Shown here piece by piece: positions 1-64,000 of a stretch of DNA of 64,000 nucleotides. The stretch's first letter is position 1, and each line of letters opens with the position of its first letter. The stretch lies in assembly GCA_963422655.1 (NCBI GenBank), contig OY730440.1, positions 472,550-536,549 on the forward strand, read 5' to 3'. The stretch comes from Acidimicrobiales bacterium. Lineage in GTDB: Bacteria; Actinomycetota; Acidimicrobiia; Acidimicrobiales; Aldehydirespiratoraceae. The translations under genes and the position numbers were made by a program. The notes under the pieces are model-generated. The model ran no database searches. It saw only the letters and a program-made list of their open reading frames with translations, and was not told where the DNA came from.

Positions 1-172
1 AACGGAATCCTTCAGAAGAAAGCAGGCTCTGCAACCGCCGCTCTTTGAGATTTCGATCGTAGGCTTCGTTCAGATTGTCGATCCCGACTACAGTGTTGCC
101 TGCAGCTAAAAGAGTCTCCGTTGTGCGGGCTCCGATGAATCCTGCACATCCTGTCAAAACGTACCGTCTCAC
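1..172 (-). CDS. NAD-dependent epimerase/dehydratase, N-terminal fragment (UDP-glucuronate 4-epimerase-like); continues beyond window start
   Basis: My reverse translation from GTG at 172..170 reads VRRYVLTGCAGFIGARTTETLLAAGNTVVGIDNLNEAYDRNLKERRLQSLLSSEGFR. It has the Rossmann GxxGxxG motif plus the GIDNLN..YD..LK..RL signature. About 51% GC in 1-120 by hand count, well below the core genes. Confidence 0.7.
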   Translation of the reverse strand, partial: MRRYVLTGCAGFIGARTTETLLAAGNTVVGIDNLNEAYDRNLKERRLQSLLSSEGFR

Positions 173-300
173 TTACTATCCTTTACCAATAGTTTCAAGT
201 ATCTAGGCGATCTCTACGATCATTTTTGAATTTGGATGGATCATACCATCCGCATATGACAACTAGTTTCACGTGCCATCAGCAGCGCTCGACCGTAAAC
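173..300 (-). promoter_or_regulatory. AT-rich region upstream of the epimerase gene (putative promoter zone; no -10/-35 assigned)
   Basis: 181-240 is 35% GC by hand count in a window where coding DNA is about 70%. It lies directly 5' of the minus-strand GTG at 172. It contains a 6-bp-stem hairpin, ggatgg(234-239)/ccatcc(246-251). Confidence 0.2.
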
Positions 301-316
301 CCAGGATAGCACCAAG

Positions 317-336
317 CCCCCCCCCCCCCCCCCCCC
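317..336 (+). repeat. C20 homopolymer tract
   Basis: Direct count: c317-c336 is 20 consecutive C, flanked by aag and ggga. Confidence 0.95.
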
Positions 337-430
337 GGGACTCTGCTCATAAAGTCCGGCAGCATGGACTGACGATACCATGAGTGAAGGCCGGGGAAGC
401 GACTCAACGCACGGACGCTCTCGGGACCAT

Positions 431-960
431 ATGAATACTCGCGACCGGTTGCGTGTCGTATTCGTAGGCAAGGGGTGCAGGCAAGTCGACCATCGCCGGA
501 ACCTTCGCCCGGATCCTGAGCCGAGACAGCGAATCGGTGCCCGCTCTCGACTCCGATCCGCTACCGGGCCTGCCCTATTCGCTCGGCGTTCCCGTCGATG
601 ACGGCCCATTTGCGACAGCGCCGTCGTCAAGGGACCCCCGAGCGGCTCTCGCTGGTTGCTAACTCCAGGAATAGCGGCCGAGACGTTGATCCATCGGTAC
701 GGGCGCCGGGAGGAACCCGTCGGTCTATGTTCGGCTGGACCAGATATACCGACGCTATCTGTGTGGCTGCCGAACCCACGGTCGAGTCACTGTACACGAC
801 TCAGCGACTGCTGAACCTCTCCAAGGCCAGATGGGCGCCCGCGACGCTGGCGGTCGTGGCCGACAATGTGAGCGAACACCCGGTGACCTGGCCCGTATCC
901 GGAGAATTCCCTCCGACGATTGCAACTTCAGCGTCGGCCACTCGCTCCGCCAGCAGAGGA
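431..960 (+). pseudogene. Disrupted MinD/ParA/CooC-type P-loop ATPase gene (at least two frame changes)
   Basis: The frame of ATG 431 gives MNTRDRLRVVFVGKG. The Walker A continues only after a frame change at the G-run 472-475, reading (G)AGKSTIAGTFARILSRDSESVPALDSDPLPGLPYSLGV and stopping at taa near 659-661. A third frame (ORF 598..975) carries TDAICVAAEPTVESLYTTQRLLNLSKA...LAVVADNV, typical of the D-x-hhhV-x-eP-x4-sl segment of this ATPase family. Confidence 0.5.
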
Positions 961-976
961 GCGAGCTCTCGGTAGT

Positions 977-1186
977 TCAAGATGGCGACGAGAGTTTCGA
1001 CGTAGAGGGTGGCAGAATGTGGCGGGCGAGTCGCTCCCGAATCCAGGCTTCCTCCACGGGTTCGTCCTCCATCGCCATGGAGTTCGCCACGTGACGGGGA
1101 ATCGCTTCCAGGCGACGCCGTTGACGTTCCTCCTCCGGCAGGCTGCGCCAACATTCGATGGCTCTTTTCCAAGCAGTGTTCGACAT
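977..1186 (-). CDS. Small 69-aa protein with VbhA-antitoxin-like motif (tentative)
   Basis: A good RBS precedes the start on the minus strand: caGGAGaacgacaATG. LPEEERQRRRLEAIPRHVANSMAMEDEPVEEAWIRERLA resembles the E-x-R-R ... a-S-x-x-lEG-x-e-p pattern of VbhA-type Fic antitoxins (recalled from memory, not searched). Confidence 0.4.
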   Translation of the reverse strand: MSNTAWKRAIECWRSLPEEERQRRRLEAIPRHVANSMAMEDEPVEEAWIRERLARHILPPSTSKLSSPS

Positions 1187-1368
1187 TGTCGTTCTCCTGT
1201 TCTTGCAACAGTTCGCCCGGGCATCGTCTGCGTAGAAGCTCGCTGGTCGGCAGGCTCGAGATCACAGCTCAGCTTCTTGAAGAAGTCGTCGAACGATAAC
1301 GATGGCGAACCGGTGGCCCGGGCCGGTGTTGAAGATCTCCGATCAGGCATGGAACACCTTTTCTGGGC

Positions 1369-2262
1369 CTACGGGTCGAGGTGTAGGGTCACAGCGGCAG
1401 CCGAACCGGCGACCGACACTACCACGCCTATGCCCAATACCACCAGGTTGGTGCGCAGCAGGGCCGCATTGTCCACTTGGAATCCGGCCAGCAACTGCAG
1501 AGCATCGGCCTCGCTGAACCGGTCGATCACGTAAGTACGCAACAAAGAGTTGCAGCCCACAGCCACCAATGCCCCCAGCACCCCCTGGATCAGCCCCTCC
1601 AACATGAACGGAATTCGTACGAACCACCGAGACGCACCCACCACCCGCATGATCTCTATCTCTTGGCGCCGGTTGCTGATGGCGATGGCCAAAGTGTTGA
1701 GGATCAACAGCGCCGACGCCCCCAGCAACACGATGGAGCCGATGAACAGTACTCGTCCGGCCCGATCGGACAGATCCTGTATGCCGCGGATGGCCTCGCC
1801 GGCGAACACTACGGTACGCACGCCGGGCTGGCCCCGGAACTGCCGTCCTATCTCCTCCACCACGTCGGCGTCGGGATCGGCGGGCACCACCCGATACGAC
1901 GGTGGCAGCATTTCAGCCGTGACGGACTCCAACAACTCGGGAGTGTCGGCAAACAGCTCCTTGAACTCCTCGAAGGTCTCGGCTTGGTCTACGTATTCGA
2001 ACCGGCTGATGGCAGAACTCTCCTCGAGCCGTTCCCGAATGCGATCGTCTTGTTCGGGCGTGGCTTCGGCGTTCATCCACACCACGAACTCGATACCACC
2101 CTCCCAGCGCTTGGTAGCACTGTCAGCTGCAGTCTGGAACAATACGAAGCCGCCGAACATGGCCAGCGAAACCCCCACGGTGACCACCGTCGCCACCGCC
2201 AACTGGTAGTTTCGTCGAAGGTTCTGTCCGGTTTCGCGCAGCGCGTAACGAGTACTGAGCAT
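1369..2262 (-). CDS. ftsX: Cell division ABC transporter permease FtsX
   Basis: N-terminus MLSTRYALRETGQNLRRN, four TM segments with a large extracytoplasmic loop, 297 aa, immediately downstream of ftsE. Confidence 0.9.
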   Translation of the reverse strand: MLSTRYALRETGQNLRRNYQLAVATVVTVGVSLAMFGGFVLFQTAADSATKRWEGGIEFVVWMNAEATPEQDDRIRERLEESSAISRFEYVDQAETFEEFKELFADTPELLESVTAEMLPPSYRVVPADPDADVVEEIGRQFRGQPGVRTVVFAGEAIRGIQDLSDRAGRVLFIGSIVLLGASALLILNTLAIAISNRRQEIEIMRVVGASRWFVRIPFMLEGLIQGVLGALVAVGCNSLLRTYVIDRFSEADALQLLAGFQVDNAALLRTNLVVLGIGVVVSVAGSAAAVTLHLDP

Positions 2263-2267
2263 GGCTG

Positions 2268-2945
2268 CTATTCGTACACTCCACGAGCTTGATCACGGAC
2301 GATCACGCCTCGATCGAGTTCCACCACCCGTCGTCTCATGCTATCTACAATGCTACGGTCGTGGGTGGCCATGACCACAGTGGTGCCCGTCTGGTTGATG
2401 CGATCGAGCAGGCCGGTGATGCCGCGCGACGTTTGGGGGTCGAGGTTACCGGTGGGCTCGTCGGCCAGCAGGATCAACGGTCGGTTCACGAAAGCCCGAG
2501 CGATCGAAACCCGCTGCTGCTCTCCTCCCGAGAGCTCATAGGGGAAGCGATCCATCTTGCGCGACAAGCCGACCAGATCGAGGATGGCCGGGACCTGCTT
2601 GCGGATGACGTGACGGGGCTTGCCGATCACCTCCAAGGCGAAAGCCACGTTCTCACCTACCGTCTTCTTCGGCAACAGCTTGAAGTCCTGGAAGATGAAC
2701 CCGATGTTGCGGCGCAGGTACGGAACCTTCCACGAACTGAGAGTCCCTACGTTTTGTCCGGCTACGAAGATCCGGCCGTGTTCAGGCCTTTCCTCCCGGT
2801 TCAGGAGCCGTATGAAGGTGGACTTACCCGACCCGGAAGGCCCCACCAGAAAGACGAGCTCCCCCTTGGCTATGGAAATGGTCGCGTCCCGCAGGGCCAC
2901 TACGTCGCCCTTGAACACCTTGGTGACGTTTTCGAGCTTGATCAT
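2268..2945 (-). CDS. ftsE: Cell division ATP-binding protein FtsE
   Basis: [11 protein letters not shown]..., Walker [13 protein letters not shown] signature LSGGEQQR, Walker [14 protein letters not shown], 225 aa. Confidence 0.93.
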
Positions 2946-3076
2946 GCCGATCCTCGAACCCGATGAGCAGTTCCGCCAATGTGACAGTACCAGCGCCGTG
3001 ACTTCAATCAGCGGCCATCCAGTTCGTCAGGCCATCTGCGTGGAGATCGGCCACTTCTTCATCTGATCCACCGAGC

Positions 3077-4186
3077 TCATGCACCGGACCGGGCCCGGTT
3101 CCATCGCAGCCAGGTCTCCATCAGCTCATCGAGGCCTCCGCCCAGTACCGCCTCCACATCGGAGGTCTCCTGCTCGGAGCGCAGATCCTTGACCATCTGG
3201 AAGGGCTGCAGCACGTAATTGCGTATCTGGCTACCGAAGCCCACATTCTGCTGCTCGCCGGTGATGCCGGCAATCTCGGCTTGCCGCTTCTTTCGCTCGA
3301 GGTCCAACAGCTTGGCTGCCAGCATCTGCATAGCCCGCTCCTTGTTCTGGTGCTGGCTGCGCTCGTTCTGGCAACTGGTCACCAACCCGGTGGGCAGGTG
3401 CGTGATACGGACCGCCGAGTCGGTCACATTGACGTGCTGACCCCCGGCCCCCGAAGAGCGGTAGGTGTCGATCCGGAGATCCTTTTCGTCCATATCGACC
3501 TCGGTCGATACCTCGTCGAAGAACGGCACCACATGGACCGCCGCAAAAGAAGTTTGACGCTTACCCTCGTTGTTGAACGGGGAGATCCGCACCAGGCGAT
3601 GGACTCCGTGCTCGGACTGCATCCACCCGTAGGCATGGCGGCCCTTCAAGATGAACTCCACGTTGCTGAGACCGGCCTCGGTGCCCTCCGACACCGACGT
3701 CACCTCCAGATCGAAGCCGCGGCGCTCAGCCCAGCGGGTGTACATACGCATGAGCATCTCGGCCCAGTCCTGTGCGTCGGTACCCCCCTCGCCCGACTTG
3801 ATCTGACAGACGGCATCGCGTTCGTCGAACTCGCCGGAGAACAGCGACCGCAGCTCGAGGTCGTCGAGCCGCTGGTCCAGGGCCGAAACGGCAGCGGCGA
3901 TCTCGGCCCCTTGAGACTCGTCGGCCTCCTCGACCGCCAACTGGTGGAGGGTCTCAGCGTCGGACAGGTCGACGGCCAGACGATCGAAGAACTCGACATC
4001 CTCGGTGACGGCGGCCAGCTCCGAAGTCACCGCTCGAGCCCGGTCCTGGTCGTTCCAGAGGTCAGGGCGGGACGCCTCGGCCTCCAGCCGGGGCCGGGCG
4101 GCTCGCAGGGCCTCGACTCGCATGTAGGCCTCGGCCTCGATGAGCCGGTCCCGGAGCTGACGCAACCTGCCGGAGAAGTCCTGCAC
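3077..4186 (-). CDS. prfB: Peptide chain release factor 2
   Basis: SPF tripeptide (RISPFN), GGQ motif (SGAGGQHVNVTDSAVRITHLPTG), and PDLWNDQ near the N-terminus. The ORF-track ATG at 4261 would overlap secA. GTG at 4186..4184 (VQDFSGRL...) gives 369 aa and lies 2 nt after the secA stop. The reading frame is continuous, so no programmed +1 frameshift site is present. Confidence 0.9.
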   Translation of the reverse strand: MQDFSGRLRQLRDRLIEAEAYMRVEALRAARPRLEAEASRPDLWNDQDRARAVTSELAAVTEDVEFFDRLAVDLSDAETLHQLAVEEADESQGAEIAAAVSALDQRLDDLELRSLFSGEFDERDAVCQIKSGEGGTDAQDWAEMLMRMYTRWAERRGFDLEVTSVSEGTEAGLSNVEFILKGRHAYGWMQSEHGVHRLVRISPFNNEGKRQTSFAAVHVVPFFDEVSTEVDMDEKDLRIDTYRSSGAGGQHVNVTDSAVRITHLPTGLVTSCQNERSQHQNKERAMQMLAAKLLDLERKKRQAEIAGITGEQQNVGFGSQIRNYVLQPFQMVKDLRSEQETSDVEAVLGGGLDELMETWLRWNRARSGA

Positions 4187-4188
4187 TG

Positions 4189-6876
4189 CTACCCCGCTAC
4201 TGAGGATCCCGAAGGCCGGCCGTGGCACTGCTTGAACTTGCGCCCGTTGCCGCAGGGGCAAGGGGCATTGCGGCCCACCTTCTCCAGTTCGCTCTTGACC
4301 ACGGGGGTCCGGGCCACCTTTTGTCTGGGCGCGGCCGCCGCTCGAGAACCGGGCTCTCTCTTGTCGGCGCTGACCCCTTCCAGCTTCTGCTTGTCACCGG
4401 CCGGCTCATGCCGGGCCACTTGGGCATGCATCACGTGGCGAACGAAGTCCACCGCGATGGCGGTCATCATGGAGCCGAACATCTCGAAACCCTCGCGCTG
4501 CCACTCGGTAGCCGGATTCTTCTGACCCATGGCCCGCAGATGGATGCCCTCCCGCAGCAGATCCATCTCCCAGAGATGCTGGCGCCATTTCTGATCGATG
4601 ATCCACAGCATCACCTGACGCTCGACTTGGCGCATCACGTCGGCACCGATCTCATCGGTACGCCGGGCGTAGTGCTCGTGGCCGGCCTCGGTCAACAGTC
4701 CGGTGAGCTCGTCGATGGTGTCGGCTCGGCCCAGCCCTTCAGCGGTGATGCCACCGGGCCACAATCCTGATATCTCGGTGGCCAAGCCCTCGAGATCCCA
4801 TTCTTCTCGGTATTCGGAGACGCAGTAGGTGCCGATGGCCCCGCCGATGGCATCTTCGATGTACTTCGCCGCTTCGGTCCGCAAGTCGGCACCGTCGAGG
4901 ATCTGGGACCGCCGCTTGTAGATCACCTTGCGCTGCTCGTTCATCACCTCGTCGTATTTGAGGACGTTCTTGCGGGTCTCGGCGTTGCGCTGCTCCACGG
5001 TGTTCTGAGCCCGCTCTATCGCCTTGGTGACCATGCCGGCCTCGATGGGCACATCTTCGGGCAGGGTCTTGTCCATCACCCAGTTCATGGCTCCGGACGC
5101 GAACAGGCGCATCAGTTCGTCCTCCAGCGACAGGTAGAACCGGCTCTCGCCGGGGTCGCCCTGGCGACCCGACCGGCCCCGGAGCTGGTTGTCGATCCTT
5201 CGGCTCTCGTGACGCTCGGTACCCAGCACGTAGAGACCGCCCAGATCCAGCACCCGCTCCCGTTCGGCGTCGGTGGTCTCGGTGTGCTTGCCGGTCAGCT
5301 CGGTCAGTCGGGCCGCGCCCTGTTCACTGGCGGGATCGAGCCCCTCGGCCCGCAGGTCGCGCCGGGCCAGGCCCTCGGGATTGCCGCCCAGCAAGATATC
5401 GACGCCCCGTCCGGCCATGTTGGTGGCCACGGTGATGGCATGGAGACGGCCGGCCTGGGCCACGATCTCGGCTTCGCGATGATGCTGCTTGGCGTTGAGC
5501 ACCTCATGGGACACGCCCGCCTTGTCGAGATAGCGGGACAGCTTCTCGGACTTGTCCACCGACACCGTGCCCACCAGCACGGGCTGGCCCCGCTCGTAGC
5601 GTTCGGCCAGATCGTCGACGCAGGCCTGGAACTTGGCGTCCTCTGTCTTGTAGATGAGGTCGGCTCGGTCGTCGCGGACTGTGGGACGATGGGTGGGCAC
5701 GGGCACCACGTGGAGCCCGTAGGTGGAAACCAGCTCGCTGGCTTCGGTCTCGGCCGTGCCGGTCATGCCGGCCAACCGGTCGTAGAGGCGGTAATAGTTC
5801 TGGAGGGTGATGGTGGCCAGCGTCTGGTTCTCCTCCTTGATGATCACCCCCTCCTTGGCTTCGACGGCTTGGTGGATGCCGTCGGACCATCTCCGGCCCT
5901 CCAGCACCCGACCCGTGAACTCATCGACGATCTTCACCTGGTTCTTGTCGATGATGTAATCACGGTCCCGCTTGTACAACTCTTTGGCCCGCAGCGCGGC
6001 CTGGAGTTGATGCACGAGGTTCTGAGCTACTTGGTCATAGAGATTGTCGATCTTCAAGGACCGCTCCACGGCATGGACCCCGTCCTCCAGAGGAGCAACG
6101 GTCCGTTTCTCCTCATCGACCTCGTAGTGGACGTCACGCCGCAAGCCGCGAGCGATGGAGGCGAACCTGGTGTAGAGGCTGACGGCCTCGGCCACCCGCC
6201 CGCTGATGATCAAAGGGGTGCGGGCTTCGTCGATGAGGATGGAGTCGATCTCGTCGACGATGCAGTAGTGATGGCCCCGCTGGACCTGACTGGCCCTCGA
6301 CATGGCCATGTTGTCTCGCAGGTAGTCGAACCCGAGCTCGTTGTTGGTTCCGTAGGTGACGTCACAGGCGTACTGGGCTCGTTTGTGGTCGGTGCCCGAC
6401 GATCCGCCAACGATCAGCCCCACGCTGAGCCCCAACCACTTGTAGAGCTGCCCCATCCACTCGGCGTCCCGGGCGGCCAGATATCCGTTGACGGTGACCA
6501 CGTGCACACCCTTGCCGCTGAGGCCGCTCAGGTAGATGGGCAGCGTAGAGGTGAGGGTCTTGCCCTCGCCGGTCTTCATTTCGGCCACCCATCCCAGGTG
6601 CAGGGCTGCCCCCCCGACGAGCTGGACGTCGTAGTGGCGTTGGCCCAAGACCCTGAAGGCGGCCTCTCTAACCACCGCGAAGGACTCCGTGAGCAGATCG
6701 TCCAGCTCGGCGCCGTTGGCCAGCCGATTGCGGAGCTCGCCGGTGCGGGCTCGCAACCCGGTATCGTCGAGCCGCTTCATCTCCGGTTCCAGCGCGTTGA
6801 TGTCGGGAACCAGAGCGGTCAGGGCCTTCAGCTTGCGACCCTCACCGGTGCGGAGGATCCGCTTGAACAACGACAT
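4189..6876 (-). CDS. secA: Preprotein translocase ATPase SecA
   Basis: MSLFKRILRTGEGRKLK start, Walker A MKTGEGKTL, DEIDSILIDEARTPLIISG, and the C-terminal zinc motif CPCGNGRKFKQCHG. 895 aa. Confidence 0.97.
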   Translation of the reverse strand: MSLFKRILRTGEGRKLKALTALVPDINALEPEMKRLDDTGLRARTGELRNRLANGAELDDLLTESFAVVREAAFRVLGQRHYDVQLVGGAALHLGWVAEMKTGEGKTLTSTLPIYLSGLSGKGVHVVTVNGYLAARDAEWMGQLYKWLGLSVGLIVGGSSGTDHKRAQYACDVTYGTNNELGFDYLRDNMAMSRASQVQRGHHYCIVDEIDSILIDEARTPLIISGRVAEAVSLYTRFASIARGLRRDVHYEVDEEKRTVAPLEDGVHAVERSLKIDNLYDQVAQNLVHQLQAALRAKELYKRDRDYIIDKNQVKIVDEFTGRVLEGRRWSDGIHQAVEAKEGVIIKEENQTLATITLQNYYRLYDRLAGMTGTAETEASELVSTYGLHVVPVPTHRPTVRDDRADLIYKTEDAKFQACVDDLAERYERGQPVLVGTVSVDKSEKLSRYLDKAGVSHEVLNAKQHHREAEIVAQAGRLHAITVATNMAGRGVDILLGGNPEGLARRDLRAEGLDPASEQGAARLTELTGKHTETTDAERERVLDLGGLYVLGTERHESRRIDNQLRGRSGRQGDPGESRFYLSLEDELMRLFASGAMNWVMDKTLPEDVPIEAGMVTKAIERAQNTVEQRNAETRKNVLKYDEVMNEQRKVIYKRRSQILDGADLRTEAAKYIEDAIGGAIGTYCVSEYREEWDLEGLATEISGLWPGGITAEGLGRADTIDELTGLLTEAGHEHYARRTDEIGADVMRQVERQVMLWIIDQKWRQHLWEMDLLREGIHLRAMGQKNPATEWQREGFEMFGSMMTAIAVDFVRHVMHAQVARHEPAGDKQKLEGVSADKREPGSRAAAAPRQKVARTPVVKSELEKVGRNAPCPCGNGRKFKQCHGRPSGSSVAG

Positions 6877-7238
6877 CAGCCCAAGTCGGTCGGCTGGCCA
6901 CCGTCACGGCCACGGATGGTGTCACCCCGGCCGTGGTGGCGGGACTGGAGCTTGGTACGGAGCTTGCGAATCTGGCGTTCCAGCTTGGCCTCGGCCAGAT
7001 CGACGGCTGTGAAGGGATCGGGGGCCTGCACCTTGCAGCGCAGGTGATGCCCGTGACCCGACAGGGTCACCTCGCATATTTCCCGGTCACCGATGCGAGG
7101 GTTGCGAGCTTCGTCGAGGTGCACCACGGCCGTGTCCAGCTCCGATAGAAACCGGTCGAGCTGACCGATCTTGGTTCGTATGACCTCCTCCAGCTTCGGC
7201 GTGACGGTCAGATGCCGGCTGCTGATGGAGACGTCCAT
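6876..7238 (-). CDS. hpf: Ribosome hibernation promoting factor, short form (RaiA/HPF family)
   Basis: MDVSISSRHLTVTPKLEEVIRTKIGQLDRFL...VDLAEAKLERQIRKLRTK is the sigma-54 modulation/S30AE fold signature. The stop overlaps the secA ATG by 1 nt (TGATG). At 120 aa there is no long-HPF C-terminal domain. Confidence 0.88.
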   Translation of the reverse strand: MDVSISSRHLTVTPKLEEVIRTKIGQLDRFLSELDTAVVHLDEARNPRIGDREICEVTLSGHGHHLRCKVQAPDPFTAVDLAEAKLERQIRKLRTKLQSRHHGRGDTIRGRDGGQPTDLG

Positions 7239-7956
7239 TCCCGACCTCCGGGGTTGTGGCTGGATTTCTCATCGTAGAGGTTGGATCACCAGGTTGGCGC
7301 AGCGGAATTGGGCCCGCCACGGTGGCGGCCACAGCCACCACGGAGTCGGCACCGCCAGCTCGCAGCACGGTGGCGGCGACCCGCAGGGTGGAGCCGGTGG
7401 TGCAGACATCGTCAACCACGAGGACCCGTCCGGCCAGGCCGCGCCTTTTGGCCTTCAGAGTGGGGCCAGCCAGCCGGCCGGCGCGGCTGCGGTCGGTCTG
7501 GGGCCGGTGATCGAGCCGACGCAGGTAGGCACGAGCCGACAGCCGGAGCCGCCGAGCCAAAGCCCGGGCCAGCAACTCGGCCGGGTCGAAACCCCGGGCC
7601 CGGCGCCGGGCCGGCGTGCACGGTACCCAGGTGACCACATCGGCGCCAGGGGCCACAGCCATCAGCTCGACCGCGATCGTGGTGACCCATACGGTCGAGC
7701 GGCCGTACTTGAGCGAACGGATCATGGCCGCGGCCGCCCCGGTGTGGATCCAACCCGCTGCGAAGGCGTCGATCCCGCTGATGTCGATTCCACCGGCATC
7801 GATCCGACAAGCGTCGAGTCCACGGGCGTCGGGGGTCATGGTCGGCACGGGGCCGAGACTACGAACCCCCTGTGACAGGGCTCGAGGCCAGGGCCACGCC
7901 GACGTCGCAGCCCTGCACCGCGGCAGCCACCGCCTCGGCATCGGTGATGTCGCCAT
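7087..7956 (-). CDS. comF: ComF family phosphoribosyltransferase-domain protein
   Basis: It has the MIRSLKYGRS...VTWVPCTPARRRARGFDPAELLA motif and the PRTase loop VLVVDDVCTTGSTL. The start is uncertain, with an alternative ATG at 7839. The 3' end runs 152 nt into hpf. Confidence 0.75.
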   Translation of the reverse strand: MATSPMPRRWLPRCRAATSAWPWPRALSQGVRSLGPVPTMTPDARGLDACRIDAGGIDISGIDAFAAGWIHTGAAAAMIRSLKYGRSTVWVTTIAVELMAVAPGADVVTWVPCTPARRRARGFDPAELLARALARRLRLSARAYLRRLDHRPQTDRSRAGRLAGPTLKAKRRGLAGRVLVVDDVCTTGSTLRVAATVLRAGGADSVVAVAATVAGPIPLRQPGDPTSTMRNPATTPEVGNGRLHQQPASDRHAEAGGGHTNQDRSARPVSIGAGHGRGAPRRSSQPSHR

Positions 7957-7974
7957 GCACGACTTCGATGATGC

Positions 7975-8892
7975 TCAGATCGACCTCGACTCAGACCGTG
8001 ACCGACTTCGAGATCCGCCCGACGGCGCCAGCGCCACCAGAGCGTCGTCGTCGACGGCCGCGACGCCGGCCTTCGGATGCAACACCTGGACGTACACGTG
8101 GTCGGCACCGGCGTCTACGTGTTCGGCCAGCCGTTGCTCGATCGTCTCTACGTCACCCCAGGCCACCATGGCGTCCACGAACCGAGGCGAGAGATCGTTG
8201 ATGTCCTCCTCGGTGAACCCGAGCCGTAGCCAGCAGTTCCGGTAACCCGGGACCCGGGTGTAGAACTTCATGACTTGGGCTCCGGTAGCCCGGGCTTGCT
8301 CGCTGTCGGTGGTGAGCATCACTTTTTGCTCGACGTGCAGCCCGGCATCGGGTCCCATGACCTGTCGGGCCATCTCGGTGTGGGCGGGGGTGACGTTGTA
8401 GGGGTGGGCGCCCGAGGTGCGCTCGGCCGCCAGCTCGAGCATCCGGGGGCCGAGCGCGGCCAGCACCACCGGCACCGGTTCGGACGGTGGGACCGAGGTG
8501 TAACGAGATTCATCCATGGCATCCAGATAGGACCGCATGAACGACAGCGGCTTGTCGTAGGCGATGCCCCGGATCTGGCTGACGATGATCGGGCTCGACA
8601 CCCCCAGACCGAGGATGAACCGGCCTCGGGTCTGCTCGGCCACCGTGTTGGCCCCCTGCTTCATCACGCCGGGATGACGGTTGTAGACGTTGGCGATACC
8701 GCTGGCCAGCCCGAGGGTGGAAGTAACGGCCCCGACGTAGGCGGCCTGGGCGAAGGGATCACGACCGAAGGTCTCCCCCATCCACAGGCTCGAATAGCCG
8801 AGTTGCTCCACCCGGGCGGCCATGGCCGCCAACTCGGCTCCGGTCAGTGCTTCGGGTGCAGCCCAGATACCTCGATCAACCGTCATTGTCAT
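7975..8892 (-). CDS. LLM-class (luciferase-like) flavin/F420-dependent oxidoreductase
   Basis: GIWAAPEALTGAELAAMAARVEQLGYSSLWMGETFGRDPF...RFILGLGVSSP is typical of the luciferase-like monooxygenase family. The start was chosen at MTMTVDRG; the ORF track allows 8952. Confidence 0.8.
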   Translation of the reverse strand: MTMTVDRGIWAAPEALTGAELAAMAARVEQLGYSSLWMGETFGRDPFAQAAYVGAVTSTLGLASGIANVYNRHPGVMKQGANTVAEQTRGRFILGLGVSSPIIVSQIRGIAYDKPLSFMRSYLDAMDESRYTSVPPSEPVPVVLAALGPRMLELAAERTSGAHPYNVTPAHTEMARQVMGPDAGLHVEQKVMLTTDSEQARATGAQVMKFYTRVPGYRNCWLRLGFTEEDINDLSPRFVDAMVAWGDVETIEQRLAEHVDAGADHVYVQVLHPKAGVAAVDDDALVALAPSGGSRSRSRSESRSI

Positions 8893-9296
8893 CTTGGGAT
8901 TCTCGTTGTAGATCGACATTCTCTTCGTATGTGTGGCGAAACTCGTCCCCAACGGTTTCGGGCCGAGAGTCCGGGTAGAGCCTCAGCAAATCCCATTCGT
9001 TGATGGCAGCCCGGACCTTGTAGCGCATACGCCCTTGGTATCCGGCTCCACCCGACTGTCTCTCGAGTTGGGGCGCACCCCAGTCGTAGGCTTTGCTGTG
9101 CAACTGCCGAAGTTTTGAAGTCTTCGGTAACGGTTCCGACAACCACCAGTCCCCGATACATGTCACCGGGGACCTGTCCCATCCAACGGGCCGCACGCTG
9201 CAGAGCCCTGGCCAGCGACATCAGCTTCGAGGCTGCTCTGACCGTCGAATCCGCGGCTCTTTCTGTGTCACTGAAGGCCCGTTCGAAGCTGTCCAT
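8876..9296 (-). pseudogene. Hypothetical gene readable only across two frames (frameshifted, mis-sequenced, or recoded)
   Basis: The strong RBS gctAGGAGAacagccggaATG at 9296 opens frame A (MDSFERAFSDTERAADSTVRAASKLMSLARALQRAARWMGQVPGDMY), which then turns Arg-rich and off-frame-looking. The frame of ORF 8876..9196 looks protein-like from GDWWLSEPLPKTSKLRQLHSKAYDWGAPQLE...INEWDLLRLYPDSRPETVGDEFRHTYEENV. I recognise no family. Confidence 0.35.
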
Positions 9297-9381
9297 TCCG
9301 GCTGTTCTCCTAGCCTCGGTCCAGCGATACTAACGCAAGACAACACGACTTCGGAGAAAAGGGCAATGAGATACCGTCCAT

Positions 9382-10851
9382 CTAGTAGCGATAGCGATCC
9401 GACTTGAAGGGGCCGTCGACTCGAACGCCGATGTAGTCGGCCTGGTCCGGAGTCAGCGTGGTGAGCCGGGCCCCGAGAGCGTCGAGATGAAGCCGGGCCA
9501 CCTCCTCGTCGAGGTGGCGAGGCAGCGTCGTCACCCCTTGCATCTGCTCGGCATTGGCGTGCAGCTCCATCTGGGCCAGCACCTGATTGGTGAAACTGCA
9601 CGACATGACGAAGCTGGGATGGCCGGTGGCGTTGCCCAGATTCAGCAGCCGCCCCTCCGACAGGAGGATCACCGAATGGCCGTCGGGAAACACGTACTCG
9701 TCCACCTGGGGCTTGATGGTCACCCGCTGTATGTCCGACATCCGGCTCAACCCGGCCACGTCGATCTCGTTGTCGAAATGACCGATATTGCCGACTATGG
9801 CTTGGTGCTTCATCCGCGCCATGTGACCGGCTAGGATCACGTCTCGGCTGCCGCTGGCCGTGACGAATATGTCAGCGGTGTCGGCAACGTTCTCGAGAGT
9901 ATCGACCTCATACCCCTCCATCACCGCTTGCAGAGCGCAGATGGGGTCTATCTCGGTGACGATCACCCGCGCTCCCTGCCCGCGCAGAGCCGCGGCACAG
10001 CCCTTGCCGACATCGCCGTAACCGCAGACCACGGCCACTTTCCCACCGATCATCACATCGGTGGCCCGATTGATCCCGTCGATCAACGAATGCCGACATC
10101 CGTACATGTTGTCGAACTTCGACTTGGTGACCGAGTCGTTCACGTTGACGGCCGGGAACAGCAACTCTCCCCTGTCCCTCATCTGATGGAGGCGGTGCAC
10201 CCCGGTGGTGGTCTCCTCGGACACGCCCCGGATGCCCGACGCCAGCTTCGAGAAGAAACCAGGATCGGTGGCGGCAATGAGTCGGAGCCGCTCGAGGAAA
10301 GCCCGCCAGTCCTCGGGATCGGCCTCGGCGGCAGAAGGGATGGCGCCGGTCCGCTCGAACTCCAATCCTTTGTGAACCATCAGGGTGGCGTCTCCGCCGT
10401 CGTCGAGAACGAGGTTGGGTCCCTCACCGTCGGGCCAGCGCAAGATCTGTTCGGTAGCCCACCAGTATTCCTGTAGCGTCTCGCCCTTCCAAGCGAACAC
10501 CGGTACTCCCCGAGGCTTGTCAACCGTGCCGGCAGGGCCGACGGCCACCGCGGCCGCGGCTTGGTCCTGGGTGGAAAAGATGTTGCAACTGGCCCAGCGA
10601 ACCTCAGCCCCCAGCGCCACCAGCGTTTCGATGAGTACTGCGGTCTGGACCGTCATGTGCAGCGACCCGGCGATACGGGCCCCGGCCAGCGGTTGATCGT
10701 CGAGGTATAGAGCCCGTAGAGCCATGAGCCCGGGCATCTCGTGTTCGGCCAGACGGATCTCCCGGCGCCCGAGCGGGGCCAGTGCCGTATCGGCGATACG
10801 GAAGTCGCCGGGATGATGGTCGGCAGCAGCGCCAGTTGCAACGGAGGTCAC
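9382..10851 (-). CDS. ahcY: Adenosylhomocysteinase
   Basis: [32 protein letters not shown], and the NAD site [14 protein letters not shown] 10851..10849 overlaps the manA TGA (GTGA), giving 489 aa. The upstream part of the 534-aa ORF is Arg/Gly-rich and not protein-like. Confidence 0.93.
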
Positions 10852-12014
10852 AGGTCCGAACCTACTCCAGCTCGAAAGACCGTGGCGCCCCCCGAGAGCA
10901 CAACCGCCTCGGTATCGGCACCTACCCAGGCCGCCCGGCCACAGTCGAGCCCGAGATCGCCGGCCCGGACCTGCCCGCGGGTGCACAGCACTATGGCCGG
11001 ACCGCCGGTCACGGTGGCCTCGCCGCTGACTTCGATCCGCTGCAACGAGAACTCCGGCGCTGAGGTCCGGTACGAGGTCACGGTGCCGACCGGAGCCGGC
11101 TGCTGCACATCAGGGACGCTGGGATCGGTGGAGACGACGTCGAGGAACGTCGAGATGTCGACAGGCTTGGAAGTCAGCCCGGCTCGGATCACGTTGTCCG
11201 AACTGGCCATCACCTCCACACCCGTTCCTCTCAGGTAGGCGTGGAGGCTGCCGGCGCCGAGGAACAGCGCCTGACCGGGCTGGAGGGTTACGAGGTTGAG
11301 CAGCAACGCCACCACCACCCCGGGATCACCGCGATGATGGGTTTCGAGGTCGGCCACCATGGCTCGCTCGGCGCTCCAGTCACCGGTCGCTCCGGCGCAA
11401 GCCTGCGCCACCGCATGGCTGAGGCCGGCGGTGGCAGCGGTGTCATCGGTGAGCAGCCGGGTGGTCAGATCCCGTAGACCGGCCCCGGTGGGATGGTCGC
11501 TCAGGCGCCGACGCAGCGGATCCAGGGCCGGAGTCTCGATGGTGTCCAGCAGGGCCAGGGTGCTGTTCGGGTCCCGGAATCCGCACAGCATGTCGAAGGG
11601 GGTCAGGGCGCAGATGAGCTCGGGTTTGGGTGACCGGTCCCGGAACGACCGTTGCGGGCTGTGGATGGGAATGCCCAGTGCTTCTTCCCGGGCGAATCCG
11701 GCCCGAGCCGCCTCCGCACAGGGATGGGCCTGTAACGACAGCGGCTGGGCCGCAGCCAGAACCTTGAGCAGGAAAGGTAACGAGCCGAAGCGAGTGGCCA
11801 CCGCCAGCCCGAGGGCGGTTTCTGGGTCGGCGGTGATGAGCTGGTCCAGCCGAACGGCACCGGATCCGGAGCCGACCATCGCCGGCCCCGAGGGATGGGC
11901 TCCGAACCAGAGCTCGGCCCAGGTCCGATCGGAGGCGGCCAGACCGAGCATGGCCGGGATAGCAGTGCGCGACCCCCAGTCGTAGAAGCGCGCCACCCCG
12001 ACCAGTGGTTCCAA
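10848..12014 (-). CDS. manA: Mannose-6-phosphate isomerase, class I
   Basis: YDWGS...AELWFGAHP...[20 protein letters not shown] is the type I PMI signature. 388 aa. Confidence 0.9.
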
Positions 12015-12015
12015 C

Positions 12016-12252
12016 TCAGCTCCCGAACGTAAGGGGGATGTTCTCGTCGGCGGCTTTGTCCATCAGCCGCCGGTGCTCGGAGCCGTCGAGAGTTTCGGCC
12101 TCGTCGCTCAGCATCACCGGTATGTCGTCGTCGATCCGGTACCGCAGCTTCAGCCGCGGGTTGTAGAGAGCGTCTTCGTCCTCGAAGTAGTACAGCGGCC
12201 CCTTGTCGATGGGACAGGCCAAGATCTCCAGGAGACGGGCATCCAGAGTCAT
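12016..12252 (-). CDS. Trm112-family small protein
   Basis: LLEILACPIDKGPLYY...DIPVMLSDEA is the Trm112/UPF0434 pattern. 78 aa, wedged between manB and manA with 1-nt gaps. Confidence 0.8.
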   Translation of the reverse strand: MTLDARLLEILACPIDKGPLYYFEDEDALYNPRLKLRYRIDDDIPVMLSDEAETLDGSEHRRLMDKAADENIPLTFGS

Positions 12253-12253
12253 T

Positions 12254-13636
12254 TCACACCTCTCGGATAGTTCCAGTACGGTCGGTCAGCAGTCGGCGAA
12301 CCTCGTTGACCCGGGCTTCGACCTCGCCGGGGGTGGCGGCCTCGAGGTTGAGACGCAGCCGCGGTTCGGTGTTTGAAGACCGGAGATTGAACCACCATGC
12401 ACCGCAGTCGACGGTGAGGCCGTCGAGCCGATCTGGAGTCACACCCCGGAGGCCGACGAAGTCGCTCGCGACCGCTTCGATGGCAGCAACGGGATCAGCC
12501 ACCTCGAAGTTGATCTCGCCTGAAGATGCGTACCGGTCCAACGACGACACCAACTCGCTCAGAGTGCCGTCGTGTCGGCACAGGGTCTCCAGAACCACCA
12601 AGGCTGCGATCATCCCGCTGTCGGCTCCGAAATTGTCGAGGAAGTAGTAGTGGCCGGAATGCTCGCCCCCGAATACCGCTCCCGTCTCGGCCATCACTTG
12701 CTTGATGAACGAATGACCCACCCGAGCGCGCACGGGCCGGCCCCCAGCGGCGGCAACGGTCTCGGGAACGGCTTTCGAACAGATCAGGTTGTGGATGATC
12801 GTCGCTCCGGGCCGGCGGTCGAGGATGGTGCGGGCCACCAGAGCGGTGATCAGCGATCCCGGCAGCGAACGGCCCGTCTCGTCCACGAAGAAAACCCGAT
12901 CGGCGTCACCGTCGAAAGCGATCCCGATGTCGGCTCCCGTATCGAGCACCCGGGCCACCAGATCCTGCTGGTTCTCGGTCTGGAGAGGATCGGCGGGGTG
13001 GTTGGGGAAGGTACCGTCCAGCTCCGGGTACAGGTGATCCAGCTCGAACGGGAGCTCCTCGAACACGGCCGGGACGATCAGGCCGCCCATGCCGTTGGCG
13101 GAGTCCACCACCACCCGCAGCCGCCTCAGAGCTGTCTCATCGACGAAGCAACGTACGTGAGCCACGTACTCGTCGAGTATGCGGTGCTCGGTTTCGGCAC
13201 CGGGCACCCCGACCGGATCGGGATCGGTCCCGGCCCGGGCCATGGCCTCGATGTCACCCAACCCGGTGTCGCTACCTATGGGCACGGCCCGGGCCAGACA
13301 CATTTTTATGCCGTTGAACGGAGCCGGGTTGTGTGAGGCCGTGAACATGGCTCCGGGCCGGTCGAGCCGGCCCGAGGCGAAATACATCATGTCGGTGGAG
13401 CAGAGCCCGATATCGGCGACGTCGATCCCGTGGGCTAGCACCCCATCGGTGAATGCAGCCACGAGCTCGACCCCGTGAGGGCGCATGTCCCGCCCGATGA
13501 CGACGGCCTCGGACCCCTTCGATCTCACGAACCGGGCGAAGGCCCCACCGATGGCCCGGCATGCGTCGGCGTCGATCTGATCACCGACGATGCCCCGAAT
13601 GTCGTAGGCCTTGAAGATCGCGTCGTAGTCCGCCAT
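12254..13636 (-). CDS. manB: Phosphomannomutase/phosphoglucomutase
   Basis: FKAYDIRG start region, active-site TASHNPAPFNGIK, metal loop FDGDADR, 460 aa. Confidence 0.92.
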   Translation of the reverse strand: MADYDAIFKAYDIRGIVGDQIDADACRAIGGAFARFVRSKGSEAVVIGRDMRPHGVELVAAFTDGVLAHGIDVADIGLCSTDMMYFASGRLDRPGAMFTASHNPAPFNGIKMCLARAVPIGSDTGLGDIEAMARAGTDPDPVGVPGAETEHRILDEYVAHVRCFVDETALRRLRVVVDSANGMGGLIVPAVFEELPFELDHLYPELDGTFPNHPADPLQTENQQDLVARVLDTGADIGIAFDGDADRVFFVDETGRSLPGSLITALVARTILDRRPGATIIHNLICSKAVPETVAAAGGRPVRARVGHSFIKQVMAETGAVFGGEHSGHYYFLDNFGADSGMIAALVVLETLCRHDGTLSELVSSLDRYASSGEINFEVADPVAAIEAVASDFVGLRGVTPDRLDGLTVDCGAWWFNLRSSNTEPRLRLNLEAATPGEVEARVNEVRRLLTDRTGTIREV

Positions 13637-13665
13637 GCCCTGCGAATCTACTGACCTGGCGTCGA

Positions 13666-14397
13666 TTAACGGGCCGGCGGGACGATCGGGGGCGATACCC
13701 GCCTCAACGACGAGGACACGGTGCTGGCCCTACCTATGCCGAAGGCAATGATCGCTGCGGCAGCGATGACGACCAGGACGGAGAACTTGACGACAGCTTG
13801 TGCGCAGCCAGAACGAGACTTCGAACGGCTGGGGTGTCGGGGTCGGGCTCGTTTCGGTTTGGCGCGGTGGGCGCGGGGAGGATCGTCTCGAGGTTTTCGG
13901 TCCGCCTGATCGAGCCTTCCCCTCAGGCTATCGGCAGACCATGCATCTTTCTGGAGCTCGCTCATTTGCGAGAACAGCCGTGGATGGTCCCCCTCGACGA
14001 CCTCGGCCATCACCTCGAAGTTGTCATGCAGACCGGCCTTGGTGAGGTTCGCCGAACCGACCATGACCGCGCTCTTGATACCACGAGACGAATCGGGCCG
14101 AACCATCCACACCTTCAGGTGGGCCTCGGCCTTACCGAGCTGGTTCTTGTCGGTGCGATACCAGTTCACTACTTCCACATCGGAGCGATCCAAGAACGCC
14201 AAAGCCGCGAGCCGATCGACCTCGCTGTGGTTCGAGAAACCTGTTCTGATGTCACCGATCAGCAACCACACCGGGCGACCTCGGGTGCGTTGATCGAGCC
14301 ATCCCAGCCCGTAAGCGCTGGCATACCCGACAGCCACGTCCAGCTTTCCTATCGGATTGGCCCGAAGAAAGCCCTCGATCACTTCAGTCACAGGCAT
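13666..14397 (-). CDS. Single-HKD phospholipase D-like (Nuc-like) domain protein with C-terminal TM anchor
   Basis: HKD motif HLKVWMV...(12)...VMVGSANLTKAGL. N-terminal LDVAVGYASAYGLGWL is typical of PLD-nuclease domains. A basic linker (RAHRAKPKRARPRHPSRSKSR) is followed by the hydrophobic segment VVKFSVLVVIAAAAIIAFGI. The RBS GAGGAGGtccctATG places the start at 14397. About 61% GC in 14041-14160 by hand count. Confidence 0.75.
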   Translation of the reverse strand: MPVTEVIEGFLRANPIGKLDVAVGYASAYGLGWLDQRTRGRPVWLLIGDIRTGFSNHSEVDRLAALAFLDRSDVEVVNWYRTDKNQLGKAEAHLKVWMVRPDSSRGIKSAVMVGSANLTKAGLHDNFEVMAEVVEGDHPRLFSQMSELQKDAWSADSLRGRLDQADRKPRDDPPRAHRAKPKRARPRHPSRSKSRSGCAQAVVKFSVLVVIAAAAIIAFGIGRASTVSSSLRRVSPPIVPPAR

Positions 14398-14454
14398 AGG
14401 GACCTCCTCGCCCGGATTTGTCGGCACGGCCTGCGACCCTAACGTCTATGACAA

Positions 14455-15168
14455 CTACTGGGCAGGCGTCGAGTACCGGCCCCGGCTGGCTCGGAGCCGG
14501 ATCCGGCCCACATCGCGTATCAGGGCGAAGCCGTGCCTGACGGCTCGCACGGTGGACGTGTCACGCTGGATGGAGTCCACAGGCACCTCGCAAACCCCGA
14601 AACTGTAGAGTTCGGCCAAGTACAACAACTCGACATCGAAAGCGAAACCCTTGATGACGCCGACATCGAACAGTGCGCCCGCCACGCTGTCGCGGAAGGC
14701 CTTCAGGCCGCATTGCGTGTCTCGATAGTTGCCGGCCAGCACGAGCCGAGCAGCCCAATTCACCACCCGGCTACCAGCCCGACGCCGCCATGGGGGCCTC
14801 CGAGCCGGTCGGGTCCGGAAGTGGTAGCGACTACCGATAGCCATGTCGCATCCGGCCTCGACCACCTCCAGCAACCGGACCACCTGTAGAGGCTGATAGG
14901 ACAGATCGGCGTCGGTGAAGACCACCGTCGACCCGGTGGCGACTCGGACCCCGGCCCGGACTGCAGCGCCCTTACCTCGATGCACCGGCAGTTCCACAAC
15001 CACATCCGCCCCGACCTGTCGGGCTGCGTCGGCAGTTCCGTCACCGGAACCGTCGTCGACCACCACGATCTGCAGACCACCACCCGAAGCCACACTCGTA
15101 AGCCCCGAGCGGAGAGCAGTAACCGTGGCCCCGATGCGGGACGCTTCGCGGTAGGCCGGGATCACCAA
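14455..15168 (-). CDS. GT2 glycosyltransferase, polyprenyl-phosphate sugar synthase-like
   Basis: VIPAYREA..., VVVDDGSGDGT, TDADLSY (DxD), GFAFDVELL. 237 aa with GTG/TTG start. Confidence 0.85.
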   Translation of the reverse strand: MVIPAYREASRIGATVTALRSGLTSVASGGGLQIVVVDDGSGDGTADAARQVGADVVVELPVHRGKGAAVRAGVRVATGSTVVFTDADLSYQPLQVVRLLEVVEAGCDMAIGSRYHFRTRPARRPPWRRRAGSRVVNWAARLVLAGNYRDTQCGLKAFRDSVAGALFDVGVIKGFAFDVELLYLAELYSFGVCEVPVDSIQRDTSTVRAVRHGFALIRDVGRIRLRASRGRYSTPAQ

Positions 15169-15179
15169 CGAGAGCCGTA

Positions 15180-17924
15180 TCAGCGGCTCCTCCTTCCGGT
15201 TCGGCCGGGCACTCCGACGGCCAGATACACCGCCCCCGCCAAACCGACCAGTGTCAACCCCAGAGCCACCAGTTCCACCTGGCTGCGTCCGTACTCCAAG
15301 GTCACCTCGGTGGCGGTGGGTATCACCACCATCAGGTTAGGGGTCACCCGGTAGGGCCCGTCCCCACCGGTGACCGACCAGTTGGGGAAGTACGAGGCCC
15401 GGACCAGAACCGGTGAGCCCAACCGATCGACCATGAACGAGATCGACTGGTCGCCCCAGACGATGTCGCTCACCGCGGCCGGCTCGACCCGTCGGCGGGG
15501 CGCGCCCTCACCGAGGAGATCGGCAAAGGCCCGCATGACCGCGACCCGACCGCTCGCAGAAGCTCGGGCTGCGGCCAGCCGGCCCTCGTCGTCGAGGTCG
15601 ACCAGGTTCAGGGTGGGCCAGTCTTCGGCACCGAAGTAGCCGTTCCCTCCCGGCCCCTCAGCAGCAAACACCGGCGTATTTTCCGAAGCCAGGAAGGCCC
15701 CGACCGAGACTTCGAGCCAGTCGTAGTCGGCATCGGCGAAGTCGTCGATTACCACCGGTAGCAGGTCGAGACCTACGACGCTACCGCTGCCGGCCACCTC
15801 GAAGATCACCCAGGGGCCCGACGTGGCGATCTCGTCGAGGTCGGGCTCAGCTCGAGCCTGGGCCACAGCCGGCTCGGAGAAGGCCAGGTAGTAGCGCACC
15901 CCCATCGCCTGGAGGTGATCTACCCCGGCCGCAACGTCGAGCCCCGAATACGGCAGGCTGCGCTGGGATCTAGACGGCGCCGCCGACAGTTCCGACTGCA
16001 TCAAAAAGTGGTAGGGGGTCGTGGCCGAGGCCTCGAAGTACAGGCCTTCCATGGAGGCGATACAGCGATCGGTCCAGTACGGCAACAGCATCGGGGCCAT
16101 GGTGGTGCCATAGGAACCGAGCCGCTCAGACTCGTATTCCCACAGCGACCGGCCACAACCGTATTCGGTGCCCACCCGCTTCATGGTCTCAACCAGCTCG
16201 GCGTACTCCAAGGTTCCACCGCCGGCCTCGGTCGGCCTCTTGTTCTCATAGCCGGAGAAGTTGTACTCGATCCAGGAGCCCCCCAGATGGAACTCATCGG
16301 TGTGCAGCGGTCCCCACCGGTAGACCCCACCGGCGTCGAGGCGGCCGCCGGGCAGCGATCGCAGCGGCAACCCTACCATCACCATCATCGCCGCCACCGC
16401 CATCCCTGCCATTGTGGCGGTAATGGCCAAACCGGTACCGGCCAGTCGAACACTGATCAGGCGGACAAAGATGCGGATCACCTCGCTAACGCCAATCGCC
16501 GCCAGCAAATAGACAGAGAGATAATAAAAGGGCAGCAGCCTCACGTTCCACAGCCGCCACTCCGGCAGGATCACGAAGACGGCTGCCGCCACTGCTGCGG
16601 TCACGGCCAAAGCCATACCCAAATGCACCCGGCGGGTGAAGCAGATGACCGCGCCGAGAGCCGCCAGCACTACAAATAGCTGCAAGGGTGGGTCGTTGAC
16701 CAGGAAGTCGTAGGAGAAAGAGGTACGAGACCACAGCGCCGATAGATAGGTCCGCTGCTTGCCCCAACCCATATCGTTGAGCAGCTTCCGGTTCCAGAAG
16801 AATGGCAACACCCACCATGCGCTGAGTAGCCCGGCCAGAATCCCGGTCACCAGCACCCAGCGGAGCCGGTCCCAGCCCCGGCGCACCATCAGCATGGCGA
16901 CAGTGAATACCAGAGCGAAGAATGCTGCGAACAGGTGGGTCAACCCGGCCAGAGCCAGCAATACACCGGCGGTGACCCGGCCGCCGCCGGTGTGCAAGCC
17001 TCGGCTGGCCACACCCATGTAGAACACGGCCGTCATCAAGCCGAGTGAGTAGGCGAACTCCCCCGCCATCGTCGACAGCAGGTTGCCTCCGTAGATATTG
17101 AAGGACCGGTCGAACAGGAACGCAAGGGTGCCGGCCGCCATCAGGGCCGGACCGGGGAAGGCCAGCCCGCCGAGCCGGGCCATGACATAGGCGGCAACGG
17201 GTAGACCAACGACGCCGGCAATGGCAACCAACTTGAAAGCCACGCCGTAGGGAACCGGAGTGACCAGTGCCACGGTCGTCACCGCTGCCACCGTCACCGG
17301 CAAACGGGCCCACCCGGCCCGACCTCGATACCGGAATCGGGGCCAGGTCCAGGCCAGAAAACCGGCTGCGACCGGCCCGCCCACGGCAGCCATGAACAGA
17401 ACGAAAAGGGTGTCGTCGTAGTAGAAACCAGGCCCGAACCCCAGCCCGATGGTCCGGCCGTCGAGACGGTCGAGAACCGCCATGACCGCGACGACCGCCC
17501 CGGCAACTACGGCCACGCCCAGCCATCGACTCGAGAACCCGAACCGGCTGAGGCTCCATCGACCCGAGAACCCGAACCGGCTGAGCCCGATCCAGCCCAG
17601 GGCCATCGCAGCCAGATGAGCGAAGACCTCCACCGGCAGGCTCACCCCGGCCTCCACCATCACCACCAGCAACGATGGGATCACCATGTAGAAGGTGAAG
17701 GCAGGAAAGCCTGCGTACCAATCCTGGGTCCAGCCCGTTAGCCGCAGATCGCTCAGGAGCACATCCCGCAAGTAGGCCGGCGCCCACACGTGAGCACCCA
17801 TGTCTCCACCGGCAGGGGTGGTATCGGTGAACCACGCCCACGGCCTCAGATTGCTGATCGAGAAAAGCATGACCGCAACCACGATCCCGACGGTGACGAA
17901 GCGGCGAGCTCTTGGACCAGTCAC
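15180..17924 (-). CDS. Large polytopic membrane protein, GT-C-type glycosyltransferase candidate
   Basis: More than 15 predicted TM segments are followed by a soluble C-terminal domain of about 350 aa. The early loop GGDMGAHVW...GWTQDWYAGFP lies beside a Pol-P-sugar synthase-like GT2. GTG 17924..17922 overlaps the CPBP stop (GTGA); the ORF track allows a start at 18005. Confidence 0.6.
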   Translation of the reverse strand: MTGPRARRFVTVGIVVAVMLFSISNLRPWAWFTDTTPAGGDMGAHVWAPAYLRDVLLSDLRLTGWTQDWYAGFPAFTFYMVIPSLLVVMVEAGVSLPVEVFAHLAAMALGWIGLSRFGFSGRWSLSRFGFSSRWLGVAVVAGAVVAVMAVLDRLDGRTIGLGFGPGFYYDDTLFVLFMAAVGGPVAAGFLAWTWPRFRYRGRAGWARLPVTVAAVTTVALVTPVPYGVAFKLVAIAGVVGLPVAAYVMARLGGLAFPGPALMAAGTLAFLFDRSFNIYGGNLLSTMAGEFAYSLGLMTAVFYMGVASRGLHTGGGRVTAGVLLALAGLTHLFAAFFALVFTVAMLMVRRGWDRLRWVLVTGILAGLLSAWWVLPFFWNRKLLNDMGWGKQRTYLSALWSRTSFSYDFLVNDPPLQLFVVLAALGAVICFTRRVHLGMALAVTAAVAAAVFVILPEWRLWNVRLLPFYYLSVYLLAAIGVSEVIRIFVRLISVRLAGTGLAITATMAGMAVAAMMVMVGLPLRSLPGGRLDAGGVYRWGPLHTDEFHLGGSWIEYNFSGYENKRPTEAGGGTLEYAELVETMKRVGTEYGCGRSLWEYESERLGSYGTTMAPMLLPYWTDRCIASMEGLYFEASATTPYHFLMQSELSAAPSRSQRSLPYSGLDVAAGVDHLQAMGVRYYLAFSEPAVAQARAEPDLDEIATSGPWVIFEVAGSGSVVGLDLLPVVIDDFADADYDWLEVSVGAFLASENTPVFAAEGPGGNGYFGAEDWPTLNLVDLDDEGRLAAARASASGRVAVMRAFADLLGEGAPRRRVEPAAVSDIVWGDQSISFMVDRLGSPVLVRASYFPNWSVTGGDGPYRVTPNLMVVIPTATEVTLEYGRSQVELVALGLTLVGLAGAVYLAVGVPGRTGRRSR
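17523..17585 (-). repeat. 2 x 33-bp in-frame tandem duplication inside the GT-C candidate
   Basis: ccatcgac(t/c)cgagaacccgaaccggctgag occurs at 17523-17552 and 17556-17585 with 1 mismatch. It encodes the duplicated LSRFGFS(G/S)RW. Confidence 0.9.
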
Positions 17925-18679
17925 GTTGTCAGCAACACGACGACCGTCGCCGAATTGAAGGTCGCGTGGGACCAGATTGCCGGTCCGAGTCGACCCGTCC
18001 GCCAAACCAGTATCCCGTTGACCACACCCACCAGCACCAGGGCCGGGAACTGCACACCCTGGAAATGCGAAGCAGCGAACAGCAGCGAAGCACAGCCGAT
18101 ACCGGCGATGGGGCCCAGCCAGTCGTGCAACGCTCCTTGCAGCAGGCCCCTGTAAAAGACTTCCTCGACGATGGGGGCGCCGATGATCGTCATCAACGTC
18201 AGGGCGACGACATCGAGGATGCCGCCGGCCTGATCCACCAGCGACCGAGCCGGCCCTCCCACGTCGAGGTCACCGAACAGCCGCATGATCAGCAGGTAGA
18301 GCAGCGGGACGAGTACGAACTGTAGTCCGATCCCGGCCCCGATTCCGATGCCCACATCCCGAGGACGCATGCTCCAGCCCATCTGGGACTTCCAGTCGAG
18401 CCCGCTACGGCGGGCCAGTACCGGGGCGCCGATCAAGCCGACCCATAACGGAGCTTGCAGAAAGACCAACCAGCCCAAGGGGATAGGGACGCGATCCCTG
18501 ACCAGCTCGACCCCTCGAGCCAACTGCATGGTCGTGCGACCGAGCGCGCTGCCGATTTCGGGCACCAGCACCAGCTCGTAGCCTCCCGCCGCGGCTACCA
18601 GGCCCACGACGACAGCACTGACCACGAAACCGAAAGCGAAGCCGGCCAGCGCCCACAAGAGCCGTGCCCGAACCGCCAT
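17921..18679 (-). CDS. CPBP family intramembrane glutamic endopeptidase (CAAX protease-like)
   Basis: Motif 1 IVEEVFYRGLL, motif 2 LLFAASHF, motif 3 HATFN. Start chosen at MAVRARLLWALAGF; the upstream part of the ORF is poly-Gly antisense to ftsH. Confidence 0.85.
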   Translation of the reverse strand: MAVRARLLWALAGFAFGFVVSAVVVGLVAAAGGYELVLVPEIGSALGRTTMQLARGVELVRDRVPIPLGWLVFLQAPLWVGLIGAPVLARRSGLDWKSQMGWSMRPRDVGIGIGAGIGLQFVLVPLLYLLIMRLFGDLDVGGPARSLVDQAGGILDVVALTLMTIIGAPIVEEVFYRGLLQGALHDWLGPIAGIGCASLLFAASHFQGVQFPALVLVGVVNGILVWRTGRLGPAIWSHATFNSATVVVLLTT

Positions 18680-18818
18680 GACCAAACCGTACCCAGCTTC
18701 AGCTCCGGTGGTCCCCTTCGCAGAGTTGAGTTGGGCTGGGCAGGTTTCGAATTGTACGAACGCCGAACCCCGAGAGCCACCCTGCGGATCGCCCTTGCTG
18801 CCCATTAGCCTTGTCCCG

Positions 18819-20864
18819 ATGGCTGACAGCCACGGCTCACCCTCGCCGCCCCCACCTCCACCGCCACCGGCCCCGCCCGGAGATGGTAATGGCAGCAACC
18901 CTGGCGGTCAACCGACGGGCCCGGTAAGGCGGCAAGGCCGGCCCCGTTTGATCGTCTGGATCGCGCTGGGGGCCATTCTCTCCATCTTCTTCGCGACCAG
19001 GATGCTGCCCGGCGACGACCCCGAGGAGATCTCCTACCCGGATTTCCTGGACCGGGTCCGGGCCGGTGAGATCATCGAGGGCGAATACAACAACAAGAAC
19101 GGTGCCATCAAGGCCACCGACACCAACGACGAGAAGTACTCCTCCAATGGGCCCCTACCCCTCCCCGACGACGACATCGCGCTCATCAATCAGAGCGTCA
19201 ACGACGACTCGGGCGACCCGACATTCCGTTACGACACCCCCGAGACCAACTTGTTGCTGTCGCTGCTCCCATTGCTGTTGCCGGTCGGTCTGCTCATTTT
19301 GTTCTTCTGGTGGATGCAGCGCCGGACTTCGGGACAGATAGGCGGCCTCATGTCGATCGGGAAGAGCCGAGCCAAGACCTACTCCACTGAGCGGCCCAAC
19401 ACAACCTTCGACGACGTAGCCGGCTACGACGGGGTCAAGCAGGAGATCACCGAGATAGTCGATTTCCTCAAACAGCCCGGCCGGTTTGCCGAGATCGGCG
19501 CCCGTGTTCCCAAGGGAGTGCTCTTGGTCGGTCCGCCCGGCACCGGCAAGACGCTCATCGCCAAAGCCGTAGCCGGAGAAGCCGGGGTCCCGTTCCTGTC
19601 GGTAACCGGGTCCGACTTCATGGAGATGTTCGTGGGGGTGGGCGCCAGCCGGGTTCGGGACCTGTTCGAATCGGCCCGCAAGATGGGAAAGGCCATCATC
19701 TTCATCGACGAGATCGACTCGATCGGCCGCAAACGGGGGGCCGGCCTCGGTGGTGGCCACGACGAACGAGAGCAGACGCTCAACCAGATGCTGTCGGAGA
19801 TGGACGGCTTCGAGGGATCCGAGGGCATCGTGATGATGGCCGCCACCAACCGGCCCGACATCTTGGACCCGGCCCTGCTCCGACCCGGCCGCTTCGATCG
19901 TCAGGTGGTGGTTCCGCTGCCCGAGCTGTCGGATCGGCAAGCCATCCTCGAGGTCCACGTCAAGGGCAAGCGGATGAACGACGACACCGACCTGAGCGTA
20001 TTGGCTCGCGGTACGCCGGGCATGAGCGGGGCCGATCTCGCCAATCTGGTCAACGAGGCGGCCCTGTTCGCGGTTCGGGACGGCAAGGACGCCATCGGAC
20101 CTCGCCACATCGATCAGGCCCGCGACCGGATGATCATGGGCCAGAAGCGGGAGTCGATGGTGCTGTCGAGCGGCGAGAAGGAGGTGATCGCCTATCACGA
20201 AGCCGGACATGCCGTGTGTGCCGCGGTGCTGCCTACCGCCGACCCGCTGCACAAGGTGACGATCATCCCCAGCGGCATGGCCTTGGGCGTCACCATGCAG
20301 CTTCCCGAGGAGGACCGGCACATCTACCGCGAGGACTACATCCGGGACCGGCTGATTGTCATGTTCGGGGGCCGGATCGCCGAGGAGTTGGTGTTCAGAG
20401 TTGTGAGCACTGGCGCCGCCAACGACCTGATCCAGGCCACCGGTCTGGCCCGTTCGATGGTGAGGGAATGGGGTATGTCCAAAAAGATCGGCCCCATGGC
20501 ATGGGGAACGCAAAGCAAGGTGTTCTTGGGCGAAGACCTGATGCACACTCGTGACTACAGCGATGACACCGCCCGGGTGATCGACGAGGAAGTGGAGCTG
20601 ATCCTGCGGTATCAGCAGAACCAGTGCCGGAAAGTGCTGACCGAATACCGCCACGGGCTCGACTTGGTGGCCCGGGCCCTGCTCGAGCACGAGACGATCA
20701 GCGGCAGCGAGGTCGAGCGTCTCATCAAGGTGTCGCGTCCGGTTCCGGGTGGGTCCGACGGCGACTCCAGGGGCATAACCGTGGACAAGGTCTTGATTGA
20801 CACGAGCGATGACAACGAGGGACAGGATCAGCCTGCTGTTGCCGAATGGACCGGCTCGTTCTGA
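18819..20864 (+). CDS. ftsH: ATP-dependent zinc metalloprotease FtsH
   Basis: Walker [44 protein letters not shown], and zinc site HEAGHA. ATG 18819 precedes an N-terminal tail containing eight consecutive Pro residues. Confidence 0.95.
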
Positions 20865-21274
20865 TCGTCGGGGCCGGGGCAGTGGCCGGCCTGATGGCTC
20901 TGATCGCCAGCCGTCTCCGTTCTCGCCTGCGAGGCGAAATCTCACCGGCACCGGCCCATCGTGTCCCCGAGCGGCTCGACCGAGATGACTTCACTCGACC
21001 CGGCGCCCGATGGCTGGTGGCCGTGTTCACCTCCGAAGCCTGCTCGGGTTGCGTCCGGGTCTGGGAGTCGGCCCACCGGTTGGAAGGCCTCGACGTGGCC
21101 GTGCAGCGGATCGAAGCTGAGGGCGAGGCCGCCTTGCACGCCCGCTACCGCATCGATGCCGTCCCGCTGGTGGTGATCGCCGACTCCACAGGAGTCATCC
21201 GGCACAGTCGGGCCGGGCCGACCAACCATGTCCAGCTCCGGGCCGCTCTGAGAGCGGCTCTGGCCGACCGGTGA
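20846..21274 (+). CDS. Membrane-anchored thioredoxin-fold protein (CxxC)
   Basis: N-terminal [20 protein letters not shown], then WLVAVFTSEACSGCVRVW and a cis-Pro-type AVPLVVIAD. 142 aa, overlapping the ftsH 3' end by 19 nt. Confidence 0.6.
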   Translation: MDRLVLIVGAGAVAGLMALIASRLRSRLRGEISPAPAHRVPERLDRDDFTRPGARWLVAVFTSEACSGCVRVWESAHRLEGLDVAVQRIEAEGEAALHARYRIDAVPLVVIADSTGVIRHSRAGPTNHVQLRAALRAALADR

Positions 21275-21295
21275 CCAGCCCGCCCACTCGTAACG

Positions 21296-22759
21296 CTACG
21301 AAATGTCGACCAGCGCCACCGCTTCGCCCACGGCGACACCTATGGCCGCGATCCGGTAACCATCGCCCACCAGTTCACGGCCCACCACCACCGACGACGA
21401 CGCCTTCACTTCCAGCATATACCGGTCGGTAGCCGGCCCGTTCACCGGTAACTCGACGACCGGAATCAGGGCTCGGCGGCCCGGGCCCAACTCGAGCGAG
21501 CCGGCGCCGACGCCGCCCGCATAAAGGTCGACGAGAGCGATCCTCTCTGTCGAAGGGTTGACGATGACGACATTGGAGCGGTCCGGCCCCGATTCGGACC
21601 CCGACCGCTCCACCGGTACCAACCAATGACGAGCAGCGGCATCAGCACCGGACGTGGCCGCAGCGCCGACAGCGGTGCCGTCGGGTCCAAAGACGACACT
21701 GTCGAGCGATACGGCCACCGGTACCCCGCCCAGCGACCGAACGACCACGGTGAGCGGACCGATCCCGGCCAGCCGTTCCTCCTCGGACAGATCCACCACC
21801 ACCGTCCGGCCCGGCCGTATGGTCAACTCGATCGGATCGAAGGCCATGGTCGGGTTGTCGACCAGGATCTCGAGATCGACTTCGGCCACGAAGCGGTCCG
21901 ACGAGTTGGTGACGGCTACTCGATCACGGCGACCGTCGGTGATGGCCGCCATGGGCAGGTACCACACAGAGGCCCCCCCTGGAGTGGCCGGTGCAAGACG
22001 AACGGTGCCACCGGAGGCAGAGTTCCCGGTCATCTGGATACGTGACACCGCGATGCTGCCAGCCACCACATCGACCGTAACGGTGACCGAGGCAGCCACG
22101 GTCACCTCCTCGGTCACGTCGATGGCCACCACCTCCCCGGCCGGTATCACCACCCCGTTCAGAGAGTCGCGGCCCACGTCGGCCACGAAGTCGATGTCGG
22201 CCACGGCATCGTCGGGAAACGGGTTGAGCAACATGACGATGAACCGCTCGCCTTGGGCCTCGAGCCTGGTCGCCCCGTAGGGAACGATCCAGCGAACGGC
22301 CGTACCGGTGAGGCACTGGGAGCGGCCCGCACCACCGGTGACGCCGGTCACCGTCTGCTCGACGATCACATCCGGCCCGCTCACCTCGATCACCGCCCCC
22401 ACCCATCGAGAGCCCGGAACCTTGTCAGCCGGCTCCAGCACCACCCGACTCCCCGGTTCTATGTCGAGCTCGAGCGAATCACCGGTCACCTCCGTCCGCC
22501 CGCTCGGGGCCACCGATACCGTCGCCCTCCGGGACTGCGAAGAGTGGCTCACGATCTCCACGACCAATTCAGCCCCACCGCCCGGCCCGCTCCCGCCCGG
22601 GCAGAACCATGTCGTCACGGGGTCTCTGGCTGTGGCCAGAGACCCCGTACGTTCGGCCCGGGTGGTCTCGGTCGTGGAACGGTCATTGCGGTCCAGTACG
22701 AACCCCAAGGCCAAAAGGCCGCCCACGGCCGCCAGCGCCAAAACCCTGATCGTTTTCAT
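21296..22759 (-). CDS. Secreted/anchored beta-rich protein, DUF5719-like (family assignment from memory)
   Basis: Signal/anchor MKTIRVLALAAVGGLLALGFVL with a Val/Gly/Thr/Ala-rich body. It lies directly downstream of the 1050-aa GT2-membrane fusion on the same strand, a pairing I recall from Actinobacteria. Confidence 0.55.
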   Translation of the reverse strand: MKTIRVLALAAVGGLLALGFVLDRNDRSTTETTRAERTGSLATARDPVTTWFCPGGSGPGGGAELVVEIVSHSSQSRRATVSVAPSGRTEVTGDSLELDIEPGSRVVLEPADKVPGSRWVGAVIEVSGPDVIVEQTVTGVTGGAGRSQCLTGTAVRWIVPYGATRLEAQGERFIVMLLNPFPDDAVADIDFVADVGRDSLNGVVIPAGEVVAIDVTEEVTVAASVTVTVDVVAGSIAVSRIQMTGNSASGGTVRLAPATPGGASVWYLPMAAITDGRRDRVAVTNSSDRFVAEVDLEILVDNPTMAFDPIELTIRPGRTVVVDLSEEERLAGIGPLTVVVRSLGGVPVAVSLDSVVFGPDGTAVGAAATSGADAAARHWLVPVERSGSESGPDRSNVVIVNPSTERIALVDLYAGGVGAGSLELGPGRRALIPVVELPVNGPATDRYMLEVKASSSVVVGRELVGDGYRIAAIGVAVGEAVALVDIS

Positions 22760-22801
22760 GGGGAACCGGGCGCAGCCGGCACGGCCCCGCCGATCATCGG
22801 A

Positions 22802-25800
22802 TCATCCGGATCGGCCCATCCGCCGACGCAGCCAGATCCCGACCAGTATCAGTGGGGCCGTGACCTGCACGATCTGAGCCAGATTCCTCTCCCTGGGAGC
22901 TGCGTAGGAGAACACGGCTTCACCCCCCGAAGCCGGCACGTACACCTCGGCCCAGCCCATGGCGTCACGCCGGGGCACGCTCTGCCCTTCCACTTCGAAT
23001 CGCCATCGGTCCGCCGGGGTCTGCGCCACCAGTATCTCGGTGCCGTCGGGGACCGTTCCGCTCAACCGATGGGCCCGGCCCTCCAAGACGGGCACACCCG
23101 CACCCAGCGGCGACACTTCCAGATCGGACAGGGCCTCGATCCCGGCGTCGAACCCGGGCGCGAACCCAGCCCGAACCGGCACCCAGGCCGTGTTGACGAA
23201 GACGCTCGCGGCGCGGTTGGCGCCTTCTATCGCCTGCAAGTCGAGTTGGTTGCCGAAACCCTCGCCAAAGGCTGACGGCACTGCGACCGCCTCGTCGTCC
23301 GAGCTGAACGGAGCCGGCGCCAAGCGGTCCAGAAGTATCACGTAGCGGACCCCGAACCCGGCCAGGAGTCGTCCGGCTCGGGCGGTGCGGCCCGACACGA
23401 CTGCCTCGATGACACCCTCCAGCAGATCGGCCCGGCCCGGGTCGGCGGGCAGGCTGCGATCGAGAATCGTCACGGAACTGCCGGTGGTAGCCCAGGCCAA
23501 ACCGTCGGCCAGGCTCCGGCCTTCCACCGGCAAGAACTCCGGGGCCCCCATCCACAGCACCCGGTAGCTCCCGACCTCGGCTGGGGAGGCCAGCCCTATC
23601 CCTTCCCCGTGGTGGCTGCGAACCAGGCCCCACCGGCCGTCGATCAACAGTCCCAGGCCGGGCAGGGCCGCCAGCACCGAAGCCACGATCATCACCGGCA
23701 GCAGCGCCTGACGCCAGCCGAAGCGAGCGAATCGGAGGTCGTGTTCCACGGCCAGCACGGCCACGCCGCAGAGCCCAGCCACCGCCGCCGCCGCCGGGGC
23801 CAGCAATAACCCGACGTCGGGCAGCCCGAACCCGATCAGGCCCCGCTGGGAGGCCAGAGCCAGCCCCCAGGAGGCCAGGGCCACCATCCATAGACGGATA
23901 GCCAGCTCCAGCCGCCATCCTCTCCCGATCAGCAAGGGGGCCACAGCCGGCACGGCCAACAGTCCCACGAGCGGACTGGGCCGGTCGGGGCCCACCGCAA
24001 AGCGCAAGAGATCGACGAAAGAGACGAATCCGGCCGATCCGTTGCGACCGTCGGCCACCTGGCCGGCCAGGACGGCCCAGCTCGGACCGGCCCGGAACAG
24101 GTCGAGAACCACAGGGGCAGCGATCAGTGCTGCCACCGGGACAGCCAGCACCAACGCGGCCAGGAGCCGTCCCGCATCGCCGAGCCGCCCGGCCAGCAAC
24201 CCACCCACGGCCAACCCCACCGCCATCGGCACCACCAATCCCACTCCGACGGGCAGGAACAGTGCCAGCACGCCCATGATTCCGCCCACCGCTACCGCCG
24301 ACCGACCGGCGTGGCCCAGGAATCGGCCCGAAGCCCGGTACGGAGACGAAGCTCCGGCCCGCAGCAGAGCCGTCAGCATCCATGGCCCGGCGCCGTAGGC
24401 GATCAACCCCGCTATCGAACCGCCGGCCAACGAGGCGGTGGCGAGCGGCACCACCAGGTAAGCGACCAGAACACCGGTGCGAGCCCGCCGGGAGCCGGTG
24501 ACACCGAGCAGCCGGTAGGCTCCGATCAACCCGATCACGATGGGAGCCAGCACCCATCCGGTGCGTACCAAGCCGGTGCCGCCCCCCAAGACCCATCCCA
24601 GCGCACCCAGATAGGCCAGGCCACCGAGATTGGAAGTCGGAGAGCCCGTACCTCGCTCGCTCCATCCTCCCCACCACGAGGTGACGAGATCCGAGGCGGA
24701 AGCCGGGAACGAGACGAAATCGCCCACCGGCGGCACGCCCGATGTGACCAGCGTGCGCGAACCGTAGACGAGATAGCCGGCCACCAGTACCCACACGACC
24801 CAGGTCGCCCGGCTGGAACCCGTCCGGAACGTGTCGAGGATGCCACGACGAGCCCCACCGAACAAACGGCTGCGGTCATCACGGCCCAACTGGGCCCGCA
24901 CGAAGTTGGAAACTCGGATGCTTCCGTAGCGCTGCAGAGCCGTCACGTCGGCCGGGCGTACCACCCGGACTTTCAGGTTGGTTCGGCGGCGCTGGAGCAC
25001 ACCGGACAACCGAGTCAGGTTCCACACCCAAGCCGAGGTCACGTCCCGGATTCGGCCCACCCGACCGGTGAGGGCGGCCACGAAGACCTCAGCCACCGCC
25101 ATCACCGCCGAGAGGGGAACGGTCACGGCCAAAGAGATGATGCCGTGGTTCACCAGCATGGCCCTCAGCGCGTGCCGGACCCGGGTGCGGCGAACGTCGT
25201 CAATCCGGCCCCGGCCCAACAGATCCTGGCGATGGCGTACCACTGCGTCGGGTACCACCACCACCCGGGCACCAACGAGCTGCGCCCGCCAGCACAGATC
25301 CACGTCCTCGCCCCTGAACGTCATAGCCTCGTCGAACCCTCCCAGCACCCCGAACAGATCCCTGCGGATCAGCATGCAGGCCGACGAGAGGGCGAAGACG
25401 TCCGATACCGCGTCGTGCTGCTCCTGATCGAGTTCGCCTTCGCCGACGATACCGTCGGCGAAGGCGAAGCGATCGACCTCGTAGCCGACGTGCTGAAGCA
25501 CTTCACGACGGTCCCAATCGACGAGTTTGGGCCCGACGATGCCAGCATTGCTCAACAGTGTCTCGGTGACCATGGTTTGAACCGCGTCGGGCGCCAGCGC
25601 CACGTCGTCGTGGCATATCAAGAGGAAAGCCGAGTTGGTCTCGATGCCGAGCGCAGCGTTGGCCGCGGCCGAGAACCCGCCGGTACCTCGGACCTCGATC
25701 ACGGCCGCGTCGGGCAGGATCGAGCCGACCAAGCCGATGAGCCCGGCACCGGCCGCGTCGACGACAGCAACGCTCAGGCGCGGGTAGTCCTGGTGGGCCA

Positions 25801-25954
25801 GCGACTCGAGGGTTTCGACGAACCACGGACCCGGATCGTGGGCCACGACCACGGCCAGCACCGAAGGCACGGCGTCGCGAACCGCATCCCGGGGGCCGGC
25901 GTCGGCAGGATCCGTATCCCCTCGGGGGGCGTAGACCAGGTCATCGGAGACCAC
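22802..25954 (-). CDS. GT2 glycosyltransferase fused to a large polytopic membrane domain and C-terminal extracytoplasmic domain
   Basis: N-terminal GT2 motifs are VLAVVVAHDPGPWFVETLESLAHQDYP and LLICHDDV (DxD-like). They are followed by more than 12 hydrophobic segments and a C-terminal soluble region of about 280 aa. 1050 aa. Confidence 0.8.
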   Translation of the reverse strand: MVSDDLVYAPRGDTDPADAGPRDAVRDAVPSVLAVVVAHDPGPWFVETLESLAHQDYPRLSVAVVDAAGAGLIGLVGSILPDAAVIEVRGTGGFSAAANAALGIETNSAFLLICHDDVALAPDAVQTMVTETLLSNAGIVGPKLVDWDRREVLQHVGYEVDRFAFADGIVGEGELDQEQHDAVSDVFALSSACMLIRRDLFGVLGGFDEAMTFRGEDVDLCWRAQLVGARVVVVPDAVVRHRQDLLGRGRIDDVRRTRVRHALRAMLVNHGIISLAVTVPLSAVMAVAEVFVAALTGRVGRIRDVTSAWVWNLTRLSGVLQRRRTNLKVRVVRPADVTALQRYGSIRVSNFVRAQLGRDDRSRLFGGARRGILDTFRTGSSRATWVVWVLVAGYLVYGSRTLVTSGVPPVGDFVSFPASASDLVTSWWGGWSERGTGSPTSNLGGLAYLGALGWVLGGGTGLVRTGWVLAPIVIGLIGAYRLLGVTGSRRARTGVLVAYLVVPLATASLAGGSIAGLIAYGAGPWMLTALLRAGASSPYRASGRFLGHAGRSAVAVGGIMGVLALFLPVGVGLVVPMAVGLAVGGLLAGRLGDAGRLLAALVLAVPVAALIAAPVVLDLFRAGPSWAVLAGQVADGRNGSAGFVSFVDLLRFAVGPDRPSPLVGLLAVPAVAPLLIGRGWRLELAIRLWMVALASWGLALASQRGLIGFGLPDVGLLLAPAAAAVAGLCGVAVLAVEHDLRFARFGWRQALLPVMIVASVLAALPGLGLLIDGRWGLVRSHHGEGIGLASPAEVGSYRVLWMGAPEFLPVEGRSLADGLAWATTGSSVTILDRSLPADPGRADLLEGVIEAVVSGRTARAGRLLAGFGVRYVILLDRLAPAPFSSDDEAVAVPSAFGEGFGNQLDLQAIEGANRAASVFVNTAWVPVRAGFAPGFDAGIEALSDLEVSPLGAGVPVLEGRAHRLSGTVPDGTEILVAQTPADRWRFEVEGQSVPRRDAMGWAEVYVPASGGEAVFSYAAPRERNLAQIVQVTAPLILVGIWLRRRMGRSG

Positions 25955-26029
25955 GATGGTCGGAGGCTAGTTCCGGTGAGTAGGGTTCGAACCAATGCCT
26001 TGGTTCCGGGACGGCAGGCAGGCCGATTC

Positions 26030-27960
<1,931 letters not shown>

Positions 27961-27997
27961 TGAAAGCCACCAGCATCGACCGGCCGGTGATCAGCAG

Positions 27998-28957
27998 GTG
28001 ATCACGGTCTTGGCCGGCGGGGTGGGGGCGGCCCGCTACCTGACCGGTCAGCTCCGGACCACCCCACCCGAGCAGGTCACGGCGGTGGTCAACGTGGCCG
28101 ACGACATCGAGTTGCACGGCCTTCACGTGAGCCCCGACCTCGACACCGTCGTCTACACGCTGGCCGGGATCGTCAACCCTGCCACGGGATGGGGCATAGC
28201 CGACGAGACGTGGAACGCCCTGGGCGAGCTGCGGGCCTACGGGCTCGACGCCTGGTTCGCGCTGGGTGACCGTGACCTGGGTACCCACCTTTTTCGCACC
28301 ACTCTGCTGGGTCGGGGCCACCCCTTGAGCGAGGTCACGGCCCGGATCACAGCCGCCCGAGGCATCGGTTGCCGGGTGCTGCCGGTCAGCGACGACCGGA
28401 TCGAGACCCGGGTCACGCTGGCATCGGGCGACCGGTGCGGGACCGAGGTCGGATTCCAGGAGTACTTCGTCGAGCTGGGCCACGACGTCGCGGTCTCGTC
28501 GGTTCGATTCGCCGGGATCGCCGCGGCCCGGCCCGCACCCGGGGTTCTCGAAGCCATAGACCGGGCCGAGGTGCTGGTCATCGCCCCGTCCAACCCGGTG
28601 GTGTCGATCGAACCGGTGCTGGCCGTGCCCGGTGTCAGGGAAGCAGTAGCGGCCCGCCGGGACACCAATGTGGCGGTTTCACCCATAGTGGCCGGCGCCG
28701 CCTTGAAGGGTCCGGCTGCCCGAATGCTCGAGGAGCTCGGTCACGGGGCCGACGTGGTCGCTATCGCCCGCCGTTACCGCGATGTGATATCGGCCCTGGT
28801 CATCGATGAGGCCGACGAGGCCAGCGCCGATGAGATCCGGTCGATCGGGGTGCAGCCGGTGGTGGCTCCGGCCATCATGTCCTCACCGCAGGCTGCGGCC
28901 GCCCTGGCCCGCCGGACCGTAGCCGCCATAACCGAACGGCCCGGCCCGGGATCATGA
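27998..28957 (+). CDS. cofD: 2-phospho-L-lactate (or EPPG) transferase CofD/FbiA, F420 biosynthesis
   Basis: ITVLAGGVGAARYL..., NVADD, SPDLDTVVYTLAG, IAPSNPVVSI. 319 aa with GTG start. Confidence 0.9.
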   Translation: MITVLAGGVGAARYLTGQLRTTPPEQVTAVVNVADDIELHGLHVSPDLDTVVYTLAGIVNPATGWGIADETWNALGELRAYGLDAWFALGDRDLGTHLFRTTLLGRGHPLSEVTARITAARGIGCRVLPVSDDRIETRVTLASGDRCGTEVGFQEYFVELGHDVAVSSVRFAGIAAARPAPGVLEAIDRAEVLVIAPSNPVVSIEPVLAVPGVREAVAARRDTNVAVSPIVAGAALKGPAARMLEELGHGADVVAIARRYRDVISALVIDEADEASADEIRSIGVQPVVAPAIMSSPQAAAALARRTVAAITERPGPGS

Positions 28958-28967
28958 CCCTGCCGCC

Positions 28968-29666
28968 ATGAACCTGGAAGTGATGGCGATAACGGGGATA
29001 GGCGAAATCGCGGTCGGCGACGACTTGGCCGCGATGATCGTGGCGGTCGGCCCGGCACTGCGCGACCGGGACTGCGTGGTGGTGACCCAAAAGGTGGTGT
29101 CCAAAGCCGAGGACCGGGTGGTGGCCGTCGACGCCGACGATCCTCGGAGTCACAAGAGGCTGGTCGAGGACGAGTCGGTACGGATCCTGCGTCGGCGCGG
29201 CGATCTCGTCATCGCCGAGACCGTCCACGGCTTCGTCTGTGCCAACGCCGGCGTGGATCTCAGCAACGTAAAGAGCGGCCATGCCGCCCTCCTTCCCGTC
29301 GACAGCGATCGGTCGGCTCGCCGGATCCTCGACGGCATCCGGGCTCGCGCTGGCGTGGAGGTGGCGGTCGTGATCTCCGACACCTTCGGACGGCCCTGGC
29401 GACGGGGGGTCACCGACATTGCCATCGGCTGTGCCGGCATCGGAGCCGTGATCGACCTTCGGGGCACTCCCGACGGCGGGGGCCGAGAGTTGGCGGTCAC
29501 CGAGGTGGCCGTTGCCGACGAGATAGCGGCCGCGGCCGAGTTGGTCATGGGCAAGGCCCGCCGGGTGGCGGCCGCTGTGGTCCGGGGCCTGGAACCGGCC
29601 TGGTTCCGGCCCGGGTCGGTTGCGGGCGAGATCGTCCGCAAACCGGCCGATGACCTGTTCCGTTGA
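28968..29666 (+). CDS. cofE: Coenzyme F420-0:L-glutamate ligase CofE (ligase domain only)
   Basis: VVVTQKVVSKAEDRVV, CANAGVDLSN, ISDTFGRPWRRG. 232 aa, so there is no room for the C-terminal nitroreductase-like domain of mycobacterial FbiB. Confidence 0.88.
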   Translation: MNLEVMAITGIGEIAVGDDLAAMIVAVGPALRDRDCVVVTQKVVSKAEDRVVAVDADDPRSHKRLVEDESVRILRRRGDLVIAETVHGFVCANAGVDLSNVKSGHAALLPVDSDRSARRILDGIRARAGVEVAVVISDTFGRPWRRGVTDIAIGCAGIGAVIDLRGTPDGGGRELAVTEVAVADEIAAAAELVMGKARRVAAAVVRGLEPAWFRPGSVAGEIVRKPADDLFR

Positions 29667-29726
29667 AGGCAGAGACCGTCTCGGCCCGAGCCCGAGCCGA
29701 ACAGGCCCGGGCCGTCGAAGTCGGCC

Positions 29727-30779
29727 TCAGGAGCCGTAACCGTCGGGGTGGCGGCTCTGCCAGTTCCAGTGATCGCGCATCATGGCGTCGAGGTCGTAGC
29801 CCGCAGTCCAACCCAACTCGGTTCGGGCCAGCTCGCAGTCGGCCCAGATACGGGAAGCGTCGCCGGGCCGCCGTTCGGCCATCACGTAACAGATGTCGGC
29901 TCCTACCGTCCGGCCGGCGGCGGCGATCACCTCCAGCACGGTGTGTCCCACTCCGGTTCCCAGGTTGTAGGCAACCGCCCCGGCGGAGGGGCCTGCTCGC
30001 GTCCGACCCGGATCCGAACGTGCGGAGCGTTCCAGGGCGTCGAGCGCGGCCACATGCCCCTCGGCCAGGTCCATGATGTGGACATAATCTCGCACAGCCG
30101 TTCCGTCTCGGGTGTCGTAGTCGGCACCGAAGACCTCCACCCGGTCACCGATGCCGGCCGCGATCTGCATCACGCGAGGCACGAGGTTGGCGGGAGTCCC
30201 CCGCGGGTCCTCGCCGATCACTCCCGAGGGATGAGCCCCTACCGGGTTGAAATAGCGGAGCAGTATCACCCGCAGGTTCGACGCCGCCGCCGTGTCCCGC
30301 AGGATCTGTTCGCTCATGAGCTTGGAGGCACCGTAAGGGTTCAGGGCCAAGCCGGTGCCGGCTGCTTCGGTAACCGGCACCTCCGCCGGATCCCCGTACA
30401 CCGCGGCCGACGAGCTGAACACGAACCGATCGATCCCCCGCTCGGTCATCACCTCGGCCACGCAAATGGTCGAAAGCAGGTTGTTGCGGTAGTAGTTCAA
30501 CGGCTGGGCCAACGACTCGGCCACGCTCTTGAACGCGGCCAGATGGACCACCGAGTCGATGCGGTGATCGTCGAATATCTTTTCGACGGTGGCCCGATCA
30601 CCGGCATCGCCTTCTACGACGGGCAGGGAACCGGTGGTGAGAGTGCGGATAGCGTCCACGGCGCCACCCGAGGCGTTGGAAAAATCGTCGACGATGACCA
30701 CATCACGGCCTGAAGCGTGCAAGGCGACGGCGGTGTGACTGCCCACGTAGCCGGCACCACCGGTCACCAGGGTTGCCAT
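29727..30779 (-). CDS. galE: UDP-glucose 4-epimerase
   Basis: MATLVTGGAGYVGSHT, SSSAAVYG, PYGASKLMSE (YxxxK), LRYFNPVGAHPSG. ATG 30779 shares 1 nt with the manC stop (TGATG). The upstream 135 aa of the ORF is Arg-rich read-through. Confidence 0.88.
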   Translation of the reverse strand: MATLVTGGAGYVGSHTAVALHASGRDVVIVDDFSNASGGAVDAIRTLTTGSLPVVEGDAGDRATVEKIFDDHRIDSVVHLAAFKSVAESLAQPLNYYRNNLLSTICVAEVMTERGIDRFVFSSSAAVYGDPAEVPVTEAAGTGLALNPYGASKLMSEQILRDTAAASNLRVILLRYFNPVGAHPSGVIGEDPRGTPANLVPRVMQIAAGIGDRVEVFGADYDTRDGTAVRDYVHIMDLAEGHVAALDALERSARSDPGRTRAGPSAGAVAYNLGTGVGHTVLEVIAAAGRTVGADICYVMAERRPGDASRIWADCELARTELGWTAGYDLDAMMRDHWNWQSRHPDGYGS

Positions 30780-31807
30780 CACTGCCCTGCCGAGCTGATC
30801 CCGGCGCCGTCCCTGGGCACTCGGGCCCGGCGCTGGCTGGTTCCGGCCTCGATAGCGATGGCAGGGCCGATGACGGACCCGTCGGTGATCCGAGCCCCGG
30901 CCCCGATCACGGCCCGCGCTCCGATGACGGATGCCTCGACCGCGGCCCCAGCGCCGACGACAGCTTCGGTCTGCACTGCTGCGCCCCGCACGACGGCGCC
31001 GGCCCCGATCGACGCACCGGCCATGACCACGCTGCGTTCCACCACGGCGCCGACACCGACGGTGGCCGTGGCCGCTACCGGTGGTGCAGAGCATCCGAGG
31101 GCGCCGTCGAGGAGATCGAGTTGGGCGGTCAGGTAAGCCTCCGGCGTGCCGATATCGATCCAGTACCCGTCGCCGCCGCAGGACCACAGAGCCCCATCGG
31201 CAACTAGCTCGGGGAACGTCTCGCGTTCGATCGACACCGGGCCGTCAGCAGCGACGCGCTCCAGCACCGAAGGGGCCAAGACGTAGACACCGGCGTTGAC
31301 CTGGTTGGAGGGAGCCTCACCGGCCCCAGGCTTCTCGATGAATGAAACCACCCGGCCGCCGTCATCGGCGACCACTGCGCCGTACCGGGAGGGGTTGTCC
31401 ACACCGACGAGCTGTATGGTCGCTTCGGCCCCGGCCCGGTGGTGGTAGTCCCATAGGGACCTGATGTCGAGATCGGTGAGCACGTCGCCGTTGACGGCCA
31501 CGAAGGTCTCGTCGAACCCGGCCGCAACAGCCGCGAAGCGGATGGCGCCAGCCGTGCCGAGCGGCTCGGGCTCCACCGCGTAGCTGAGCTCTACTCCGGC
31601 GCAGATACCGTCGGGATAGGCGGCCCGGAAGGCCTCGCCCCGGTAGCCCAACGCCAGCACGGCCGCATCGACGCCGTGACGGGCCAAGCCGGCCAAGACG
31701 TGTTCGATCATGGGTCGGTCCACCAGCGGGAGCATCTGCTTGGGTGTGGTCAGTGTCAAAGGTCGGAGCCGAGTCCCGAACCCGCCAGCCAGTACGACCG
31801 CCTTCAT
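30779..31807 (-). CDS. manC: Mannose-1-phosphate guanylyltransferase-type NDP-sugar pyrophosphorylase with C-terminal left-handed beta-helix
   Basis: MKAVVLAGGFGTRLRPLTLTTPKQMLP plus C-terminal hexapeptide-like repeats (GAGAVV.., GARAVIGAGA). 342 aa. Confidence 0.85.
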   Translation of the reverse strand: MKAVVLAGGFGTRLRPLTLTTPKQMLPLVDRPMIEHVLAGLARHGVDAAVLALGYRGEAFRAAYPDGICAGVELSYAVEPEPLGTAGAIRFAAVAAGFDETFVAVNGDVLTDLDIRSLWDYHHRAGAEATIQLVGVDNPSRYGAVVADDGGRVVSFIEKPGAGEAPSNQVNAGVYVLAPSVLERVAADGPVSIERETFPELVADGALWSCGGDGYWIDIGTPEAYLTAQLDLLDGALGCSAPPVAATATVGVGAVVERSVVMAGASIGAGAVVRGAAVQTEAVVGAGAAVEASVIGARAVIGAGARITDGSVIGPAIAIEAGTSQRRARVPRDGAGISSAGQ

Positions 31808-32673
31808 TCCCCCTCGCCCTGGTCATCACCAGAACCCTCGTCATCACCAGAACCCTCGTCATCACCAGAACCCTCGTCATCACCAGAACCCTCATCATCA
31901 CCAGAACCCTCGTCATCACCAGAACCGTCGGGAACGAACTGATCCTCGGGCTGGAGATCCCTCTCGGGTCCTTGCGAGATCAGCCCGAAGGAAGCCTGCC
32001 CGGCAGCCAGCAGCCGGTCTTCGGGCGGTAGCGGTATCTCGGCTCCGGCCGGAACCCGGGCGATCGTGAACGCCTCCCCGCCGCCGAGGAACCTGATGTC
32101 GTCGAAGTCCTGCGAGTACTCCTCGACCTCGCCGGTGTCAGAGTCGAACACCTCGAACCGCGCCACCCGGATGACAGTGGGTTCGCCGTTGCAGTCCGAG
32201 CCGGCCTCGAGCACACCGATACCGGGACCGCTGATCTCGTCCTCGGTTACTTTGACCCCCATCGACTCCAAGAAGACGCCGAGACGGGCGTTGTCCCCGG
32301 CGGCTGAGCTGTTGAACGGGTGGATGTGGATAACGCCGTCTTGGTGGGAATGGATGCCGTGGGGGTCGAACTGGCTGGTGAAGGGGGCCAAGAAGCGGTC
32401 GCAGTCGTAGACCCCGTAAGCCGAGTGCCAGTGATCGTTGCCCACCCGGGGAGCAGTCGGCGCCTCTCGGCTCTGGCGGGCCAGCCCCACCAAGACGATG
32501 CCGAGCACCATCACCAAGCCGACCACCAAGGGGAAGCCCATGGCCCGCCGCTCCTTGGCCCCTCGCGACGAAGCTGCGGCCCGGGCGGCCCGCTGGACTT
32601 TCTTGGACGAGCTAGCCGACGGCGTGCCGCCCGGCTTGGCGGAAGAACCCTTCGATGAACCCGATCTGGCCAC
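31804..32673 (-). CDS. Membrane-anchored His-motif protein with acidic (GSGDDE)n C-terminal tail; function unknown
   Basis: A basic N-terminus is followed by the TM FPLVVGLVMVLGIVLVGL. Then come HWHSAYGVYDCDRF...DPHGIHSHQDGVIHIHPF and a C-terminal DGSGDDEGSGDDE... tail. The stop overlaps the manC ATG (ATGA). Confidence 0.7.
   Translation of the reverse strand: MARSGSSKGSSAKPGGTPSASSSKKVQRAARAAASSRGAKERRAMGFPLVVGLVMVLGIVLVGLARQSREAPTAPRVGNDHWHSAYGVYDCDRFLAPFTSQFDPHGIHSHQDGVIHIHPFNSSAAGDNARLGVFLESMGVKVTEDEISGPGIGVLEAGSDCNGEPTVIRVARFEVFDSDTGEVEEYSQDFDDIRFLGGGEAFTIARVPAGAEIPLPPEDRLLAAGQASFGLISQGPERDLQPEDQFVPDGSGDDEGSGDDEGSGDDEGSGDDEGSGDDEGSGDDQGEGE
31823..31927 (-). repeat. 18-bp tandem repeat, about 5.8 copies (coding, GSGDDE)
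   Basis: The unit tcatcaccagaaccctcg starts at 31823, 31841, 31859, 31877 (1 variant), 31895 and 31913 (partial). Confidence 0.95.
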
Positions 32674-32684
32674 GATATGCTACG

Positions 32685-33938
32685 CTACCGCTTCAGGCCG
32701 TCGGGGCGACGGGTCTCGGCCAGCTCGGCGAACAGAGCCACGTAAGCGGCGGCTACTTCGGCCGGGGTCACCCACGACTCGACGAAGGCTCGACCCCTCT
32801 CCCCCATGGCTTTGCGCCGCTGCGGATCGTCGATCAGCGACCCCAGGCCCGACACGAAGTCGCGGGCGTCTTCGGGGGCGGTGGGCAGGCCGCTACCGGC
32901 CGCTTCCAGCAAGCGCGGTATCTCAGTTCCGGGATCGACCGATGCCACCACCGGTCGGCTCGCAGCCAGTATCGAGAACAGCTTGGAAGGAACGCTGGCC
33001 CGGGCCAGGCCCCGCCGGAGCGCGATCACGTGGATATCGGCCGATGCCAGCACCTCGCTCAGCCGGGCGGGAGGCTGGAAGTCGACCAGGACAAGGTTGT
33101 CGAGGCCGGCCGCGGCGGCTTCGAGGGTGGGCCGAGCCGATCCGGCGCCGTTGACCACGAACACCACGTCGTCGCGGCCCCGGTAGGCCCGGGCCGCGTC
33201 CACCATCAGATCCAAGGGCTGGGAGAAGCCGATATTGCCGGCGTACATCACTACGGTGCGGTCACCGAGCCCGTGTTCGACCCGGTAGCGGGTATGGCGG
33301 CCCATGGGCTCGATGCGATCTACGTCGGCAAAATTGGGGATGACCCGAACAGTTGGTTTCGGGCCCGGACCGAGCTTGGCTGCCACGTTGGCTCGCTGGT
33401 CCTCGGAGAGGACGGTGACGGCGTCGACCCGGCGGTACACCCAGCTCTCGAGCCGGCGGGCGGCCGTGATGAGTCGGGAGTCGGTGATGGCACCGACCTC
33501 GATGGCGGCGTCGGGAAAGATGTCCTGAAGGTTCAGCACTACCGGAACCCGGCGTTGCCGGGCTGCCAGCCCGCCGGCCACGGCCAGGGTGAGCGGCGGT
33601 GACATGGCCAGAACCCCGTCGAACCGGTTCCGCTCACCCATCGCGGCCGCTAGGACCAAGCCGGCGAATCCGGTGAAGGCCAGGGCTCGGACCCCGATGC
33701 CGGTCCTGGTCGTCGGGAAGGGGTGGATACGGGTCACCCGGCCCCAGCCTGTCGTCTGGCGCCGCACCAGACGGCCCTCCCAGCCCGGGACGATTCGGTG
33801 GTGCTCGTACCAGGGCAGCGAGGTGACGACGTGGAGCTGGTGTCCGGCTCGCGCCAGCTCGTCACCGATGGCGGTCATGACGATCCCGGTGGGAGCCACA
33901 TCGGGCTCGTAATGGGGGCAGATCACCAGCAGTCGCAT
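32685..33938 (-). CDS. GT4 glycosyltransferase
   Basis: MRLLVICPHYEPDVAPTG start, C-terminal GT-B region ...ASVPSKLFSILAASRPVVASV. ATG 33938 shares 1 nt with the upstream stop. The 238-aa N-terminal extension in the ORF track is Arg/Pro-rich overlap. Confidence 0.85.
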   Translation of the reverse strand: MRLLVICPHYEPDVAPTGIVMTAIGDELARAGHQLHVVTSLPWYEHHRIVPGWEGRLVRRQTTGWGRVTRIHPFPTTRTGIGVRALAFTGFAGLVLAAAMGERNRFDGVLAMSPPLTLAVAGGLAARQRRVPVVLNLQDIFPDAAIEVGAITDSRLITAARRLESWVYRRVDAVTVLSEDQRANVAAKLGPGPKPTVRVIPNFADVDRIEPMGRHTRYRVEHGLGDRTVVMYAGNIGFSQPLDLMVDAARAYRGRDDVVFVVNGAGSARPTLEAAAAGLDNLVLVDFQPPARLSEVLASADIHVIALRRGLARASVPSKLFSILAASRPVVASVDPGTEIPRLLEAAGSGLPTAPEDARDFVSGLGSLIDDPQRRKAMGERGRAFVESWVTPAEVAAAYVALFAELAETRRPDGLKR

Positions 33939-35074
33939 CAGCTCGTAGCGGCTACGGCCCGCAGCCAGCCCTCCACGAGACGGGCCGCGGCTCGCGGGGG
34001 GGCGTACCGCTCGGCCCGAACCCGGCCTCGGTGAACCCGGTACCGGGTCTCCGGCGATCCGGCCAGCACTTCGCTCAGGGCCCGAACCCAGCCGTCGAGA
34101 TCGTCGGGGTCGACCAGCGTTCCGGCGTTGCCCACCACCTCGGGCAGAGCGGTGGCCCGGGCTACCACCACTGGGGTTCCGACCTGCATGGCTTCCAGCA
34201 CCGGGAGCCCGAATCCTTCGTAGCGGGAGGGGAAAGCTACCGCGGCAGCAGCCGAGATCAGCCGGTCGAGCCGAGCCGAAGACACTCGCCCCAGGTGGAC
34301 CACTCCCGGGGCACGGTCGACCAACCCGGTGACATGGGCGTGGGCCCGGCCGGCGCCACCGGTGAGGACAAGGTGCATGTCCCGATGGCGTCGGCGGAGG
34401 AGCCGATGGGCTGCGATCAAGACGTCGTGGTTCTTGTGAGGGTGGGTGACGGCGGGGTAGAGCACGAAAGGCCGGTCCTTGCCATCGTAAGCGGCCCGGT
34501 CGCCTGGGTCCTGATTGCCAGCGGCTCGGCTGCCGCCACCATGGGTCGTCGCGTAAGTGGACGGAACGACGCTGACCCGTTCGGGGGCCACCCCGAAACG
34601 GTCGATGACCCGGTCGGCCATCCAGCGAGACGGGGTCATGACCAGCCGGCATCGCCCGACGCTGCGAGGCACGACCCGATCCAGGTAGCGACGTTTCAAC
34701 GCCGAGAAGTTACCGGGAAGATCGAAGGACTGGATGTCGTGAACAGCCACTGTCGCTGGAGTCGGCGACCGCTCGGGCAGCCGGCCTCCGAAATGGTGGA
34801 CCAAGTCGAACCCGGCGGAACGCCGGGCCAGCCAGGTCGACTCCAGTACCACCCGCACCGACCGCCGCCGACCGCCGTAGCCAGCCTCGTGACACCTGAA
34901 GGCGGCCAGTTCCGGGTGAGCTGTCACCGTGCCCCGCAGGGCCGCTACCTCCACCTCGATCCCGGTCGGCGCAGCGTCCGCCACCGCGGCCAGGAGCCGG
35001 GACGCATACTCCTCGCTGCCTCCCACATCGCCCGGCACCAGCCAGCACAGGTTGGCCAGCACCCTCACAGTCAC
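33938..35074 (-). CDS. GT4 glycosyltransferase
   Basis: VAFPSRYEGFGLPVLEAMQVGTPVV (EX7E motif). GTG 35074 overlaps the upstream TGA (GTGA). Confidence 0.85.
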   Translation of the reverse strand: MTVRVLANLCWLVPGDVGGSEEYASRLLAAVADAAPTGIEVEVAALRGTVTAHPELAAFRCHEAGYGGRRRSVRVVLESTWLARRSAGFDLVHHFGGRLPERSPTPATVAVHDIQSFDLPGNFSALKRRYLDRVVPRSVGRCRLVMTPSRWMADRVIDRFGVAPERVSVVPSTYATTHGGGSRAAGNQDPGDRAAYDGKDRPFVLYPAVTHPHKNHDVLIAAHRLLRRRHRDMHLVLTGGAGRAHAHVTGLVDRAPGVVHLGRVSSARLDRLISAAAAVAFPSRYEGFGLPVLEAMQVGTPVVVARATALPEVVGNAGTLVDPDDLDGWVRALSEVLAGSPETRYRVHRGRVRAERYAPPRAAARLVEGWLRAVAATS

Positions 35075-36165
35075 GAGCAAGCATCCTCGTAAGCGGCCCG
35101 CACACCGGCCGCGGTGGCAGCCCAACTGAACTGGCGGGAACGGGTCAGAGCTCTCGCCGACCGGCGGGCATGCTCGGCGTCGTCACCCATGACCCGATCT
35201 ATGGCATCAGCCAAGGCCTCGGTGTCGGTGGGATCGACGAGACCGTCCGGATCGTCGCAGATCTCGGCAGTGGCTGTCTTCGAGCTGGTAACCACCGGCG
35301 TGCCTTGGGCCATGGCTTCCAGCACGGGCAGGCCGAACCCCTCCAGCAGGCTCGGAAACACGAAGAGGCGGGCCGAGGCGTACAACCCGGCCAAGTCCCG
35401 GTCGGGAACGGGGCCCAGGCGCAGAACTTCGTGGTCGGTGGCCGCGAGCAGGGCACCCAGATCCACACCCCAACCGTCGGGTCCCACCATGACCAGCGGC
35501 GCTTCGGTGGCAGCGCGCTCCAAGGCGGCCAGCAGGCCGGCGAGATTCTTGCGGGGCTCTACGGTGCCGACCCAGAGCACGAACGGCTCCGGCAACCGAT
35601 ACAGAGCCCGGACCCGCACCACCTCGGCATCGTCGGCCGCAGTGGCAGTCACACCCAGGGGCACTACCCGGATCCGGTCGGGATCGACACCACCGGCCCC
35701 ACAATCGGCGGCGGTGGTGTGGGAGGGCACCACCACCACGTCGGCCTCGGTCCGGGCCAGTTCGAAAGCTCGGTCGAAGAAACGGACCCCTCGCCTGGTG
35801 AAGTGGCCGGGCCGGTGCCGGAAGGCCAGGTCGTGCACGGTCACCACCAGCGCAGCCGGCCCCGGCGGCGGGATGACCCCGCCGGTGGCATGCACGACAT
35901 CTACGGGTCCGATCCGGCGCGCCAGGCGAGGGCGGCGCAGGTAATGCCAAGCGTCGTACAGGAGGGGCCGAGGCAGCCCCATCGCCCGAACCGGGACCGG
36001 CGGTCGCACATCGGGGGGTGGGGTTCGCCGGTGCCGGGCCGAAACACCGACGACTTCGACGTCGTCGCGCTCGGCCAGCGCCGCCAGAGTACGAACCACC
36101 GAGACGGCGGTACCGCCCGGCACCGCATGCCAGCATTGCTCGACGACGGCGGCCACCCGAAGCAC
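35071..36165 (-). CDS. GT4 glycosyltransferase
   Basis: FVFPSLLEGFGLPVLEAMAQGTPVVTS (EX7E). 364 aa. Confidence 0.85.
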   Translation of the reverse strand: MLRVAAVVEQCWHAVPGGTAVSVVRTLAALAERDDVEVVGVSARHRRTPPPDVRPPVPVRAMGLPRPLLYDAWHYLRRPRLARRIGPVDVVHATGGVIPPPGPAALVVTVHDLAFRHRPGHFTRRGVRFFDRAFELARTEADVVVVPSHTTAADCGAGGVDPDRIRVVPLGVTATAADDAEVVRVRALYRLPEPFVLWVGTVEPRKNLAGLLAALERAATEAPLVMVGPDGWGVDLGALLAATDHEVLRLGPVPDRDLAGLYASARLFVFPSLLEGFGLPVLEAMAQGTPVVTSSKTATAEICDDPDGLVDPTDTEALADAIDRVMGDDAEHARRSARALTRSRQFSWAATAAGVRAAYEDACS

Positions 36166-36234
36166 AACCTGCAGTTTCGCATGTCACCGGTCCGATCGGT
36201 GTAACGGCCTGCCGGTCGGTACGATCCACCACCG

Positions 36235-37194
36235 ATGGGGGCTCTCGACCGGCAACGGATTTTCGTCACCGGAGCCGGCGGTTTCCTGGGTCGGGCTGTC
36301 ATCGAAGCCTTGGGGCGACGGGCAGTCGGCGACATCGTGGCCCCGTCCAGCCAAGAGGTCGACCTGCTGGACGAGACGGCGGCCTTCGAGGCCATAGCCT
36401 CCGCCGCTCCCGACGTCGTCATCCACCTCGCGGCCCGGGTCGGCGGCATCGGAGCCAACCAGGCCCGACCGGCCGAGCTGTACCTGCAGAACCTGATGCT
36501 GGGCACCAACGTGATCGAGGCGGCCCGGGCCGCGGGGGTGGCCAAGACGGTAGTGGTCGGAACCATCTGCTCGTACCCCAAGGACACGCCCGTGCCCTTC
36601 CGGGAGAGCTCCCTGTGGCAAGGCTTCCCGGAGGAAACCAACGCACCCTACGGCATCGCCAAGCTGGCCCAGCTCGTCCACCTCCGCGCCAACCGGGCCC
36701 AGTACGGCCAGCGAAGCGCCTACGTGATGCCCACCAACATCTACGGCCCGGGCGACAAGTTCCATCCCGACGTGAGCCACGTGATCCCGGCCCTGATCCG
36801 AAAGTGCGTCCTGGCCGGCAAGGCCGGCGCCGACCATGTGATCGTCTGGGGTTCGGGAAGAGCCAGCCGAGAGTTCCTCTACGTGGACGACGCCGCCGAG
36901 GGGATCGTGACCGCGGCCGAGCACTACGACGGCGAAGAACCCGTCAACCTCGGCGCCGACCAGGAACTGGCCATCTCCGAGCTGGTCGGGATAATCGCCG
37001 AGCTCACCGGGTTTCACGGCGAGATCCGCTGGGACACCTCCCGGCCCGACGGCCAGCCCCGGCGGGGCGTGGATTCCAGCCGGGCCCGGGAGCTGTTCGG
37101 CTTCGAGGCCCGAACTGATCTGAGAGAGGGACTGGCCCGCACTGTCGAGTGGTACCTGAGCCATCGGCGCGAAGCCGAGGCCCGCCGCCGCTGA
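36235..37194 (+). CDS. fcl: GDP-L-fucose synthase (GDP-4-keto-6-deoxymannose 3,5-epimerase/4-reductase)
   Basis: IFVTGAGGFLG, HLAARVGGIGAN, CSYPKDTPVPFRE, NAPYGIAKL, MPTNIYGPGDKFHPDVSHVIPALI, WGSGRASREFLYVDD. Confidence 0.85.
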   Translation: MGALDRQRIFVTGAGGFLGRAVIEALGRRAVGDIVAPSSQEVDLLDETAAFEAIASAAPDVVIHLAARVGGIGANQARPAELYLQNLMLGTNVIEAARAAGVAKTVVVGTICSYPKDTPVPFRESSLWQGFPEETNAPYGIAKLAQLVHLRANRAQYGQRSAYVMPTNIYGPGDKFHPDVSHVIPALIRKCVLAGKAGADHVIVWGSGRASREFLYVDDAAEGIVTAAEHYDGEEPVNLGADQELAISELVGIIAELTGFHGEIRWDTSRPDGQPRRGVDSSRARELFGFEARTDLREGLARTVEWYLSHRREAEARRR

Positions 37195-37209
37195 CCGGGC
37201 AGTCGGCCG

Positions 37210-38145
37210 TCACAACTGGTCTGCGAACCACTCCACTGTTCGCTCCAAGCCGGAGCGCAGCCCGATCTCGGGCTCCCACCCCAGCACACGGCGGGCCCGG
37301 TCGATGTCGGGACAGCGCCGGACCGGGTCGTCGGAAGGAGAATCGCGGTGCTCGATCGGCGACGAGGACCCGGTCAAGTCCAGAACCAGATCGGCCAACT
37401 GCAAGACCGTCACCTCGTCGGGGTTACCGATGTTGACCGGGTCGTGAACACCGCTGTCGAGCAGAGCCAGCAACCCTCTGATCTGATCGTCGACGTAGCA
37501 GAAGCTGCGGGTCTGGGTTCCGTCGCCGTAGATGGTGAGGGGCCGGCCCAGCAGCGCCTGCACCACGAAGTTGGACACCACCCTCCCGTCGTCGGGTCGC
37601 ATCCTTGGTCCGTAGGTGTTGAAGACCCGAACGATGCAGGTGTCCAAGCCGTGATACCGGTGGTAGGCCATGGTCATGGCCTCGGCGAACCGTTTGGCTT
37701 CGTCGTACACGCCTCGAGGTCCCACCGGATCGACGTGGCCCCAGTACGACTCGGACTGGGGATGTCGGCGCGGGTCGCCGTAGATCTCGCTGGTCGACGC
37801 CAGCAGAAAGGTAGCACCCTTGCGCCGGGCCAAGCCGAGGCCGTTGTGGGTGCCCAGGCTGCCGACCTTGAGGGTCTGAATGGGCATCTTGAGATAATCG
37901 GCCGGCGAGGCCGGGCTGGCGAAATGCAAGATGGCGTCCACCGGCCCGTCGATGTCGACGAAAGTCGACACGTCGTGGTTCACGAAGGCGAATCCCGCTC
38001 GGTCGGCCAAGCCGGAAATATTGCCGAAGGCGCCAGTGATGAGGTTGTCGATGCAGACGACCTCGTCGCCCCGGTCGAGCAGGCGCTCACACAGGTAGGA
38101 CCCGATGAAGCCGGCGCCGCCGGTGACCACGACCCGAGCCATCAA
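37210..38145 (-). CDS. uxs: UDP-glucuronate decarboxylase (UDP-xylose synthase)
   Basis: [63 protein letters not shown]. 311 aa. Confidence 0.85.
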
Positions 38146-38152
38146 ACCCCTC

Positions 38153-39436
38153 TCAAGCTCGGCCGGTTCCCTGGTAGGTGAAACCGCGGCTCGACCAGGC
38201 TTGGTGGTCGAAGAGGTTGCGGGTGTCGATCACATGGCGCTCGGCCATCACCTCAGCCATGCGGGCCGGGTCGAGAGACGCCAGCTCGGGCCATTCGGTA
38301 GCCACTACGAGGGCCTGGGCGTCCCGGCCGGCAGTGTAAGGATCCCCCACGACGATCACGCCGGGTTCCTCGCAGTTGGTGACCACCGGGTCGTAGGCCC
38401 GGACTCGGGCGCCGGACGCAACCAGCCGCCGGGCGATCTCGAGGGCGGGAGAAGCACGGATGTCGTCGGTGCCAGCCTTGAAGGCCAAACCCAGAAGGGC
38501 GATCCGGGCCCCGTCGAGGGCGACTTTGCTGGCTACCTTGGCCACCACCCGGTCGAATTGGTCATCGTTTTGGGCCAGAGCGCTTTCCAGGAGCGAGAAG
38601 TCGTACCCGGCACTGACGGCCAGGCTCATCAAGGCCCGGGTGTCCTTGGGCAGGCACGACCCGCCCCAGCCCGGGCCGGGGCGAAGGTACTCGGCGCCGA
38701 TGCGAGGATCGAGGCTGATGCCTTCGATCACGGTGTCGGTGTCGGCTCCCAGGATCTCACAGAGCGTGGCCACGGAATTGGCGAAGCTCAACTTAAGGGC
38801 CAGGAAGGCGTTGGCTGCGTACTTGGTCAGCTCGGCCGTAGCTGGGTCGGTCACCAGGATCGGGGCGTCGAGGGATTCGTACAGGGCCGCCACCCGCCAG
38901 CCCTGGTCGAGGTCGCGGGCGCCTATCACCACCCGATCCGGGTTCAGGAAGTCGGCCACGGCCGTGCCCTCCCGCAGGAACTCAGGGTTGGCCACCACCG
39001 TCACATCGGGCCTATCGAGCGCTTCGGACACCACCGAAGCGCCGCCCACCGGCACCGTGGACTTGGTGACGACCACCGTGCCGGGCTCGAGATGGGGGCC
39101 GATCTGCTCCGCCGCCGCCGCCACGTAGTCGAGATCGACCGACCCGTCGGCTCGGCTGGGGGTGGGGACGCACAGGAACACGAATCCGGCGCCGACAACG
39201 GCCGAGGCCGATCGGGTCTTGAACGACAGCCGTCGGGAGTCGAGGCCGCGGCGTATCACCTCGGCCAAGCCCTCTTCGTGAAAAGGAACCCGTCCCTTGC
39301 CGAGCTGGGCGATCCGGGCCTCGTCGATATCGGCGCAAACGACTCGATGGCCCATTTGGGCCAGGCAGGCCCCGGTGGTGAGCCCCACGTACCCGGCGCC
39401 GATGACGCCGATCCGGGCCGGTTCGCTCACCCGCAT
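38153..39436 (-). CDS. ugd: UDP-glucose 6-dehydrogenase
   Basis: [34 protein letters not shown], catalytic [26 protein letters not shown] 39436 overlaps the LCP 3' end by 10 nt. Confidence 0.9.
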
Positions 39437-40977
39437 GACTCGCTTTGGGGAGCTCGACCCGAGATGACCACCGCCGAGGTCGTGGGAGGGGGTGGAGGTG
39501 ACGTGGCAGTCACCCCGGGAGCCGAACCGAGCCGGGTCGGGGTCTGCGACGGTGGACCCTTGGCGGCCAGGGCCGCCTCCAGATCGCCGTAGGGAGTCTG
39601 GAACAGGAACAGGATACCCCGGTAGTCCTGACCGAGAGCGACGGTGACCCCCGTCATTTCCTCGACCTCCATCACATAGGGAATCGGATCGATGAATCTG
39701 GCTGTCAGAAGAGCCGCGGCCCGGTCGCCGGGACCGTGCATCACCATCGTTTCGGGCAGGGGTGAATCCAGCTCGAACTGGTCGGAGACGACGAAATCTT
39801 CGCTGGTCAGCACCGTGGCGGCATCGGCCAGATCGTCGGCATCGGCCCCGGCCAGCGACAGCGCAACCTCCAACGGTCGTACGGAGTCGGTCGTCCCCCG
39901 GAATACGTCCAGCACCGGCTCGTTCACCCCTTTTACCACCGCTTCCCCCTGGTAGGTGCCGTCGGTCCGGGTCAGGGTATAGAGCTGGAGGTTGTAGCGA
40001 TGGAGGTTGTCGGGGTTGAAATCGCTGAACGACTGCCCGAAGTCGATCAGCTCGGCCAGGGTGAGGTCCACGTCCAAGCGCACGCTGCCGGCTCCGGCCT
40101 CGAGCAGGGAGGCCAGGGTGGACGGGCTGCGAGCGCCGCGGTCGATGGCCCGATCCAGAGCCAGGACCAAGAAGTCCTGCTGGCGCTCGATCCTCCGGAA
40201 GTCGTCCCCCCCGGTCGTGACCCACCGGCCGTCGATCTGCTCTTGGTACCGGCGGCCCCGCACGTACTGGAGCGACTGCACGCCGTCGAGCACGTGGCAA
40301 CCCGGCGTCAAGATGTTGAGCCCGGACCCGAGATCGCGGGCCGGGTGAGGGAACCACACCGGAACGCCGCCCAGAGCATCGACGACTCCGCGGAACCCCA
40401 GGAAGTCGATCTGCACGTAGTGGTTGATCTCCACGTCGAAAGTCGTGCTCACCGTCTCGACCAGCAGTTCAGGTCCGCCGATCCACAACGACGACGTGAT
40501 CTTGTTGTCGATGGCGCCCGGTATGTCCACCCACAGATCTCTGGGAATCGACATCACCCAGGCCGACCCCGACACCGGATCGAGTCGCAACAACATGATG
40601 GCGTCGGCCAGGCTCCGGCCTTTCTCGTCTACTTCCCGGTCGATCAGCACCGGGTCGCCCGGATCGAGCCCTCGAGCGCTGTCGGTACCGACCAGCAAGA
40701 AGTTCACCGGTTCTCCCGGCGCGGTCCCGGTCCGCAGGATCGGCTGTCCGTCGTAACGGCGTCCGGTGAACTCGATCCTCTCGATCACCTCCTCGGTCCT
40801 GCTGTAGAAGGTGTCGACGAATAAAGCTGCCGTCACCGCCCCCGCGATCACGGCCAGACACATGACAGCCACGAGACGTTGCGGCCATGTGCGCCGCAGC
40901 ACTACTTCGGCTCGATTGGTCGCGGCTCGGTCAGTCACGCGGCCAGCGTATGACACTACGCCTTCGTATCGGCTCAT
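39427..40977 (-). CDS. LCP family (LytR-CpsA-Psr) glycopolymer ligase with C-terminal LytR_C-like domain
   Basis: N-terminal TM, NFLLVGTDSAR, RSLADAIMLLRLDP, SIPRDLWVDIPG. 516 aa. Confidence 0.88.
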   Translation of the reverse strand: MSRYEGVVSYAGRVTDRAATNRAEVVLRRTWPQRLVAVMCLAVIAGAVTAALFVDTFYSRTEEVIERIEFTGRRYDGQPILRTGTAPGEPVNFLLVGTDSARGLDPGDPVLIDREVDEKGRSLADAIMLLRLDPVSGSAWVMSIPRDLWVDIPGAIDNKITSSLWIGGPELLVETVSTTFDVEINHYVQIDFLGFRGVVDALGGVPVWFPHPARDLGSGLNILTPGCHVLDGVQSLQYVRGRRYQEQIDGRWVTTGGDDFRRIERQQDFLVLALDRAIDRGARSPSTLASLLEAGAGSVRLDVDLTLAELIDFGQSFSDFNPDNLHRYNLQLYTLTRTDGTYQGEAVVKGVNEPVLDVFRGTTDSVRPLEVALSLAGADADDLADAATVLTSEDFVVSDQFELDSPLPETMVMHGPGDRAAALLTARFIDPIPYVMEVEEMTGVTVALGQDYRGILFLFQTPYGDLEAALAAKGPPSQTPTRLGSAPGVTATSPPPPPTTSAVVISGRAPQSESCG

Positions 40978-41038
40978 CCGTCGCTATGTCCATAGCTTGC
41001 GGGTCTACGGAGACTTCTCGAGTCTATCGGTTTCGGGC

Positions 41039-41797
41039 TCAGGACCGGGGGCGGAGATGAATGACGTCACCGGTGTCGATCCGGTACTCGGCGCCGGCCG
41101 CAACCACCACGAGACGACCGAGCTGATCGATGTCATGAGCCTCTCCCTCGATGGGGGGGCTGTGGACCCTCTCCACCCTCACCCGCCGGCCGATAGTAGC
41201 CGATGCCGCTTTCAGCTCGCGGCGAGCCCGGTCGGGATCGGCGAGATAGCCAGGAAGAATATCGACGAGGCGGGCCAGGAGCAGATCCCGATCGGCGGTG
41301 ACAGCCCCCGACTGCGCCAGCGAGGTGGCCACCGGCTCACCGGGGACAGGGTGGAGGTTGAGCCCCAGCCCGACTATCACCACCGATCGGGGCCCGTTCA
41401 CCAGTTCGGAAAGCACCCCGGCCAGCTTGCCCGGTGCAGGCTTGGCCTCGATGACCAGATCGTTGGGCCATTTGGACAAAACCGGGACGGTCAGCAAAGC
41501 GGCGGCTGCGGCCCGGGTCGCAGCCGTCACAGCCGCTACCGGGTCGTACCGCTGCGAGCTCGGGCTCGGCAACCGGAAACTGACCAGCAGCGACCGGCCG
41601 GGGATGTCGAGCCAGCGGCGGTCCAGTCGACCCCGACCCGCGCTCTGGTGATCGGCAACCAGCAGGCAGGCCTCGGTGTCACCCCGACGGGCTTCGGTAG
41701 CCAGATCATCGTTGGTGGAACCCGTAACCGCCACATGGCGCAGCGGACCCAGCCCGGCCCGTCGGGCAGCCCCGTCGCTACGGGTGAGCACGGTCAT
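41039..41797 (-). CDS. birA: Biotin--[acetyl-CoA-carboxylase] ligase (class I, no HTH)
   Basis: HQSAGRGRLDRRW signature (GRGRxxRxW). 252 aa. Divergent from the biotin-dependent carboxylase gene. Confidence 0.88.
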   Translation of the reverse strand: MTVLTRSDGAARRAGLGPLRHVAVTGSTNDDLATEARRGDTEACLLVADHQSAGRGRLDRRWLDIPGRSLLVSFRLPSPSSQRYDPVAAVTAATRAAAAALLTVPVLSKWPNDLVIEAKPAPGKLAGVLSELVNGPRSVVIVGLGLNLHPVPGEPVATSLAQSGAVTADRDLLLARLVDILPGYLADPDRARRELKAASATIGRRVRVERVHSPPIEGEAHDIDQLGRLVVVAAGAEYRIDTGDVIHLRPRS

Positions 41798-41869
41798 GGC
41801 TGCCAGTCTGCGCCGAAGTCGACGGAATCGGTAATCTCACCTCTCATACTCTCCGTGTCAGGTATTTCT

Positions 41870-43618
41870 ATGTTCTCCAAAGTGCTGATCGCCAACCGAG
41901 GCGAGATAGCGGTTCGGGTCATCCGGGCCTGCCGCGAGTTGGGTATCGGCACCGTTGCCGTCTACTCCGAACCTGATCGGAATGCCCTTCACGTCCGCTC
42001 GGCCGACGAGGCCTACGGGCTGGGGGGTCGCACCGCGGCCGAGAGCTATCTGAACGTCGATGCCATCGCCGCCGTCTTGGACCGCAGCGAGGCTGACGCC
42101 GTGCATCCCGGCTACGGGTTCTTCAGCGAGAACGCCGGCTTCGCCCGCACCGTCACCGACCGGGGCGTGACCTTCATCGGCCCGAGCCCGGAAGCGATGG
42201 AGATCATGGGCGATAAGATCTCGGCCCGCCGGGCGGCCGAGTCGGCCGGCGTGGCCGCCGTACCGGGCACGGCAGAACCGATCACCGACCCGGACCAGGT
42301 CGAGGCCTTCGGCGCCGCTCACGGCTGGCCGGTGGCGGTCAAGGCCGCCCACGGGGGCGGGGGCCGAGGTATGAAAGTGATCGCATCGGCCACCGAGATA
42401 GGCGACGCCATCGCATCGGCCCGGCGCGAGGCTCAAGCCTACTTCGGGCGCGACGACCTCTACCTGGAGCGATACCTGGCTGCTCCCCGCCACGTCGAGG
42501 TTCAGATCCTGGCTGACAGCCACGGCCGCTGCCTGCACCTCGGAACCAGGGACTGCTCGGTGCAGCGCCGCCACCAGAAGCTCATCGAGGAGGCGCCGGC
42601 GGCGGGGATCGACACCGAGATAGCCGAGTCCATGGGCCGGGCCGCAGTGGCAGTAGCCCGCCACTGCGACTACGTCAACGCCGGCACGGTGGAGTTCCTG
42701 TACGAAGCCGGACAGTTCTATTTCCTGGAGATGAACACCCGGTTGCAGGTCGAACACACCGTCACCGAACTCGTAACCGGCATCGACCTCGTCGAGATGC
42801 AGCTTCGGGTGGCAGCCGGCGAACCTCTCCCCTTCCCGGCCGGCGGCATCGAGACCCGAGGCCACGCCATCGAGATCCGGGTCAACGCCGAAGACCCGGC
42901 CCGAGGCGCATTTCTCCCCTGCCCGGGGCCGCTGACCGAGTTGCGCCCGGCCCAGGGTTTCGGGACCCGCTGGGACGGCGGTTATGAAGCCGGAGATGAG
43001 ATCAGCCAGTTCTACGACAACCTCATCGGCAAGCTGGTGGTGTGGGGGCGTGATCGTGGCACTGCCATCGGCCGGGCCGTACGAGCCCTCCAAGAGACGA
43101 TCGTCACCGGAGTGGCGACCACCATTCCGGCCCAACTGGCCGTGCTAGCCCACCCCGACTTCGCGGCTTTGGCTCATTTCACTTCTTGGGTCGCCGACCG
43201 TCTCGACCTGAGCTTCATCGCCCCCACACCGACCGGGGGCCCCTCCGGCGACGGTGGCGCCATGCCCCGGCGTGAGATCGACGTGGAAGTCGACGGCAAG
43301 CGCTTCATGGTGTCGATGCCGATTCCCGACCAGGCCGGCCGGAGCCCAGCCGAGGCAACGGATCGCCGCCGGCTATCGCGAACCCCGACGGTGACCGGAC
43401 CGGGCGACGGCCGAGTCGCCGTCGGTATGCAGGGCACGATCGTCAAAGTTCTGGTGGCAGAGGGTGACACCGTGGCCGCCGGTGATCCGGTCGTGGTGCT
43501 CGAAGCTATGAAGATGGAGAACAACATCACCGCCGATGTCTCGGGAACTGTCACCGAGCTCCTCGTCGGCGTCGGCGACCCGGTCGGCAACGGAGACGTC
43601 GTGGCGGTGATCGGCTGA
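41870..43618 (+). CDS. Acetyl/propionyl-CoA carboxylase alpha subunit (biotin carboxylase + BCCP domains)
   Basis: MFSKVLIANRGEIAVRVIRA, GYGFFSEN, GGGGRGMK, and the C-terminal biotinylation motif LEAMKMEN. The 353-aa N-terminal extension in the ORF track is antisense to birA. Confidence 0.93.
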   Translation: MFSKVLIANRGEIAVRVIRACRELGIGTVAVYSEPDRNALHVRSADEAYGLGGRTAAESYLNVDAIAAVLDRSEADAVHPGYGFFSENAGFARTVTDRGVTFIGPSPEAMEIMGDKISARRAAESAGVAAVPGTAEPITDPDQVEAFGAAHGWPVAVKAAHGGGGRGMKVIASATEIGDAIASARREAQAYFGRDDLYLERYLAAPRHVEVQILADSHGRCLHLGTRDCSVQRRHQKLIEEAPAAGIDTEIAESMGRAAVAVARHCDYVNAGTVEFLYEAGQFYFLEMNTRLQVEHTVTELVTGIDLVEMQLRVAAGEPLPFPAGGIETRGHAIEIRVNAEDPARGAFLPCPGPLTELRPAQGFGTRWDGGYEAGDEISQFYDNLIGKLVVWGRDRGTAIGRAVRALQETIVTGVATTIPAQLAVLAHPDFAALAHFTSWVADRLDLSFIAPTPTGGPSGDGGAMPRREIDVEVDGKRFMVSMPIPDQAGRSPAEATDRRRLSRTPTVTGPGDGRVAVGMQGTIVKVLVAEGDTVAAGDPVVVLEAMKMENNITADVSGTVTELLVGVGDPVGNGDVVAVIG

Positions 43619-43629
43619 CAGACGGGCGA

Positions 43630-44988
43630 TCACTCCGCCGCTTCGGCCAAGGCTTCGGACAACGTCGGGTGCACGAGCAGGCTCTCGTGGATGCTGCTCA
43701 CGGTCAGCCCGTTGGTGACAGCCACGGCCAGGACCGAAATGAGTTCGGCCGCGTGGCGCCCGACGATGGACCCCCCCAGCACCACCCCGGTGGCAGGGTC
43801 CGAAACTATCTTGACGAAGCCGCGAGGGTCGTCGTTGATCAGCGCCTTGGGCGCTGACGCGAAGGGAACTTTCGTTACCCGGATCTTGCGGCCCTCGGCA
43901 AAGGCATCGGCCTCGGCCAGACCAACGTCGGCGATCTCCGGCTCGGTAAAGATGGCCGATGCTGCCTTGTCGTAATCGAGATGGCGGTGGGGCCGGTCGG
44001 TACCGAGCCCGAGAGCGTGATAGGCGATCTTGCGACCCTGCATCGCCGCCACCGAAGACAGCGGCAAGCGGCCCGACAGGTCCCCAGCCGCATAGATGTG
44101 GGCAACGTTGGAACGCAGGTCGGCGTCGACGGGAACGTACCCGTCGCGACAGTGCACACCAGCCGATTCGAGACCGAGCCTCTCGCTGTTGGGGACGGAC
44201 CCTATGGCTATCAGCGCGTGGCTGCCTTCGACTACCCGGCCGTCGTCGCAGCGCACGACCACTCCACCGGCGTCCCCGGATGCGGCCACGGCCCGAGCAC
44301 CCTTGAGGAGGCGGACCCCGCTGTCGATGAAGTCCTCCTCGAGGGCGGCGGCCACCTCGGGGTCCTTTTGGGGCAGGATCTGATGGCGGCTGACGATCAG
44401 TGTGACATCGCTGCCCATGGACCGGAAGAGGTGCACGAACTCCACGCCGGTCACCCCGGATCCGATGACGATCATGTGATCGGGAAGCACCTCGGGCGGG
44501 TAACAGTGCCGGGTGGACAGGACCCAACGGCCGTCCACCTCGGCCCAGTCCGGCAGCCGGGGCCGGCTCCCGGTGGCCAGCACCACCACATCGGCACCGA
44601 GCTCGGTGACGCCCTCACCGTCCTCCACGATCACCCGGTGAGGTCCGGCCAGTGCCGCCACGCCCTCGATCAGCCGCACGTTCTGACTGACCAGCAAGGA
44701 CCTGATCGATCCCTCCAACCGGGCTTCGATCCTCTGTAACCGCCCCGCCGCGAGCTTCAGGTCTACCTGTGCACCCGCCTCGGTCAAGCCCATGCCCGCC
44801 GATCGGTGCAGGAAGGACCGGGCGTTGCCGGTGGCAATCATGGCCTTGGACGGGATGCAGTCCCACAGGTGAGCAGCGCCGCCGATGGTGTCACTCTCCA
44901 CCAAGGTGACCTCCGCGCCGAGGCGGGCTGCAGTGGTGGCACAAGAATTGCCGGCCGGGCCGCCCCCGATGATCACCATGCGCGTCAT
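43630..44988 (-). CDS. Pyridine nucleotide-disulfide oxidoreductase, LpdA-like NAD(P)H-quinone dehydrogenase
   Basis: FAD site IIGGGPAG. The usual CxxxxC position reads AAHLWDCIPSK, with a single Cys. A second dinucleotide site is VIGSGVTGVE. 452 aa. Confidence 0.8.
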   Translation of the reverse strand: MTRMVIIGGGPAGNSCATTAARLGAEVTLVESDTIGGAAHLWDCIPSKAMIATGNARSFLHRSAGMGLTEAGAQVDLKLAAGRLQRIEARLEGSIRSLLVSQNVRLIEGVAALAGPHRVIVEDGEGVTELGADVVVLATGSRPRLPDWAEVDGRWVLSTRHCYPPEVLPDHMIVIGSGVTGVEFVHLFRSMGSDVTLIVSRHQILPQKDPEVAAALEEDFIDSGVRLLKGARAVAASGDAGGVVVRCDDGRVVEGSHALIAIGSVPNSERLGLESAGVHCRDGYVPVDADLRSNVAHIYAAGDLSGRLPLSSVAAMQGRKIAYHALGLGTDRPHRHLDYDKAASAIFTEPEIADVGLAEADAFAEGRKIRVTKVPFASAPKALINDDPRGFVKIVSDPATGVVLGGSIVGRHAAELISVLAVAVTNGLTVSSIHESLLVHPTLSEALAEAAE

Positions 44989-45058
44989 GGGTGCTCCAGG
45001 CTACCGCTACCCCCTCTCAGCACCCCCGGTCGGTGGCCCGCCGGTACGGTGGCCGGAC

Positions 45059-46546
45059 GTGAACCGGATCGTGGTGATCCTGCTCGGCATCGTCGGTGCA
45101 GCCGTGGTCGTGCGGTTCGCCACTACTTCCCCCTTGTGGCTGGACGAAGCCTTGTCGGTCAACCTGGCCTCGCTGCCGCGGGCCGACCTGCCCGGCGCGC
45201 TGCGCCATGACGGCCATCCGATCCTCTATTACGCCCTGCTGGGGTTCTGGATCGACATGTTCGGTGATGACGACGGCCCCGTCCGCTGGCTCTCGGCTCT
45301 TTTCTCGCTGGCCACCGTTCCGGCGGTGTGGGCTGGCGCCCGCCGACGGCTGGGCCCGATCCCGGCCCGTTACGCGGCCGTGCTGACCGTCACCTCACCC
45401 TTCGTGATCCGCTACGGGTCAGAGGCTCGAATGTACGCCCTGATGATGCTGATCACGGCTCTGGGCTGGTGGCTGCTGGAAGCATCCCTGGGGCGGCCGA
45501 CCTGGTGGCGACTGACCGCGCTGGCGGCTGTCACCGCGGCCGGGTTGCACACCCACTATTGGATGATCCCGCTGGCGGCGGCGACGATGACGGTTCTGGC
45601 CGCCGGCTGGTTCCGTAGCCCGAACCGGCGCAGGACGCTGGCCGCCATCATGGCGGCTGTGGCCGTTGGCGGCCTCACTTTTGTCGCCTGGCTGGAGGTA
45701 TTCGTCGATCAGTTCCGCCACACCGGCACCCCGTGGGCCAATTGGGCTCGACCGGCCGAGGTGGCGGTGGAAACGATCCAAGCCATCGGTGGCGGCACCC
45801 GGTTCGAGCCCGTGCTGCTCGGTGTGGTGCTGACCTTGGCCATCGTCTTGGGGGCGACGATCCGCCGGACCGGGCACCGCTGGTTGGAGATCGCATCCCC
45901 AGCCCTCAACCCCACTGCCCCGGTGGTGGGGGTGGTGGTGATCAGCCTGAGCGTCGGTGGACTGGCCGCCGCCGTCACCCAGAGTGCTTTCGAGGCCCGC
46001 TACGCCGCTGCCGTCGTCCCTTTGCTACTGGGGCTGGCCGGCCGGGGCTTGGCCGGACTTACAGGCCGGGCCTCGCTTCTGACCTTGGTGGCGGTTGCCG
46101 CCTTCGGTGTGATCGTCGCCGTCGACGACGCCGTCCGAGACCGCACTCAAGGCCAACAGGTGGCCGACACCATCGACGAAGGATCGGCCCCCGGTGATCT
46201 GGTGGTGATATGCCCCGACCAGTTGGCTCCGGCCACGCTGCGCTACCTCGACTCGGCCCTGACGGTGCGTACCTATCCACCTACCGCTGATCCCGGCTTC
46301 ATCGACTGGTTCGACTACCGCGATCGCATCGCCGCCACCGACCCCGTCGAGTACGCCCGAGCCGCGGCCAGAACAGCCGGCTCGGGCACCGTATGGATGG
46401 TCACGATGCCCACCTACCGAGGCTTGGAAGGCCGGTGCGAAGCTGTCTCCACCGAGCTCGACCGCCGGAGAACCCGCCGAACCATGGTCACGTCCGGCCC
46501 CGAGTTCGAGCCGATGTTCCTGTACCGCTTCGAGGCCGGGCCGTGA
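45059..46546 (+). CDS. GT-C glycosyltransferase, GT39/PMT_2-like (polyprenyl-phosphate-mannose dependent type)
   Basis: The first loop SPLWLDEALSV (DE motif) is followed by HPILYYALLGFW and more than 10 TM segments. Start at GTG 45059 chosen to clear the divergent gene; uncertain. Confidence 0.7.
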   Translation: MNRIVVILLGIVGAAVVVRFATTSPLWLDEALSVNLASLPRADLPGALRHDGHPILYYALLGFWIDMFGDDDGPVRWLSALFSLATVPAVWAGARRRLGPIPARYAAVLTVTSPFVIRYGSEARMYALMMLITALGWWLLEASLGRPTWWRLTALAAVTAAGLHTHYWMIPLAAATMTVLAAGWFRSPNRRRTLAAIMAAVAVGGLTFVAWLEVFVDQFRHTGTPWANWARPAEVAVETIQAIGGGTRFEPVLLGVVLTLAIVLGATIRRTGHRWLEIASPALNPTAPVVGVVVISLSVGGLAAAVTQSAFEARYAAAVVPLLLGLAGRGLAGLTGRASLLTLVAVAAFGVIVAVDDAVRDRTQGQQVADTIDEGSAPGDLVVICPDQLAPATLRYLDSALTVRTYPPTADPGFIDWFDYRDRIAATDPVEYARAAARTAGSGTVWMVTMPTYRGLEGRCEAVSTELDRRRTRRTMVTSGPEFEPMFLYRFEAGP

Positions 46547-47625
46547 CCGGCTGGCGCCCCGGCTTCGGGGTGGCCCTGGGGTCGTGGCTCGAGGCCCGTC
46601 TCTACGTCGCCGCCGCCTTCATCGTCACCCATGCCGTCCACGACCGGCTGGGATCCTCACCCGAGCCCAGTCCCGTGCACGACGGGCTGCTGGCTTGGGA
46701 CGGCCGCTGGTACCAGAGCATCGCCACGTCGGGATATGCCGACGCCGCCGACCCGGCCCTGCGGTTCTTTCCTCTTTGGCCCCTGCTGGGACGGGTCCTG
46801 GGCGGGCTGACCGGCGCCGACCGGGGGTTCATCCTGGTGGTGCTGGCCAACGCCGGCGCCTTGATGGCCGCGGCGTTGCTGCATCGCCTCGTCGTCGAAG
46901 AAACCGGCGACTGGGATCTGGCCCGGCGGTCGGTGCGGCTGCTGGCGCTGGCACCCCCATCTTTCGTGCTGGTGCTGGCCTACTCCGAAGCCTTCTATCT
47001 CACCTTGGCGCTGGCGGTGTTCCTGCTGGCCCGCCGACAGCGGTGGTGGGCTGTGGCTGCGGCCGGTTACCTGGCCGGGCTCACCCGCCCGGTCGGGGTG
47101 TTGCTGGCACTGCCGGTGGCCCTGACGGTGGTCACAGCCCGAGCCCAGCGCCGGCCGGGCGCCATCGCCGCCGCCCTGGCTCCGGTGGCCGGAACGGCCA
47201 CGTTCCTGGTGTGGTCCGGTCTGGCCTTGGGCGAGTTCACCGCCCCGCTCACTCGCCAGCGCGAGCTGCGGAGCCTGGCCGAACCGGTCAGCCGCGTGGT
47301 GCGAGCCGCCTACCGGGGCCTGAGAGGCGACGAGGGCGAGCTGTTGCACTTCTTGGCCGCCGTGACGGCGATCTCGCTCACGCTGCTCGTAGTGCGGCGG
47401 CTGGGCCGCTCCATGGCCCTGTACTGCGGGGCGAACCTGATCGTGATGCTTACAACGGGCAACCTCAACAGCCTCGAGCGCTACGGCCTGGCCGCCTTCC
47501 CCCTCGTCATCGCCGCCGCCATGGCCAGCCGCCACCGGTACCTGGACCGCTGGATTCTCGACGCAGCCGCAGCCGGGATGGTCAGCCTCACGATCCTCGC
47601 CCTCAGCGGTGTCTACGTACCGTGA
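46543..47625 (+). CDS. GT-C mannosyltransferase-family membrane protein (PIG-V/GT76-like)
   Basis: LLAWDGRWYQSIATSGY is the WD-x3-Y-x2-IA-x2-GY signature. About 9 TM segments. GTG 46543 overlaps the upstream TGA (GTGA). Confidence 0.7.
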   Translation: MTGWRPGFGVALGSWLEARLYVAAAFIVTHAVHDRLGSSPEPSPVHDGLLAWDGRWYQSIATSGYADAADPALRFFPLWPLLGRVLGGLTGADRGFILVVLANAGALMAAALLHRLVVEETGDWDLARRSVRLLALAPPSFVLVLAYSEAFYLTLALAVFLLARRQRWWAVAAAGYLAGLTRPVGVLLALPVALTVVTARAQRRPGAIAAALAPVAGTATFLVWSGLALGEFTAPLTRQRELRSLAEPVSRVVRAAYRGLRGDEGELLHFLAAVTAISLTLLVVRRLGRSMALYCGANLIVMLTTGNLNSLERYGLAAFPLVIAAAMASRHRYLDRWILDAAAAGMVSLTILALSGVYVP

Positions 47626-47697
47626 ACGGCTCACGACGACATCACGACGACATCGAGGCGGGATAGTCGGGACGGCCGGGGGCGTAGGCTCGCGATC

Positions 47698-48702
47698 GTG
47701 ACGGTGACATCGCGATTCGAAGACACCGCAACGCCGGAGCCCCGAGCCGGAGGCGACGAGCCCGTCGTGGACGTGAGCGTGGTGCTGCCGGTCTACGACG
47801 AGTCGGCGCATCTCACTGCTGAGCTCGATCGCATCACCGCAGCCCTGGCGGCCTCGCCCTACACCTGGGAACTGCTGGTGGTGGACGACGGCTCCAGCGA
47901 CGGCTCCAGCGACCTGGCTGCCGATCGTAACGACGTGAGGCTGCTGCGATCGGCCCGCAACCGGGGCTCGGGCTCGGCCCGGCGGCTCGGCACCCTCGCG
48001 GCCCGGGGCCGAGTAGTAGTGTGGACCGACGCCGACATGACCTACCCCAACCACGAGATCCCGGCTCTGGTGGCGGCTCTGGGCGACAGCGACCAGATCG
48101 TCGGCGCCCGAAACGCCGAGCAGGGGACGCTGAAGCCGCTACGCATCCCGGCCAAGTGGATCATCCGCCGGCTGGCCTCCTATCTCACCCGCACGCCCAT
48201 ACCCGACCTCAACTCGGGTTTCAGGGCCATGCGGCGCGAGGTCGCGACGCAGTTCACCGGCCAGCTCCCCGACGGGTTCTCCTGCGTCACCACGGTCACG
48301 ATGGCGTTCCTGATGAACGGCTACTCGGTGCGTTACACGCCGATCCCCTATGCGGCCCGCAACGGGCGGTCGAAGTTCCACTGGTGGACCGACACCTACC
48401 GTTACCTGCTTCAGGTGATCCGGATGATGCTCTCCCACGACCCTCTGCGGGTGTTCATACCCTTGGCGGCCGCACTGGGTGCCGCCTTCACGGCCAAGCT
48501 CGGCTACGACGTGGTCGCCAAAGACCTGCGCGTGGCCACCAACACGCTGCTGCTCGGTTTCGCCACCCTCCAAGTGCTGGTGGTGGGGCTGCTCGCCGAC
48601 TTGGTGGTGCGAACTGCACGACCCCACCGGCTGATCCCCCCCGCTGACGTCACCGAGACCGACGACCGCTACACCGCAACGGCCGGACGGAAGTCGCCAT
48701 GA
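47698..48702 (+). CDS. GT2 polyprenyl-phosphate sugar synthase (GtrB/ArnC-like, two C-terminal TM helices)
   Basis: VSVVLPVYDES, LLVVDDGSSDGS, WTDADMTY, then C-terminal hydrophobic helices (FIPLAAALGAAF..., LLLGFATLQVLVVGLLADLVV). Confidence 0.85.
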   Translation: MTVTSRFEDTATPEPRAGGDEPVVDVSVVLPVYDESAHLTAELDRITAALAASPYTWELLVVDDGSSDGSSDLAADRNDVRLLRSARNRGSGSARRLGTLAARGRVVVWTDADMTYPNHEIPALVAALGDSDQIVGARNAEQGTLKPLRIPAKWIIRRLASYLTRTPIPDLNSGFRAMRREVATQFTGQLPDGFSCVTTVTMAFLMNGYSVRYTPIPYAARNGRSKFHWWTDTYRYLLQVIRMMLSHDPLRVFIPLAAALGAAFTAKLGYDVVAKDLRVATNTLLLGFATLQVLVVGLLADLVVRTARPHRLIPPADVTETDDRYTATAGRKSP

Positions 48703-49814
48703 CCGGACCAGTCGAGCGCATCGAACTCGCCATCGACGCCACCGCCCTGCTGGCTCCTCGCACCGGAATCGGCGTGTTCACGGCCGAGCTACTGAGAGAA
48801 CTGCCCACCCGGTGCGAGCTGGACGTCTCCGCCTTCACTATCGGCCGACAGAACCGGGGCTGGCTGCCCCACGACGTCAGCGATCAGATCCGTGAGGTGT
48901 CGAGCCGGCTGCTCGACGGACGCATCCGCTGGCTGTGGGACCATCTGTCGGTTCCCCGCCTGGAGTGGTTCGCCGGCCCCGCCGACGTGGTCCACGGCCC
49001 CAACTACCTGGTGCCCCCCACCACCCGAGCCGCCACCGTGGTGACGGTGCACGACGTCGGCTTCGAGCACCGGCCCCCCCTGTGCGCCCCCGGGTCGCTG
49101 GGCCATCGTCAGTCGGTGCGCACCGCCATCGGTCGGGGGGCCTGGGTCCACACCCCTTCCGATTACGTGGCCGGCGAGGTCCGCTCCATCTACCGGGTCG
49201 AGGACGAACGGGTGGTGGCCGTGCCTCTCGGCGTCCGACTACCCCGGGCCGGACCGCACCCGACACCGGGATCGCCTTACGTCTTGGCCCTGGGCTCGTC
49301 GGATCGACGCAAGGACCTCACGACGCTGGTGGCGGCCTTCGACTTGCTGGCGGTGCAACATCGGGACCTGCGCCTCGTCCACGCCGGACCCGACGGTGAC
49401 GCCGCCGAGGAATTGGCTGCCGCCATCGGTCTCAGCCCGCACCGGGACCGCATCGAGCAACTCGGCTGGGTCGACGACGCCACCCGGTCGGCGCTGATCC
49501 GGCAGGCCGCGGTGGTGGCTTACCCGTCCCGCTACGAGGGCTTCGGCTTGGTGCCGCTGGAGGCCATGGCGGCTGGGCGGCCGGTCGTCACCACCCCGGT
49601 GTCGGCCATCCCTGAAGTGTCCGGCGACGCTGCCCTCTACGCCGCCGTAGGCGACTGCGACGACTTGGCCGACACCTTGCAGCAGGCCCTCACCGACTCG
49701 GCACTGATCGCTGATCTCGGGGCCCGAGGCCAGGCCTGGGTCGCGGGCTATACCTGGGAGCGCGCCGCCGACGGCTTGATCGACCTGTACCGCCGGGCCG
49801 TCGCCGGCCGCTGA
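48699..49814 (+). CDS. GT4 glycosyltransferase
   Basis: VAYPSRYEGFGLVPLEAMAAGRPVVTT (EX7E). ATGA overlap with the upstream gene. Confidence 0.85.
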   Translation: MTGPVERIELAIDATALLAPRTGIGVFTAELLRELPTRCELDVSAFTIGRQNRGWLPHDVSDQIREVSSRLLDGRIRWLWDHLSVPRLEWFAGPADVVHGPNYLVPPTTRAATVVTVHDVGFEHRPPLCAPGSLGHRQSVRTAIGRGAWVHTPSDYVAGEVRSIYRVEDERVVAVPLGVRLPRAGPHPTPGSPYVLALGSSDRRKDLTTLVAAFDLLAVQHRDLRLVHAGPDGDAAEELAAAIGLSPHRDRIEQLGWVDDATRSALIRQAAVVAYPSRYEGFGLVPLEAMAAGRPVVTTPVSAIPEVSGDAALYAAVGDCDDLADTLQQALTDSALIADLGARGQAWVAGYTWERAADGLIDLYRRAVAGR

Positions 49815-49833
49815 CCTGCGACGGGCCCGGCCG

Positions 49834-51783
49834 GTGCTCACGCTGCTCGCTGCCGACCGGGACGGCGCGACCTCGTCCCCGCTGGCCCAGTCGCTGGCGG
49901 CCCAAACCAGCCGCGGCTGGAAACTGGCTCTCATCGGCGAAGCCGCCCCTGCAACCCTCGAAGGGCGTCTCGAACGCCACGCATCGGCTTCGGACGCCGT
50001 CGAGGCCGTAACTGGGAGTGGAAACACGACCGAGGGCTTCGTGGCCATCGCCGATCTCGACGACCGGCTCCACCCCGACGCCGTCGAGGCTTTCACCGCT
50101 GCCTTCAGAGCCTACCCTGAAGCAGTGGCCGCCTTCGCCGACAGCACCGAGATGGTGCATGGCCGCCAGCAGCCGGTGCTGCGCCCGGCCTGGAACCCTG
50201 ACCTGCTGCGCAGCACCCGCTACACCGGTGATCCCTTCGTGGTGACCACGACAATGCTACTCGCCGCCGGGGCGGCCGGATGGGATCCGGGCCTCGGCGA
50301 GGTCCATCGGTACGACTTGGCACTGCGGGTGAGCGAGCAGGGCGGTCCGGTGCTGCACCTCGGCGCCGCACTCTCGCACCGTGACCGGCCCTGTCCCACC
50401 GACAGCGCTATCGCGGCTGTCGCGGTCCAAGCCCACCTCGACCGCACCGGTCGACCCGCTCGAGCATCGCCGGGACCGCGGGCCGGCACCGTCGTCTGCG
50501 ACCCCGACTTCGACGACCCGCCGTCCGCCTCGATCATCATCCCCACCGCAGCCGCGGCCGACCCCAACGGGCGGCCCTGGATCGAGCATTGCCTGGCCTC
50601 GCTGGCCGACACGCAATGGCCCGATGTCGAGACGATCCTGGTAGTTGGGGACGAATGCCGCCGCGATCTCACCGCTCTGGCCGCGGCCGCCACCCCCCCG
50701 GCTCGGGTGGTGCGCAGCCCGGGCGGGCCGTTCAACTTCTCTACGGCCGTCAACTGCGGCGCGCTGGCAGCTCGCGGCCGTTTGCTGGTGCTTCTCAACG
50801 ACGATACCGAGATTCTCGATCCCTCCTGGCTGGCCCGTCTGGCCGTTCACGCCTCCGACGACGGCGTGGGCGCGGTGGGAGCTCGGTTGCTGTACCCCGA
50901 CATGACGATCCAACACATCGGCATCGTGTTCGACGACGCTCGCCCTCTGCACCCCTTCATGGGCCTGACCACCACCGAGGCGGCCCAGCGGGGCTGGGGG
51001 GTGGCCCGCACCGTGACCGCCGTAACCGGAGCCTGCTTGATGACACGCCGTCGCGAGTTCTTGGCCGTCGGTAGTATGGGCGCCCGGCTCCCGATCGCCT
51101 ACAATGACGTCGACTTCTGCCTGCGCCTGGCTCGCACCGGGAAGCGAACCGTGATCGAGCCGGCAGCCACCCTGACTCACCACGAGAGCCGGACGCGGCG
51201 CCCCCATGCCGAATTGTGGGAATGGCACCGCTTCGTGGGCCGATGGGGCGATGTCGTCGACCCGTGGTACCACCCGGGCTACGTCCGACCTCGCGATCCG
51301 GCCGACCCGCGCCGTGATGTAGACCACGAGTTGCCGGCCGAGCCTCCGATGAACGCCGAGCCCCGGATGGCTGAGGTCGAACCGCGGGTTCACGTCGGCG
51401 CCTGGGGCGGGCTGCGGGGGCCCGGTCTCTCGTCCAACCCGACCCGTCTCCACCTCGAACAACGCGGGTCCACCCCCGTTAGTGTCGCACCGGTGACGAC
51501 TTCGGGAATCGACGTGGAGACAGTGCCCGATGGCGAAGATCCCATCGACAGCAATGAACCCGACCGGCTGCGTCACGAGATCCTGCGGCTGCGTGACGGG
51601 CTCGGCGGAGCCAACGCCGTCAACGCCGCGCTCATGACCCGGGTAGCCGAGCTTGGGGTTCAGGCAGTCGAAATGCGAAACACCCTGGCCGACTACGAGA
51701 AAATGACCCGCTTCGAAAAAAAAGTGACCAGATCGGTTGTGCGAGCCATGGCTGCTGTCTCCCGGCTTTTCCGGCGGCCGTGA
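49834..51783 (+). CDS. GT2 glycosyltransferase with N-terminal extra domain and C-terminal coiled-coil-like tail
   Basis: ASIIIPTAAA..., LLVLLNDDTEI (DxD), GAVGARLLYPDMTIQHIG, and the C-terminal LRHEILRLRDGL...ELGVQAVEMRNTLADYEKM. Confidence 0.8.
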   Translation: MLTLLAADRDGATSSPLAQSLAAQTSRGWKLALIGEAAPATLEGRLERHASASDAVEAVTGSGNTTEGFVAIADLDDRLHPDAVEAFTAAFRAYPEAVAAFADSTEMVHGRQQPVLRPAWNPDLLRSTRYTGDPFVVTTTMLLAAGAAGWDPGLGEVHRYDLALRVSEQGGPVLHLGAALSHRDRPCPTDSAIAAVAVQAHLDRTGRPARASPGPRAGTVVCDPDFDDPPSASIIIPTAAAADPNGRPWIEHCLASLADTQWPDVETILVVGDECRRDLTALAAAATPPARVVRSPGGPFNFSTAVNCGALAARGRLLVLLNDDTEILDPSWLARLAVHASDDGVGAVGARLLYPDMTIQHIGIVFDDARPLHPFMGLTTTEAAQRGWGVARTVTAVTGACLMTRRREFLAVGSMGARLPIAYNDVDFCLRLARTGKRTVIEPAATLTHHESRTRRPHAELWEWHRFVGRWGDVVDPWYHPGYVRPRDPADPRRDVDHELPAEPPMNAEPRMAEVEPRVHVGAWGGLRGPGLSSNPTRLHLEQRGSTPVSVAPVTTSGIDVETVPDGEDPIDSNEPDRLRHEILRLRDGLGGANAVNAALMTRVAELGVQAVEMRNTLADYEKMTRFEKKVTRSVVRAMAAVSRLFRRP

Positions 51784-51804
51784 GCGGGCCGAAGCCTTGT
51801 TCCG

Positions 51805-52806
51805 ATGACCGGACCGGAAGTTGCTCTCGATGGCGTCTCTTTCGACGTGATCGTACGCACCCAGGGCCGACGGCCCGGGTCTTTGCGGGAGGCGATGGTC
51901 AGCCTCGGCGCCCAGACATTCTCCGACTTCGCGGTCATCGTGGTGGTGCATGGCTCATCGGCGATCGCTGCTGCCGTGGAGGCGTCGTTGAGAGAGACAG
52001 GGGACCTGCCCGAGCGCTGGTCGGTCCACACCGTTTCGGGCGGGAACAGGGCTCGGCCTCTCAACGCCGGGCTGGACCGGGCCGGCGGCGACTACGTCAC
52101 CTTTCTCGACGATGACGACCTCGCCGATCCCGATTGGTTGGTCGCCTTTGCACGGGGCGCGGCGGATGCGCCGGGCCAGGTCATCCGGGCGGTGACGAAA
52201 ACGCAGGACTGGACGACGTTGGGCACCGACGAGCCCCGGGCCCCGACCGGGGAGATCACCCGTCACTTCGCCCCCAGCTTCGACCTGCTCGCCCACTTTT
52301 CCCACAACGAGACCCCCATCTGCTCCATCGCCTTGCCCCGGGCGGCTCTGCAGCGTCTGGGGCTGCGCTTCGACGAGACCCTCCCGGTGCTCGAGGACTG
52401 GGATCTTCTGATGCGGTCCGCATTGGGGGTGGGCGTGCATTCGGTACCGGAGGCCACCTCTTTGTATCGGCTCCTCGACACGGCCAACGCCAAGGCTGCG
52501 GTCGATGAACCCGGCTGGTGCCAGGCGTATGACCGGGTGCTCGGTAAGCTCTCCGCTGCGCCCGTCGAGCTGCCCGGCGCCGTGGTGGGGAGGCTGGCCG
52601 CGGCCCATTTCGCACCGGGGGGCCCACCTCTGGCCGTCGCTATGGGCGAACGGCGTTGCCCTGTATCGGATCGAGCTTGTTTCTGCGGCGGTCCGCCCGG
52701 TGCCGCCTTGGTCAGCGAGCCGCTTCTGTCCCTCCGTCTGCGAACCCGACGCCGGATCGGCCGGCTTTTCCGAGCCCCGATCGGCCGGATTCTCCGGAAT
52801 CGGTGA
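51805..52806 (+). CDS. GT2/GT-A fold glycosyltransferase
   Basis: VSFDVIVRTQGRR..., NAGLDRAGGDYVTFLDDDDL (DxD). 333 aa. Confidence 0.75.
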   Translation: MTGPEVALDGVSFDVIVRTQGRRPGSLREAMVSLGAQTFSDFAVIVVVHGSSAIAAAVEASLRETGDLPERWSVHTVSGGNRARPLNAGLDRAGGDYVTFLDDDDLADPDWLVAFARGAADAPGQVIRAVTKTQDWTTLGTDEPRAPTGEITRHFAPSFDLLAHFSHNETPICSIALPRAALQRLGLRFDETLPVLEDWDLLMRSALGVGVHSVPEATSLYRLLDTANAKAAVDEPGWCQAYDRVLGKLSAAPVELPGAVVGRLAAAHFAPGGPPLAVAMGERRCPVSDRACFCGGPPGAALVSEPLLSLRLRTRRRIGRLFRAPIGRILRNR

Positions 52807-52813
52807 CTCACGA

Positions 52814-53632
52814 GTGGTGAAGCTCGCACTGTCACCAGCGACGCGTACCAGCGCCATACTGATCCGCAGCTTCGCCGAGCGCGAGCGCAAGAGCCTCTAC
52901 AAGCGCAGCATCCTGGGCTGGTTGTGGTCGCTTCTCGGCCCCCTGATGGCCGTGGCCGTCTACAGCCTGGTGTTCGGGGTGATCTACCGGGCCCCGCCGC
53001 CTGTTACCGCCAATGGCCGAGCCGAGGTCTTCGCCCTGTACCTGTTCTCGGGCCTGGTGGTGTGGAACGTGTTCACCAACATCGTCACCGGCGCCATGCG
53101 CTGGATGATCGACGTGAGCGATCTACGCAAGAAAACCTACTTCCCCACCGAAACGGCGATCCTGGGAGGAGCCGTCGCCACGTTGCTACAGAGCGGGCTC
53201 GAAGCGGTAGTGCTGATCACCATCATGGCCGTACTCGTCAACATCTCGTGGACGCTGGTGTTGCTGCCGCTGACCCTGATCCTCACAGCCGGGTTCGGTC
53301 TCGGTATCGGCTTCGCAGTAGCGATTCTCAACACCCGCTACCGCGACATCGGGCACTTGGTCAACATCGCGCTGAGCGTGACATTCTTCTTGGTACCCAT
53401 CGTGTACACATCCGACATGGTGCCCGACCGAGCCTACGGCCTACCCGTGAGACGCATTATGGAACTCAATCCCCTGAACGCGGTGATCGGGGTGACCCGC
53501 GACGCTGTCTACTTCCTGCGGACGCCCTCGCCGGGTCAACTGGCTGCGGCCGCGGTCTGGGCCGCAGTGTCGTCCGTCTCGGGCTGGGTGTACTTCAGGC
53601 ACCGGTCCATGGAGATGAGCGAGGAACCATGA
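52814..53632 (+). CDS. wzm: ABC-2 type polysaccharide/teichoic-acid exporter permease (Wzm/TagG-like), copy 1
   Basis: ERERKSLYKRSILGWLWSLLGPLMAVAVYSLVFGVIY with six TM segments. GTG start at 52814/52817, just after the upstream stop. Confidence 0.85.
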   Translation: MVKLALSPATRTSAILIRSFAERERKSLYKRSILGWLWSLLGPLMAVAVYSLVFGVIYRAPPPVTANGRAEVFALYLFSGLVVWNVFTNIVTGAMRWMIDVSDLRKKTYFPTETAILGGAVATLLQSGLEAVVLITIMAVLVNISWTLVLLPLTLILTAGFGLGIGFAVAILNTRYRDIGHLVNIALSVTFFLVPIVYTSDMVPDRAYGLPVRRIMELNPLNAVIGVTRDAVYFLRTPSPGQLAAAAVWAAVSSVSGWVYFRHRSMEMSEEP

Positions 53633-54435
53633 GGACGGCGCCGACCGACGAGAACCGGCTCACCATCTCCGTCATCGACGTCTCCAAGCGCTTCCGGCTC
53701 GAGTTCGACCGGCCCAGCTCCATCAAGGAGGCGGTGCTGCGCTTCGGGCGGCGCGACGTGAGCGACTTCTGGGCGCTGCGCGACATCTCGTTGGCCATCC
53801 CCCGGGGCTCGTTCTTCGGCATCGTGGGCCACAACGGCAGCGGCAAGTCGACCCTGCTGCGACTCATGGCCGGCATCCATCGCCCCACCACCGGAGAGAT
53901 CCACACCCGGGGCCGACTGTCGGCTCTGCTGGAGCTCGGATCGGGATTCCACACCGATCTGACCGGTAGGGAGAACGTGTTCCTGAACGGGGCCATACTG
54001 GGCCTGAACCGGCGGCAGATGGCAGCAGCCATGGACGAGATCGTCGAGTTCAGCGGCATCGGCGACCAGATCGACGTGCCGGTGAAGATCTACTCGAGCG
54101 GCATGTACATGCGCCTCGGTTTCGCCGTGGCCGTCAATGTCGATCCCGAGATCCTCCTCATCGACGAGGTGATCGCGGTCGGTGACGAGGATTTCCAGCA
54201 CAAGTGCATGCGCCACATGGACCAGCTCCGGGCCCGAGGCACCACCATCGTCGTCGTCTCCCACAACACTGACCTGGTGCGCCGACTCTCCGACACCGTA
54301 GGCTGGCTCGACCACGGACGAATGCTCGGCTTGGGCGACCCGGACACGATAGTCGACGAGTACCTCGATAGCGTTACCGACGGAGGGGAAATGACCCTCA
54401 CCGACCGGGACTGCTCGCCACCCGAGAGCATCTGA
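53629..54435 (+). CDS. wzt: ABC-2 type exporter ATP-binding protein (Wzt/TagH-like), copy 1
   Basis: Walker A GHNGSGKST, signature YSSGMYMRLGFAVA, Walker B ILLIDEV. ATGA overlap with wzm. At 268 aa it has no C-terminal carbohydrate-binding domain. Confidence 0.9.
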   Translation: MRTAPTDENRLTISVIDVSKRFRLEFDRPSSIKEAVLRFGRRDVSDFWALRDISLAIPRGSFFGIVGHNGSGKSTLLRLMAGIHRPTTGEIHTRGRLSALLELGSGFHTDLTGRENVFLNGAILGLNRRQMAAAMDEIVEFSGIGDQIDVPVKIYSSGMYMRLGFAVAVNVDPEILLIDEVIAVGDEDFQHKCMRHMDQLRARGTTIVVVSHNTDLVRRLSDTVGWLDHGRMLGLGDPDTIVDEYLDSVTDGGEMTLTDRDCSPPESI

Positions 54436-54438
54436 GCC

Positions 54439-55149
54439 ATGCCGGAGAAACAACCTCGCCTTTCGGTGATCATGCCCTGCTACAACGAAGCGGCCACCCT
54501 CGACCGGGCCGTGGGCCGAGTCCTGGCCAGCCCTCACACGTCCGAGCTGATCATCGTCGACGACGGCTCCACCGACGGCACCAGCGAAGTCCTGGCCAGC
54601 ATCGCTCACGAGCGGGTCCGGGTACTGCACCAATCCCCCAACCGAGGCAAAGGAGCTGCGGTCCGCCGAGGCTTCGCCGAAGCCACCGGCGATCTGGTGA
54701 TCATTCAGGACGCCGACTTGGAATACGATCCCGACGACTGGGACCTGATCCTCGAACCGCTGATCCGAGGTAACGCCGACGTGGTGTACGGCTCCCGGTT
54801 CCAATCGGGCCAGCCCCGACGGGTGCTCTACTTCTGGCACTACGTCGGCAACCGGATCCTCACCACTGCCTCGAATATCTTCACCAACCTGAACCTCACC
54901 GATATGGAGACATGCTGCAAGGCCTTCCGGCGCGAGGTGATCCAATCCATCACCCTCACCGAGAACCGCTTCGGGATAGAACCCGAAATCACCGCCAAAG
55001 TGGCCGTCGGCGGATGGCGAATCTGGGAAGTAGGCATCTCCTACTCGGGACGCACCTACGCCGAAGGCAAAAAGATCGGCTGGAAAGACGGCCTGACGGC
55101 GCTGTGGTGCATCCTCAAATACGGGATCAGCACCAGGATCGAGGCCTAG
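54439..55149 (+). CDS. GT2 glycosyltransferase, polyprenyl-phosphate sugar synthase-like (soluble/peripheral)
   Basis: LSVIMPCYNEA, LIIVDDGSTDGT, IQDADLEYDP. 236 aa. Confidence 0.85.
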   Translation: MPEKQPRLSVIMPCYNEAATLDRAVGRVLASPHTSELIIVDDGSTDGTSEVLASIAHERVRVLHQSPNRGKGAAVRRGFAEATGDLVIIQDADLEYDPDDWDLILEPLIRGNADVVYGSRFQSGQPRRVLYFWHYVGNRILTTASNIFTNLNLTDMETCCKAFRREVIQSITLTENRFGIEPEITAKVAVGGWRIWEVGISYSGRTYAEGKKIGWKDGLTALWCILKYGISTRIEA

Positions 55150-55214
55150 TGCCTCTAGAGTGCTCCGAGCGCGGGCGGCCGCCGACCATTTATCGAAACG
55201 CACCCACCTCTTTG

Positions 55215-57245
55215 ATGCCCTCCCACCGATGGCGATTGCCGTCCTACCCGCTGGCCGTGCTGGCCGTGCTCGCCGTGCTGGCCGTGCTGGCCGGCCCGGC
55301 CACCGCCCAAAGCGCCGAGCCGACCCAGGATCCGGAGACTTCCCCGACCGACGATCTCATCTTCACCTTCACGGGAGGAGGCTGGGGTCATGGTGTCGGG
55401 ATGAGCCAGTTCGGCGCCCTGGGACGGGCCGAAGCCGGGTTCGATCACATCGAGATTCTCGAGTTCTACTATGACGGTACCGAGGTGGTCACCGACCCCA
55501 CTTTGGTGGACGACGATATCGACGTGCTGGTATCGATCGACTCCTCGACCACTTTCGAACCGTCCGGACCGGTGACCGTGGCCATAGACGGATACGACAT
55601 CGGCTCGACCCAGAATTCGCTGACCGTCACCCGAGGTGACGGTGGATGGGTGATCTCCGACAGCGACGGGTCATGGTGCAGCGGGTGGTGCCGCGGTTCA
55701 CTGCTCACCGTGAGCTTCACCGAGGGCGAGCCGGTGGCAGTGTCGAGCGGGTACGCCTACGGGTACGGGCAGCTTCAACTCGTACCGGCCGCGAGCGGCG
55801 GACCAAGGTGTGGCACGGACTCGGATCGCTACTGCGTAGTCATCGGCGACATGACCATGCAGCAGTACCTGTACGGGGTGGACGAGATCTATTCGCATTG
55901 GCACCCCGAGGCCTTGGCCGCTCAAGCCATTGTCAGCCGCAGCTACTCGGTGGCCAGGTCGAACCAACGGGCCCACTGGACCAGCCCGTTCGAGCTCTAC
56001 GACTACGGGGACCAGACCTACCGGGGCTGGATGCCCGAAACCACCGACGGTGCACCGGTGGAGTGGATCGGTGCCGTCGACAGCACCGACGGCACCGTCA
56101 TCGTCCATCCCGAGCCAGAGCCCGGCCCCGAAAACACCAGCCCCGAAGGCGACGGGTACGTGATAACCGCATTCTTCTCGTCATCGAATGGGGGCCATAC
56201 GGCATCATCGGAAGAGCCTTGGACTAAACCACTCCCCTACCTGGTGCCCAAACCCGATCCCTACGACGCCGCCCCCGACCCTGACGGGGCGCCGCAGAAT
56301 CCCTTCCGTTCCTGGACCCGCCACTACACCGCCACCGACCTCAGCCGCTGGCTGGCCGATTACCCCCACGCCGATCTCGATGTGGGTCTGATCAGCCAGC
56401 TCACCATCGAGGGGTTAGGCCCCTCGGGCCGGATCGACGATGCCCTGGTCACTCTGACCGGCACGGACCGCACCCTGGAAGTCCGCGATGACGACGGCAA
56501 CCCCTACGGGTATCGGTTTTTCAAGGCCATATTCATCGGCTGTCAAGCCACGCCCGAGTGTTCGGAGATACACACGACCAAGCTCTGGGTCACCACATCG
56601 GGCACCGCACCCCCAGATCCCGACCCCATGGCAACAGCCGCGACGGTGCCGCCGATCCCAAGCTCAGCTCCTGCCTTCACCGATGTGATCGAAGATGCTT
56701 ACTACGCCCAACCCGTGGCCTGGATGGTGGCCAACAACATCACCACCGGCACCACCCCCACCACCTACTCCCCCCGAAAACCCGTCACCCGAGCCCAAAT
56801 AGCCACCTTCCTATGGCGCCTCGCTGGCAGCCCCGATGCCAACCAGCCCGCCACCGCCTTCACCGATGTGATCGAAGATGCTTACTACGCCCAACCCGTG
56901 GCCTGGATGGTGGCCAACAACATCACCACCGGCACCACCCCCACCACCTACTCCCCCCGAAAACCCGTCACCCGAGCCCAAATAGCCACCTTCCTATGGC
57001 GCCTCGCCGCCAGCCCCACCAGCAAAATACCAATCGCCTTCGACGATGTCTCCCCCGACGCCAACTACGCCCAACCTGTGGCCTGGATGGTGGCCAACAA
57101 CATCACCACCGGCACCACCCCCACCACCTACTCCCCCCGAAAACCCGTCACCCGAGCCCAAATAGCCACCTTCCTATGGCGCCTCGCCGCCAACCCCGAC
57201 GCCTTCGCGTCCGGGGCTGAACTACCCCCTTCGATGCGTCTGTAG
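55215..57245 (+). CDS. Secreted SpoIID/LytB-domain protein with three C-terminal SLH-type repeats
   Basis: Signal peptide RLPSYPLAVLAVLAVLAVLAGPATAQS. SpoIID signature FTGGGWGHGVGMSQFGALGRA. Three repeats of FTDV..AYYAQPVAWMVANNITTGTTPTTYSPRKPVTRAQIATFLWRLA match the SLH pattern F-x-DV...W/Y-A...G...F/Y-x-P...TRA-x-hA. Confidence 0.8.
   Translation: MPSHRWRLPSYPLAVLAVLAVLAVLAGPATAQSAEPTQDPETSPTDDLIFTFTGGGWGHGVGMSQFGALGRAEAGFDHIEILEFYYDGTEVVTDPTLVDDDIDVLVSIDSSTTFEPSGPVTVAIDGYDIGSTQNSLTVTRGDGGWVISDSDGSWCSGWCRGSLLTVSFTEGEPVAVSSGYAYGYGQLQLVPAASGGPRCGTDSDRYCVVIGDMTMQQYLYGVDEIYSHWHPEALAAQAIVSRSYSVARSNQRAHWTSPFELYDYGDQTYRGWMPETTDGAPVEWIGAVDSTDGTVIVHPEPEPGPENTSPEGDGYVITAFFSSSNGGHTASSEEPWTKPLPYLVPKPDPYDAAPDPDGAPQNPFRSWTRHYTATDLSRWLADYPHADLDVGLISQLTIEGLGPSGRIDDALVTLTGTDRTLEVRDDDGNPYGYRFFKAIFIGCQATPECSEIHTTKLWVTTSGTAPPDPDPMATAATVPPIPSSAPAFTDVIEDAYYAQPVAWMVANNITTGTTPTTYSPRKPVTRAQIATFLWRLAGSPDANQPATAFTDVIEDAYYAQPVAWMVANNITTGTTPTTYSPRKPVTRAQIATFLWRLAASPTSKIPIAFDDVSPDANYAQPVAWMVANNITTGTTPTTYSPRKPVTRAQIATFLWRLAANPDAFASGAELPPSMRL
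55251..55295 (+). repeat. 9-bp tandem repeat (ctggccgtg) x5 imperfect, encoding (LAV)n in the signal peptide
   Basis: Units lie at 55251, 55260, 55269 (ctcgccgtg), 55278 and 55287 (ctggccggc). Confidence 0.85.
56673..57190 (+). repeat. Three tandem 183/180-bp coding repeats (SLH modules)
   Basis: Copy starts (gccttc) lie at 56673, 56856 and 57036. Copies 1 and 2 are identical over 152 nt (56673-56824 vs 56856-57007). Copy 3 differs at its 5' end and by one c>t in cccaacctgtgg. Confidence 0.95.
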
Positions 57246-57261
57246 ACACGGGCTGACAACC

Positions 57262-58665
57262 ATGTCCGCCAACCAGAACTATTACGCTCCAGTCATGCCC
57301 AGCCATCCTGTTGCGCTCCCGACCAGGCCGGCCCCGAACCCAGGCCGGCCCGCGCCGATGCTACGGCGTCTAGGGTTCCGCTATCTCCACCTGATCGACG
57401 CCGTAACCCTGTTCGGACTCATGGCCGCCATCACCGTGGCCCGATTCGGATTGGATTGGCCCACCTATCCGCTCCCGCACTACATAGTGGGTTTCGCCAT
57501 CGCCGTGGCCATACACATGACGGTGTACTACTTCGGGGGGTTGTATGAGTACGAGCAAAGGCTGGGCCGCCCCCCCTGGCTGCCCCGCGCCACCATGCTC
57601 ACCGCTATCGCCGTGGGCGTCTCCGCAGCGACAGCGTTGCTGACGGAACGCTACCTGATGCCTCGGGCCAACTTGGTGGTGCTGATGTTGGGGGCCAGCC
57701 TGCTCGTCGCTTTCAACCGGTGGGTGGCCCGATCGGTGCGGTCCCGGCGCTTCGGCCGGCCTCAGGTCCTGCTGGTCGGAACCCCCGACGACACCAAGCC
57801 GGCTCATCGCCATCTCACCGAATCCGAGCCCGGCATCCGCCCCGTGGGCCAGACTTCGGACTTCGGTCGCATATCCACCAAAGTCAACCGGACGAAGGCC
57901 ACCGACGTCTTGTTGATCACCGGAGGATCGCTAAACGAGATCTACCCCGAACCCCTCGGTGAACTGGAGCGGCGCCTTATCGCTGTGTACCAGCGCGTCA
58001 CCCCTTCCGACACCCTCATGGGGCTCCAGCGAACCCGCCAGATCGCAGGCATGCCCTTCGTGGCCCTCCGCACCCACGCCATACCTCGGCACCGTCTCCG
58101 GTTCAAACGGCTCCTGGATTTGGTGTACCTCGTGGCGATGGCTCCCTTCGCCATTCCACTGATAGGCGCGGTTGCCGTCGTCGTGCGGATCCGGGCTGGC
58201 CGGGGCATCTTTTATCGCCAGATACGGGTCGGTTATCGGGCTCAACCCTTCACGATGCTGAAGTTTCGCACCATGGTCGAAGACGCCGAGTCCGCCAGCG
58301 GGCCGGTTCTGGCCAATTCCAGCGATCCCAGGGTCGTTTCCGGACTGGCCTGGTTGCGCCACTCCCGTCTAGACGAGCTACCCCAACTGTGGAACGTGGC
58401 CACCGGCGAGATGTCGATAGTCGGCCCTCGAGCTGAGCGGCCCGAGATGGTAACCGGCTTCGAGAAGCTGATCCCCGGATACAACCGTCGCCACGACACC
58501 CCTCCCGGTATCACCGGCTTGGCCCAGACTCAGGGCCATTACCAGACCGACGCCAACTACAAGATCGGCCACGATCTGCAATACATCGTGAACTGGTCTC
58601 CGATTCTCGATCTCGAGTTGATGGCAAAGGGCCTGATCGTCATGGCCCGCCGTTCGGGCCGGTAA
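57262..58665 (+). CDS. Polyprenyl-phosphate glycosyl-1-phosphate transferase (WbaP/bacterial sugar transferase family initiator)
   Basis: Four N-terminal TM segments precede the C-terminal catalytic domain, which carries KRLLDLVYLVAMAPFAIPL, MLKFRTM, DELPQLWNV and MSIVGPRAERPE. Confidence 0.9.
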   Translation: MSANQNYYAPVMPSHPVALPTRPAPNPGRPAPMLRRLGFRYLHLIDAVTLFGLMAAITVARFGLDWPTYPLPHYIVGFAIAVAIHMTVYYFGGLYEYEQRLGRPPWLPRATMLTAIAVGVSAATALLTERYLMPRANLVVLMLGASLLVAFNRWVARSVRSRRFGRPQVLLVGTPDDTKPAHRHLTESEPGIRPVGQTSDFGRISTKVNRTKATDVLLITGGSLNEIYPEPLGELERRLIAVYQRVTPSDTLMGLQRTRQIAGMPFVALRTHAIPRHRLRFKRLLDLVYLVAMAPFAIPLIGAVAVVVRIRAGRGIFYRQIRVGYRAQPFTMLKFRTMVEDAESASGPVLANSSDPRVVSGLAWLRHSRLDELPQLWNVATGEMSIVGPRAERPEMVTGFEKLIPGYNRRHDTPPGITGLAQTQGHYQTDANYKIGHDLQYIVNWSPILDLELMAKGLIVMARRSGR

Positions 58666-58708
58666 GACCCGACCCGGCGTCGGCGCTTACATCAGGCAGC
58701 AGGATCGC

Positions 58709-59452
58709 TCATCGGGTAGAGATGGCGGACATATAGGCGGACGTAACTCGATCCGGTTCGCCCTGCATGCGGATCAACCCCTTGTCCAACCATATGACCC
58801 GCCCGCAGGTGCTGGTGATCTCGGCCATATTGTGGGTGACGAGAACTACCAGACCCGACTCGGCTCGGATCTCGTCTATGCGCTCCCGGCTGCGCTCCTG
58901 AAATTCTTGGTCGCCTACGGCCAGCACTTCGTCGATCAGTAGCACCTCCGGTCTCCACGCGGTGGCGATGGCGAAGCCGAGTCGGGCCCTCATACCCGAC
59001 GAGTAAGTGCGCATGGGCCGGTCGATGGCGTCGCTCAAACCCGAGAAATCGATGATGGCGCCGGTTCGTTCGCTCACTTCGGCCCGGCTGAATCCCAGAG
59101 CCAGTCCCCCGATCATGATGTTGCGTCGACCCGAGAGCGCCGGTCGCAGCGCCGCCGTAACCCCCAGCAGGGTGGGCCGAGAGCGGGCCATGACCCTTCC
59201 CGACTCGAGGGGCAGCAGGCCGGTCATGGCTGCCAGCAGGGTGGACTTGCCCGATCCGTTAGGTCCGATGAGCCCCACCGTCTCACCACTGTGGAAGTCG
59301 TAGGTCACGCCCTGCACTGCCCGCACGGTCCGGTAGCGACGCTGGACCCGACCCCGAGCGAAGAGTCCCTTGAGCCCGACAGACGCGTCCTCATAGACCC
59401 GGTAGAAGACGTGGACGTCCTCGAGGCTCACGATAGCGGAGGAACCGGTCAT
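58709..59452 (-). CDS. wzt: ABC-2 type exporter ATP-binding protein (Wzt/TagH-like), copy 2
   Basis: Walker A GPNGSGKST, signature YSSGMRARLGFAIA, Walker B VLLIDEV. ATGA overlap with the upstream permease. The 119-aa extension in the ORF track is out-of-gene. Confidence 0.9.
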   Translation of the reverse strand: MTGSSAIVSLEDVHVFYRVYEDASVGLKGLFARGRVQRRYRTVRAVQGVTYDFHSGETVGLIGPNGSGKSTLLAAMTGLLPLESGRVMARSRPTLLGVTAALRPALSGRRNIMIGGLALGFSRAEVSERTGAIIDFSGLSDAIDRPMRTYSSGMRARLGFAIATAWRPEVLLIDEVLAVGDQEFQERSRERIDEIRAESGLVVLVTHNMAEITSTCGRVIWLDKGLIRMQGEPDRVTSAYMSAISTR

Positions 59453-60285
59453 CGTCCGAAGAGATGATCGGCGCGCCGGAAGACCACGAATCCAGCCACC
59501 GGCAGTACGACAGCCCAGGCAATGAACCCGGCCAAGACAAAGGCATCGGCCGGGTGGCCCATCAGGCACCATCGGGCGCAGGTGACCAAGTCGTAAACGG
59601 GGTTCAGGGCGAAGGCCCGTCGCCAGGCTGGGCTGGTGACGAACACGTCGACGCTGAAGATGACGCCCGACACGTAAAACAGCAGCCGAAACACGTGGGG
59701 CAACAACTGGTTGAAGTCGCGCACGGCCGCCCCTATGCGAGCGCTGATGAGGGCGGCGCCGACGTTGAACGAGAACTGACCGGCCAGGACCACAACGAAC
59801 AGGACCCATCGCAGTGCCGGACGCTCTCCGGTTGCCAGCAGGGTGATCAGCACCAGCACCAGCGCGGGAACGAACGCCAAAGTCTGCCCGTTGACAGTGG
59901 AGAGTGGTATCAGGATCCGGGGGAACTGCATGGAGCGGATGAGACTGTGGTTTCGAGGGATGGCAACCCCGGCGTCCTGCATCACCCGCTGGGTCAGATG
60001 GAACATGGCCACTCCCACTACCAAGAACCCGAGAAAGTTGTCAACGCCCCGACGCGTATCGAGCACCACGCCGAAGATCAGGAAGTAGACGCCGATCATC
60101 ATGGCCGGGTTGACGAGGTGCCAGAGCTGCCCCAGCACCGTGTCCATGTTCAGGGCCCGAAGGTCCTGAGCCGGCACAACCACGGCGAACTCCCGCCTCC
60201 GCCAGACGTCACGCAGGTAACTGCCGACACTTTGAGGCTCGGAAAGATCTAGGAGGGGGTGCCGATCTTCGACCATACCTCCCAT
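59449..60285 (-). CDS. wzm: ABC-2 type exporter permease (Wzm-like), copy 2
   Basis: LRDVWRRREFAVVVPAQDLRALNMDTVLGQLWHLVNPAMMIGVYFLIFGVVL with six TM segments. GAGGAG lies 11 nt upstream of ATG 60285. Confidence 0.85.
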   Translation of the reverse strand: MGGMVEDRHPLLDLSEPQSVGSYLRDVWRRREFAVVVPAQDLRALNMDTVLGQLWHLVNPAMMIGVYFLIFGVVLDTRRGVDNFLGFLVVGVAMFHLTQRVMQDAGVAIPRNHSLIRSMQFPRILIPLSTVNGQTLAFVPALVLVLITLLATGERPALRWVLFVVVLAGQFSFNVGAALISARIGAAVRDFNQLLPHVFRLLFYVSGVIFSVDVFVTSPAWRRAFALNPVYDLVTCARWCLMGHPADAFVLAGFIAWAVVLPVAGFVVFRRADHLFGR

Positions 60286-60329
60286 TCTAGGGCGTACTCC
60301 TCAGATGAGAGGTTCTGGAGGAGTGTTGG

Positions 60330-60830
60330 GCTCGGTGCCGGACCAGAAATGCTGCTGGGGGTTAGGGTTCGTTCGTGGTTGGGGATGGCGGGTCAGTTTC
60401 TTGGCGTCGAGGTGGATCGGCTGACCAGGGTGTTTGGGTTGGTCACGTCGGATCAGTTGCCGAGTTTGGTGTGTGTATTGTGCTTTCGGCGTATCCGTTG
60501 GGTGCGCCGGGTGGGTTTGTGGTTTTTGCGAGTGTTGTGTGGGTTTGGTTGGTGTTGGTTGTGGGGGTTGTGGTTTGTGGGTTGGTGAGTTGTATGCCGA
60601 ATGGTAGTTTTTGGTTGGTGTTGGGGTTGTGGTCGCCGGGGTGGATTTTGCAGGTGTTGATGGTGATGTGTTTGGTGGTTTGGCCGGGGTGGAATACGAG
60701 TTTGCCGGTGTTGGTGATGTAGCCGGGTGGGTGGGGGTGGATGCCGGGGTGGTCGGTGTGGGCGTGGCCGGCGTCGGGGTGGCTGGCGTCGCGTGGGCAG
60801 GTGTGTGTTGTTGGTAGCCGTTCGGTGGTT
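60330..60830. other. Zone of extreme strand compositional asymmetry (G+T-rich on + strand, C+A-rich on - strand)
   Basis: Hand counts: 60511-60660 is 134/150 G or T (C=7, A=9). 60541-60590 is 49/50 G or T with no C. 60361-60420 is 47/60 G or T. The zone spans both the 3' half of ORF 60443..61039 and the intergenic DNA down to wzm copy 2. Confidence 0.9.
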
Positions 60831-61039
60831 ACGATTCCTATGGCTGAGCAGCCTTGGTCGGGCCATGTGAGCGGATCCGGGTTCTTGTTTTTACAGTTCC
60901 GGGCTGCTAGCCCGGCCGGGTGGGCGGGCGTGGTGGCCCACTCGACGGTGATGGTCGTGTTTTCGGGGACGGGTCTTGATAGTCGGACCGCGAATCGGAT
61001 GGGCGTGCCTCGGGGTTGTTCTTCACCAGTGACCGACAT
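60443..61039 (-). CDS. Calx-beta-like beta-sandwich protein with aberrant Thr/Pro/Asn/His-rich C-terminal half (possibly decayed)
   Basis: RFAVRLSRPVPENTTITVEWATT ... GKLVFHPGQTTKHITINTCKI ... LPFGIQLTNPQ follows the Calx-beta pattern (h-x-V-x-r ... V-x-Y-x-T ... G-x-L-x-F-x-PG-x-t-x-K-x-I-x-I ... F-x-V-x-L-x-NP). The start lies 9 nt after the stop of the repeat-protein ORF. All three minus frames are open here because T and G are scarce, so an open frame alone is weak evidence. Confidence 0.4.
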   Translation of the reverse strand: MSVTGEEQPRGTPIRFAVRLSRPVPENTTITVEWATTPAHPAGLAARNCKNKNPDPLTWPDQGCSAIGIVTTERLPTTHTCPRDASHPDAGHAHTDHPGIHPHPPGYITNTGKLVFHPGQTTKHITINTCKIHPGDHNPNTNQKLPFGIQLTNPQTTTPTTNTNQTHTTLAKTTNPPGAPNGYAESTIHTPNSATDPT

Positions 61040-61048
61040 CCGGATCGT

Positions 61049-64000
61049 TTAGACTGCGGGCGGGCAGAGTTTCTTGTTTTCTGGGTGGGTGTGTTCTCCG
61101 GTGCGTGGAGCGCGGATCGTTGCCCAGACGATTTCTGTTCGTGTCGTGCTGGTGGTAGAGCAGACCGGTTCTAGGTGATGGTGACATCCGGTGTCGGGGC
61201 TGGTGCTGCCGGTTTGGGGGTATTGGTCACGGTGCTGACCTGACGCACAGTTGTGGTGCCACCGGCCCGGGTTGCCGGGTATTTCTTGTTTGGGGAACGT
61301 TTCGGTGTACACGGGCTGCCAGGGCCCGGTGGAGTGCCCGTAAGAGGTGTACTCGTAGGTTCCGTTGCTGCGGGTCGTGTCGTGACCGCCTGGTGGTGTG
61401 CAGTGGGTTCGGGTCAGAGTAACCCGGCACGTCTGAGGGTCCTTGACGACTTTGCCGGTGCTCGGGTCGCATCTCCACCAGTGAACCGTGTGGGTAGCCC
61501 ACGTCTTGTTCAGGTCGATAATTTGCACAGCGGCTGTGATCGTCACGTCGGGCACCGCGCCGCGTAACACCCATCCCTGCCCTGCCGGGTCCGCGACCCC
61601 TGCCAACACCGGGGGAGCCAAATCCGTTCTAACATATTTGGAGTCAGAGTATTTCACCGCGGGCGGGACCGGTCTCTTGTTGTCGTCGAGCACCGTCGCC
61701 GGTCTAGCCGGACACAAGTCCACCCACCTCCCCGCATCACCCACGTCGATTATTTTGGTTGCCGTGTTCCGGTCGTACACCGCATGCCACGGCCCGGTCG
61801 AGTGCCCATAATAGGTGTACTTGTAGGGTCCGCTGATACGGTGCGTGCCGTGACCGCTCCACGGCACGCAATGGGTTCGGGTCAAAGTCACCCGGCACGT
61901 CTGAGGGTCTTCGACGATCTTGCCGGTACCGGGGTCGCATCTCCACCAGTGAACCGTATGAGTAGCCCACGTATTCGCGTCGTTACGAACATAGGTCGTC
62001 ACCTCACGCGTGACCCGGTCTCTAGCACCTCGCAGCTCCCAGCCCGGCCCGGCCGGTTCCGGCGGGGCTCGTAACGGTTCAGAAACCGCCGCCGCGGTCT
62101 CGTCGGGTTTGGTTTCTGCTGGCCGGGCCCGCTCGATTTGGGTGATCTCGGTCGGTGGAGTCACCGAATGGCACTGGTTCACCCACCTGCCCGGGTCGCC
62201 CTCGTCGATTATCTTGGTGGTTGTGTTCCGCTTGTACACCGGATGCCAGGGCCCGGTCGAGTGCCCGTAAGAGGTGTACTCGTAGATTCCGGTGCCGCGG
62301 GTGTCGCCGTGACCGCCCCACGGCACGCAATGGGTTCGGGTCAAAGTCACCCGACACGTCTGAGGGTCTTTGACGATCTTGCCGGTACCGGGGTCGCATC
62401 GCCACCAGTGAACCGTATGAGTAGCCCACGTACTCGTGTCGTTACGAACATAGGTCGTCACCTCACGCGTGACCCGGTTTCTAGCGTTTTGGAGCTCCCA
62501 GCCCGGCCCGGACGGTTTCGGCGGGGCTCGTAACGGTTCAGAAACCGTCGGGGTGGTCTCGTCGGGTTTGGTTTCTGCTGGCCATGCCCGCACGATTTGG
62601 ATGATCCTGGTCGGTGGGGTCACCGAAGCGCACCGGTGCACCCACACGCCCGGGTCGCCTTTGTCGATCGTTTCGGTTGCCGTGGTCCGGTCATACACCG
62701 CATTCCAGGGCCCGGTCGAGTGCCCGTAAGAGGTGTACTCGTAGACTTCGCTGATACGGTGCGTGCCGTGACCACCTGGTGGTGCGCAGTGGGTTCGGGT
62801 CAGAGTAACCCGACACGTCTGAGGGTCCTCGACGATCTTGCCGGTGGCCGGGTCGCATCGCCACCAGTGAACCGTGTGGGTAGCCCACGTCCGGGACAGA
62901 TCCAACCGGATGGTCGTCACCTCACGGGTGATCTGGTTTCTGGCGTTTCGCAGCACCCAGCCCGGCCCGGACGGTTTCGGCGGGGCTCGTAACGGTTCAG
63001 AAACCGTCGGGGTGGTCTCGTCGGGTTTGGTTTCTGCTGGCCATGCCCGCACGATTTGGATGATCTCGGTTGGTGGGGTCACCGAAGCGCACCGGTGCAC
63101 CCACACGCCCGGATCACCCTTGTCGATTATCTTGGTTATCTTGGTTGCCGTGGTCCGGTCATACACCGCATGCCAGGGCCCGGTCGAGTGCCCGTAAGAG
63201 GTGTACTTGTAGGGTCCGCTGATACGGGTAGCGCCGTGACCGCCCGACGGCGCGCAGTGGGTTCGGGTCAGGTCCACCCGGCACGTCTGAGAGTTCACGA
63301 AGACTTTGCCGGTGGCCCGGTCGCATCGCCACCAGTGAACCCTATGAGTGGCCCACGTCCGGGCCAGGTCCAACCGAAATGTCGTCACCTCACGCGTGAC
63401 CCGGTCTCTAGCACCTCGCAGCACCCAGCCCGGCCCGGCCGGTTTCGGCGGCGGCGCCACCCTGGCTGTCACCGCGTCGGCGGTCTCGATTTTCGACGGT
63501 TCCGGTCCCGGCCGGTACGCGACCGTGACATCAGCGGGGATGTCTTTGGTCCGGCACGCTATCCCGACGTCCAAACCGATGTTCGACCACAACGTGTTGA
63601 CATACTTTTTCGGGGCCGCGCCGATCTTTTTGGGGGTTACCACCGTTTCCCAGGTCACCGCCACCCTGAACCGGGCGTCTCTACCAGTCGGGCCCGCGAA
63701 CTTGGCGTACAAGTTGCCGGTGCACGGCTGTATCCACGCCCAGCGCTTGTCCTCGCGGCACGTGTTGCCGCCCGGCCCGCGAACGTAACGGGCCCCGCCC
63801 CCGTAAGCCGCTACCGTCGCAGCGCCGCCCGACCCGCTGATCCACCACCTCAACTCGACAGGGCGGCTAGACACCGAACCGCAAACACCGGCCCTGTCAA
63901 AAGCAACCGGCACCGCCACTTTCGCGGTCAACGACCGGCCCGTGTCGCCTTTCAGCCCGCCCGCCGGCGAAATGCCCGGCCCGAACCGAGAACCCGACCC
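61049..64000 (-). CDS. Large repeat protein (more than 980 aa, N-terminus outside the window): five tandem Cys/Trp/His-rich 153-156-aa modules of unknown family
   Basis: The ORF-track start at 63931 is a TTG. The frame stays open to 64000 (my translation: GSGSRFGPGISPAGGLKGDTGRS-LTAKVAV...). The core TWATHTVHWWRCDPxTGKxVxDPQTCRVTLTRTHCxPxGGH...YEYTSYGHSTGPW occurs five times. TAA stop at 61049-61051. Confidence 0.75.
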   Translation of the reverse strand, partial: GSGSRFGPGISPAGGLKGDTGRSLTAKVAVPVAFDRAGVCGSVSSRPVELRWWISGSGGAATVAAYGGGARYVRGPGGNTCREDKRWAWIQPCTGNLYAKFAGPTGRDARFRVAVTWETVVTPKKIGAAPKKYVNTLWSNIGLDVGIACRTKDIPADVTVAYRPGPEPSKIETADAVTARVAPPPKPAGPGWVLRGARDRVTREVTTFRLDLARTWATHRVHWWRCDRATGKVFVNSQTCRVDLTRTHCAPSGGHGATRISGPYKYTSYGHSTGPWHAVYDRTTATKITKIIDKGDPGVWVHRCASVTPPTEIIQIVRAWPAETKPDETTPTVSEPLRAPPKPSGPGWVLRNARNQITREVTTIRLDLSRTWATHTVHWWRCDPATGKIVEDPQTCRVTLTRTHCAPPGGHGTHRISEVYEYTSYGHSTGPWNAVYDRTTATETIDKGDPGVWVHRCASVTPPTRIIQIVRAWPAETKPDETTPTVSEPLRAPPKPSGPGWELQNARNRVTREVTTYVRNDTSTWATHTVHWWRCDPGTGKIVKDPQTCRVTLTRTHCVPWGGHGDTRGTGIYEYTSYGHSTGPWHPVYKRNTTTKIIDEGDPGRWVNQCHSVTPPTEITQIERARPAETKPDETAAAVSEPLRAPPEPAGPGWELRGARDRVTREVTTYVRNDANTWATHTVHWWRCDPGTGKIVEDPQTCRVTLTRTHCVPWSGHGTHRISGPYKYTYYGHSTGPWHAVYDRNTATKIIDVGDAGRWVDLCPARPATVLDDNKRPVPPAVKYSDSKYVRTDLAPPVLAGVADPAGQGWVLRGAVPDVTITAAVQIIDLNKTWATHTVHWWRCDPSTGKVVKDPQTCRVTLTRTHCTPPGGHDTTRSNGTYEYTSYGHSTGPWQPVYTETFPKQEIPGNPGRWHHNCASGQHRDQYPQTGSTSPDTGCHHHLEPVCSTTSTTRTEIVWATIRAPRTGEHTHPENKKLCPPAV
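61241..63427 (-). repeat. Tandem array of five 459-468-bp coding repeats
   Basis: The unit marker (ccca + g/t + ccc..., encoding PxG(P/Q)GW) occurs at 61570, 62038, 62497, 62956 and 63424, giving periods of 468, 459, 459 and 468 bp. There is a 110-nt perfect match between 62497-62606 and 62956-63065. Confidence 0.9.

Follow-up and report, generated by a model that had tools for sequence, protein, structure and literature searches.

A conserved predicted glycan exporter beside a fast-evolving surface-protein cassette in an Acidimicrobiales bacterium: probably a junction of unrelated parts

Introduction

ABC-2 exporters of the Wzm/Wzt type, including the O-antigen and mycobacterial galactan transporters (M. 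tuberculosis Wzm-Wzt; PMC13018209), combine an ABC2_membrane permease with an ABC_tran ATPase; the two genes overlap and have polyprenyl-phosphate glycosyltransferase and GT2 genes alongside. The exporter considered here, wzm2-wzt2, lies in a 64,000-nt stretch of DNA (the window) from an Acidimicrobiales bacterium and shares these properties; its best NCBIfam matches are galactan Wzm/RfbD for wzm2 (E=8e-15) and TagH and galactan Wzt/RfbE for wzt2. However, these scores are far under the curated equivalog cut-offs (55 vs 380 and 157 vs 400 bits), and at equivalog level none of the characterised exporters (galactan Wzm/Wzt, TagGH or KpsMT) is matched. It also differs in that Wzt2 is a nucleotide-binding domain only, without a C-terminal carbohydrate-binding module, and in that one locus holds two exporters. 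The wall teichoic acid exporter TagGH is a further relative, as the nucleotide-binding domains of both Wzt2 and Wzt1 match TagH (E=1e-46 to 1e-57) and an LCP ligase gene lies within the window. In contrast to that system, none of the ORFs scanned is a gene for teichoic-acid synthesis (TagB/F, TarI/J), and the initiating enzyme is a Bac_transf phosphoglycosyl transferase (PGT), not one of TagO type. Both the LCP ligase gene and genes for nucleotide-sugar enzymes are near the locus.

Two described surface systems also bear comparison. As in the display of SLH proteins on pyruvylated secondary cell wall polymer (PMC6030368), a gene for a protein with three SLH repeats lies between the exporters, in relatives too, although no CsaB-type pyruvyl transferase, which might be encoded beyond the window, occurs among the ~35 ORFs scanned, which cover part of the window, and the neighbouring giant repeat protein has no SLH domain. 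The latter resembles giant repeat adhesins with Calx-beta/Ig-like domains in being a long secreted or anchored protein of tandem, beta-rich repeats that turn over fast between strains, and in ending with a segment that carries the C-terminal Calx-beta motif G-L-F-PG---K-I-I ... F-IQL-NP. It differs in that its repeats match no Pfam, PDB or NCBIfam family, each has four conserved Cys and many Trp and His, and the Calx-beta match of its end is sub-threshold. The envelope of the Acidimicrobiia itself appears little studied, since a full-text literature search combining Acidimicrobiia, S-layer homology and cell wall returned no paper.

We propose, with a probability of about 70%, that this neighbourhood is a junction, where two unrelated parts lie side by side, and not a purpose-built module, so that their adjacency would reflect an insertion site and not a shared function. 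One part would be wzm2-wzt2, the conserved exporter within a locus for cell-wall glycopolymers of Acidimicrobiia. Judging from family and synteny, its most likely cargo is a polyprenyl-diphosphate-linked glycan that the convergent PGT initiates and the exporter moves across the membrane, and, as conservation suggests, wzm2-wzt2 is most likely transcribed from its own promoter (TAGAAT, 60289-60284). The other would be a species-restricted surface-protein cassette, inserted at a site where relatives have only a short region between the divergent genes Wzy_C and wzm2. The cassette would since have been copied, both in tandem and to another locus, acquired an IS481 element beside it and changed rapidly in sequence; its "Calx-like ORF" would be the C-terminal segment of the giant protein, cut off here by an in-frame TAA.

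Results and discussion

The second exporter and its conserved locus

The features considered are collected in Table 1. The minus-strand order and coordinates are as originally predicted, namely wzt2, wzm2, a 157-nt spacer, a 198-codon ORF, a 9-nt gap and a repeat ORF, with the wzt2 string convergent with the PGT gene, and the coordinates bear out the coupling of wzm2 and wzt2, whose stop and start overlap as ATGA (59449-59452).

Table 1. Coordinates of the features discussed, as positions within the window.
Feature	Position	Strand	Description
wzm1-wzt1	52814..54435	+	Other exporter of the same conserved locus; Pfam, NCBIfam
SpoIID-SLH cell-wall protein gene	55215..57245	+	Pfam SLH (3 stretches) and SpoIID; between both exporters, as in relatives
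PGT	57262..58665	+	Polyprenyl-phosphate phosphoglycosyl transferase; Pfam Bac_transf E=4e-51, NCBIfam EPS_sugtrans E=1e-84
wzt2	58709..59452	-	ABC exporter ATP-binding subunit, 247 aa; Pfam ABC_tran (PF00005) E=2e-19, 71 bits
wzm2	59449..60285	-	ABC-2 permease; Pfam ABC2_membrane (PF01061) E=7e-9, 36 bits vs cut-off 26.9
Candidate -10 hexamer TAGAAT	60284..60289	-	7 nt upstream of ATG 60276; from conservation
Spacer, A+C-rich	60286..60442	-	157 nt; tail of inserted cassette, abuts wzm2 -10 box
"Calx-like" ORF	60443..61039	-	198 codons; detached C-terminal segment of giant protein, extremely A+C-rich
In-frame TAA	61049..61051	-	Splits giant gene; GAA in sister strain L002 (DNA alignment)
Giant Cys/Trp/His-rich repeat protein gene	61049..64000	-	3' 2.95 kb; runs past the window, full product 1538 aa
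Five tandem repeat units	61178..63436	-	153-156 aa, 4 conserved Cys each (protein alignment)

With an ABC-2 permease, a separate adjacent ATPase gene and associated PGT and glycosyltransferase genes, wzm2-wzt2 has the make-up of a Wzm/Wzt-type system, and it is an old, conserved ABC-2 exporter whose predicted cargo is a glycan. There are 706 wzm2 homologues, those from Acidimicrobiia being 53-71% identical, and dN/dS against a sister strain is 0.06 for wzm2 and 0.09 for wzt2, indicating strong purifying selection. More than 10 other Acidimicrobiia loci have the two-exporter arrangement of wzm1-wzt1, GT2, SpoIID/SLH, PGT and wzm2-wzt2, with GT2 and Wzy_C adjacent. The order wzm1-wzt1-(GT2)-SpoIID/SLH-PGT-(GT2), followed by convergent wzt2-wzm2 and divergent Wzy_C, is found in loci L004/5, L008 and L012-14 and partly in L003, L015 and L025; wzm1-wzt1 orthologues of 71-74% identity hold the same position in L004, L008 and L012-14. 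More distant relatives (L016, L020-22, L024) have PGT, GT2, wzm2 and wzt2 as one co-oriented string.

It had been noted that copy 2, unlike copy 1, lacked glycosyltransferase partners, which is misleading: the convergent PGT is a conserved neighbour, adjoining wzm2-wzt2 in L004, L008, L012-14, L020, L022 and L024, and both PGT and GT2 are adjacent to the exporter in at least 10 related loci, co-oriented with it in the distant ones. Here only 43 nt separate wzt2 from PGT, the GT2 gene that relatives have at that place being lost, and the exported polymer may have changed alongside the cassette insertion.

Nor does "copy 2" describe a recent or stray copy well. That the exporter was recently duplicated, or acquired horizontally together with the surface-protein genes, might be suggested by the presence of two exporters in one locus and of atypical DNA beside the second. 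Yet Wzm1 and Wzm2 are only ~24% identical and Wzt1 and Wzt2 36-38%, many Acidimicrobiia have orthologues of both exporters in the same positions, at 65-74% identity, and the GC3 of wzm2 and wzt2 (0.78-0.79) is that of native codon composition. Recent duplication or acquisition is contradicted on all three counts, and we consider it close to untenable. The second exporter belongs instead to the core of a cell-wall glycopolymer locus with two exporters, found repeatedly in the class, and this conserved locus (two ABC-2 exporters, PGT, GT2, Wzy_C and SpoIID/SLH) is the more useful lead to the wall polymers made.

Predicted start codon and promoter of wzm2

In Actinobacteria, a -10 element of the form TANNNT may be found directly ahead of leaderless genes, whose transcripts have no 5' UTR (PMC3898074, also the source of our motif definition). 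The same element and spacing are present at wzm2: TANNNT (as TAGNNT), then 6-8 nt, then an in-frame ATG or GTG, is seen at 15 of the 16 non-redundant wzm2 loci, where shuffled sequences gave an expectation of 0.25 loci and a maximum of 4. The published comparison concerns Mycobacterium, whereas this is a member of the Acidimicrobiia whose wzm2 promoter is a prediction from sequence. On the strength of the enrichment, wzm2-wzt2 most likely has its own leaderless promoter, with a predicted mRNA that starts at ATG 60276. This second ATG, and not the ORF start at 60285, is also the likely start codon of wzm2, because the first ATG falls within the conserved -10 hexamer; the annotation is corrected to this shifted start and predicted leaderless promoter. 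Reading the sequence directly, we find GAGGAG 10 nt 5' of ATG 60285, which could be a Shine-Dalgarno (SD) sequence for translating a read-through transcript.

By the original prediction, independent promoters or terminators between the genes would speak against the four-gene string. The conservation at wzm2 supports such a promoter, whereas the stretch between the giant gene and wzm2 showed no intrinsic terminator (fold z-score -0.9). Some read-through co-transcription from the giant gene may still occur. Apart from the -10 box, the spacer cannot be aligned with the regions upstream of wzm2 in relatives.

One interrupted giant gene

A Calx-beta-like ORF and a separate repeat ORF starting at 63931 had been described as two surface proteins. 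They are one reading frame cut by one TAA: the 9-nt gap between them (61040-61048) is in frame, which leaves the single stop codon as their only separation, and the sister strain, with GAA there, encodes one fused protein of 1745 aa (P0002). The repeat ORF is moreover open to the window edge. The annotation thus becomes one interrupted giant gene in place of two.

The giant protein has a hydrophobic N-terminal signal or anchor, and at the DNA level its repeats have a period of 459/468 nt with 65-91% identity. AlphaFold2 (AF2) predicts mainly beta strands for the repeats at low confidence (pLDDT 55). No family match was obtained in Pfam, NCBIfam, PHROG or PADLOC, no homologue outside one 90%-identity cluster was found among 5.8 billion proteins, and a search of 1.84 billion representatives gave a single plausible, weak match (P0128, E=6.5e-5). 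Besides being an orphan, the protein evolves fast, with a dN/dS of 0.23-0.5 and a between-strain difference of 5-23% in its gene, as against ~1% for wzm2, wzt2 and PGT. It is a strain-variable surface feature of local interest.

The Calx-beta label of the 198-codon ORF stands only as a weak Pfam and PDB signal, both sub-threshold: Pfam Calx-beta (PF03160) scores 12.5 bits against a cut-off of 27 (E=0.15) and covers profile positions 55-109 of 119, and the best PDB sequence match is the Calx-beta domain of integrin beta-4 (E=0.11). It is doubtful that this ORF is an independent, functional Calx-beta-type gene, translated by re-initiation at ATG 61039, 9 nt past the TAA. The TAA here is followed four codons later by an ATG, the fused allele reading GAA and ATA at these positions; the public record lists the ORF as a gene (P0126, the product itself and the only homologue found); three of the four known copies end in PPAV; and substitutions in the 3' half are 3 synonymous and 0 non-synonymous. 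However, no SD precedes ATG 61039, the Calx-beta score is far under its cut-off, and the AF2 model has a pLDDT of 37, too low for a fold search. Since T makes up only 8.5% of the ORF, 2.7% of shuffles contain an open frame as long as this one by chance; substitutions favour no frame (4/12 and 1/10 synonymous), dN/dS in the 5' half is 0.95, and the compositional skew extends to third codon positions and into the non-coding spacer.

Junction or surface module

The cassette, a lipoprotein gene followed by the giant gene, is duplicated within and between loci. In the sister strain it lies between the Wzy_C gene and wzm2, which are direct divergent neighbours in relatives, and the order there is Wzy_C on the minus strand, three lipoprotein units in tandem, accompanied by giant-gene stubs and pieces of Wzy_C, IS481, and then lipoprotein, the fused giant gene, wzm2 and wzt2. 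The IS481 is a separate insertion within the tandem array. A second cassette copy adjoins lepA-hrcA-dnaJ, has no exporter downstream and has a deleted or frameshifted C-terminal segment.

The original prediction had left two readings side by side, a cell-surface module of polymer export and polymer-binding or polymer-decorated protein, or a junction of native and acquired DNA. The junction is upheld by the occurrence of the conserved exporter/PGT locus elsewhere without the giant protein, whose gene is absent, by synteny comparison, from all of the at least 15 orthologous wzm2 loci of other lineages. It is also upheld by the confinement of the giant protein to one 90% cluster, by the exporter-free paralogue, and by the position of the sister cassette between Wzy_C and wzm2. 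Linkage of the four genes, proposed as a point to be compared among related genomes, is kept in the sister strain and is missing from all related genomes of other species. Several observations count against the junction: the sister strain retains the giant gene-wzm2 linkage, with wzm2, wzt2 and PGT at ~99% identity, and the exporter-adjacent site seems to be the original home of the cassette, because the dispersed copy holds Wzy_C fragments. The missing terminator, the GAGGAG ahead of ATG 60285 and the lost GT2 gene, with the possible change of polymer, also belong here.

The kept linkage and the original site would fit a functional module, in which the lipoprotein, the giant protein and Wzm2/Wzt2 are co-transcribed and the giant protein binds, is decorated by or depends on the polymer, for instance by way of its Thr/Pro-rich segments or its weakly Calx-beta-like end. 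So would the co-orientation of the genes across a spacer without a terminator, the possible SD ahead of the first wzm2 ATG, a PMT_2-family glycosyltransferase gene within the window, and the weak Calx-beta signal. Positive support beyond co-orientation and the missing terminator is lacking, however, and against a module stand the absence of the linkage from the other lineages, the paralogous cassette elsewhere that has no exporter, the apparent -10 box and leaderless start of wzm2 itself, the great difference in evolutionary rate between exporter and cassette, and a C-terminal segment that is cut by a stop here and broken in the paralogue. We therefore regard a module as unlikely and prefer the junction.

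Cassette ends and compositional skew

The cassette has no terminal inverted repeats, only low-complexity matches of 70-79%, and no transposase or recombinase of its own (no Pfam match in its genes). At the two cassette junctions, TAGAGTGGG and TAGAATGGG share 8 of 9 nt, as a target-site duplication might, a similarity with weak statistics. GC3 is 0.61-0.74 in the cassette vs 0.78-0.85 in native genes. Read along its coding strand, the cassette is rich in G+T over the 5' third and in A+C over the final 1.1 kb; this skew is also seen at synonymous positions and in the flanking non-coding DNA, and it ends exactly at the wzm2 -10 box. The strong skew reported earlier for the 157-nt spacer is borne out (minus strand: A 0.27, C 0.43, G 0.17, T 0.13).

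Since this is the pattern expected from C-to-T and A-to-G changes accumulating on opposite strands at the two ends, some unusual local process, strand-specific and either mutational or tied to replication, might conceivably have shaped the cassette, a suggestion that we regard as quite improbable. Such a skew could stem from convergent transcription or from deamination of single strands left exposed as the cassette duplicated, and if the process is real the cassette would be a self-duplicating, fast-diversifying surface-protein element.

Gene order and the conserved two-exporter locus

We find the minus-strand gene string at 58709–64000 as the original prediction had described it, with its ORFs, overlap, spacer, gap and convergent phosphoglycosyl transferase (PGT) gene. 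The wzm2 stop and wzt2 start overlap as ATGA, and the stop codons of wzt2 and the PGT gene lie 43 nt apart (58666–58708). For both exporters, wzm2-wzt2 and the other pair wzm1-wzt1 at 52814–54435 (plus strand), the closest NCBIfam families are TagH and the mycobacterial galactan Wzm/Wzt, yet the scores fall well under the equivalog cut-offs; PHROGs and PADLOC matches of Wzt2 reflect generic ATPase similarity. Wzm1 and Wzm2 share about 24% identity and Wzt1 and Wzt2 36–38%, values that rule out a recent duplication of the first pair; the two exporters are old paralogues. The only relative found when genome contigs were scanned with Wzm2 was at 28%.

Features of the wzm2 region (window positions)
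Feature	Position	Strand	Details
PGT gene (Bac_transf)	57262–58665		E=4e-51; convergent with wzt2
wzt2	58709–59452	minus	ABC_tran, E=2e-19
wzm2	59449–60285	minus	ABC2_membrane, E=7e-9
Putative wzm2 -10 hexamer TAGAAT	60289–60284	minus	likely start ATG 60276
198-codon ORF	60443–61039	minus	
Gap between 198-codon ORF and long repeat ORF		minus	9 nt

Homologues of Wzm2 number in the hundreds (53–71% identity), the named ones coming from Acidimicrobiia, Acidimicrobiaceae or Candidatus Poriferisodalis. Mapping of their contexts by tblastn revealed a recurring locus on related contigs (L004/5, L008 and L012–14; partial in L003, L015 and L025), in the order big-GT2 <- unknown <- Wzy_C <-, then -> wzm2 -> wzt2, then <- GT2 <- PGT <- SpoIID/SLH (<- GT2) <- wzt1 <- wzm1. 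From wzm1 to wzm2 the window follows this order, and the recurrence argues that both exporters are parts of a single conserved locus for a cell-wall glycan. Among more distantly related loci, L016, L020–22 and L024 have PGT, GT2, wzm2 and wzt2 in one orientation; on gene context the PGT gene is the conserved partner of wzm2-wzt2. The substrate of this exporter is most likely the polyprenyl-linked glycan of the locus, whose synthesis the PGT is predicted to initiate. The SLH protein may have this polymer as its ligand, but the roughly 35 window ORFs scanned included no CsaB gene.

The window lineage lacks the GT2 gene that relatives usually carry between wzt2 and PGT, and this conserved 331-aa gene, which relatives have either there or upstream of wzm2, is nowhere to be traced in the window. 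Further envelope genes around the locus encode an LCP ligase, PMT_2, GT2, GT4 and nucleotide-sugar enzymes. As it recurs in Acidimicrobiia (window 44885–58665 and L004, L008 and L012–L014), the two-exporter locus comprises PMT_2, GT genes, wzm1-wzt1, GT2, SpoIID/SLH, PGT, wzt2-wzm2 and Wzy_C; no paper turned up in a full-text literature search combining Acidimicrobiia with S-layer homology and cell wall. Towards its 3' end (56551–57245, plus strand) the SpoIID-SLH gene holds three near-identical SLH repeats; this part is A+C-rich on the coding strand (0.65–0.70), with a third-position G of only 0.16.

One giant gene divided by a stop codon

The long repeat ORF, which encodes a giant Cys/Trp/His-rich protein, contains five tandem units (period 459/468 nt) and stays open through the window edge. 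Its sole database relative is the identical P0001 (1538 aa), whose N terminus carries a hydrophobic signal or anchor. Since 9 nt make three whole codons, the gap keeps the 198-codon ORF in the reading frame of the giant ORF, and a single TAA at 61049–61051 is all that separates the two. The sister strain (contigs L002/L028), about 99% identical to the window over wzm2, wzt2 and PGT, has GAA in place of this TAA and a single 1745-aa product, P0002; what had been taken for two separate genes, repeat protein and Calx-like ORF, is thus one. The other known copies, P0003 and P0004, end at PPAV as the window copy does, and the C-terminal segment of the paralogous copy on contig L009 is frameshifted and has lost 165 nt by deletion.

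The Calx-like label of the 198-codon ORF survives only as a weak signal. Calx-beta is its sole Pfam family match, scoring 12.5 bits where the cut-off is 27 (E=0.15), and the best PDB match of the segment, also sub-threshold, is the integrin beta-4 Calx-beta domain (E=0.11); both fall on a C-terminal half motif. An AF2 model of the 198-aa ORF was too poor for a fold search (pLDDT 37). Because T makes up only 8.5% of the segment, an equally long open frame arises by chance in 2.7% of shuffles, and among the few substitutions in the A+C-rich segment no frame stands out. The segment is possibly a degenerate Calx-beta-like end of the giant protein, of uncertain coding status in the window strain.

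A cassette probably inserted beside the exporter

The giant protein has no family in Pfam, NCBIfam, PHROG, PADLOC or PDB, and PHROGs and PADLOC searches gave no meaningful match for the cassette proteins (lipoprotein and giant protein). A PDB profile search with the repeat alignment found no match, and an AF2 model of one repeat unit was too poor for a fold search (pLDDT 55). A search of 5.8 billion proteins returned only the giant protein's own 90% cluster; HMMER, run against all of 1.84 billion representatives, yielded three further marginal matches, of which only P0128 (E=6.5e-5) plausibly corresponds to the pre-repeat region.

Gene order beyond the window edge was taken from the sister-strain contig. 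Two epimerase genes are followed by an intact, oppositely oriented Wzy_C gene, by three tandem units, each a lipoprotein gene, a 47-aa giant-gene stub and a Wzy_C 5' fragment, and then by an IS481 element, the full giant gene and wzm2-wzt2. The tandem-unit lipoproteins (385, 367 or 362 aa) are Thr/Pro-rich with a lipobox. Relatives have only a short divergent region (about 30–115 nt) between Wzy_C and wzm2, and from the sister-strain order the cassette therefore sits exactly there. A second cassette copy is found next to lepA-hrcA-dnaJ-rsmE; its surroundings include a LysM gene and lack a downstream exporter. Since this copy contains a Wzy_C fragment, its source was probably the site next to the exporter. 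A second giant-gene copy, P0003, is present in the genome of the window strain as well. A 10-mer common to the junctions of dispersed and local copies proved a chance match inside the LysM gene. The five paralogous lipoprotein genes of 362–385 aa (L028 3225–9936; L009 6448–9936) in every case stand ahead of the giant gene or one of its stubs; each encodes a lipobox, repeats rich in Thr/Pro/Glu and, at the C terminus, a conserved domain of about 170 aa, and none has a Pfam match.

Two readings had been offered for this neighbourhood, a cell-surface module of exporter and surface proteins or a junction of native and acquired DNA. We favour the junction, with a probability of about 70%: the exporter locus is conserved in relatives and the giant protein is absent from all related loci mapped there, so the linkage of the two does not extend to those loci. 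It is kept in the sister strain, and support for a surface module is circumstantial; we regard that reading as unlikely. On gene context the exporter is a core part of the locus and the giant protein is not.

The exporter locus and the cassette evolve at sharply different rates: in comparison with the sister strain, wzm2 has a dN/dS of 0.06, wzt2 of 0.09 and PGT of 0.22, and the giant gene one of 0.23–0.5. The repeat region (61700–63451) diverges from L002 by 5–23%, versus about 1% in native neighbouring genes, which points to shuffling of the repeats, to gene conversion or to diversifying selection.

A putative promoter at wzm2

Upstream regions of wzm2 orthologues are unalignable except for one TAGNNT hexamer, which 15 of 16 non-redundant loci carry 6–8 nt ahead of an in-frame start codon (ATG or GTG); from shuffles 0.25 such loci are expected, and never more than 4 arose. 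In M. tuberculosis the actinobacterial -10 element is TANNNT, centred 7–12 bp upstream of the transcription start, and leaderless arrangements occur (PMC3898074); the hexamer and its start-codon spacing match this pattern. The first wzm2 ATG (60285) falls within the hexamer. From this conservation we infer that wzm2-wzt2 has its own leaderless promoter and starts at the ATG at 60276. Read-through into wzm2 may still occur: a search of the minus strand turned up no terminator-like site, the 157-nt spacer shows no significant structure (z = -0.9), and a GAGGAG 10 nt before the first ATG could be a candidate site serving a read-through transcript.

Near-identical -10-like nonamers stand at both cassette junctions, TAGAATGGG before wzm2 (60281–60289) and, in the sister strain, TAGAGTGGG (L028 3004–3012) at a distance of 12 nt from the start of Wzy_C; in relatives TAGGAT occurs there once. 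The pair may stem from duplication of a promoter or of a target site, on weak statistics.

Strand-polar composition

On the coding strand of the cassette, the leader, lipoprotein gene and N-terminal third of the giant gene are G+T-rich (third positions: C 0.12–0.14, T 0.30–0.36), the repeats are neutral, and the last 1.1 kb (61400–60300) is A+C-rich, up to 0.87, with third-position G of 0.095 in the 198-codon ORF. This extreme skew extends to third codon positions as well as to the non-coding spacer, and it stops at the putative wzm2 -10 box. Between-strain divergence in the A+C-rich part is at baseline, neither above nor below that of flanking native genes. The two cassette ends (G+T-rich 5', A+C-rich 3') are not real terminal inverted repeats, and ongoing hypermutation was rejected, since singletons among the five lipoprotein paralogues have no strong directional bias.

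Strand-polar regions were recorded at window 60300–61400 (minus) and L028 8600–11600 and 14400–15400. The long ORFs at window 15180–18005 (minus), 21296–22759 (minus) and 46393–47625 (plus) have a coding-like GC3 and match no Pfam family, and window 17401–17700 and 24001–24450 are also A+C-rich on the plus strand.

Follow-up and report, generated by a model that had tools for sequence, protein, structure and literature searches.

Organization of the Locus

The window analyzed here, a stretch of 64,000 nucleotides from an uncultured Acidimicrobiales bacterium, contains close to its end a tract in which the + strand consists almost purely of G and T. A giant gene for a repeat protein lies on the minus strand, and this tract is the antisense of its 3' end. 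In the near-identical strain L002 the giant gene is uninterrupted and forms one open reading frame of 1745 residues, but in this genome it is divided by a nonsense codon, and the 198-residue "gene" annotated downstream of that codon is the mis-annotated tail of the split giant gene. The features of the region are as follows.

59449–60285, minus strand: wzm (ABC-2 permease), the conserved backbone gene adjoining the island, of ordinary composition
60286–60442, minus strand: spacer of 157 nt that separates the giant-gene stop from the start of wzm; the sense strand stays C/A-rich for ~100 nt beyond that stop
60443–61039, minus strand: open reading frame P0001 of 198 residues, annotated as separate; actually the in-frame C-terminal domain of the giant gene, predicted to be degenerate and Calx-beta-like
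60464–60817, minus strand: core, 118 codons long, whose third positions are exclusively C or A; 76 of these codons consist of C and A alone
60471–60759: stretch of 289 nt identical in this genome and L002; the flanks differ by 3.8–6.3%
60532–60587, plus strand: longest pure G/T run, 56 nt; its sense strand codes for ...TNPQTTTPTTNTNQTHTT...
61049–61051, minus strand: TAA nonsense codon at which the gene of this genome is split; L002 reads through with GAA
61052–61400, minus strand: moderately skewed end of the 960-residue open reading frame, with a third-position keto (G or T) fraction of 0.18–0.32
61049–63931, minus strand: open reading frame of 960 residues, the portion of the giant gene inside the window; its true start is past the end of the window
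61135–63454, minus strand: five tandem repeats of 459–468 bp that code for 155-residue Cys/Trp-containing modules of no Pfam family; third-position keto fraction ~0.5, which is normal
63700–64000, minus strand: beginning of the mirror-image domain, with a sense strand that turns G/T-rich; third-position keto fraction 0.66

Immediately downstream of the tract, in the same direction, is an operon (wzm/wzt). Its untranslated part comprises ~100 nt in the intact allele and ~700 nt in this genome, owing to the TAA codon. The giant gene is best explained as a secreted, lineage-specific surface-protein orphan in an island inserted beside wzm.

Base Composition of the Tract

Within 60511–60660 the + strand has 70 G, 64 T, 9 A, and 7 C (134 of 150 positions G+T), which is ~6.8 SD above the mean of the 64 kb; 60541–60590 is devoid of C (27 G, 22 T, and 1 A), 47 of the 60 nucleotides at 60361–60420 are G or T, and the G+T content of 60330–60830 as a whole is 80.0%. 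The counts that a sequence-only reading of this DNA had given for the first three segments are reproduced exactly. In a sliding-window scan of the 64 kb, of the kind that the same reading had proposed for the contig, the keto fraction in 150-nt windows has a mean of 0.483 and a standard deviation of 0.061, with a peak of 0.90 at 60509, and it exceeds 0.70 at this locus only (60290–60908 and 61055–61234); the opposite extreme reaches just 0.25–0.30. Three pure G/T runs of at least 20 nt are found in the 64 kb and all are here (56 nt at 60532–60587, 27 nt at 60607–60633, and 20 nt at 60509–60528), the number of pure-keto 56-mers expected in 64 kb being 1e-13.

The asymmetry is wider than the ~500 bp first assigned to it. 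On the + strand, GC skew above 0.24 together with AT skew below −0.4 spans ~60300 to 61400, with GC skew rising to 0.76 in 200-nt windows inside the tract, and 61049–61400 has 67.9% G+T. Toward wzm the skew passes the stop codon at 60443, as had been claimed, with 70.7% G+T on the + strand of 60286–60442, and wzm itself has 44.7%, the ordinary composition that set it apart from the tract in the earlier reading. The crossing from coding into non-coding DNA is real, but most of the tract is coding (minus strand) rather than mainly non-coding. Local GC content is ~63–66%, and not the 70% that had been taken as the starting point, and decreases to 0.54–0.56 inside the tract. Conversion of C to T on the + strand alone, which had been suggested as the source of the composition, fails: because A on the + strand falls from ~17% to 6% while GC drops only to ~54%, conversion of A to G (T to C in the sense) is also needed.

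Several other kinds of element were considered for this DNA. G-quadruplexes had been thought possible from the dense G runs; the G4 prediction gives no canonical motif (four runs of at least three G, loops of 1–7) above position 59000 on either strand, and two-tetrad (G2-type) motifs, eight of which lie in the tract, are common, with 163 in the 64-kb window. The tract is not built of tandem repeats and has no paralogous copy; slippage is rejected as its origin, there being only three weak arrays of 30–47 bp, and a second copy is absent from the window and from segments 1–1560 and 3000–5000 of L002. A diversity-generating retroelement is likewise rejected, since the tract has no TR/VR partner and is invariant between strains and no reverse transcriptase is present among the genes called ~10 kb to either side. 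Searches for Rfam families, sigma-70-like promoters, and intrinsic terminators gave nothing above chance.

Codon Positions and the Encoded Domain

In the sense strand, G and T are missing from the third position of 118 consecutive codons (60817 down to 60464), for which the probability is 3e-33 against the background and 2e-21 against the 63 adjacent codons. Extended to 60862, the run comprises 133 codons with the single exception of CGG at 60820. Keto bases account for 0% of third positions in the 118 core codons and for ~22% (26 of 118) of both first and second positions. The surviving sense G and T (21 G and 5 T at position 1, 12 G and 14 T at position 2) are non-synonymous in every case and are confined to codons for Gly, Ile, Asp, Ala, Leu, Phe, and Tyr. 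Third positions of the last 100 codons are C.64, A.31, G.03, and T.02, as compared with C.45, G.35, T.12, and A.08 in the background, and along the last 1 kb the third-position keto fraction declines in a gradient from 0.5 through 0.32 and ~0.2 to 0.

At 4-fold sites the ratio of A to G is 18:3, as compared with a background of 844:3571 (p = 1e-10), and in two-fold NNR codons it is 11:0, as compared with 348:1025. The fraction of A at 4-fold sites, 0.35, fits the 0.45 that is predicted from normal usage by complete conversion of third-position G to A and T to C (p = 0.10), whereas plain exclusion of G and T predicts 0.166 and is rejected (p = 2e-4). The synonymous sites in the core are saturated. 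Because position 3 is free of G and T, the residual G and T lie at positions 1 and 2, and the skew continues past the stop, the bias operates at the level of nucleotides, with protein selection acting as a filter. The earlier view that protein selection alone is insufficient is borne out by the saturated synonymous sites and by the ~100 nt of skew past the stop codon.

An exhaustive phmmer search with the 198-residue open reading frame gave 32 weak matches in addition to its own open reading frame (best E = 6.5e-12), and all eight of the 32 that were inspected are multi-Calx-beta proteins. The sequence has three Calx-beta motif blocks in the right order: FxVRLSRPxxxxxTVxWAT, YxxxxGxLxFxPGxTxKxIxI, and xFGxxLxNP. 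As compared with Calx-beta (PF03160), it is below threshold in Pfam (no match at E ≤ 0.1, PF03160 included), contains an insertion of ~65 residues, and has Gln, Asn, His, or Lys at the acidic Ca-binding positions. A word-indexed protein search with the same 198 residues found only the self match, a protein search with the C-terminal 381 residues of the L002 protein found zero matches, and a single-sequence AlphaFold2 model of the domain has a pLDDT of 35, too low to show a beta-sandwich or any other fold. To judge from the motif blocks and the relatives, the skewed part appears to encode a degenerate Calx-beta-like C-terminal domain.

Pro, Thr, His, Asn, Gln, and Lys make up 64% of the core residues, the TNPQTTTPTTNTNQTHTT stretch is cryptically simple, and short weak arrays are present at 60532–60561, 60722–60761, and 60745–60791. 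These features are in keeping with a protein-level cause, namely a low-complexity tail rich in Pro, Thr, Asn, and His, possibly expanded by slippage, that happens to use C/A-rich codons. This is very improbable and is largely refuted by the synonymous-site tests, in which synonymous choice is biased as strongly as the amino acids: CAA, AAA, ACA, CCA, CTA, and ATA replace the usual G-ending codons. Moreover, position 3 is equally free of G and T in the Calx-beta motif part, which is not repetitive (GYITNTGKLVFHPGQTTKHITIN...FGIQLTNP), the skew runs on into non-coding DNA, and the Thr/Pro linkers of the adjacent lipoprotein gene use ACG, ACT, and CCG codons. The PT-linker-like character noticed in the sequence-only reading is present in the amino acid composition, but it is a consequence of the pure C/A codons and not their cause.

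Comparison with Strain L002

The species is known from two assemblies. The same composition is found in L002, an independent assembly of a second strain; an artifact of sequencing or assembly is ruled out, the two assemblies being concordant and the codon-position logic perfect. The strand bias is real and inherited, extreme, and local. There are no synonymous differences between the strains over 133 codons, although ~10 are expected from the flanks. A recent burst of C-to-T changes in this genome is contradicted by the composition common to L002 and by the identical 289-nt core. The spacer (60286–60442) differs between the strains at six sites, all of them transitions, and at five of the six this genome has the keto base in the sense strand. 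Downstream of the TAA codon, this genome has the keto base at 15 of the 17 keto/amino differences (p = 0.002; Fisher test against upstream, p = 0.0017), which suggests a driver tied to expression of the region, unlike a purely DNA-level process.

No substitution in the core could be polarized because there is no outgroup; the family is found in two genomes only. Polarization, which had been proposed as a check on orthologous loci, was carried out on the last internal repeat, which is mildly skewed, against its four paralogues. It gave 15 G-to-A against 8 A-to-G changes and 7 T-to-C against 4 C-to-T changes; the excess is in the expected direction but modest, and there are many transversions.

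A single event of enzymatic hypermutation, in which a cytosine deaminase of the APOBEC, AID, DddA, or RIP-like kind acted on the + strand, is scarcely credible on these data. The changes are strand-coordinated and transition-type with locally lowered GC, as such an event would leave them, and the switch of polarity within the island is comparable with the strand-coordinated clusters around resected breaks. However, A-to-G changes are required in addition to C-to-T (T drops from.12 to.02 at third positions, and A is at 6% on the + strand), the surviving sense G and T are all non-synonymous, so that selection had time to filter the changes, and the composition is common to L002, the flanks of which are 4–6% divergent. 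The duplicated lipoprotein genes of the island differ by a mixed spectrum and not by C/T only, and the repeat-based polarization contains many transversions. The neighbors of residual C on the + strand are set by Gly and Pro codons, which makes any deaminase context unreadable. RIP-like action on the lipoprotein genes was also rejected: the copies share ~98% identity, their differences are of mixed spectrum, and the skew is older than the duplication. Of the deamination-type footprint first proposed, the strand specificity and transition-like character stand, but not the restriction to C-to-T or a recent single deaminase event; long-term selective filtering is needed because every surviving G and T is non-synonymous.

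The Island and Its Mirror-image Segments

Patches of the opposite polarity are present in the same island. At the onset of the mirror segment (63700–64000) the + strand has a GC skew of −0.22 to −0.29 and an AT skew of +0.13 to +0.36, and the mirror domain extends past the window end through L002:450–6300. In the C-domain of the L002 lipoprotein gene the third positions are G.53, T.35, C.09, and A.03 and the 4-fold sites G57, T36, C5, and A2, and at the 5' end of the giant gene third positions are G.47 and T.36. The intergenic stretches of the island are keto-rich too. The fraction of T at 4-fold sites of the mirror segment, 0.39, fits neither simple model. The tract is not an inverted copy of the mirror segments, with which it shares compositional micro-matches only, and a chromosomal replication terminus was rejected as the cause of the switch in polarity, the backbone on the wzm side being without strong or consistent skew (it has a weak skew of opposite sign, and the + strand of the window is 48.3% keto overall).

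In four relatives with Wzm proteins 70–71% identical, the gene immediately upstream of wzm is a divergent Wzy_C gene and the giant gene is absent; the island is therefore an insertion. A scan of genome contigs with Wzm yielded one match, of no relevance, at 28% identity. The island contains an IS481 transposase and a segmental duplication, and its proteins are all orphans to which Pfam assigns no family (the search covered the repeat modules, the lipoprotein, and the N terminus of the giant protein). The skew is older than both the lipoprotein duplication and the split between the strains. All of this is compatible with inherited composition, by which the island or its ends would come from a replicon with extreme strand bias, such as an element replicating or transferring by way of long-lived single strands, and would not yet have ameliorated. 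We regard such an origin as improbable. The middle of the giant gene has host-like third positions, so that a three-part mosaic would be required, and the frozen synonymous sites point to a force that is still active. In ~10 kb there were no genes for replication or transfer and none of phage type, and no relatives were found in viral scans or in metagenome scans with the repeat-module alignment and the lipoprotein C-domain.

Origin of the Strand Bias

The explanation that we tentatively favor, at somewhat less than an even chance, is a long-standing, strand-specific transition pressure on the 3' segment of the giant gene, filtered by purifying selection. It would act on the last ~330 codons and ~100 nt of the 3' spacer and convert G to A and T to C in the sense strand (C to T and A to G, or amino to keto, on the + strand). 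This is the direction expected if the + strand were repeatedly single-stranded and its C and A deaminated, as in the H strand of vertebrate mitochondrial DNA. Such pressure would push all synonymous sites to saturation, while purifying selection on the Calx-beta-like domain would keep G and T for Gly, hydrophobic, and a few acidic residues, and the other residues would drift to the six amino acids with pure C/A codons (Pro, Thr, His, Asn, Gln, and Lys). Because the polarity is mirrored on the other side of the repeat array, the asymmetry is tied to the DNA strands and switches sign across the array. On this explanation the driver would be mutational rather than selective. The strand might be exposed by inward strand-displacement synthesis, by resection at breaks within the repeat array, or by R-loops accompanying convergent or antisense transcription; a search for promoter-like sites from which an antisense transcript could start gave none.

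Some of the data do not favor a mutational driver. The directional excess in the last internal repeat is modest, as described above, and additive mutation leaves reverse changes unsuppressed; with no synonymous differences where ~10 are expected, either a bias of more than ~100-fold, or selection, or a recent recombination tract is needed.

Selection on the RNA is a possible but unlikely alternative to strand-specific mutation pressure. The sense transcript would be kept free of G and U and unfolded, either for Rho loading (rut) and polarity control before wzm/wzt or as a single-stranded RNA platform. The minimum free energy of the sense RNA of 60501–60650 (48% C and 6% G) is −2.4 kcal/mol per 150 nt, as compared with −57 ± 12 in the background, and the tract has the properties by which rut sites are defined, being unstructured, C-rich, G-poor, and at least 70–80 nt long (PMC6407284). 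The frozen silent sites (no synonymous differences in 133 codons and an identical core of 289 nt) resemble purifying selection, the keto allele predominates (15 of 17 sites) in the strain with the premature stop, as if the constraint were relaxed there, and the position directly upstream of a co-directional operon is suitable. On the other hand, Rho requires ribosome-free RNA, and the tract of the intact allele is untranslated over ~100 nt only; ~80 nt suffice for a rut site, as against 350–1000 nt here, and depletion of U is not required. Selection on the RNA also leaves the mirror segments with their G/T-rich sense strand unexplained, and the ratio of C to A at 4-fold sites rejects a simple exclusion of G and U. 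The main candidates for the cause are local single-strand-type mutation pressure and selection for G/U-free RNA.

A more far-reaching form of the mutational explanation, to which we give still less credence than to selection on the RNA, is that strand-specific hypermutation is self-sustaining in a small chromosomal island, where it pushes sites free of constraint toward a single base class, flips polarity across tandem repeats, and reshapes surface proteins. It might proceed by R-loop- or resection-linked deamination of persistent single-stranded DNA or by a targeted editing activity tied to the expression of the region. If so, it would be a local prokaryotic analogue of immunoglobulin switch-region or mitochondrial-type directional mutation.

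Implications

Strand-asymmetric substitution is known for replicons (leading and lagging strands, the mitochondrial H strand) and, weakly, for transcription units. The bias described here is stronger than that of mitochondrial DNA, is limited to a few hundred bases of one bacterial gene, and is stably inherited; two thirds of a protein domain are rewritten into six amino acids, and a mirror of opposite polarity lies a few kilobases away. If the cause is mutational, the locus would represent a strong local determinant of the bacterial mutation spectrum and a natural system for the effects of single-strand exposure, R-loops, and break repair on sequence. If it is selective, this would be an unusually clean example in which every silent site is selected for an unstructured, G/U-free RNA. 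Tracts of this kind produce long spurious open reading frames in six frames, mis-annotation, and failed homology searches.

Comparison with Known Systems

The tract resembles several known systems, each in part. Like rut sites, it yields an RNA that is unstructured, rich in C, and poor in G and that precedes a co-directional gene (48–53% C, 6–14% G, and a minimum free energy between −2.4 and −19 kcal per 150 nt, the background being −57), but it is 4–10 times longer than needed, mostly translated, and depleted of U, and Rho termination at this site is putative. Strand-coordinated clusters on resected single-stranded DNA and deaminase hypermutation (kataegis, retroviral G-to-A hypermutation, and fungal RIP) are single events that affect all codon positions and have a dinucleotide context. 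With these the locus shares runs of transitions on one strand and a flip of polarity across a center, the tandem-repeat array lying between the two polarities; unlike them, it is ancient, saturated, filtered by selection, and inclusive of A-to-G changes. A literature search found no bacterial chromosomal example of strand-coordinated or deaminase mutation clusters.

The skews that accompany bacterial transcription and replication likewise consist of a strand-specific keto excess, which is attributed to single-strand deamination, and the sign usual in bacteria, with a G/T-rich sense strand, is seen in the mirror segments (the lipoprotein gene and the 5' end of the giant gene). The typical genome-wide skews of bacteria are judged to be several-fold below the GC skew of 0.76 in the tract. 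The sign of the tract is opposite to that of the usual transcription effect, its sense strand being C/A-rich, and the skew is local and switches within one gene.

In vertebrate mitochondrial DNA, deamination of C and A on exposed single strands leads to a G+T-rich strand and to sense third positions that are poor in G (PMC3269012). The present tract shares with it the combination of C-to-T and A-to-G on one strand, strongest at synonymous sites, which is the pattern expected of single-strand deamination, as well as the gradation of the effect along the DNA and the near absence of G from sense third positions (PMC3269012). Strand-displacement replication is neither known nor visible here, and, whereas in mitochondria a whole replicon is affected, here the effect involves ~1 kb and mirror patches in a bacterial chromosomal island. 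It is the more extreme of the two, as T is lost too, with no keto base at the third position of any of the 118 core codons.

Extent of the strand asymmetry

The G+T-rich tract on the plus strand is real and extreme. The base counts of the sequence-only reading were reproduced: positions 60511–60660 contain 134 G+T in 150 nt (G70, T64, A9, C7), 60541–60590 contain no C, and 60361–60420 contain 47 G+T in 60 nt. That reading had limited the asymmetry to 60330–60830, which is 80% G+T. A sliding profile confirmed the skew itself and gave wider limits, with GC skew above 0.24 and AT skew below −0.4 over ~60300–61400 and a peak at 60500–60700, where the GC skew is 0.76. GC content is 0.54–0.56 within the tract versus about 0.63–0.66 around it. 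For 150-nt windows over the 64 kb, the keto (G/T) fraction has a mean of 0.483 and a standard deviation of 0.061; its maximum of 0.90 is at 60509, and it exceeds 0.70 at no other locus in the 64-kb window. Within these 64 kb, the tract alone contains uninterrupted G/T stretches as long as 56, 27, and 20 nt, and the chance expectation for a pure G/T 56-mer is 1e-13. A motif scan of the tract found no canonical G4 motif, which removes the earlier suggestion of G-quadruplexes. No Rfam family was found at the tract, its tandem arrays are trivial ones only, and scans of viral and JGI metagenome collections found no relatives. A DGR was ruled out, since the tract lacks a duplicate and there is no neighboring RT.

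There are few other compositional outliers. Next in skew within the window is the 3' end (56673–57197) of another surface-protein gene, the SpoIID/SLH gene at 54912–57245 (plus strand), which comprises three ~180-bp SLH-domain repeats that are 91–99% identical. It is 25–30% keto on the sense strand, with C.67, A.15, G.12, and T.06 at position 3, a milder C/A bias. At 31799–31942, within the minus-strand ORF 31804–32673, ~8 tandem copies of an 18-nt unit (CCCTCGTCATCACCAGAA on the plus strand) form a 144-nt array of six overlapping 54-nt register copies; its reverse complement, read by eye, appears to encode repeated SGDDEG. On L003, the contig of a relative with a 71% identical Wzm, positions 12001–12300 contain the 3' end of a minus-strand DUF222/HNH endonuclease gene with a C-rich sense strand and a Pro-rich tail; the plus strand there has a GC skew of 0.44 and an AT skew of −0.56, far weaker than the focal tract.

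The tract lies in the tail of a giant gene

The tract is largely coding, on the minus strand. The ORF at 60443–61039 (198 aa), annotated in the source genome as a separate protein (P0001), has no close homologue in protein searches. It is in frame with the 960-aa repeat ORF at 61049–63931, from which it is separated by a single TAA (61049–61051, minus strand). In L002, the contig of a second, near-identical strain, this position is GAA, and one uninterrupted ORF of 1745 aa terminates at the stop codon also used in the window; in L002, wzm follows 155 nt later. The gene in the window is therefore a split allele with its true start past the window end, and P0001 is the tail of the broken giant gene. 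As noted earlier, the skew crosses the stop codon of this gene; it persists for ~100 nt into the spacer.

The giant protein comprises a signal/TM segment, Thr and Pro runs, five tandem modules, and a C-terminal part. The modules are encoded by the following array:

61135–63454, minus strand: five tandem repeats of 459–468 bp, 65–88% identical to the reference copy

Each repeat encodes a 155-aa module in which certain W, C, H, and G positions never vary, as in TWATHxVHWWRCD, QTCRVxLTRTHC, and YGHSTGPW. These Cys/Trp modules match no Pfam family, and metagenome and viral scans found no relatives. An exhaustive phmmer search with the C-terminal part returned, apart from the query's own ORF, 32 weak matches, the best at E = 6.5e-12, and all eight that were inspected are multi-Calx-beta proteins. 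BLASTP aligned three Calx-beta motif blocks in the right order with a ~65-aa insertion, and in Pfam the C-terminal part is below threshold for Calx-beta. These alignments suggest that it is Calx-beta-like.

Stop codons cannot form without A on the plus strand or T on the sense one, so few arise in 60259–61052, on the plus strand or in minus-strand frames 2 and 3, and almost all of the six frames stay open there. Spurious G/V/W-rich ORFs of 109, 115, 68, and 103 aa are found on the plus strand, and sense frame 2 gives a PT-rich reading.

Codon positions

The background set comprised 35 other crudely called long ORFs in the window (15,623 codons). Third positions in the last 100 codons of the giant gene are C.64, A.31, G.03, and T.02, versus C.45, G.35, T.12, and A.08 in the background. 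The A:G ratio is 18:3 at 4-fold sites versus 844:3571 (p = 1e-10) and 11:0 in NNR codons versus 348:1025 (p = 3e-7), and C:T in NNY codons is 31:1. From 60817 down to 60464, 118 codons in a row, here called the core, all end in C or A (P = 3e-33 at the background rate and 2e-21 at the adjacent rate); lengthened to 60862, the stretch has 133 codons with one exception. Keto third positions are present in 21 of the 63 codons upstream and reappear in the gene's final five codons. This pattern fixes the reading frame.

The core retains 52 G/T, none of them outside the first two codon positions; the codons concerned encode Gly, Ile, Asp, Ala, Leu, Phe, Tyr, Cys, Val, Ser, and Glu. Of the 118 codons, 76 consist of C and A alone. 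Pro, Thr, His, Asn, Gln, and Lys together account for 64% of the core, 26% of the Calx-beta match set, and 20% of the window proteome. Low complexity of the protein itself is a weaker explanation: as the sequence-only reading held, selection on the protein is insufficient, since the bias acts on nucleotides at synonymous sites and continues into the spacer. The pattern is that expected for strong directional pressure on all sites combined with purifying selection sparing beta-sandwich residues.

The A fraction at 4-fold sites of the core is 25/72 = 0.35. Conversion of all G3 to A3 and all T3 to C3 predicts 0.45, which is compatible (p = 0.10), and a ban on G/T at the usual C:A ratio predicts 0.166, which is not (p = 2e-4). 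The proposed strand-specific transitions thus fit these sites. The narrower proposal of C>T on the plus strand alone fails: it predicts A ~17% and GC ~40%, and the observed A of 6% and GC of 54% require A>G on that strand as well.

Genomic setting and mirror-image patches

Homologues of Wzm place the organism in the Acidimicrobiia, the named matches being from Acidimicrobiaceae and Ca. Poriferisodalis (64–68% identity); the L002 Wzm is 99% identical. In four relatives (Wzm 70–71%), a divergent Wzy_C gene is immediately upstream of wzm and the giant gene is absent, so the giant gene is part of an insertion. Foreign origin is a weaker explanation of the tract. The wzm–wzt side is kept in all four. 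Beyond it, glycosyltransferase, Bac_transf, and SpoIID/SLH genes are present in three of the four, and L003 has no transferase genes there. The mechanically called wzt ORF (58709–59809, minus strand) has 366 aa, the L002 gene call has 247 aa and begins at the end of wzm, and the long N-terminal extension overlapping wzm is probably not real.

In L002, the part of the island past the window end (1–6300) carries the following features:

32–1135 and 3455–4543, plus strand: orphan lipoprotein gene, two copies, with Thr-rich linkers
1201–1545, plus strand: truncated copy of the 5' end of the giant gene
1898–2878, minus strand: IS481-family transposase of the island

Over ~450–6300 of L002, the plus strand, which is sense for the giant and lipoprotein genes, is G/T-rich, intergenic DNA included, with extremes of +0.53 for GC skew, −0.53 for AT skew, and 0.49 for GC. 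Third-position frequencies are G.53, T.35, C.09, and A.03 for the lipoprotein C-domain (4-fold sites G57 T36 C5 A2; NNY C:T 11:29) and G.47 and T.36 for the first 130 codons of the giant gene. The repeat array in mid-gene has normal third positions, and the mirror domain can already be seen inside the window, at 63700–64000. A single gene therefore has a 5' part with G/T at position 3, a normal middle, and a 3' part with C/A at position 3; in the L002 orientation, keto bases prevail on the top strand left of the array and amino bases (C/A) right of it. Within the skewed domain, the lipoprotein copies share ~98% identity and their differences show a mixed spectrum, so the skew is older than their duplication.

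Age of the skew

The tract in L002 has the same composition as in the window. Over 1.5 kb of alignment, the flanks differ by 3.8–6.3% and 289 nt (60471–60759) are identical; between 60865 and 60466 there are no synonymous and four non-synonymous differences. Judged from this alignment, the skew is old and inherited, not a burst. The idea of a discrete event in this genome does not hold, the composition being common to both strains, and a one-off deaminase event, a weaker explanation, would not have spared precisely the non-synonymous sites. In the last internal repeat, which is mildly skewed, polarization on four paralogues gave G>A 15 versus A>G 8 and T>C 7 versus C>T 4, a modest directional excess with many transversions.

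Downstream of the TAA (60286–61048), 15 of the 17 keto/amino differences have the keto base, on the sense strand, in the nonsense-carrying window genome (binomial p = 0.002); upstream the same split is 11:17 (Fisher p = 0.0017). Either the nonsense lineage is losing the bias or the intact lineage alone is still gaining it. With recombination assumed absent, these 17 unpolarized sites suggest a driver that depends on expression of the region.

Possible origin of the tract

The main rival to mutation pressure holds that selection keeps the RNA unstructured, C-rich, and free of G and U, which would account both for the freezing of silent sites and for the relaxation in the nonsense allele. The sense RNA of 60501–60650 (48% C, 6% G) has a folding energy of −2.4 kcal/mol per 150 nt versus −57 ± 12; it has the physical properties that define a Rho loading site (PMC6407284) and may act as one, immediately upstream of wzm/wzt. 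Such selection does not account for the length of the tract, its position in translated sequence, the depletion of U, the C:A ratio, or the mirror patches.

We favor a mutation pressure that is local, strand-asymmetric, and of the kind caused by single-strand deamination. The exposed strand would undergo C>U and A>hypoxanthine changes and become G+T-rich, with G-poor sense third positions. Exposure might arise on 3' tails from resection of breaks inside the tandem-repeat array, on non-template strands displaced by convergent transcription, or during strand-displacement synthesis running inward; the arrangement of polarities fits all three. No promoter-like site was found for an antisense transcript. 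Against deamination pressure, the frozen silent sites need a bias above ~100-fold or some selection, and the 15:2 split hints that expression plays a part.

The literature found consists of reviews on genome-scale skew and on eukaryotic clustered mutation, and describes no comparable local bacterial tract. The tract can best be classed as a local and unusually strong form of strand-asymmetric substitution bias, affecting the Calx-beta-like end of a split, orphan gene for a giant surface protein. The model for the favored pressure is the H strand of vertebrate mtDNA, in which single-strand deamination of C and A leaves one strand rich in G+T and the sense third positions poor in G (PMC3269012).

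What the first reader, a model, noticed from the sequence alone, without database searches (positions are those of the whole stretch)
60443..61039. Calx-beta-like ORF whose C-terminal half looks like the G-to-A image of a normal high-GC protein
The N-terminal 70 aa are compositionally ordinary. My count for the last 102 aa is T 23, P 15, N 11, H 9, I 6 against R 0, E 1, V 1, D 2, A 4. In a genome whose other proteins are dominated by A/G/R/V/D/E, this matches the codon-level substitutions A>T, D>N, E>K, R>H/Q and V>I that G>A changes produce. The Calx-beta acidic positions (I-x-dD..E.nE.F.V.L) read I-H-P-G-D-H-N-P-N-T-N-Q-K-L-P-F-G-I-Q-L here. The ORF is therefore either a hypermutated relic kept open only because stop codons need T, or a real Thr/Pro/Asn-rich tail. 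Such a tail could be an O-glycosylation substrate, since a PMT-like GT39 is encoded at 45059..46546.
Basis: partly seen in the sequence, partly recalled or inferred. Interest (0 to 1): 0.6.

Follow-up and report, generated by a model that had tools for sequence, protein, structure and literature searches.

The report
Severed, G-depleted tail of surface-protein gene
The 198-codon ORF is the cut-off end of a very large cell-surface protein gene. Its odd Thr/Pro/Asn/His make-up comes from an extreme, graded loss of G and T on the coding strand, in a sequence that still evolves like a working protein.

Summary
The composition is as described and highly non-random. 118 consecutive codons carry only A or C at the third position, and third-position G is 3% against 31-36% in neighbouring genes. 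The Calx-beta similarity is real (hhalign 95.9%; 31 exhaustive phmmer hits, all eight checked being Calx-beta proteins). It is one domain split by a 67-residue insert, and its acidic calcium ligands are replaced.

The ORF is not a gene of its own. In a sister strain (94.9% identical over 6 kb, 97-99% outside the repeats) it is the in-frame end of a 1745-aa signal-bearing repeat protein. Here GAA>TAA at 61049-61051 cuts it off, and ATA>ATG creates its start.

It is not a dead relic. The last 103 codons show 0 nonsynonymous and 3 synonymous differences (P about 8e-5 under neutrality).

The bias works on nucleotides, not on the protein. It fills synonymous sites and the 3' spacer, and ramps up over about 660 nt. 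It recurs at the 3' end of an SLH gene on the other DNA strand, and is mirror-imaged over the first 1.5 kb of the same gene. "G>A" alone is too narrow, because T is lost as well.

The cause is unresolved. I favour an expression-linked, strand-specific transition pressure; selection for pair-free, C-rich RNA is the main rival. The O-glycosylation link is unsupported.

The parts
60443..61039 (-). ORF198: the severed C-terminal module of the giant surface-protein gene. It holds a Calx-beta-like domain with an insert, followed by a Thr/Asn/Pro/Gln-rich end.
   Evidence: It is in frame with the upstream ORF in the sister contig L001:4608-9845.
61049..61051 (-). Premature stop TAA, which is GAA (Glu) in the sister strain. 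It splits the gene.
   Evidence: (position 61051, G>T).
61037..61039 (-). ATG start of ORF198, which is ATA (Ile) in the sister strain. It lies 9 nt after the new stop, within a cluster of 4 substitutions in 16 nt, and may act as a translational restart.
   Evidence: positions 61036, 61037, 61040, 61051.
61052..64000 (-). Upstream part of the same gene (product P0034, 1538 aa, runs off the window). It has five tandem units of 459-478 nt between 61090 and 63412, with the motif TWATHTVHWWRCDP.
60926..61003 (-). Residues 13-38: first half of the Calx-beta domain (PIRFAVRLSRPVPENTTITVEWATTP).
   Evidence: Custom Calx-beta HMM, positions 21-44.
60725..60925 (-). Residues 39-105: a Cys- and His-rich insert in the Calx-beta loop. 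Between the two strains it evolves as if neutral.
   Evidence: pN/pS is 0.96 for the N-terminal half. There is a weak PLA2-like match at E 0.44.
60548..60724 (-). Residues 106-164: second half of the Calx-beta domain (GYITNTGKLVFHPGQTTKHITIN...FGIQLTNP). The acidic ligands are replaced by N, Q, K or H.
   Evidence: hhalign 95.9%, E 5.8e-9. HMM positions 52-104. The best PDB match is the integrin beta-4 Calx-beta domain, E 0.11.
60443..60547 (-). Residues 165-198 plus the TGA stop: a Thr/Asn/Pro/Gln-rich C-terminal extension with no sorting signal.
   Evidence: It is identical at the protein level in the sister strain.
60286..60442 (-). Spacer before the ABC-2 permease gene. About 100 nt of it is A/C-rich on the sense strand. 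In the sister strain it reads on in frame as PTQTP*SADPPQRQETDPPSPTTNEP*, so it looks like a former coding tail.
60300..61450 (.). The whole skew zone. The + strand is G/T-rich and the sense strand A/C-rich. The skew peaks at 60450-60700, ends sharply near 60300, and ramps down towards 61450.
56100..57250 (+). A second zone of the same kind, at the 3' end of the SpoIID/SLH gene (three SLH repeats). The sense strand is A/C-rich although the gene lies on the other DNA strand.
59449..60285 (-). The co-directional downstream gene, an ABC-2 (Wzm-like) permease. Its composition is normal from the first codons.

Best explanation
**What it is (shown).** ORF198 is the last 198 codons of a gene for a very large secreted or N-terminally anchored repeat protein, 1745 aa in a sister strain. 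In this genome a single GAA>TAA change cuts it off, and a neighbouring ATA>ATG change gives the fragment a start codon. The fragment encodes one Calx-beta-type beta-sandwich. A 67-residue Cys/His-rich insert interrupts that domain, its usual acidic calcium ligands are missing, and a roughly 35-residue Thr/Asn/Pro/Gln-rich end follows it.

**Why it looks strange (shown).** The Thr/Pro/Asn/His/Gln/Lys composition is what the genetic code yields from DNA made almost only of A and C. A nucleotide-level pressure has removed G and T from the coding strand at every site where the protein tolerates it:
- It fills all synonymous sites and the non-coding spacer.
- It has changed many amino acids.
- Almost the only G and T left are those needed for Gly, Ala, Asp, Ile, Leu, Phe and Tyr codons.
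- The pressure rises smoothly over about 660 nt towards the 3' end and stops abruptly next to the start of the following gene.

**How it probably arises (inferred).** I think the pressure is a strand-specific excess of the two transitions typical of single-stranded DNA damage. These are C>T and A>G on the window's + strand, which read as G>A and T>C in the gene. I also think it is linked to expression of the locus. The geometry fits the + strand being displaced as the non-template strand of an antisense transcript that starts in the spacer near 60300-60375. On this reading the G/T-rich first 1.5 kb of the same gene and the upstream lipoprotein genes are the ordinary, sense-transcription version of the same effect. 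Purifying selection on the protein filters the outcome.
For: **Identity**
- The sister contig L001 is 94.9% identical over 6 kb, and 97-99% outside the repeats. It carries one ORF of 1745 codons whose end is ORF198.
- The stop and start codons arise from point changes.
- The upstream product P0034 belongs to the same genome.

**Calx-beta**.

**Nucleotide-level pressure**
- Third-position G is 3% and T 2%, with 118 A/C-ending codons in a row. 97 A/C-ending codons are observed against 65 expected for the same amino acids.
- Thr and Pro codons are ACC/ACA and CCC/CCA. The genome norm includes ACG and CCG, and the lipoprotein genes use ACG/ACT.
- The spacer is affected too.
- 26 of 29 remaining G and 20 of 22 remaining T sit at codon positions 1 or 2.

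**Gradient**: third-position keto skew falls from about +0.2 to -1.0 across codons 1400-1650 of the sister gene.

**Transition signature**
- In the mirror zone, 4-fold sites (A .04, C .08, G .52, T .37) equal the gene's own baseline after C>T and A>G.
- The tail (A .31, C .63, G .06, T 0) is close to the genome baseline after G>A and T>C.
- The last tandem repeat, compared with its four paralogues, shows G>A 10:1 and T>C 4:0 in the well-aligned part.
- In the sister strain's IS481 copy, the skewed half shows G>A 17:4 against three relatives.

**Oriented by transcript, not by replication**
- The same sense A/C zone occurs in the SLH gene on the other DNA strand.
- It also occurs in an IS481 found at five unrelated sites.

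**Linked to expression**
- Recent changes run towards A/C in intact zones (16:9 and 8:2).
- Downstream of the premature stop they run towards G/T (15:2). Fisher P is 0.001.

**Still coding**
- The tail has Nd 0 and Sd 3. Its pS of 0.040 is like the neighbours'. P is 8e-5 under neutrality.

**Established background**: the strand that spends more time single-stranded becomes G/T-rich through deamination, as on leading strands and non-template strands (review PMC10030826).
Against: - No antisense promoter is shown. The sigma-70 scan finds none, and the only lead is one TANNNT box at 60363.
- An antisense-driven process gives no obvious reason for the pressure to lapse after a sense-strand nonsense codon.
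- The strain comparison cannot be polarised without an outgroup, and allele replacement by recombination is not excluded.
- In the SLH zone, G at 4-fold sites is replaced by C rather than A. Restoring G at both A and C rescues the Calx-beta profile best. Both look like avoidance of G rather than a pure G>A process.
- No bacterial process is known that gives so strong a local skew.
- The IS481 skew is shared by relatives from other metagenomes. That points to a long-maintained state, which selection explains as easily as mutation.
- The antisense + frame 60375-60722 shares its third positions with the tail. The 0:3 result therefore cannot by itself say which frame is constrained.
- AlphaFold gave no usable model (pLDDT 37).
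Confidence: 0.5

Rival explanations
1. Selection on the RNA. The end of the mRNA and its 3' spacer are kept free of G and U so that the RNA cannot base-pair and is C-rich and G-poor. Such RNA is an ideal loading site for the Rho termination factor whenever ribosomes are absent. It would insulate the downstream wzm/wzt and Bac_transf genes from strongly expressed surface-protein genes, or act as a translation checkpoint. The G/U-rich 5' region would be the opposite, a Rho-resistant state.
For: - The sense RNA of 60360-60720 folds at only -4 to -13 kcal/mol per 120 nt, against a background of -46.6 +/- 8.3, with a C/G ratio of 3-6.
- Both A/C zones lie directly upstream of a co-directional gene, with no predicted intrinsic terminator on that strand.
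- The zone follows the sense strand on both DNA strands.
- In the SLH zone, G is replaced by C at 4-fold sites and by A only where there is no other choice.
- The state persists in IS481 relatives.
- The state decays after the nonsense codon, and a restart ATG is created beside it. Both would relieve polarity.
- There is precedent that Rho shapes coding-strand composition and synonymous sites (PMC13323073).
Against: - A loading site needs about 80-100 nt, not 700-1100 nt inside a translated region where ribosomes would shield it.
- Rho favours pyrimidines, yet U is the rarest base here.
- Depletion of A in the 5' zone is not explained.
- It would require stronger selection at synonymous sites than any known codon bias, strong enough to override amino-acid identity, including the calcium ligands.
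- Gene 3' ends in this window show no general C>G shift (41 genes, t = 0.46).
Confidence: 0.28
2. Dead relic. The region is a hypermutated pseudogene remnant that stays open only because A/C-only DNA cannot contain stop codons.
For: - All six frames of 60300-60760 have only 1-4 stops per 153 codons, so being open means little.
- In this strain the fragment lies behind a premature stop and lacks a signal peptide.
- Its N-terminal half has pN/pS 0.96.
- The protein databases searched hold no relative of the full-length gene, and ORF198 itself matches only distant Calx-beta proteins.
Against: - It is in frame and full-length in the sister strain.
- The last 103 codons have 0 nonsynonymous against 3 synonymous differences at a normal pS (P 8e-5).
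- The remaining G and T are exactly those that encode Gly and core hydrophobic residues.
- Both halves of the Calx-beta domain are still recognisable.
Confidence: 0.07
3. Protein-level selection. The tail is selected for its Thr/Pro/Asn content, for example as an O-glycosylated, cell-wall-spanning stalk, and the DNA composition merely follows.
For: - The tail is conserved at the protein level.
- Thr/Pro linkers are common in this organism's secreted proteins (L006).
- A PMT_2 glycosyltransferase is encoded at 44885-46546.
Against: - It does not explain A/C-only synonymous sites (97 observed against 65 expected), the A/C-rich spacer, or the ramp through the preceding repeat.
- An ordinary Thr/Pro linker in the same organism keeps CCG and GCT codons (third-position G 0.18). 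The lipoprotein Thr tracts use ACG/ACT.
- The PMT_2 gene sits in a GT2/GT4/ABC-2 polysaccharide cluster.
Confidence: 0.08
4. The real gene is on the + strand. The G/T-rich strand would encode a small hydrophobic protein (60375..60722, 115 aa) or an antisense RNA, and that product would be what is conserved.
For: - The conserved stretch (60446-60751) coincides with this ORF, and the two frames share third positions.
- A TAGGGT box lies 6 nt before its GTG, which would suit a leaderless transcript.
Against: - An ORF is expected by chance in A-poor DNA.
- No family matches it.
- The sister strain has TGA at its 12th codon (position 60408).
- The Calx-beta homology identifies the - frame.
Confidence: 0.04

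Closest known systems
Calx-beta domain (Pfam PF03160) of large bacterial surface proteins and of integrin beta-4 / Na-Ca exchangers
   Same: The strand pattern ...FxVxLSxP...VTVxYAT...DY..xxGxLxFxPGxTxKxIxV...F.V.L.NP is kept. hhalign gives 95.9%. Every exhaustive phmmer hit checked (8 of 31) is a multi-Calx-beta protein, and the best PDB match is the integrin beta-4 Calx-beta domain.
   Different: There is a single copy rather than a tandem array, split by a 67-residue insert. It scores below Pfam's gathering cut-off (12.5 against 27 bits). The acidic calcium ligands are replaced by N, Q, K or H, and the conserved DY is GY.
G>A hypermutated retroviral DNA (APOBEC3) and fungal RIP
   Same: There is strong one-strand loss of G with a gain of A, and the amino-acid shifts are of the D>N, E>K, A>T and V>I kind.
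   Different: T is lost and C gained as well. No dinucleotide context stands out and no unmutated progenitor copy was found. The frame is intact in the sister strain and under purifying selection. The skew forms a smooth gradient rather than following a copy boundary.
Strand asymmetry from single-strand deamination (vertebrate mitochondrial genes, bacterial leading strands, non-template strands of genes)
   Same: G/C and A/T skews are coupled. Third positions are almost free of G on the sense strand. The skew is graded along the DNA, and the G/T-rich strand would be the one exposed as single-stranded (PMC10030826).
   Different: The zone is only about 1.2 kb and lies inside one chromosomal gene. 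It is far stronger than known bacterial transcription or replication skews. Its sign is opposite to that expected from sense transcription, and the same gene carries a mirror-image zone.
Rho utilisation (rut) regions: C-rich, G-poor, unstructured RNA
   Same: The C/G ratio is 3-6, there is almost no predicted structure over more than 360 nt, and the zone sits just upstream of a co-directional gene.
   Different: It is many times longer than needed, lies mostly inside a translated ORF, and lacks U. Termination has not been tested.
Thr/Pro-rich linkers of actinobacterial secreted proteins
   Same: The tail is rich in Thr and Pro and belongs to a signal-bearing protein.
   Different: It is also rich in Asn, His, Gln and Lys. 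It overlaps a folded domain, and its synonymous sites are A/C-only, unlike an ordinary linker in the same organism.

Membership tests
Calx-beta domain (PF03160) | Pfam model match at or above the gathering score | tested here: not met
   12.5 bits, E 0.15, against a cut-off of 27; residues 106-164 match profile positions 55-109.
Calx-beta domain (PF03160) | Significant sequence or profile similarity to confirmed family members | tested here: met
   Exhaustive phmmer found 31 proteins at E<=1e-3 (best relative 4.5e-12). All 8 checked carry 3-9 Calx-beta repeats. hhalign gives 95.9%, E 5.8e-9. An HMM built from 394 domains scores 36.6 bits.
Calx-beta domain (PF03160) | Both halves of the beta-sandwich are present | tested here: met
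   Residues 13-38 match HMM positions 21-44 and residues 106-164 match positions 52-104, separated by a 67-residue insert.
Calx-beta domain (PF03160) | Acidic calcium-binding residues (the conserved D and E of ..D...E..E.F.. and the DY) | tested here: not met
   One D is kept (PGD). The other positions read H, N, P, N, T, N, Q, K, and DY is GY.
Calx-beta domain (PF03160) | Predicted fold is a Calx-beta / Ig-like sandwich | tested here: inconclusive
   Single-sequence AlphaFold2 gave mean pLDDT 36.9. Strands are predicted but the model is unusable.
G>A hypermutated sequence (deaminase or RIP type) | One-strand loss of G with a matching gain of A, other bases untouched | tested here: not met
   G is lost and A gained, but T also falls (position 3: 0.02 against 0.12-0.21) and C rises (0.65 against 0.36-0.47).
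G>A hypermutated sequence (deaminase or RIP type) | Preferred dinucleotide context of the changed G | tested here: inconclusive
   The 10 polarised G>A changes sit in CG (4), AG (3), GG (2) and TG (1) contexts. That is too few to judge.
G>A hypermutated sequence (deaminase or RIP type) | Loss of function, with relaxed selection in the mutated copy | tested here: not met
   The tail has Nd 0 and Sd 3 in 103 codons, and is in frame in the sister strain.
G>A hypermutated sequence (deaminase or RIP type) | Reverting G>A (and T>C) specifically restores the ancestral family consensus | tested here: not met
   Reversion gains 13.5 bits. Control reversions gain 10.0 to 22.1 bits, and the best restores G at both A and C.
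Diversity-generating retroelement target (variable region at the gene's 3' end) | A template repeat nearby that matches the variable region except at adenines, plus a reverse transcriptase | tested here: not met
   No direct or inverted repeat of the tail occurs in 54000-64000 or in the sister contig. No reverse transcriptase was seen among the ORFs scanned.
Protein O-mannosylation substrate (GT39 Pmt) | A dedicated GT39 enzyme, a secreted Thr/Ser-rich target, and demonstrated modification | not testable with these tools
   The nearby enzyme is PMT_2 (PF13231, E 7e-12) inside a GT2/GT4/ABC-2 cluster. The full-length protein has an N-terminal hydrophobic signal. Modification needs glycoproteomics.
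Rho-dependent terminator / rut site | C-rich, G-poor, unstructured RNA of at least about 80 nt upstream of the release point | tested here: met
   Sense C is 0.42-0.52 and G 0.07-0.17; MFE is -4 to -17 per 120 nt over 60360-60839.
Rho-dependent terminator / rut site | Rho-dependent 3' ends at the site | not testable with these tools
   This needs Term-seq or RNA-seq with and without Rho activity.

The most novel reading that the evidence does not exclude
The locus records a natural, expression-coupled, strand-specific transition hypermutation. C>T plus A>G would accumulate on whichever strand is displaced within about 1-1.5 kb of particular start sites. The cause could be self-reinforcing R-loops, a polymerase-associated deaminase, or 3'-primed cDNA conversion. 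The process would be concentrated on cell-surface protein genes, strong enough to rewrite domains while selection keeps them folded, and switched off when a nonsense codon stops expression of the region.
Probability: 0.12. Interest if true: 0.85.

Novelty: new variant of a known kind. Interest (0 to 1): 0.55.

Why it matters
- **Annotation.** A 198-aa "hypothetical protein" and a 1538-aa one are really a single surface-protein gene broken by one base change. Open reading frames mean little in DNA this skewed.
- **Biology.** Local strand asymmetries in bacteria are normally a few per cent. Here a 65% G+C genome holds a kilobase in which one strand has almost no G or T at free sites. It ramps smoothly, has a mirror-image partner in the same gene, and still encodes a conserved domain.
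- **If the cause is mutational.** The locus would be a natural example of position- and strand-targeted mutagenesis acting on surface proteins.
- **If the cause is selection.** It would be an unusually strong case of RNA-level selection overriding both codon choice and amino-acid identity.
- **Testability.** Either answer can be reached with standard transcript mapping and mutation-spectrum sequencing.

Tried and rejected
- **Relatives.** The word-indexed protein search found only the protein itself. The full-length query found only this genome's own truncated product. The genome-collection scan with the neighbouring permease found one 28%-identical Cryobacterium MAG. The JGI metagenome scan found nothing, and plasmid and phage tblastn found nothing. 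Exact look-ups of P0001, P0034 and the Bac_transf protein are not on record. The only comparator is therefore one close sister strain.
- **Simple repeat origin.** No significant tandem array was found, and Calx-beta homology runs through the A/C-rich part.
- **DGR.** There is no template repeat.
- **Inverted copy of, or pairing with, the G/T-rich 5' zone.** Only chance-level matches were found.
- **IS481 as proof of a local DNA-strand process.** I first read its skewed half that way. However, all five copies at unrelated sites are 99.8-99.9% identical and relatives elsewhere share the skew, so the skew is intrinsic to the element.
- **Replication-strand explanation.** The same sense-strand skew occurs in genes on both DNA strands.
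- **Double-strand breaks in the central repeats, with resection.** This gives the right signs. But the skew is weakest next to the repeats and strongest far from them.
- **A general property of gene 3' ends.** This is not seen in 41 genes.
- **Translational codon optimisation.** Lys, Gln, Glu, Ile, Leu and Arg use AAA, CAA, GAA, ATA, CTA and CGA, which are uncommon to rare in the window's other genes.
- **Reversion test for a pure G>A/T>C origin.** It was not discriminating.
- **Structure prediction.** The model was unusable.
- **Other scans.** Rfam found no family in the window. There is no sigma-70-type promoter in 59900-61600 and no terminator beyond chance. There is no canonical G-quadruplex motif in 60000-61600.
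Full report
**1.

The ORF at 60443..61039 (-) encodes 198 residues. The last 102 residues are T 23, P 15, N 11, H 9, I 7, with R 0, E 1, V 1, D 2 and A 4.

On the coding strand, 60443-60748 is G 9.8%, T 7.5%, C 45.8% and A 36.9%. The strongest signal is at synonymous sites. Third positions of codons 97-198 are A 0.30, C 0.65, G 0.03 and T 0.02. Neighbouring genes have G 0.31-0.36 and A 0.08-0.13.

- Codons 75-192, 118 in a row, end only in A or C.
- For the same amino acids, the window's codon usage predicts 65 A/C-ending codons of 102; 97 are seen.
- Across 47 ORFs chosen as likely genes, third-position keto skew in 60-codon windows averages -0.07 (sd 0.19). This ORF scores -0.73 and reaches -1.00. 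The only other outlier is the SLH-repeat end of the gene at 54912-57245, at -0.77.

The skew also extends beyond the ORF, from about 60300 to about 61450.

**2. The Calx-beta similarity is real**

Pfam alone gives E 0.15 and 12.5 bits, below its 27-bit cut-off. An exhaustive phmmer search of 1.84 billion representatives gives 31 proteins at E<=1e-3, the best relative at 4.5e-12. All eight that I checked carry 3-9 Calx-beta repeats.

- hhalign against an alignment of eight such domains gives 95.9%, E 5.8e-9, for residues 104-158.
- An HMM built from 394 domains matches residues 13-38 and residues 106-164 as the two halves of one domain. They are separated by a 67-residue Cys/His-rich insert.
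- The best solved structure is the integrin beta-4 Calx-beta domain, at E 0.11.
- The acidic ligand positions are N, Q, K or H, and DY is GY.
- AlphaFold2 without an alignment was unusable, with pLDDT 37.

**3. It is not a gene of its own**

The adjacent ABC-2 permease has a near-identical copy on a 24.8-kb metagenome contig. That contig, L001, is 94.9% identical to the window over 6 kb, and 97-99% outside the tandem repeats.

On L001 a single 1745-codon ORF (L001:4608-9845) runs through "...NKKLCPPAVETIRIAVTGEEQPRGTPIRF..." to the same Thr/Asn-rich end. In the window, GAA has become TAA at 61049-61051, and ATA has become ATG at 61037-61039. These belong to a cluster of four substitutions within 16 nt.

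The upstream piece is this genome's 1538-aa protein P0034, which runs off the window. The full-length protein has a hydrophobic N-terminus, poly-Thr and poly-Pro tracts, and tandem repeats with the motif TWATHTVHWWRCDP. The window copy has five such units of 459-478 nt. The whole protein scores no Pfam family. No relative turned up in any collection I could search.

**4. It is not a dead relic**

Between the two strains, the last 103 codons show 3 synonymous and 0 nonsynonymous differences. Their pS of 0.040 is in the range of the flanking housekeeping genes (0.02-0.05). With pN equal to pS, 9.4 nonsynonymous changes would be expected, so P is 8e-5.

Of the G left in the tail, 26 of 29 are at codon positions 1 or 2, and 16 of those lie in eight Gly codons. 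Of the T left, 20 of 22 are at positions 1 or 2 of Ile, Leu, Phe, Tyr, Val, Cys or Ser codons. This pattern is what a strong nucleotide pressure filtered by selection on the protein would leave.

Two caveats apply.
- The comparator is a single close strain.
- The antisense + frame 60375-60722 shares third positions with the tail, so the 0:3 split alone does not assign the constraint to a frame. The Calx-beta homology and a TGA in that + frame in the sister strain (position 60408) favour the - frame.

The first 95 codons of ORF198, mostly the insert, evolve as if neutral (pN/pS 0.96).

**5. The pressure acts on nucleotides and is graded**

In the sister gene, third-position keto skew falls step by step across codons 1400-1650. 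The successive values are about +0.2, 0, -0.2, -0.3, -0.5, -0.6, -0.9 and -1.0. It then stays saturated to the stop.

The A/C richness continues for about 100 nt past the stop. There the frame reads PTQTP*SADPPQRQETDPPSPTTNEP*, which looks like a former coding tail. The skew ends within tens of bases near 60300, beside the start of the permease gene, whose own third positions are normal.

Thr and Pro codons in the tail are ACC/ACA and CCC/CCA. The genome norm is ACC/ACG and CCG/CCC. An ordinary Thr/Pro linker in the same organism keeps CCG and GCT codons. Amino-acid selection, including any glycosylation role, therefore cannot be the cause.

The nearby "GT39" is a PMT_2 protein (E 7e-12) inside a GT2/GT4/ABC-2/Bac_transf glycopolymer cluster.

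**6. The wider pattern**

- *Mirror image.* In the sister contig, the first roughly 500 codons of the same gene carry the opposite bias. So do two upstream lipoprotein paralogues and the spacers between them. Third positions there are C 0.05-0.20, T 0.32-0.47, G 0.40-0.55 and A 0-0.08. Codons 600-1400 are normal. The window's right edge already shows the onset.
- *Fit to transitions.* At 4-fold sites this zone (A .04, C .08, G .52, T .37) equals the gene's baseline (A .09, C .32, G .46, T .14) after C>T and A>G. The tail (A .31, C .63, G .06, T 0) is near the genome baseline (A .09, C .46, G .32, T .12) after G>A and T>C.
- *Second zone.* A sense-A/C zone occupies the 3' end of the SpoIID/SLH gene on the other DNA strand. 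It too has a sharp distal edge and decays over about 1.1 kb. The polarity therefore follows the gene and not the replication strand.
- *IS481.* The 3' half of an IS481 transposase shows the same bias. All five copies at unrelated sites are 99.8-99.9% identical. Three relatives from other samples, 83-89% identical in protein, share it. The skew is thus intrinsic to the element and long maintained.
- *Not general.* The bias is not a property of gene ends in general (41 genes, t = 0.46).

**7. Direction of change**

Against its four paralogues, the last tandem repeat shows G>A 10 against A>G 1, and T>C 4 against C>T 0, in the well-aligned part. The sister strain's IS481 copy, compared with its relatives, shows G>A 17 against A>G 4 in the skewed half and 4 against 3 in the other half.

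Between the two strains, the window is the more A/C-rich in two intact zones. The counts are 16:9 upstream of the stop and 8:2 in the SLH zone. Downstream of the premature stop it is the less A/C-rich, at 2:15, spread over synonymous, nonsynonymous and non-coding sites. Fisher P is about 0.001 for both contrasts.

Without an outgroup this cannot be polarised. On either reading, the A/C state is driven or maintained where the gene is intact, and not behind the nonsense codon. That points to a link with expression.

Some tests went against a pure G>A process.
- Reverting G>A/T>C rescues the Calx-beta profile no better than control reversions. Restoring G at both A and C does best.
- In the SLH zone, G at 4-fold sites gave way to C rather than A.
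- No dinucleotide context stands out.

**8. Explanation**

Shown:
- The ORF is a severed C-terminal module of a larger gene.
- It contains a Calx-beta-type domain without acidic ligands.
- Its composition comes from a graded, transcript-oriented depletion of G and T at the nucleotide level.
- That depletion is superimposed on purifying selection.

Inferred: the depletion reflects an excess of C>T and A>G on the window's + strand, the pair of changes typical of DNA that spends time single-stranded (PMC10030826).

One geometry fits every zone. The G/T-rich strand would be the non-template strand within about 1-1.5 kb downstream of a start site. Sense starts would serve the lipoprotein genes and the 5' end of the giant gene. 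Antisense starts would sit at the 3' ends of the giant and SLH genes, possibly as divergent partners of the downstream genes' promoters.

The only sequence lead is a TAGGGT box at 60363, 6 nt before a GTG. The sigma-70 scan finds no promoter.

The main rival is selection for an RNA that cannot pair and is C-rich and G-poor. The sense RNA of 60360-60720 folds at -4 to -13 kcal/mol per 120 nt, against -46.6 +/- 8.3. Such RNA is what Rho loads on. There is precedent for Rho shaping coding-strand composition (PMC13323073).

This rival explains the sense orientation, the persistence in IS481, the decay after the nonsense codon, and the restart ATG. It does not explain the length of the zone, its position inside a translated ORF, the absence of U, or the loss of A in the mirror zone.

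I give the mutational reading a modest edge and regard the question as open.

**9. Novelty and verdict**

- The Calx-beta module is a divergent member of a known family in an otherwise orphan protein.
- The gene split is ordinary strain-level decay.
- The compositional phenomenon belongs to a known kind, strand compositional asymmetry. Here it appears in a form I could not match to any described bacterial case: kilobase-scale, saturating, graded, mirrored within one gene, and compatible with a conserved protein.
- It merits transcript mapping and mutation-spectrum sequencing.

Noticed in passing
window 56673-57197 (+): There are three SLH repeats with a 162-nt core, 99% and 91% identical to the reference copy. 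They are genuine SLH domains by Pfam (E 1.2e-27) but are written almost wholly in A/C-ending codons: Thr is ACC in 28 of 28 cases, and Lys, Gln, Arg, Ile and Leu are AAA, CAA, CGA, ATA and CTA. This looks like recent triplication of an already skewed unit.
   Followed up: partly
L001:1-6200 and L003 (sister-strain contig, beyond the window's right end): Tandem lipoprotein paralogues (367, 362 and about 385 aa), the spacers between them, and the first 1.5 kb of the giant gene form a zone of at least 6 kb. In it the sense strand is G/T-rich and Thr is encoded by ACG/ACT. An IS481 insertion interrupts the zone.
   Followed up: partly
L003:3001-3981; L008, L009, L010: 301-1281: The second half of this IS481-family transposase gene (codons 161-326) has third positions of C about 0.6 and G 0.11-0.23 in four elements from different samples. 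The first half is normal. This is a conserved, element-intrinsic skew of unknown cause.
   Followed up: partly
window 61036-61051: Four substitutions within 16 nt, relative to the sister strain, create both the TAA and an ATG 9 nt downstream. This may be a compensatory translational restart after the nonsense mutation.
   Followed up: no
window 60842-60931 (ORF198 residues 37-66): The insert in the Calx-beta domain weakly resembles the N-terminal part of a fungal/bacterial secreted phospholipase A2 (4aup, E 0.44: A.PA.L.A..RNKNP..L.W.D.GCS). This is unconfirmed.
   Followed up: no
window 29532-29624 (+): ARAGORN calls a 93-nt tRNA-Ala(GGC) here, but Rfam finds no tRNA at gathering score anywhere in the window. 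The call is probably false.
   Followed up: no
window 44885-60285: A cell-envelope glycopolymer cluster is present. It holds a PMT_2 GT-C protein, several GT2 and GT4 enzymes, two ABC-2 permeases with an ABC ATPase, and a Bac_transf priming transferase. Two surface-protein genes, whose skewed 3' ends face inward, flank the convergent Bac_transf and ATPase/permease genes at its right-hand end.
   Followed up: partly
window 61090-63412 (-): Five tandem units of 459-478 nt each encode a roughly 155-residue Cys-containing module with the motif TWATHTVHWWRCDP. They match no Pfam family and have no relative outside the two strains. This is the most divergent part between the strains (77-90% identity), which suggests repeat reshuffling.
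   Followed up: partly
window 60375-60722 (+): A 115-codon ORF for a Val/Gly/Trp/Leu-rich product lies antisense to the tail, in the frame that shares third positions with it. A TAGGGT box sits 6 nt before its GTG. It is most likely a by-product of A-poor DNA, since the sister strain has TGA at codon 12.
   Followed up: partly
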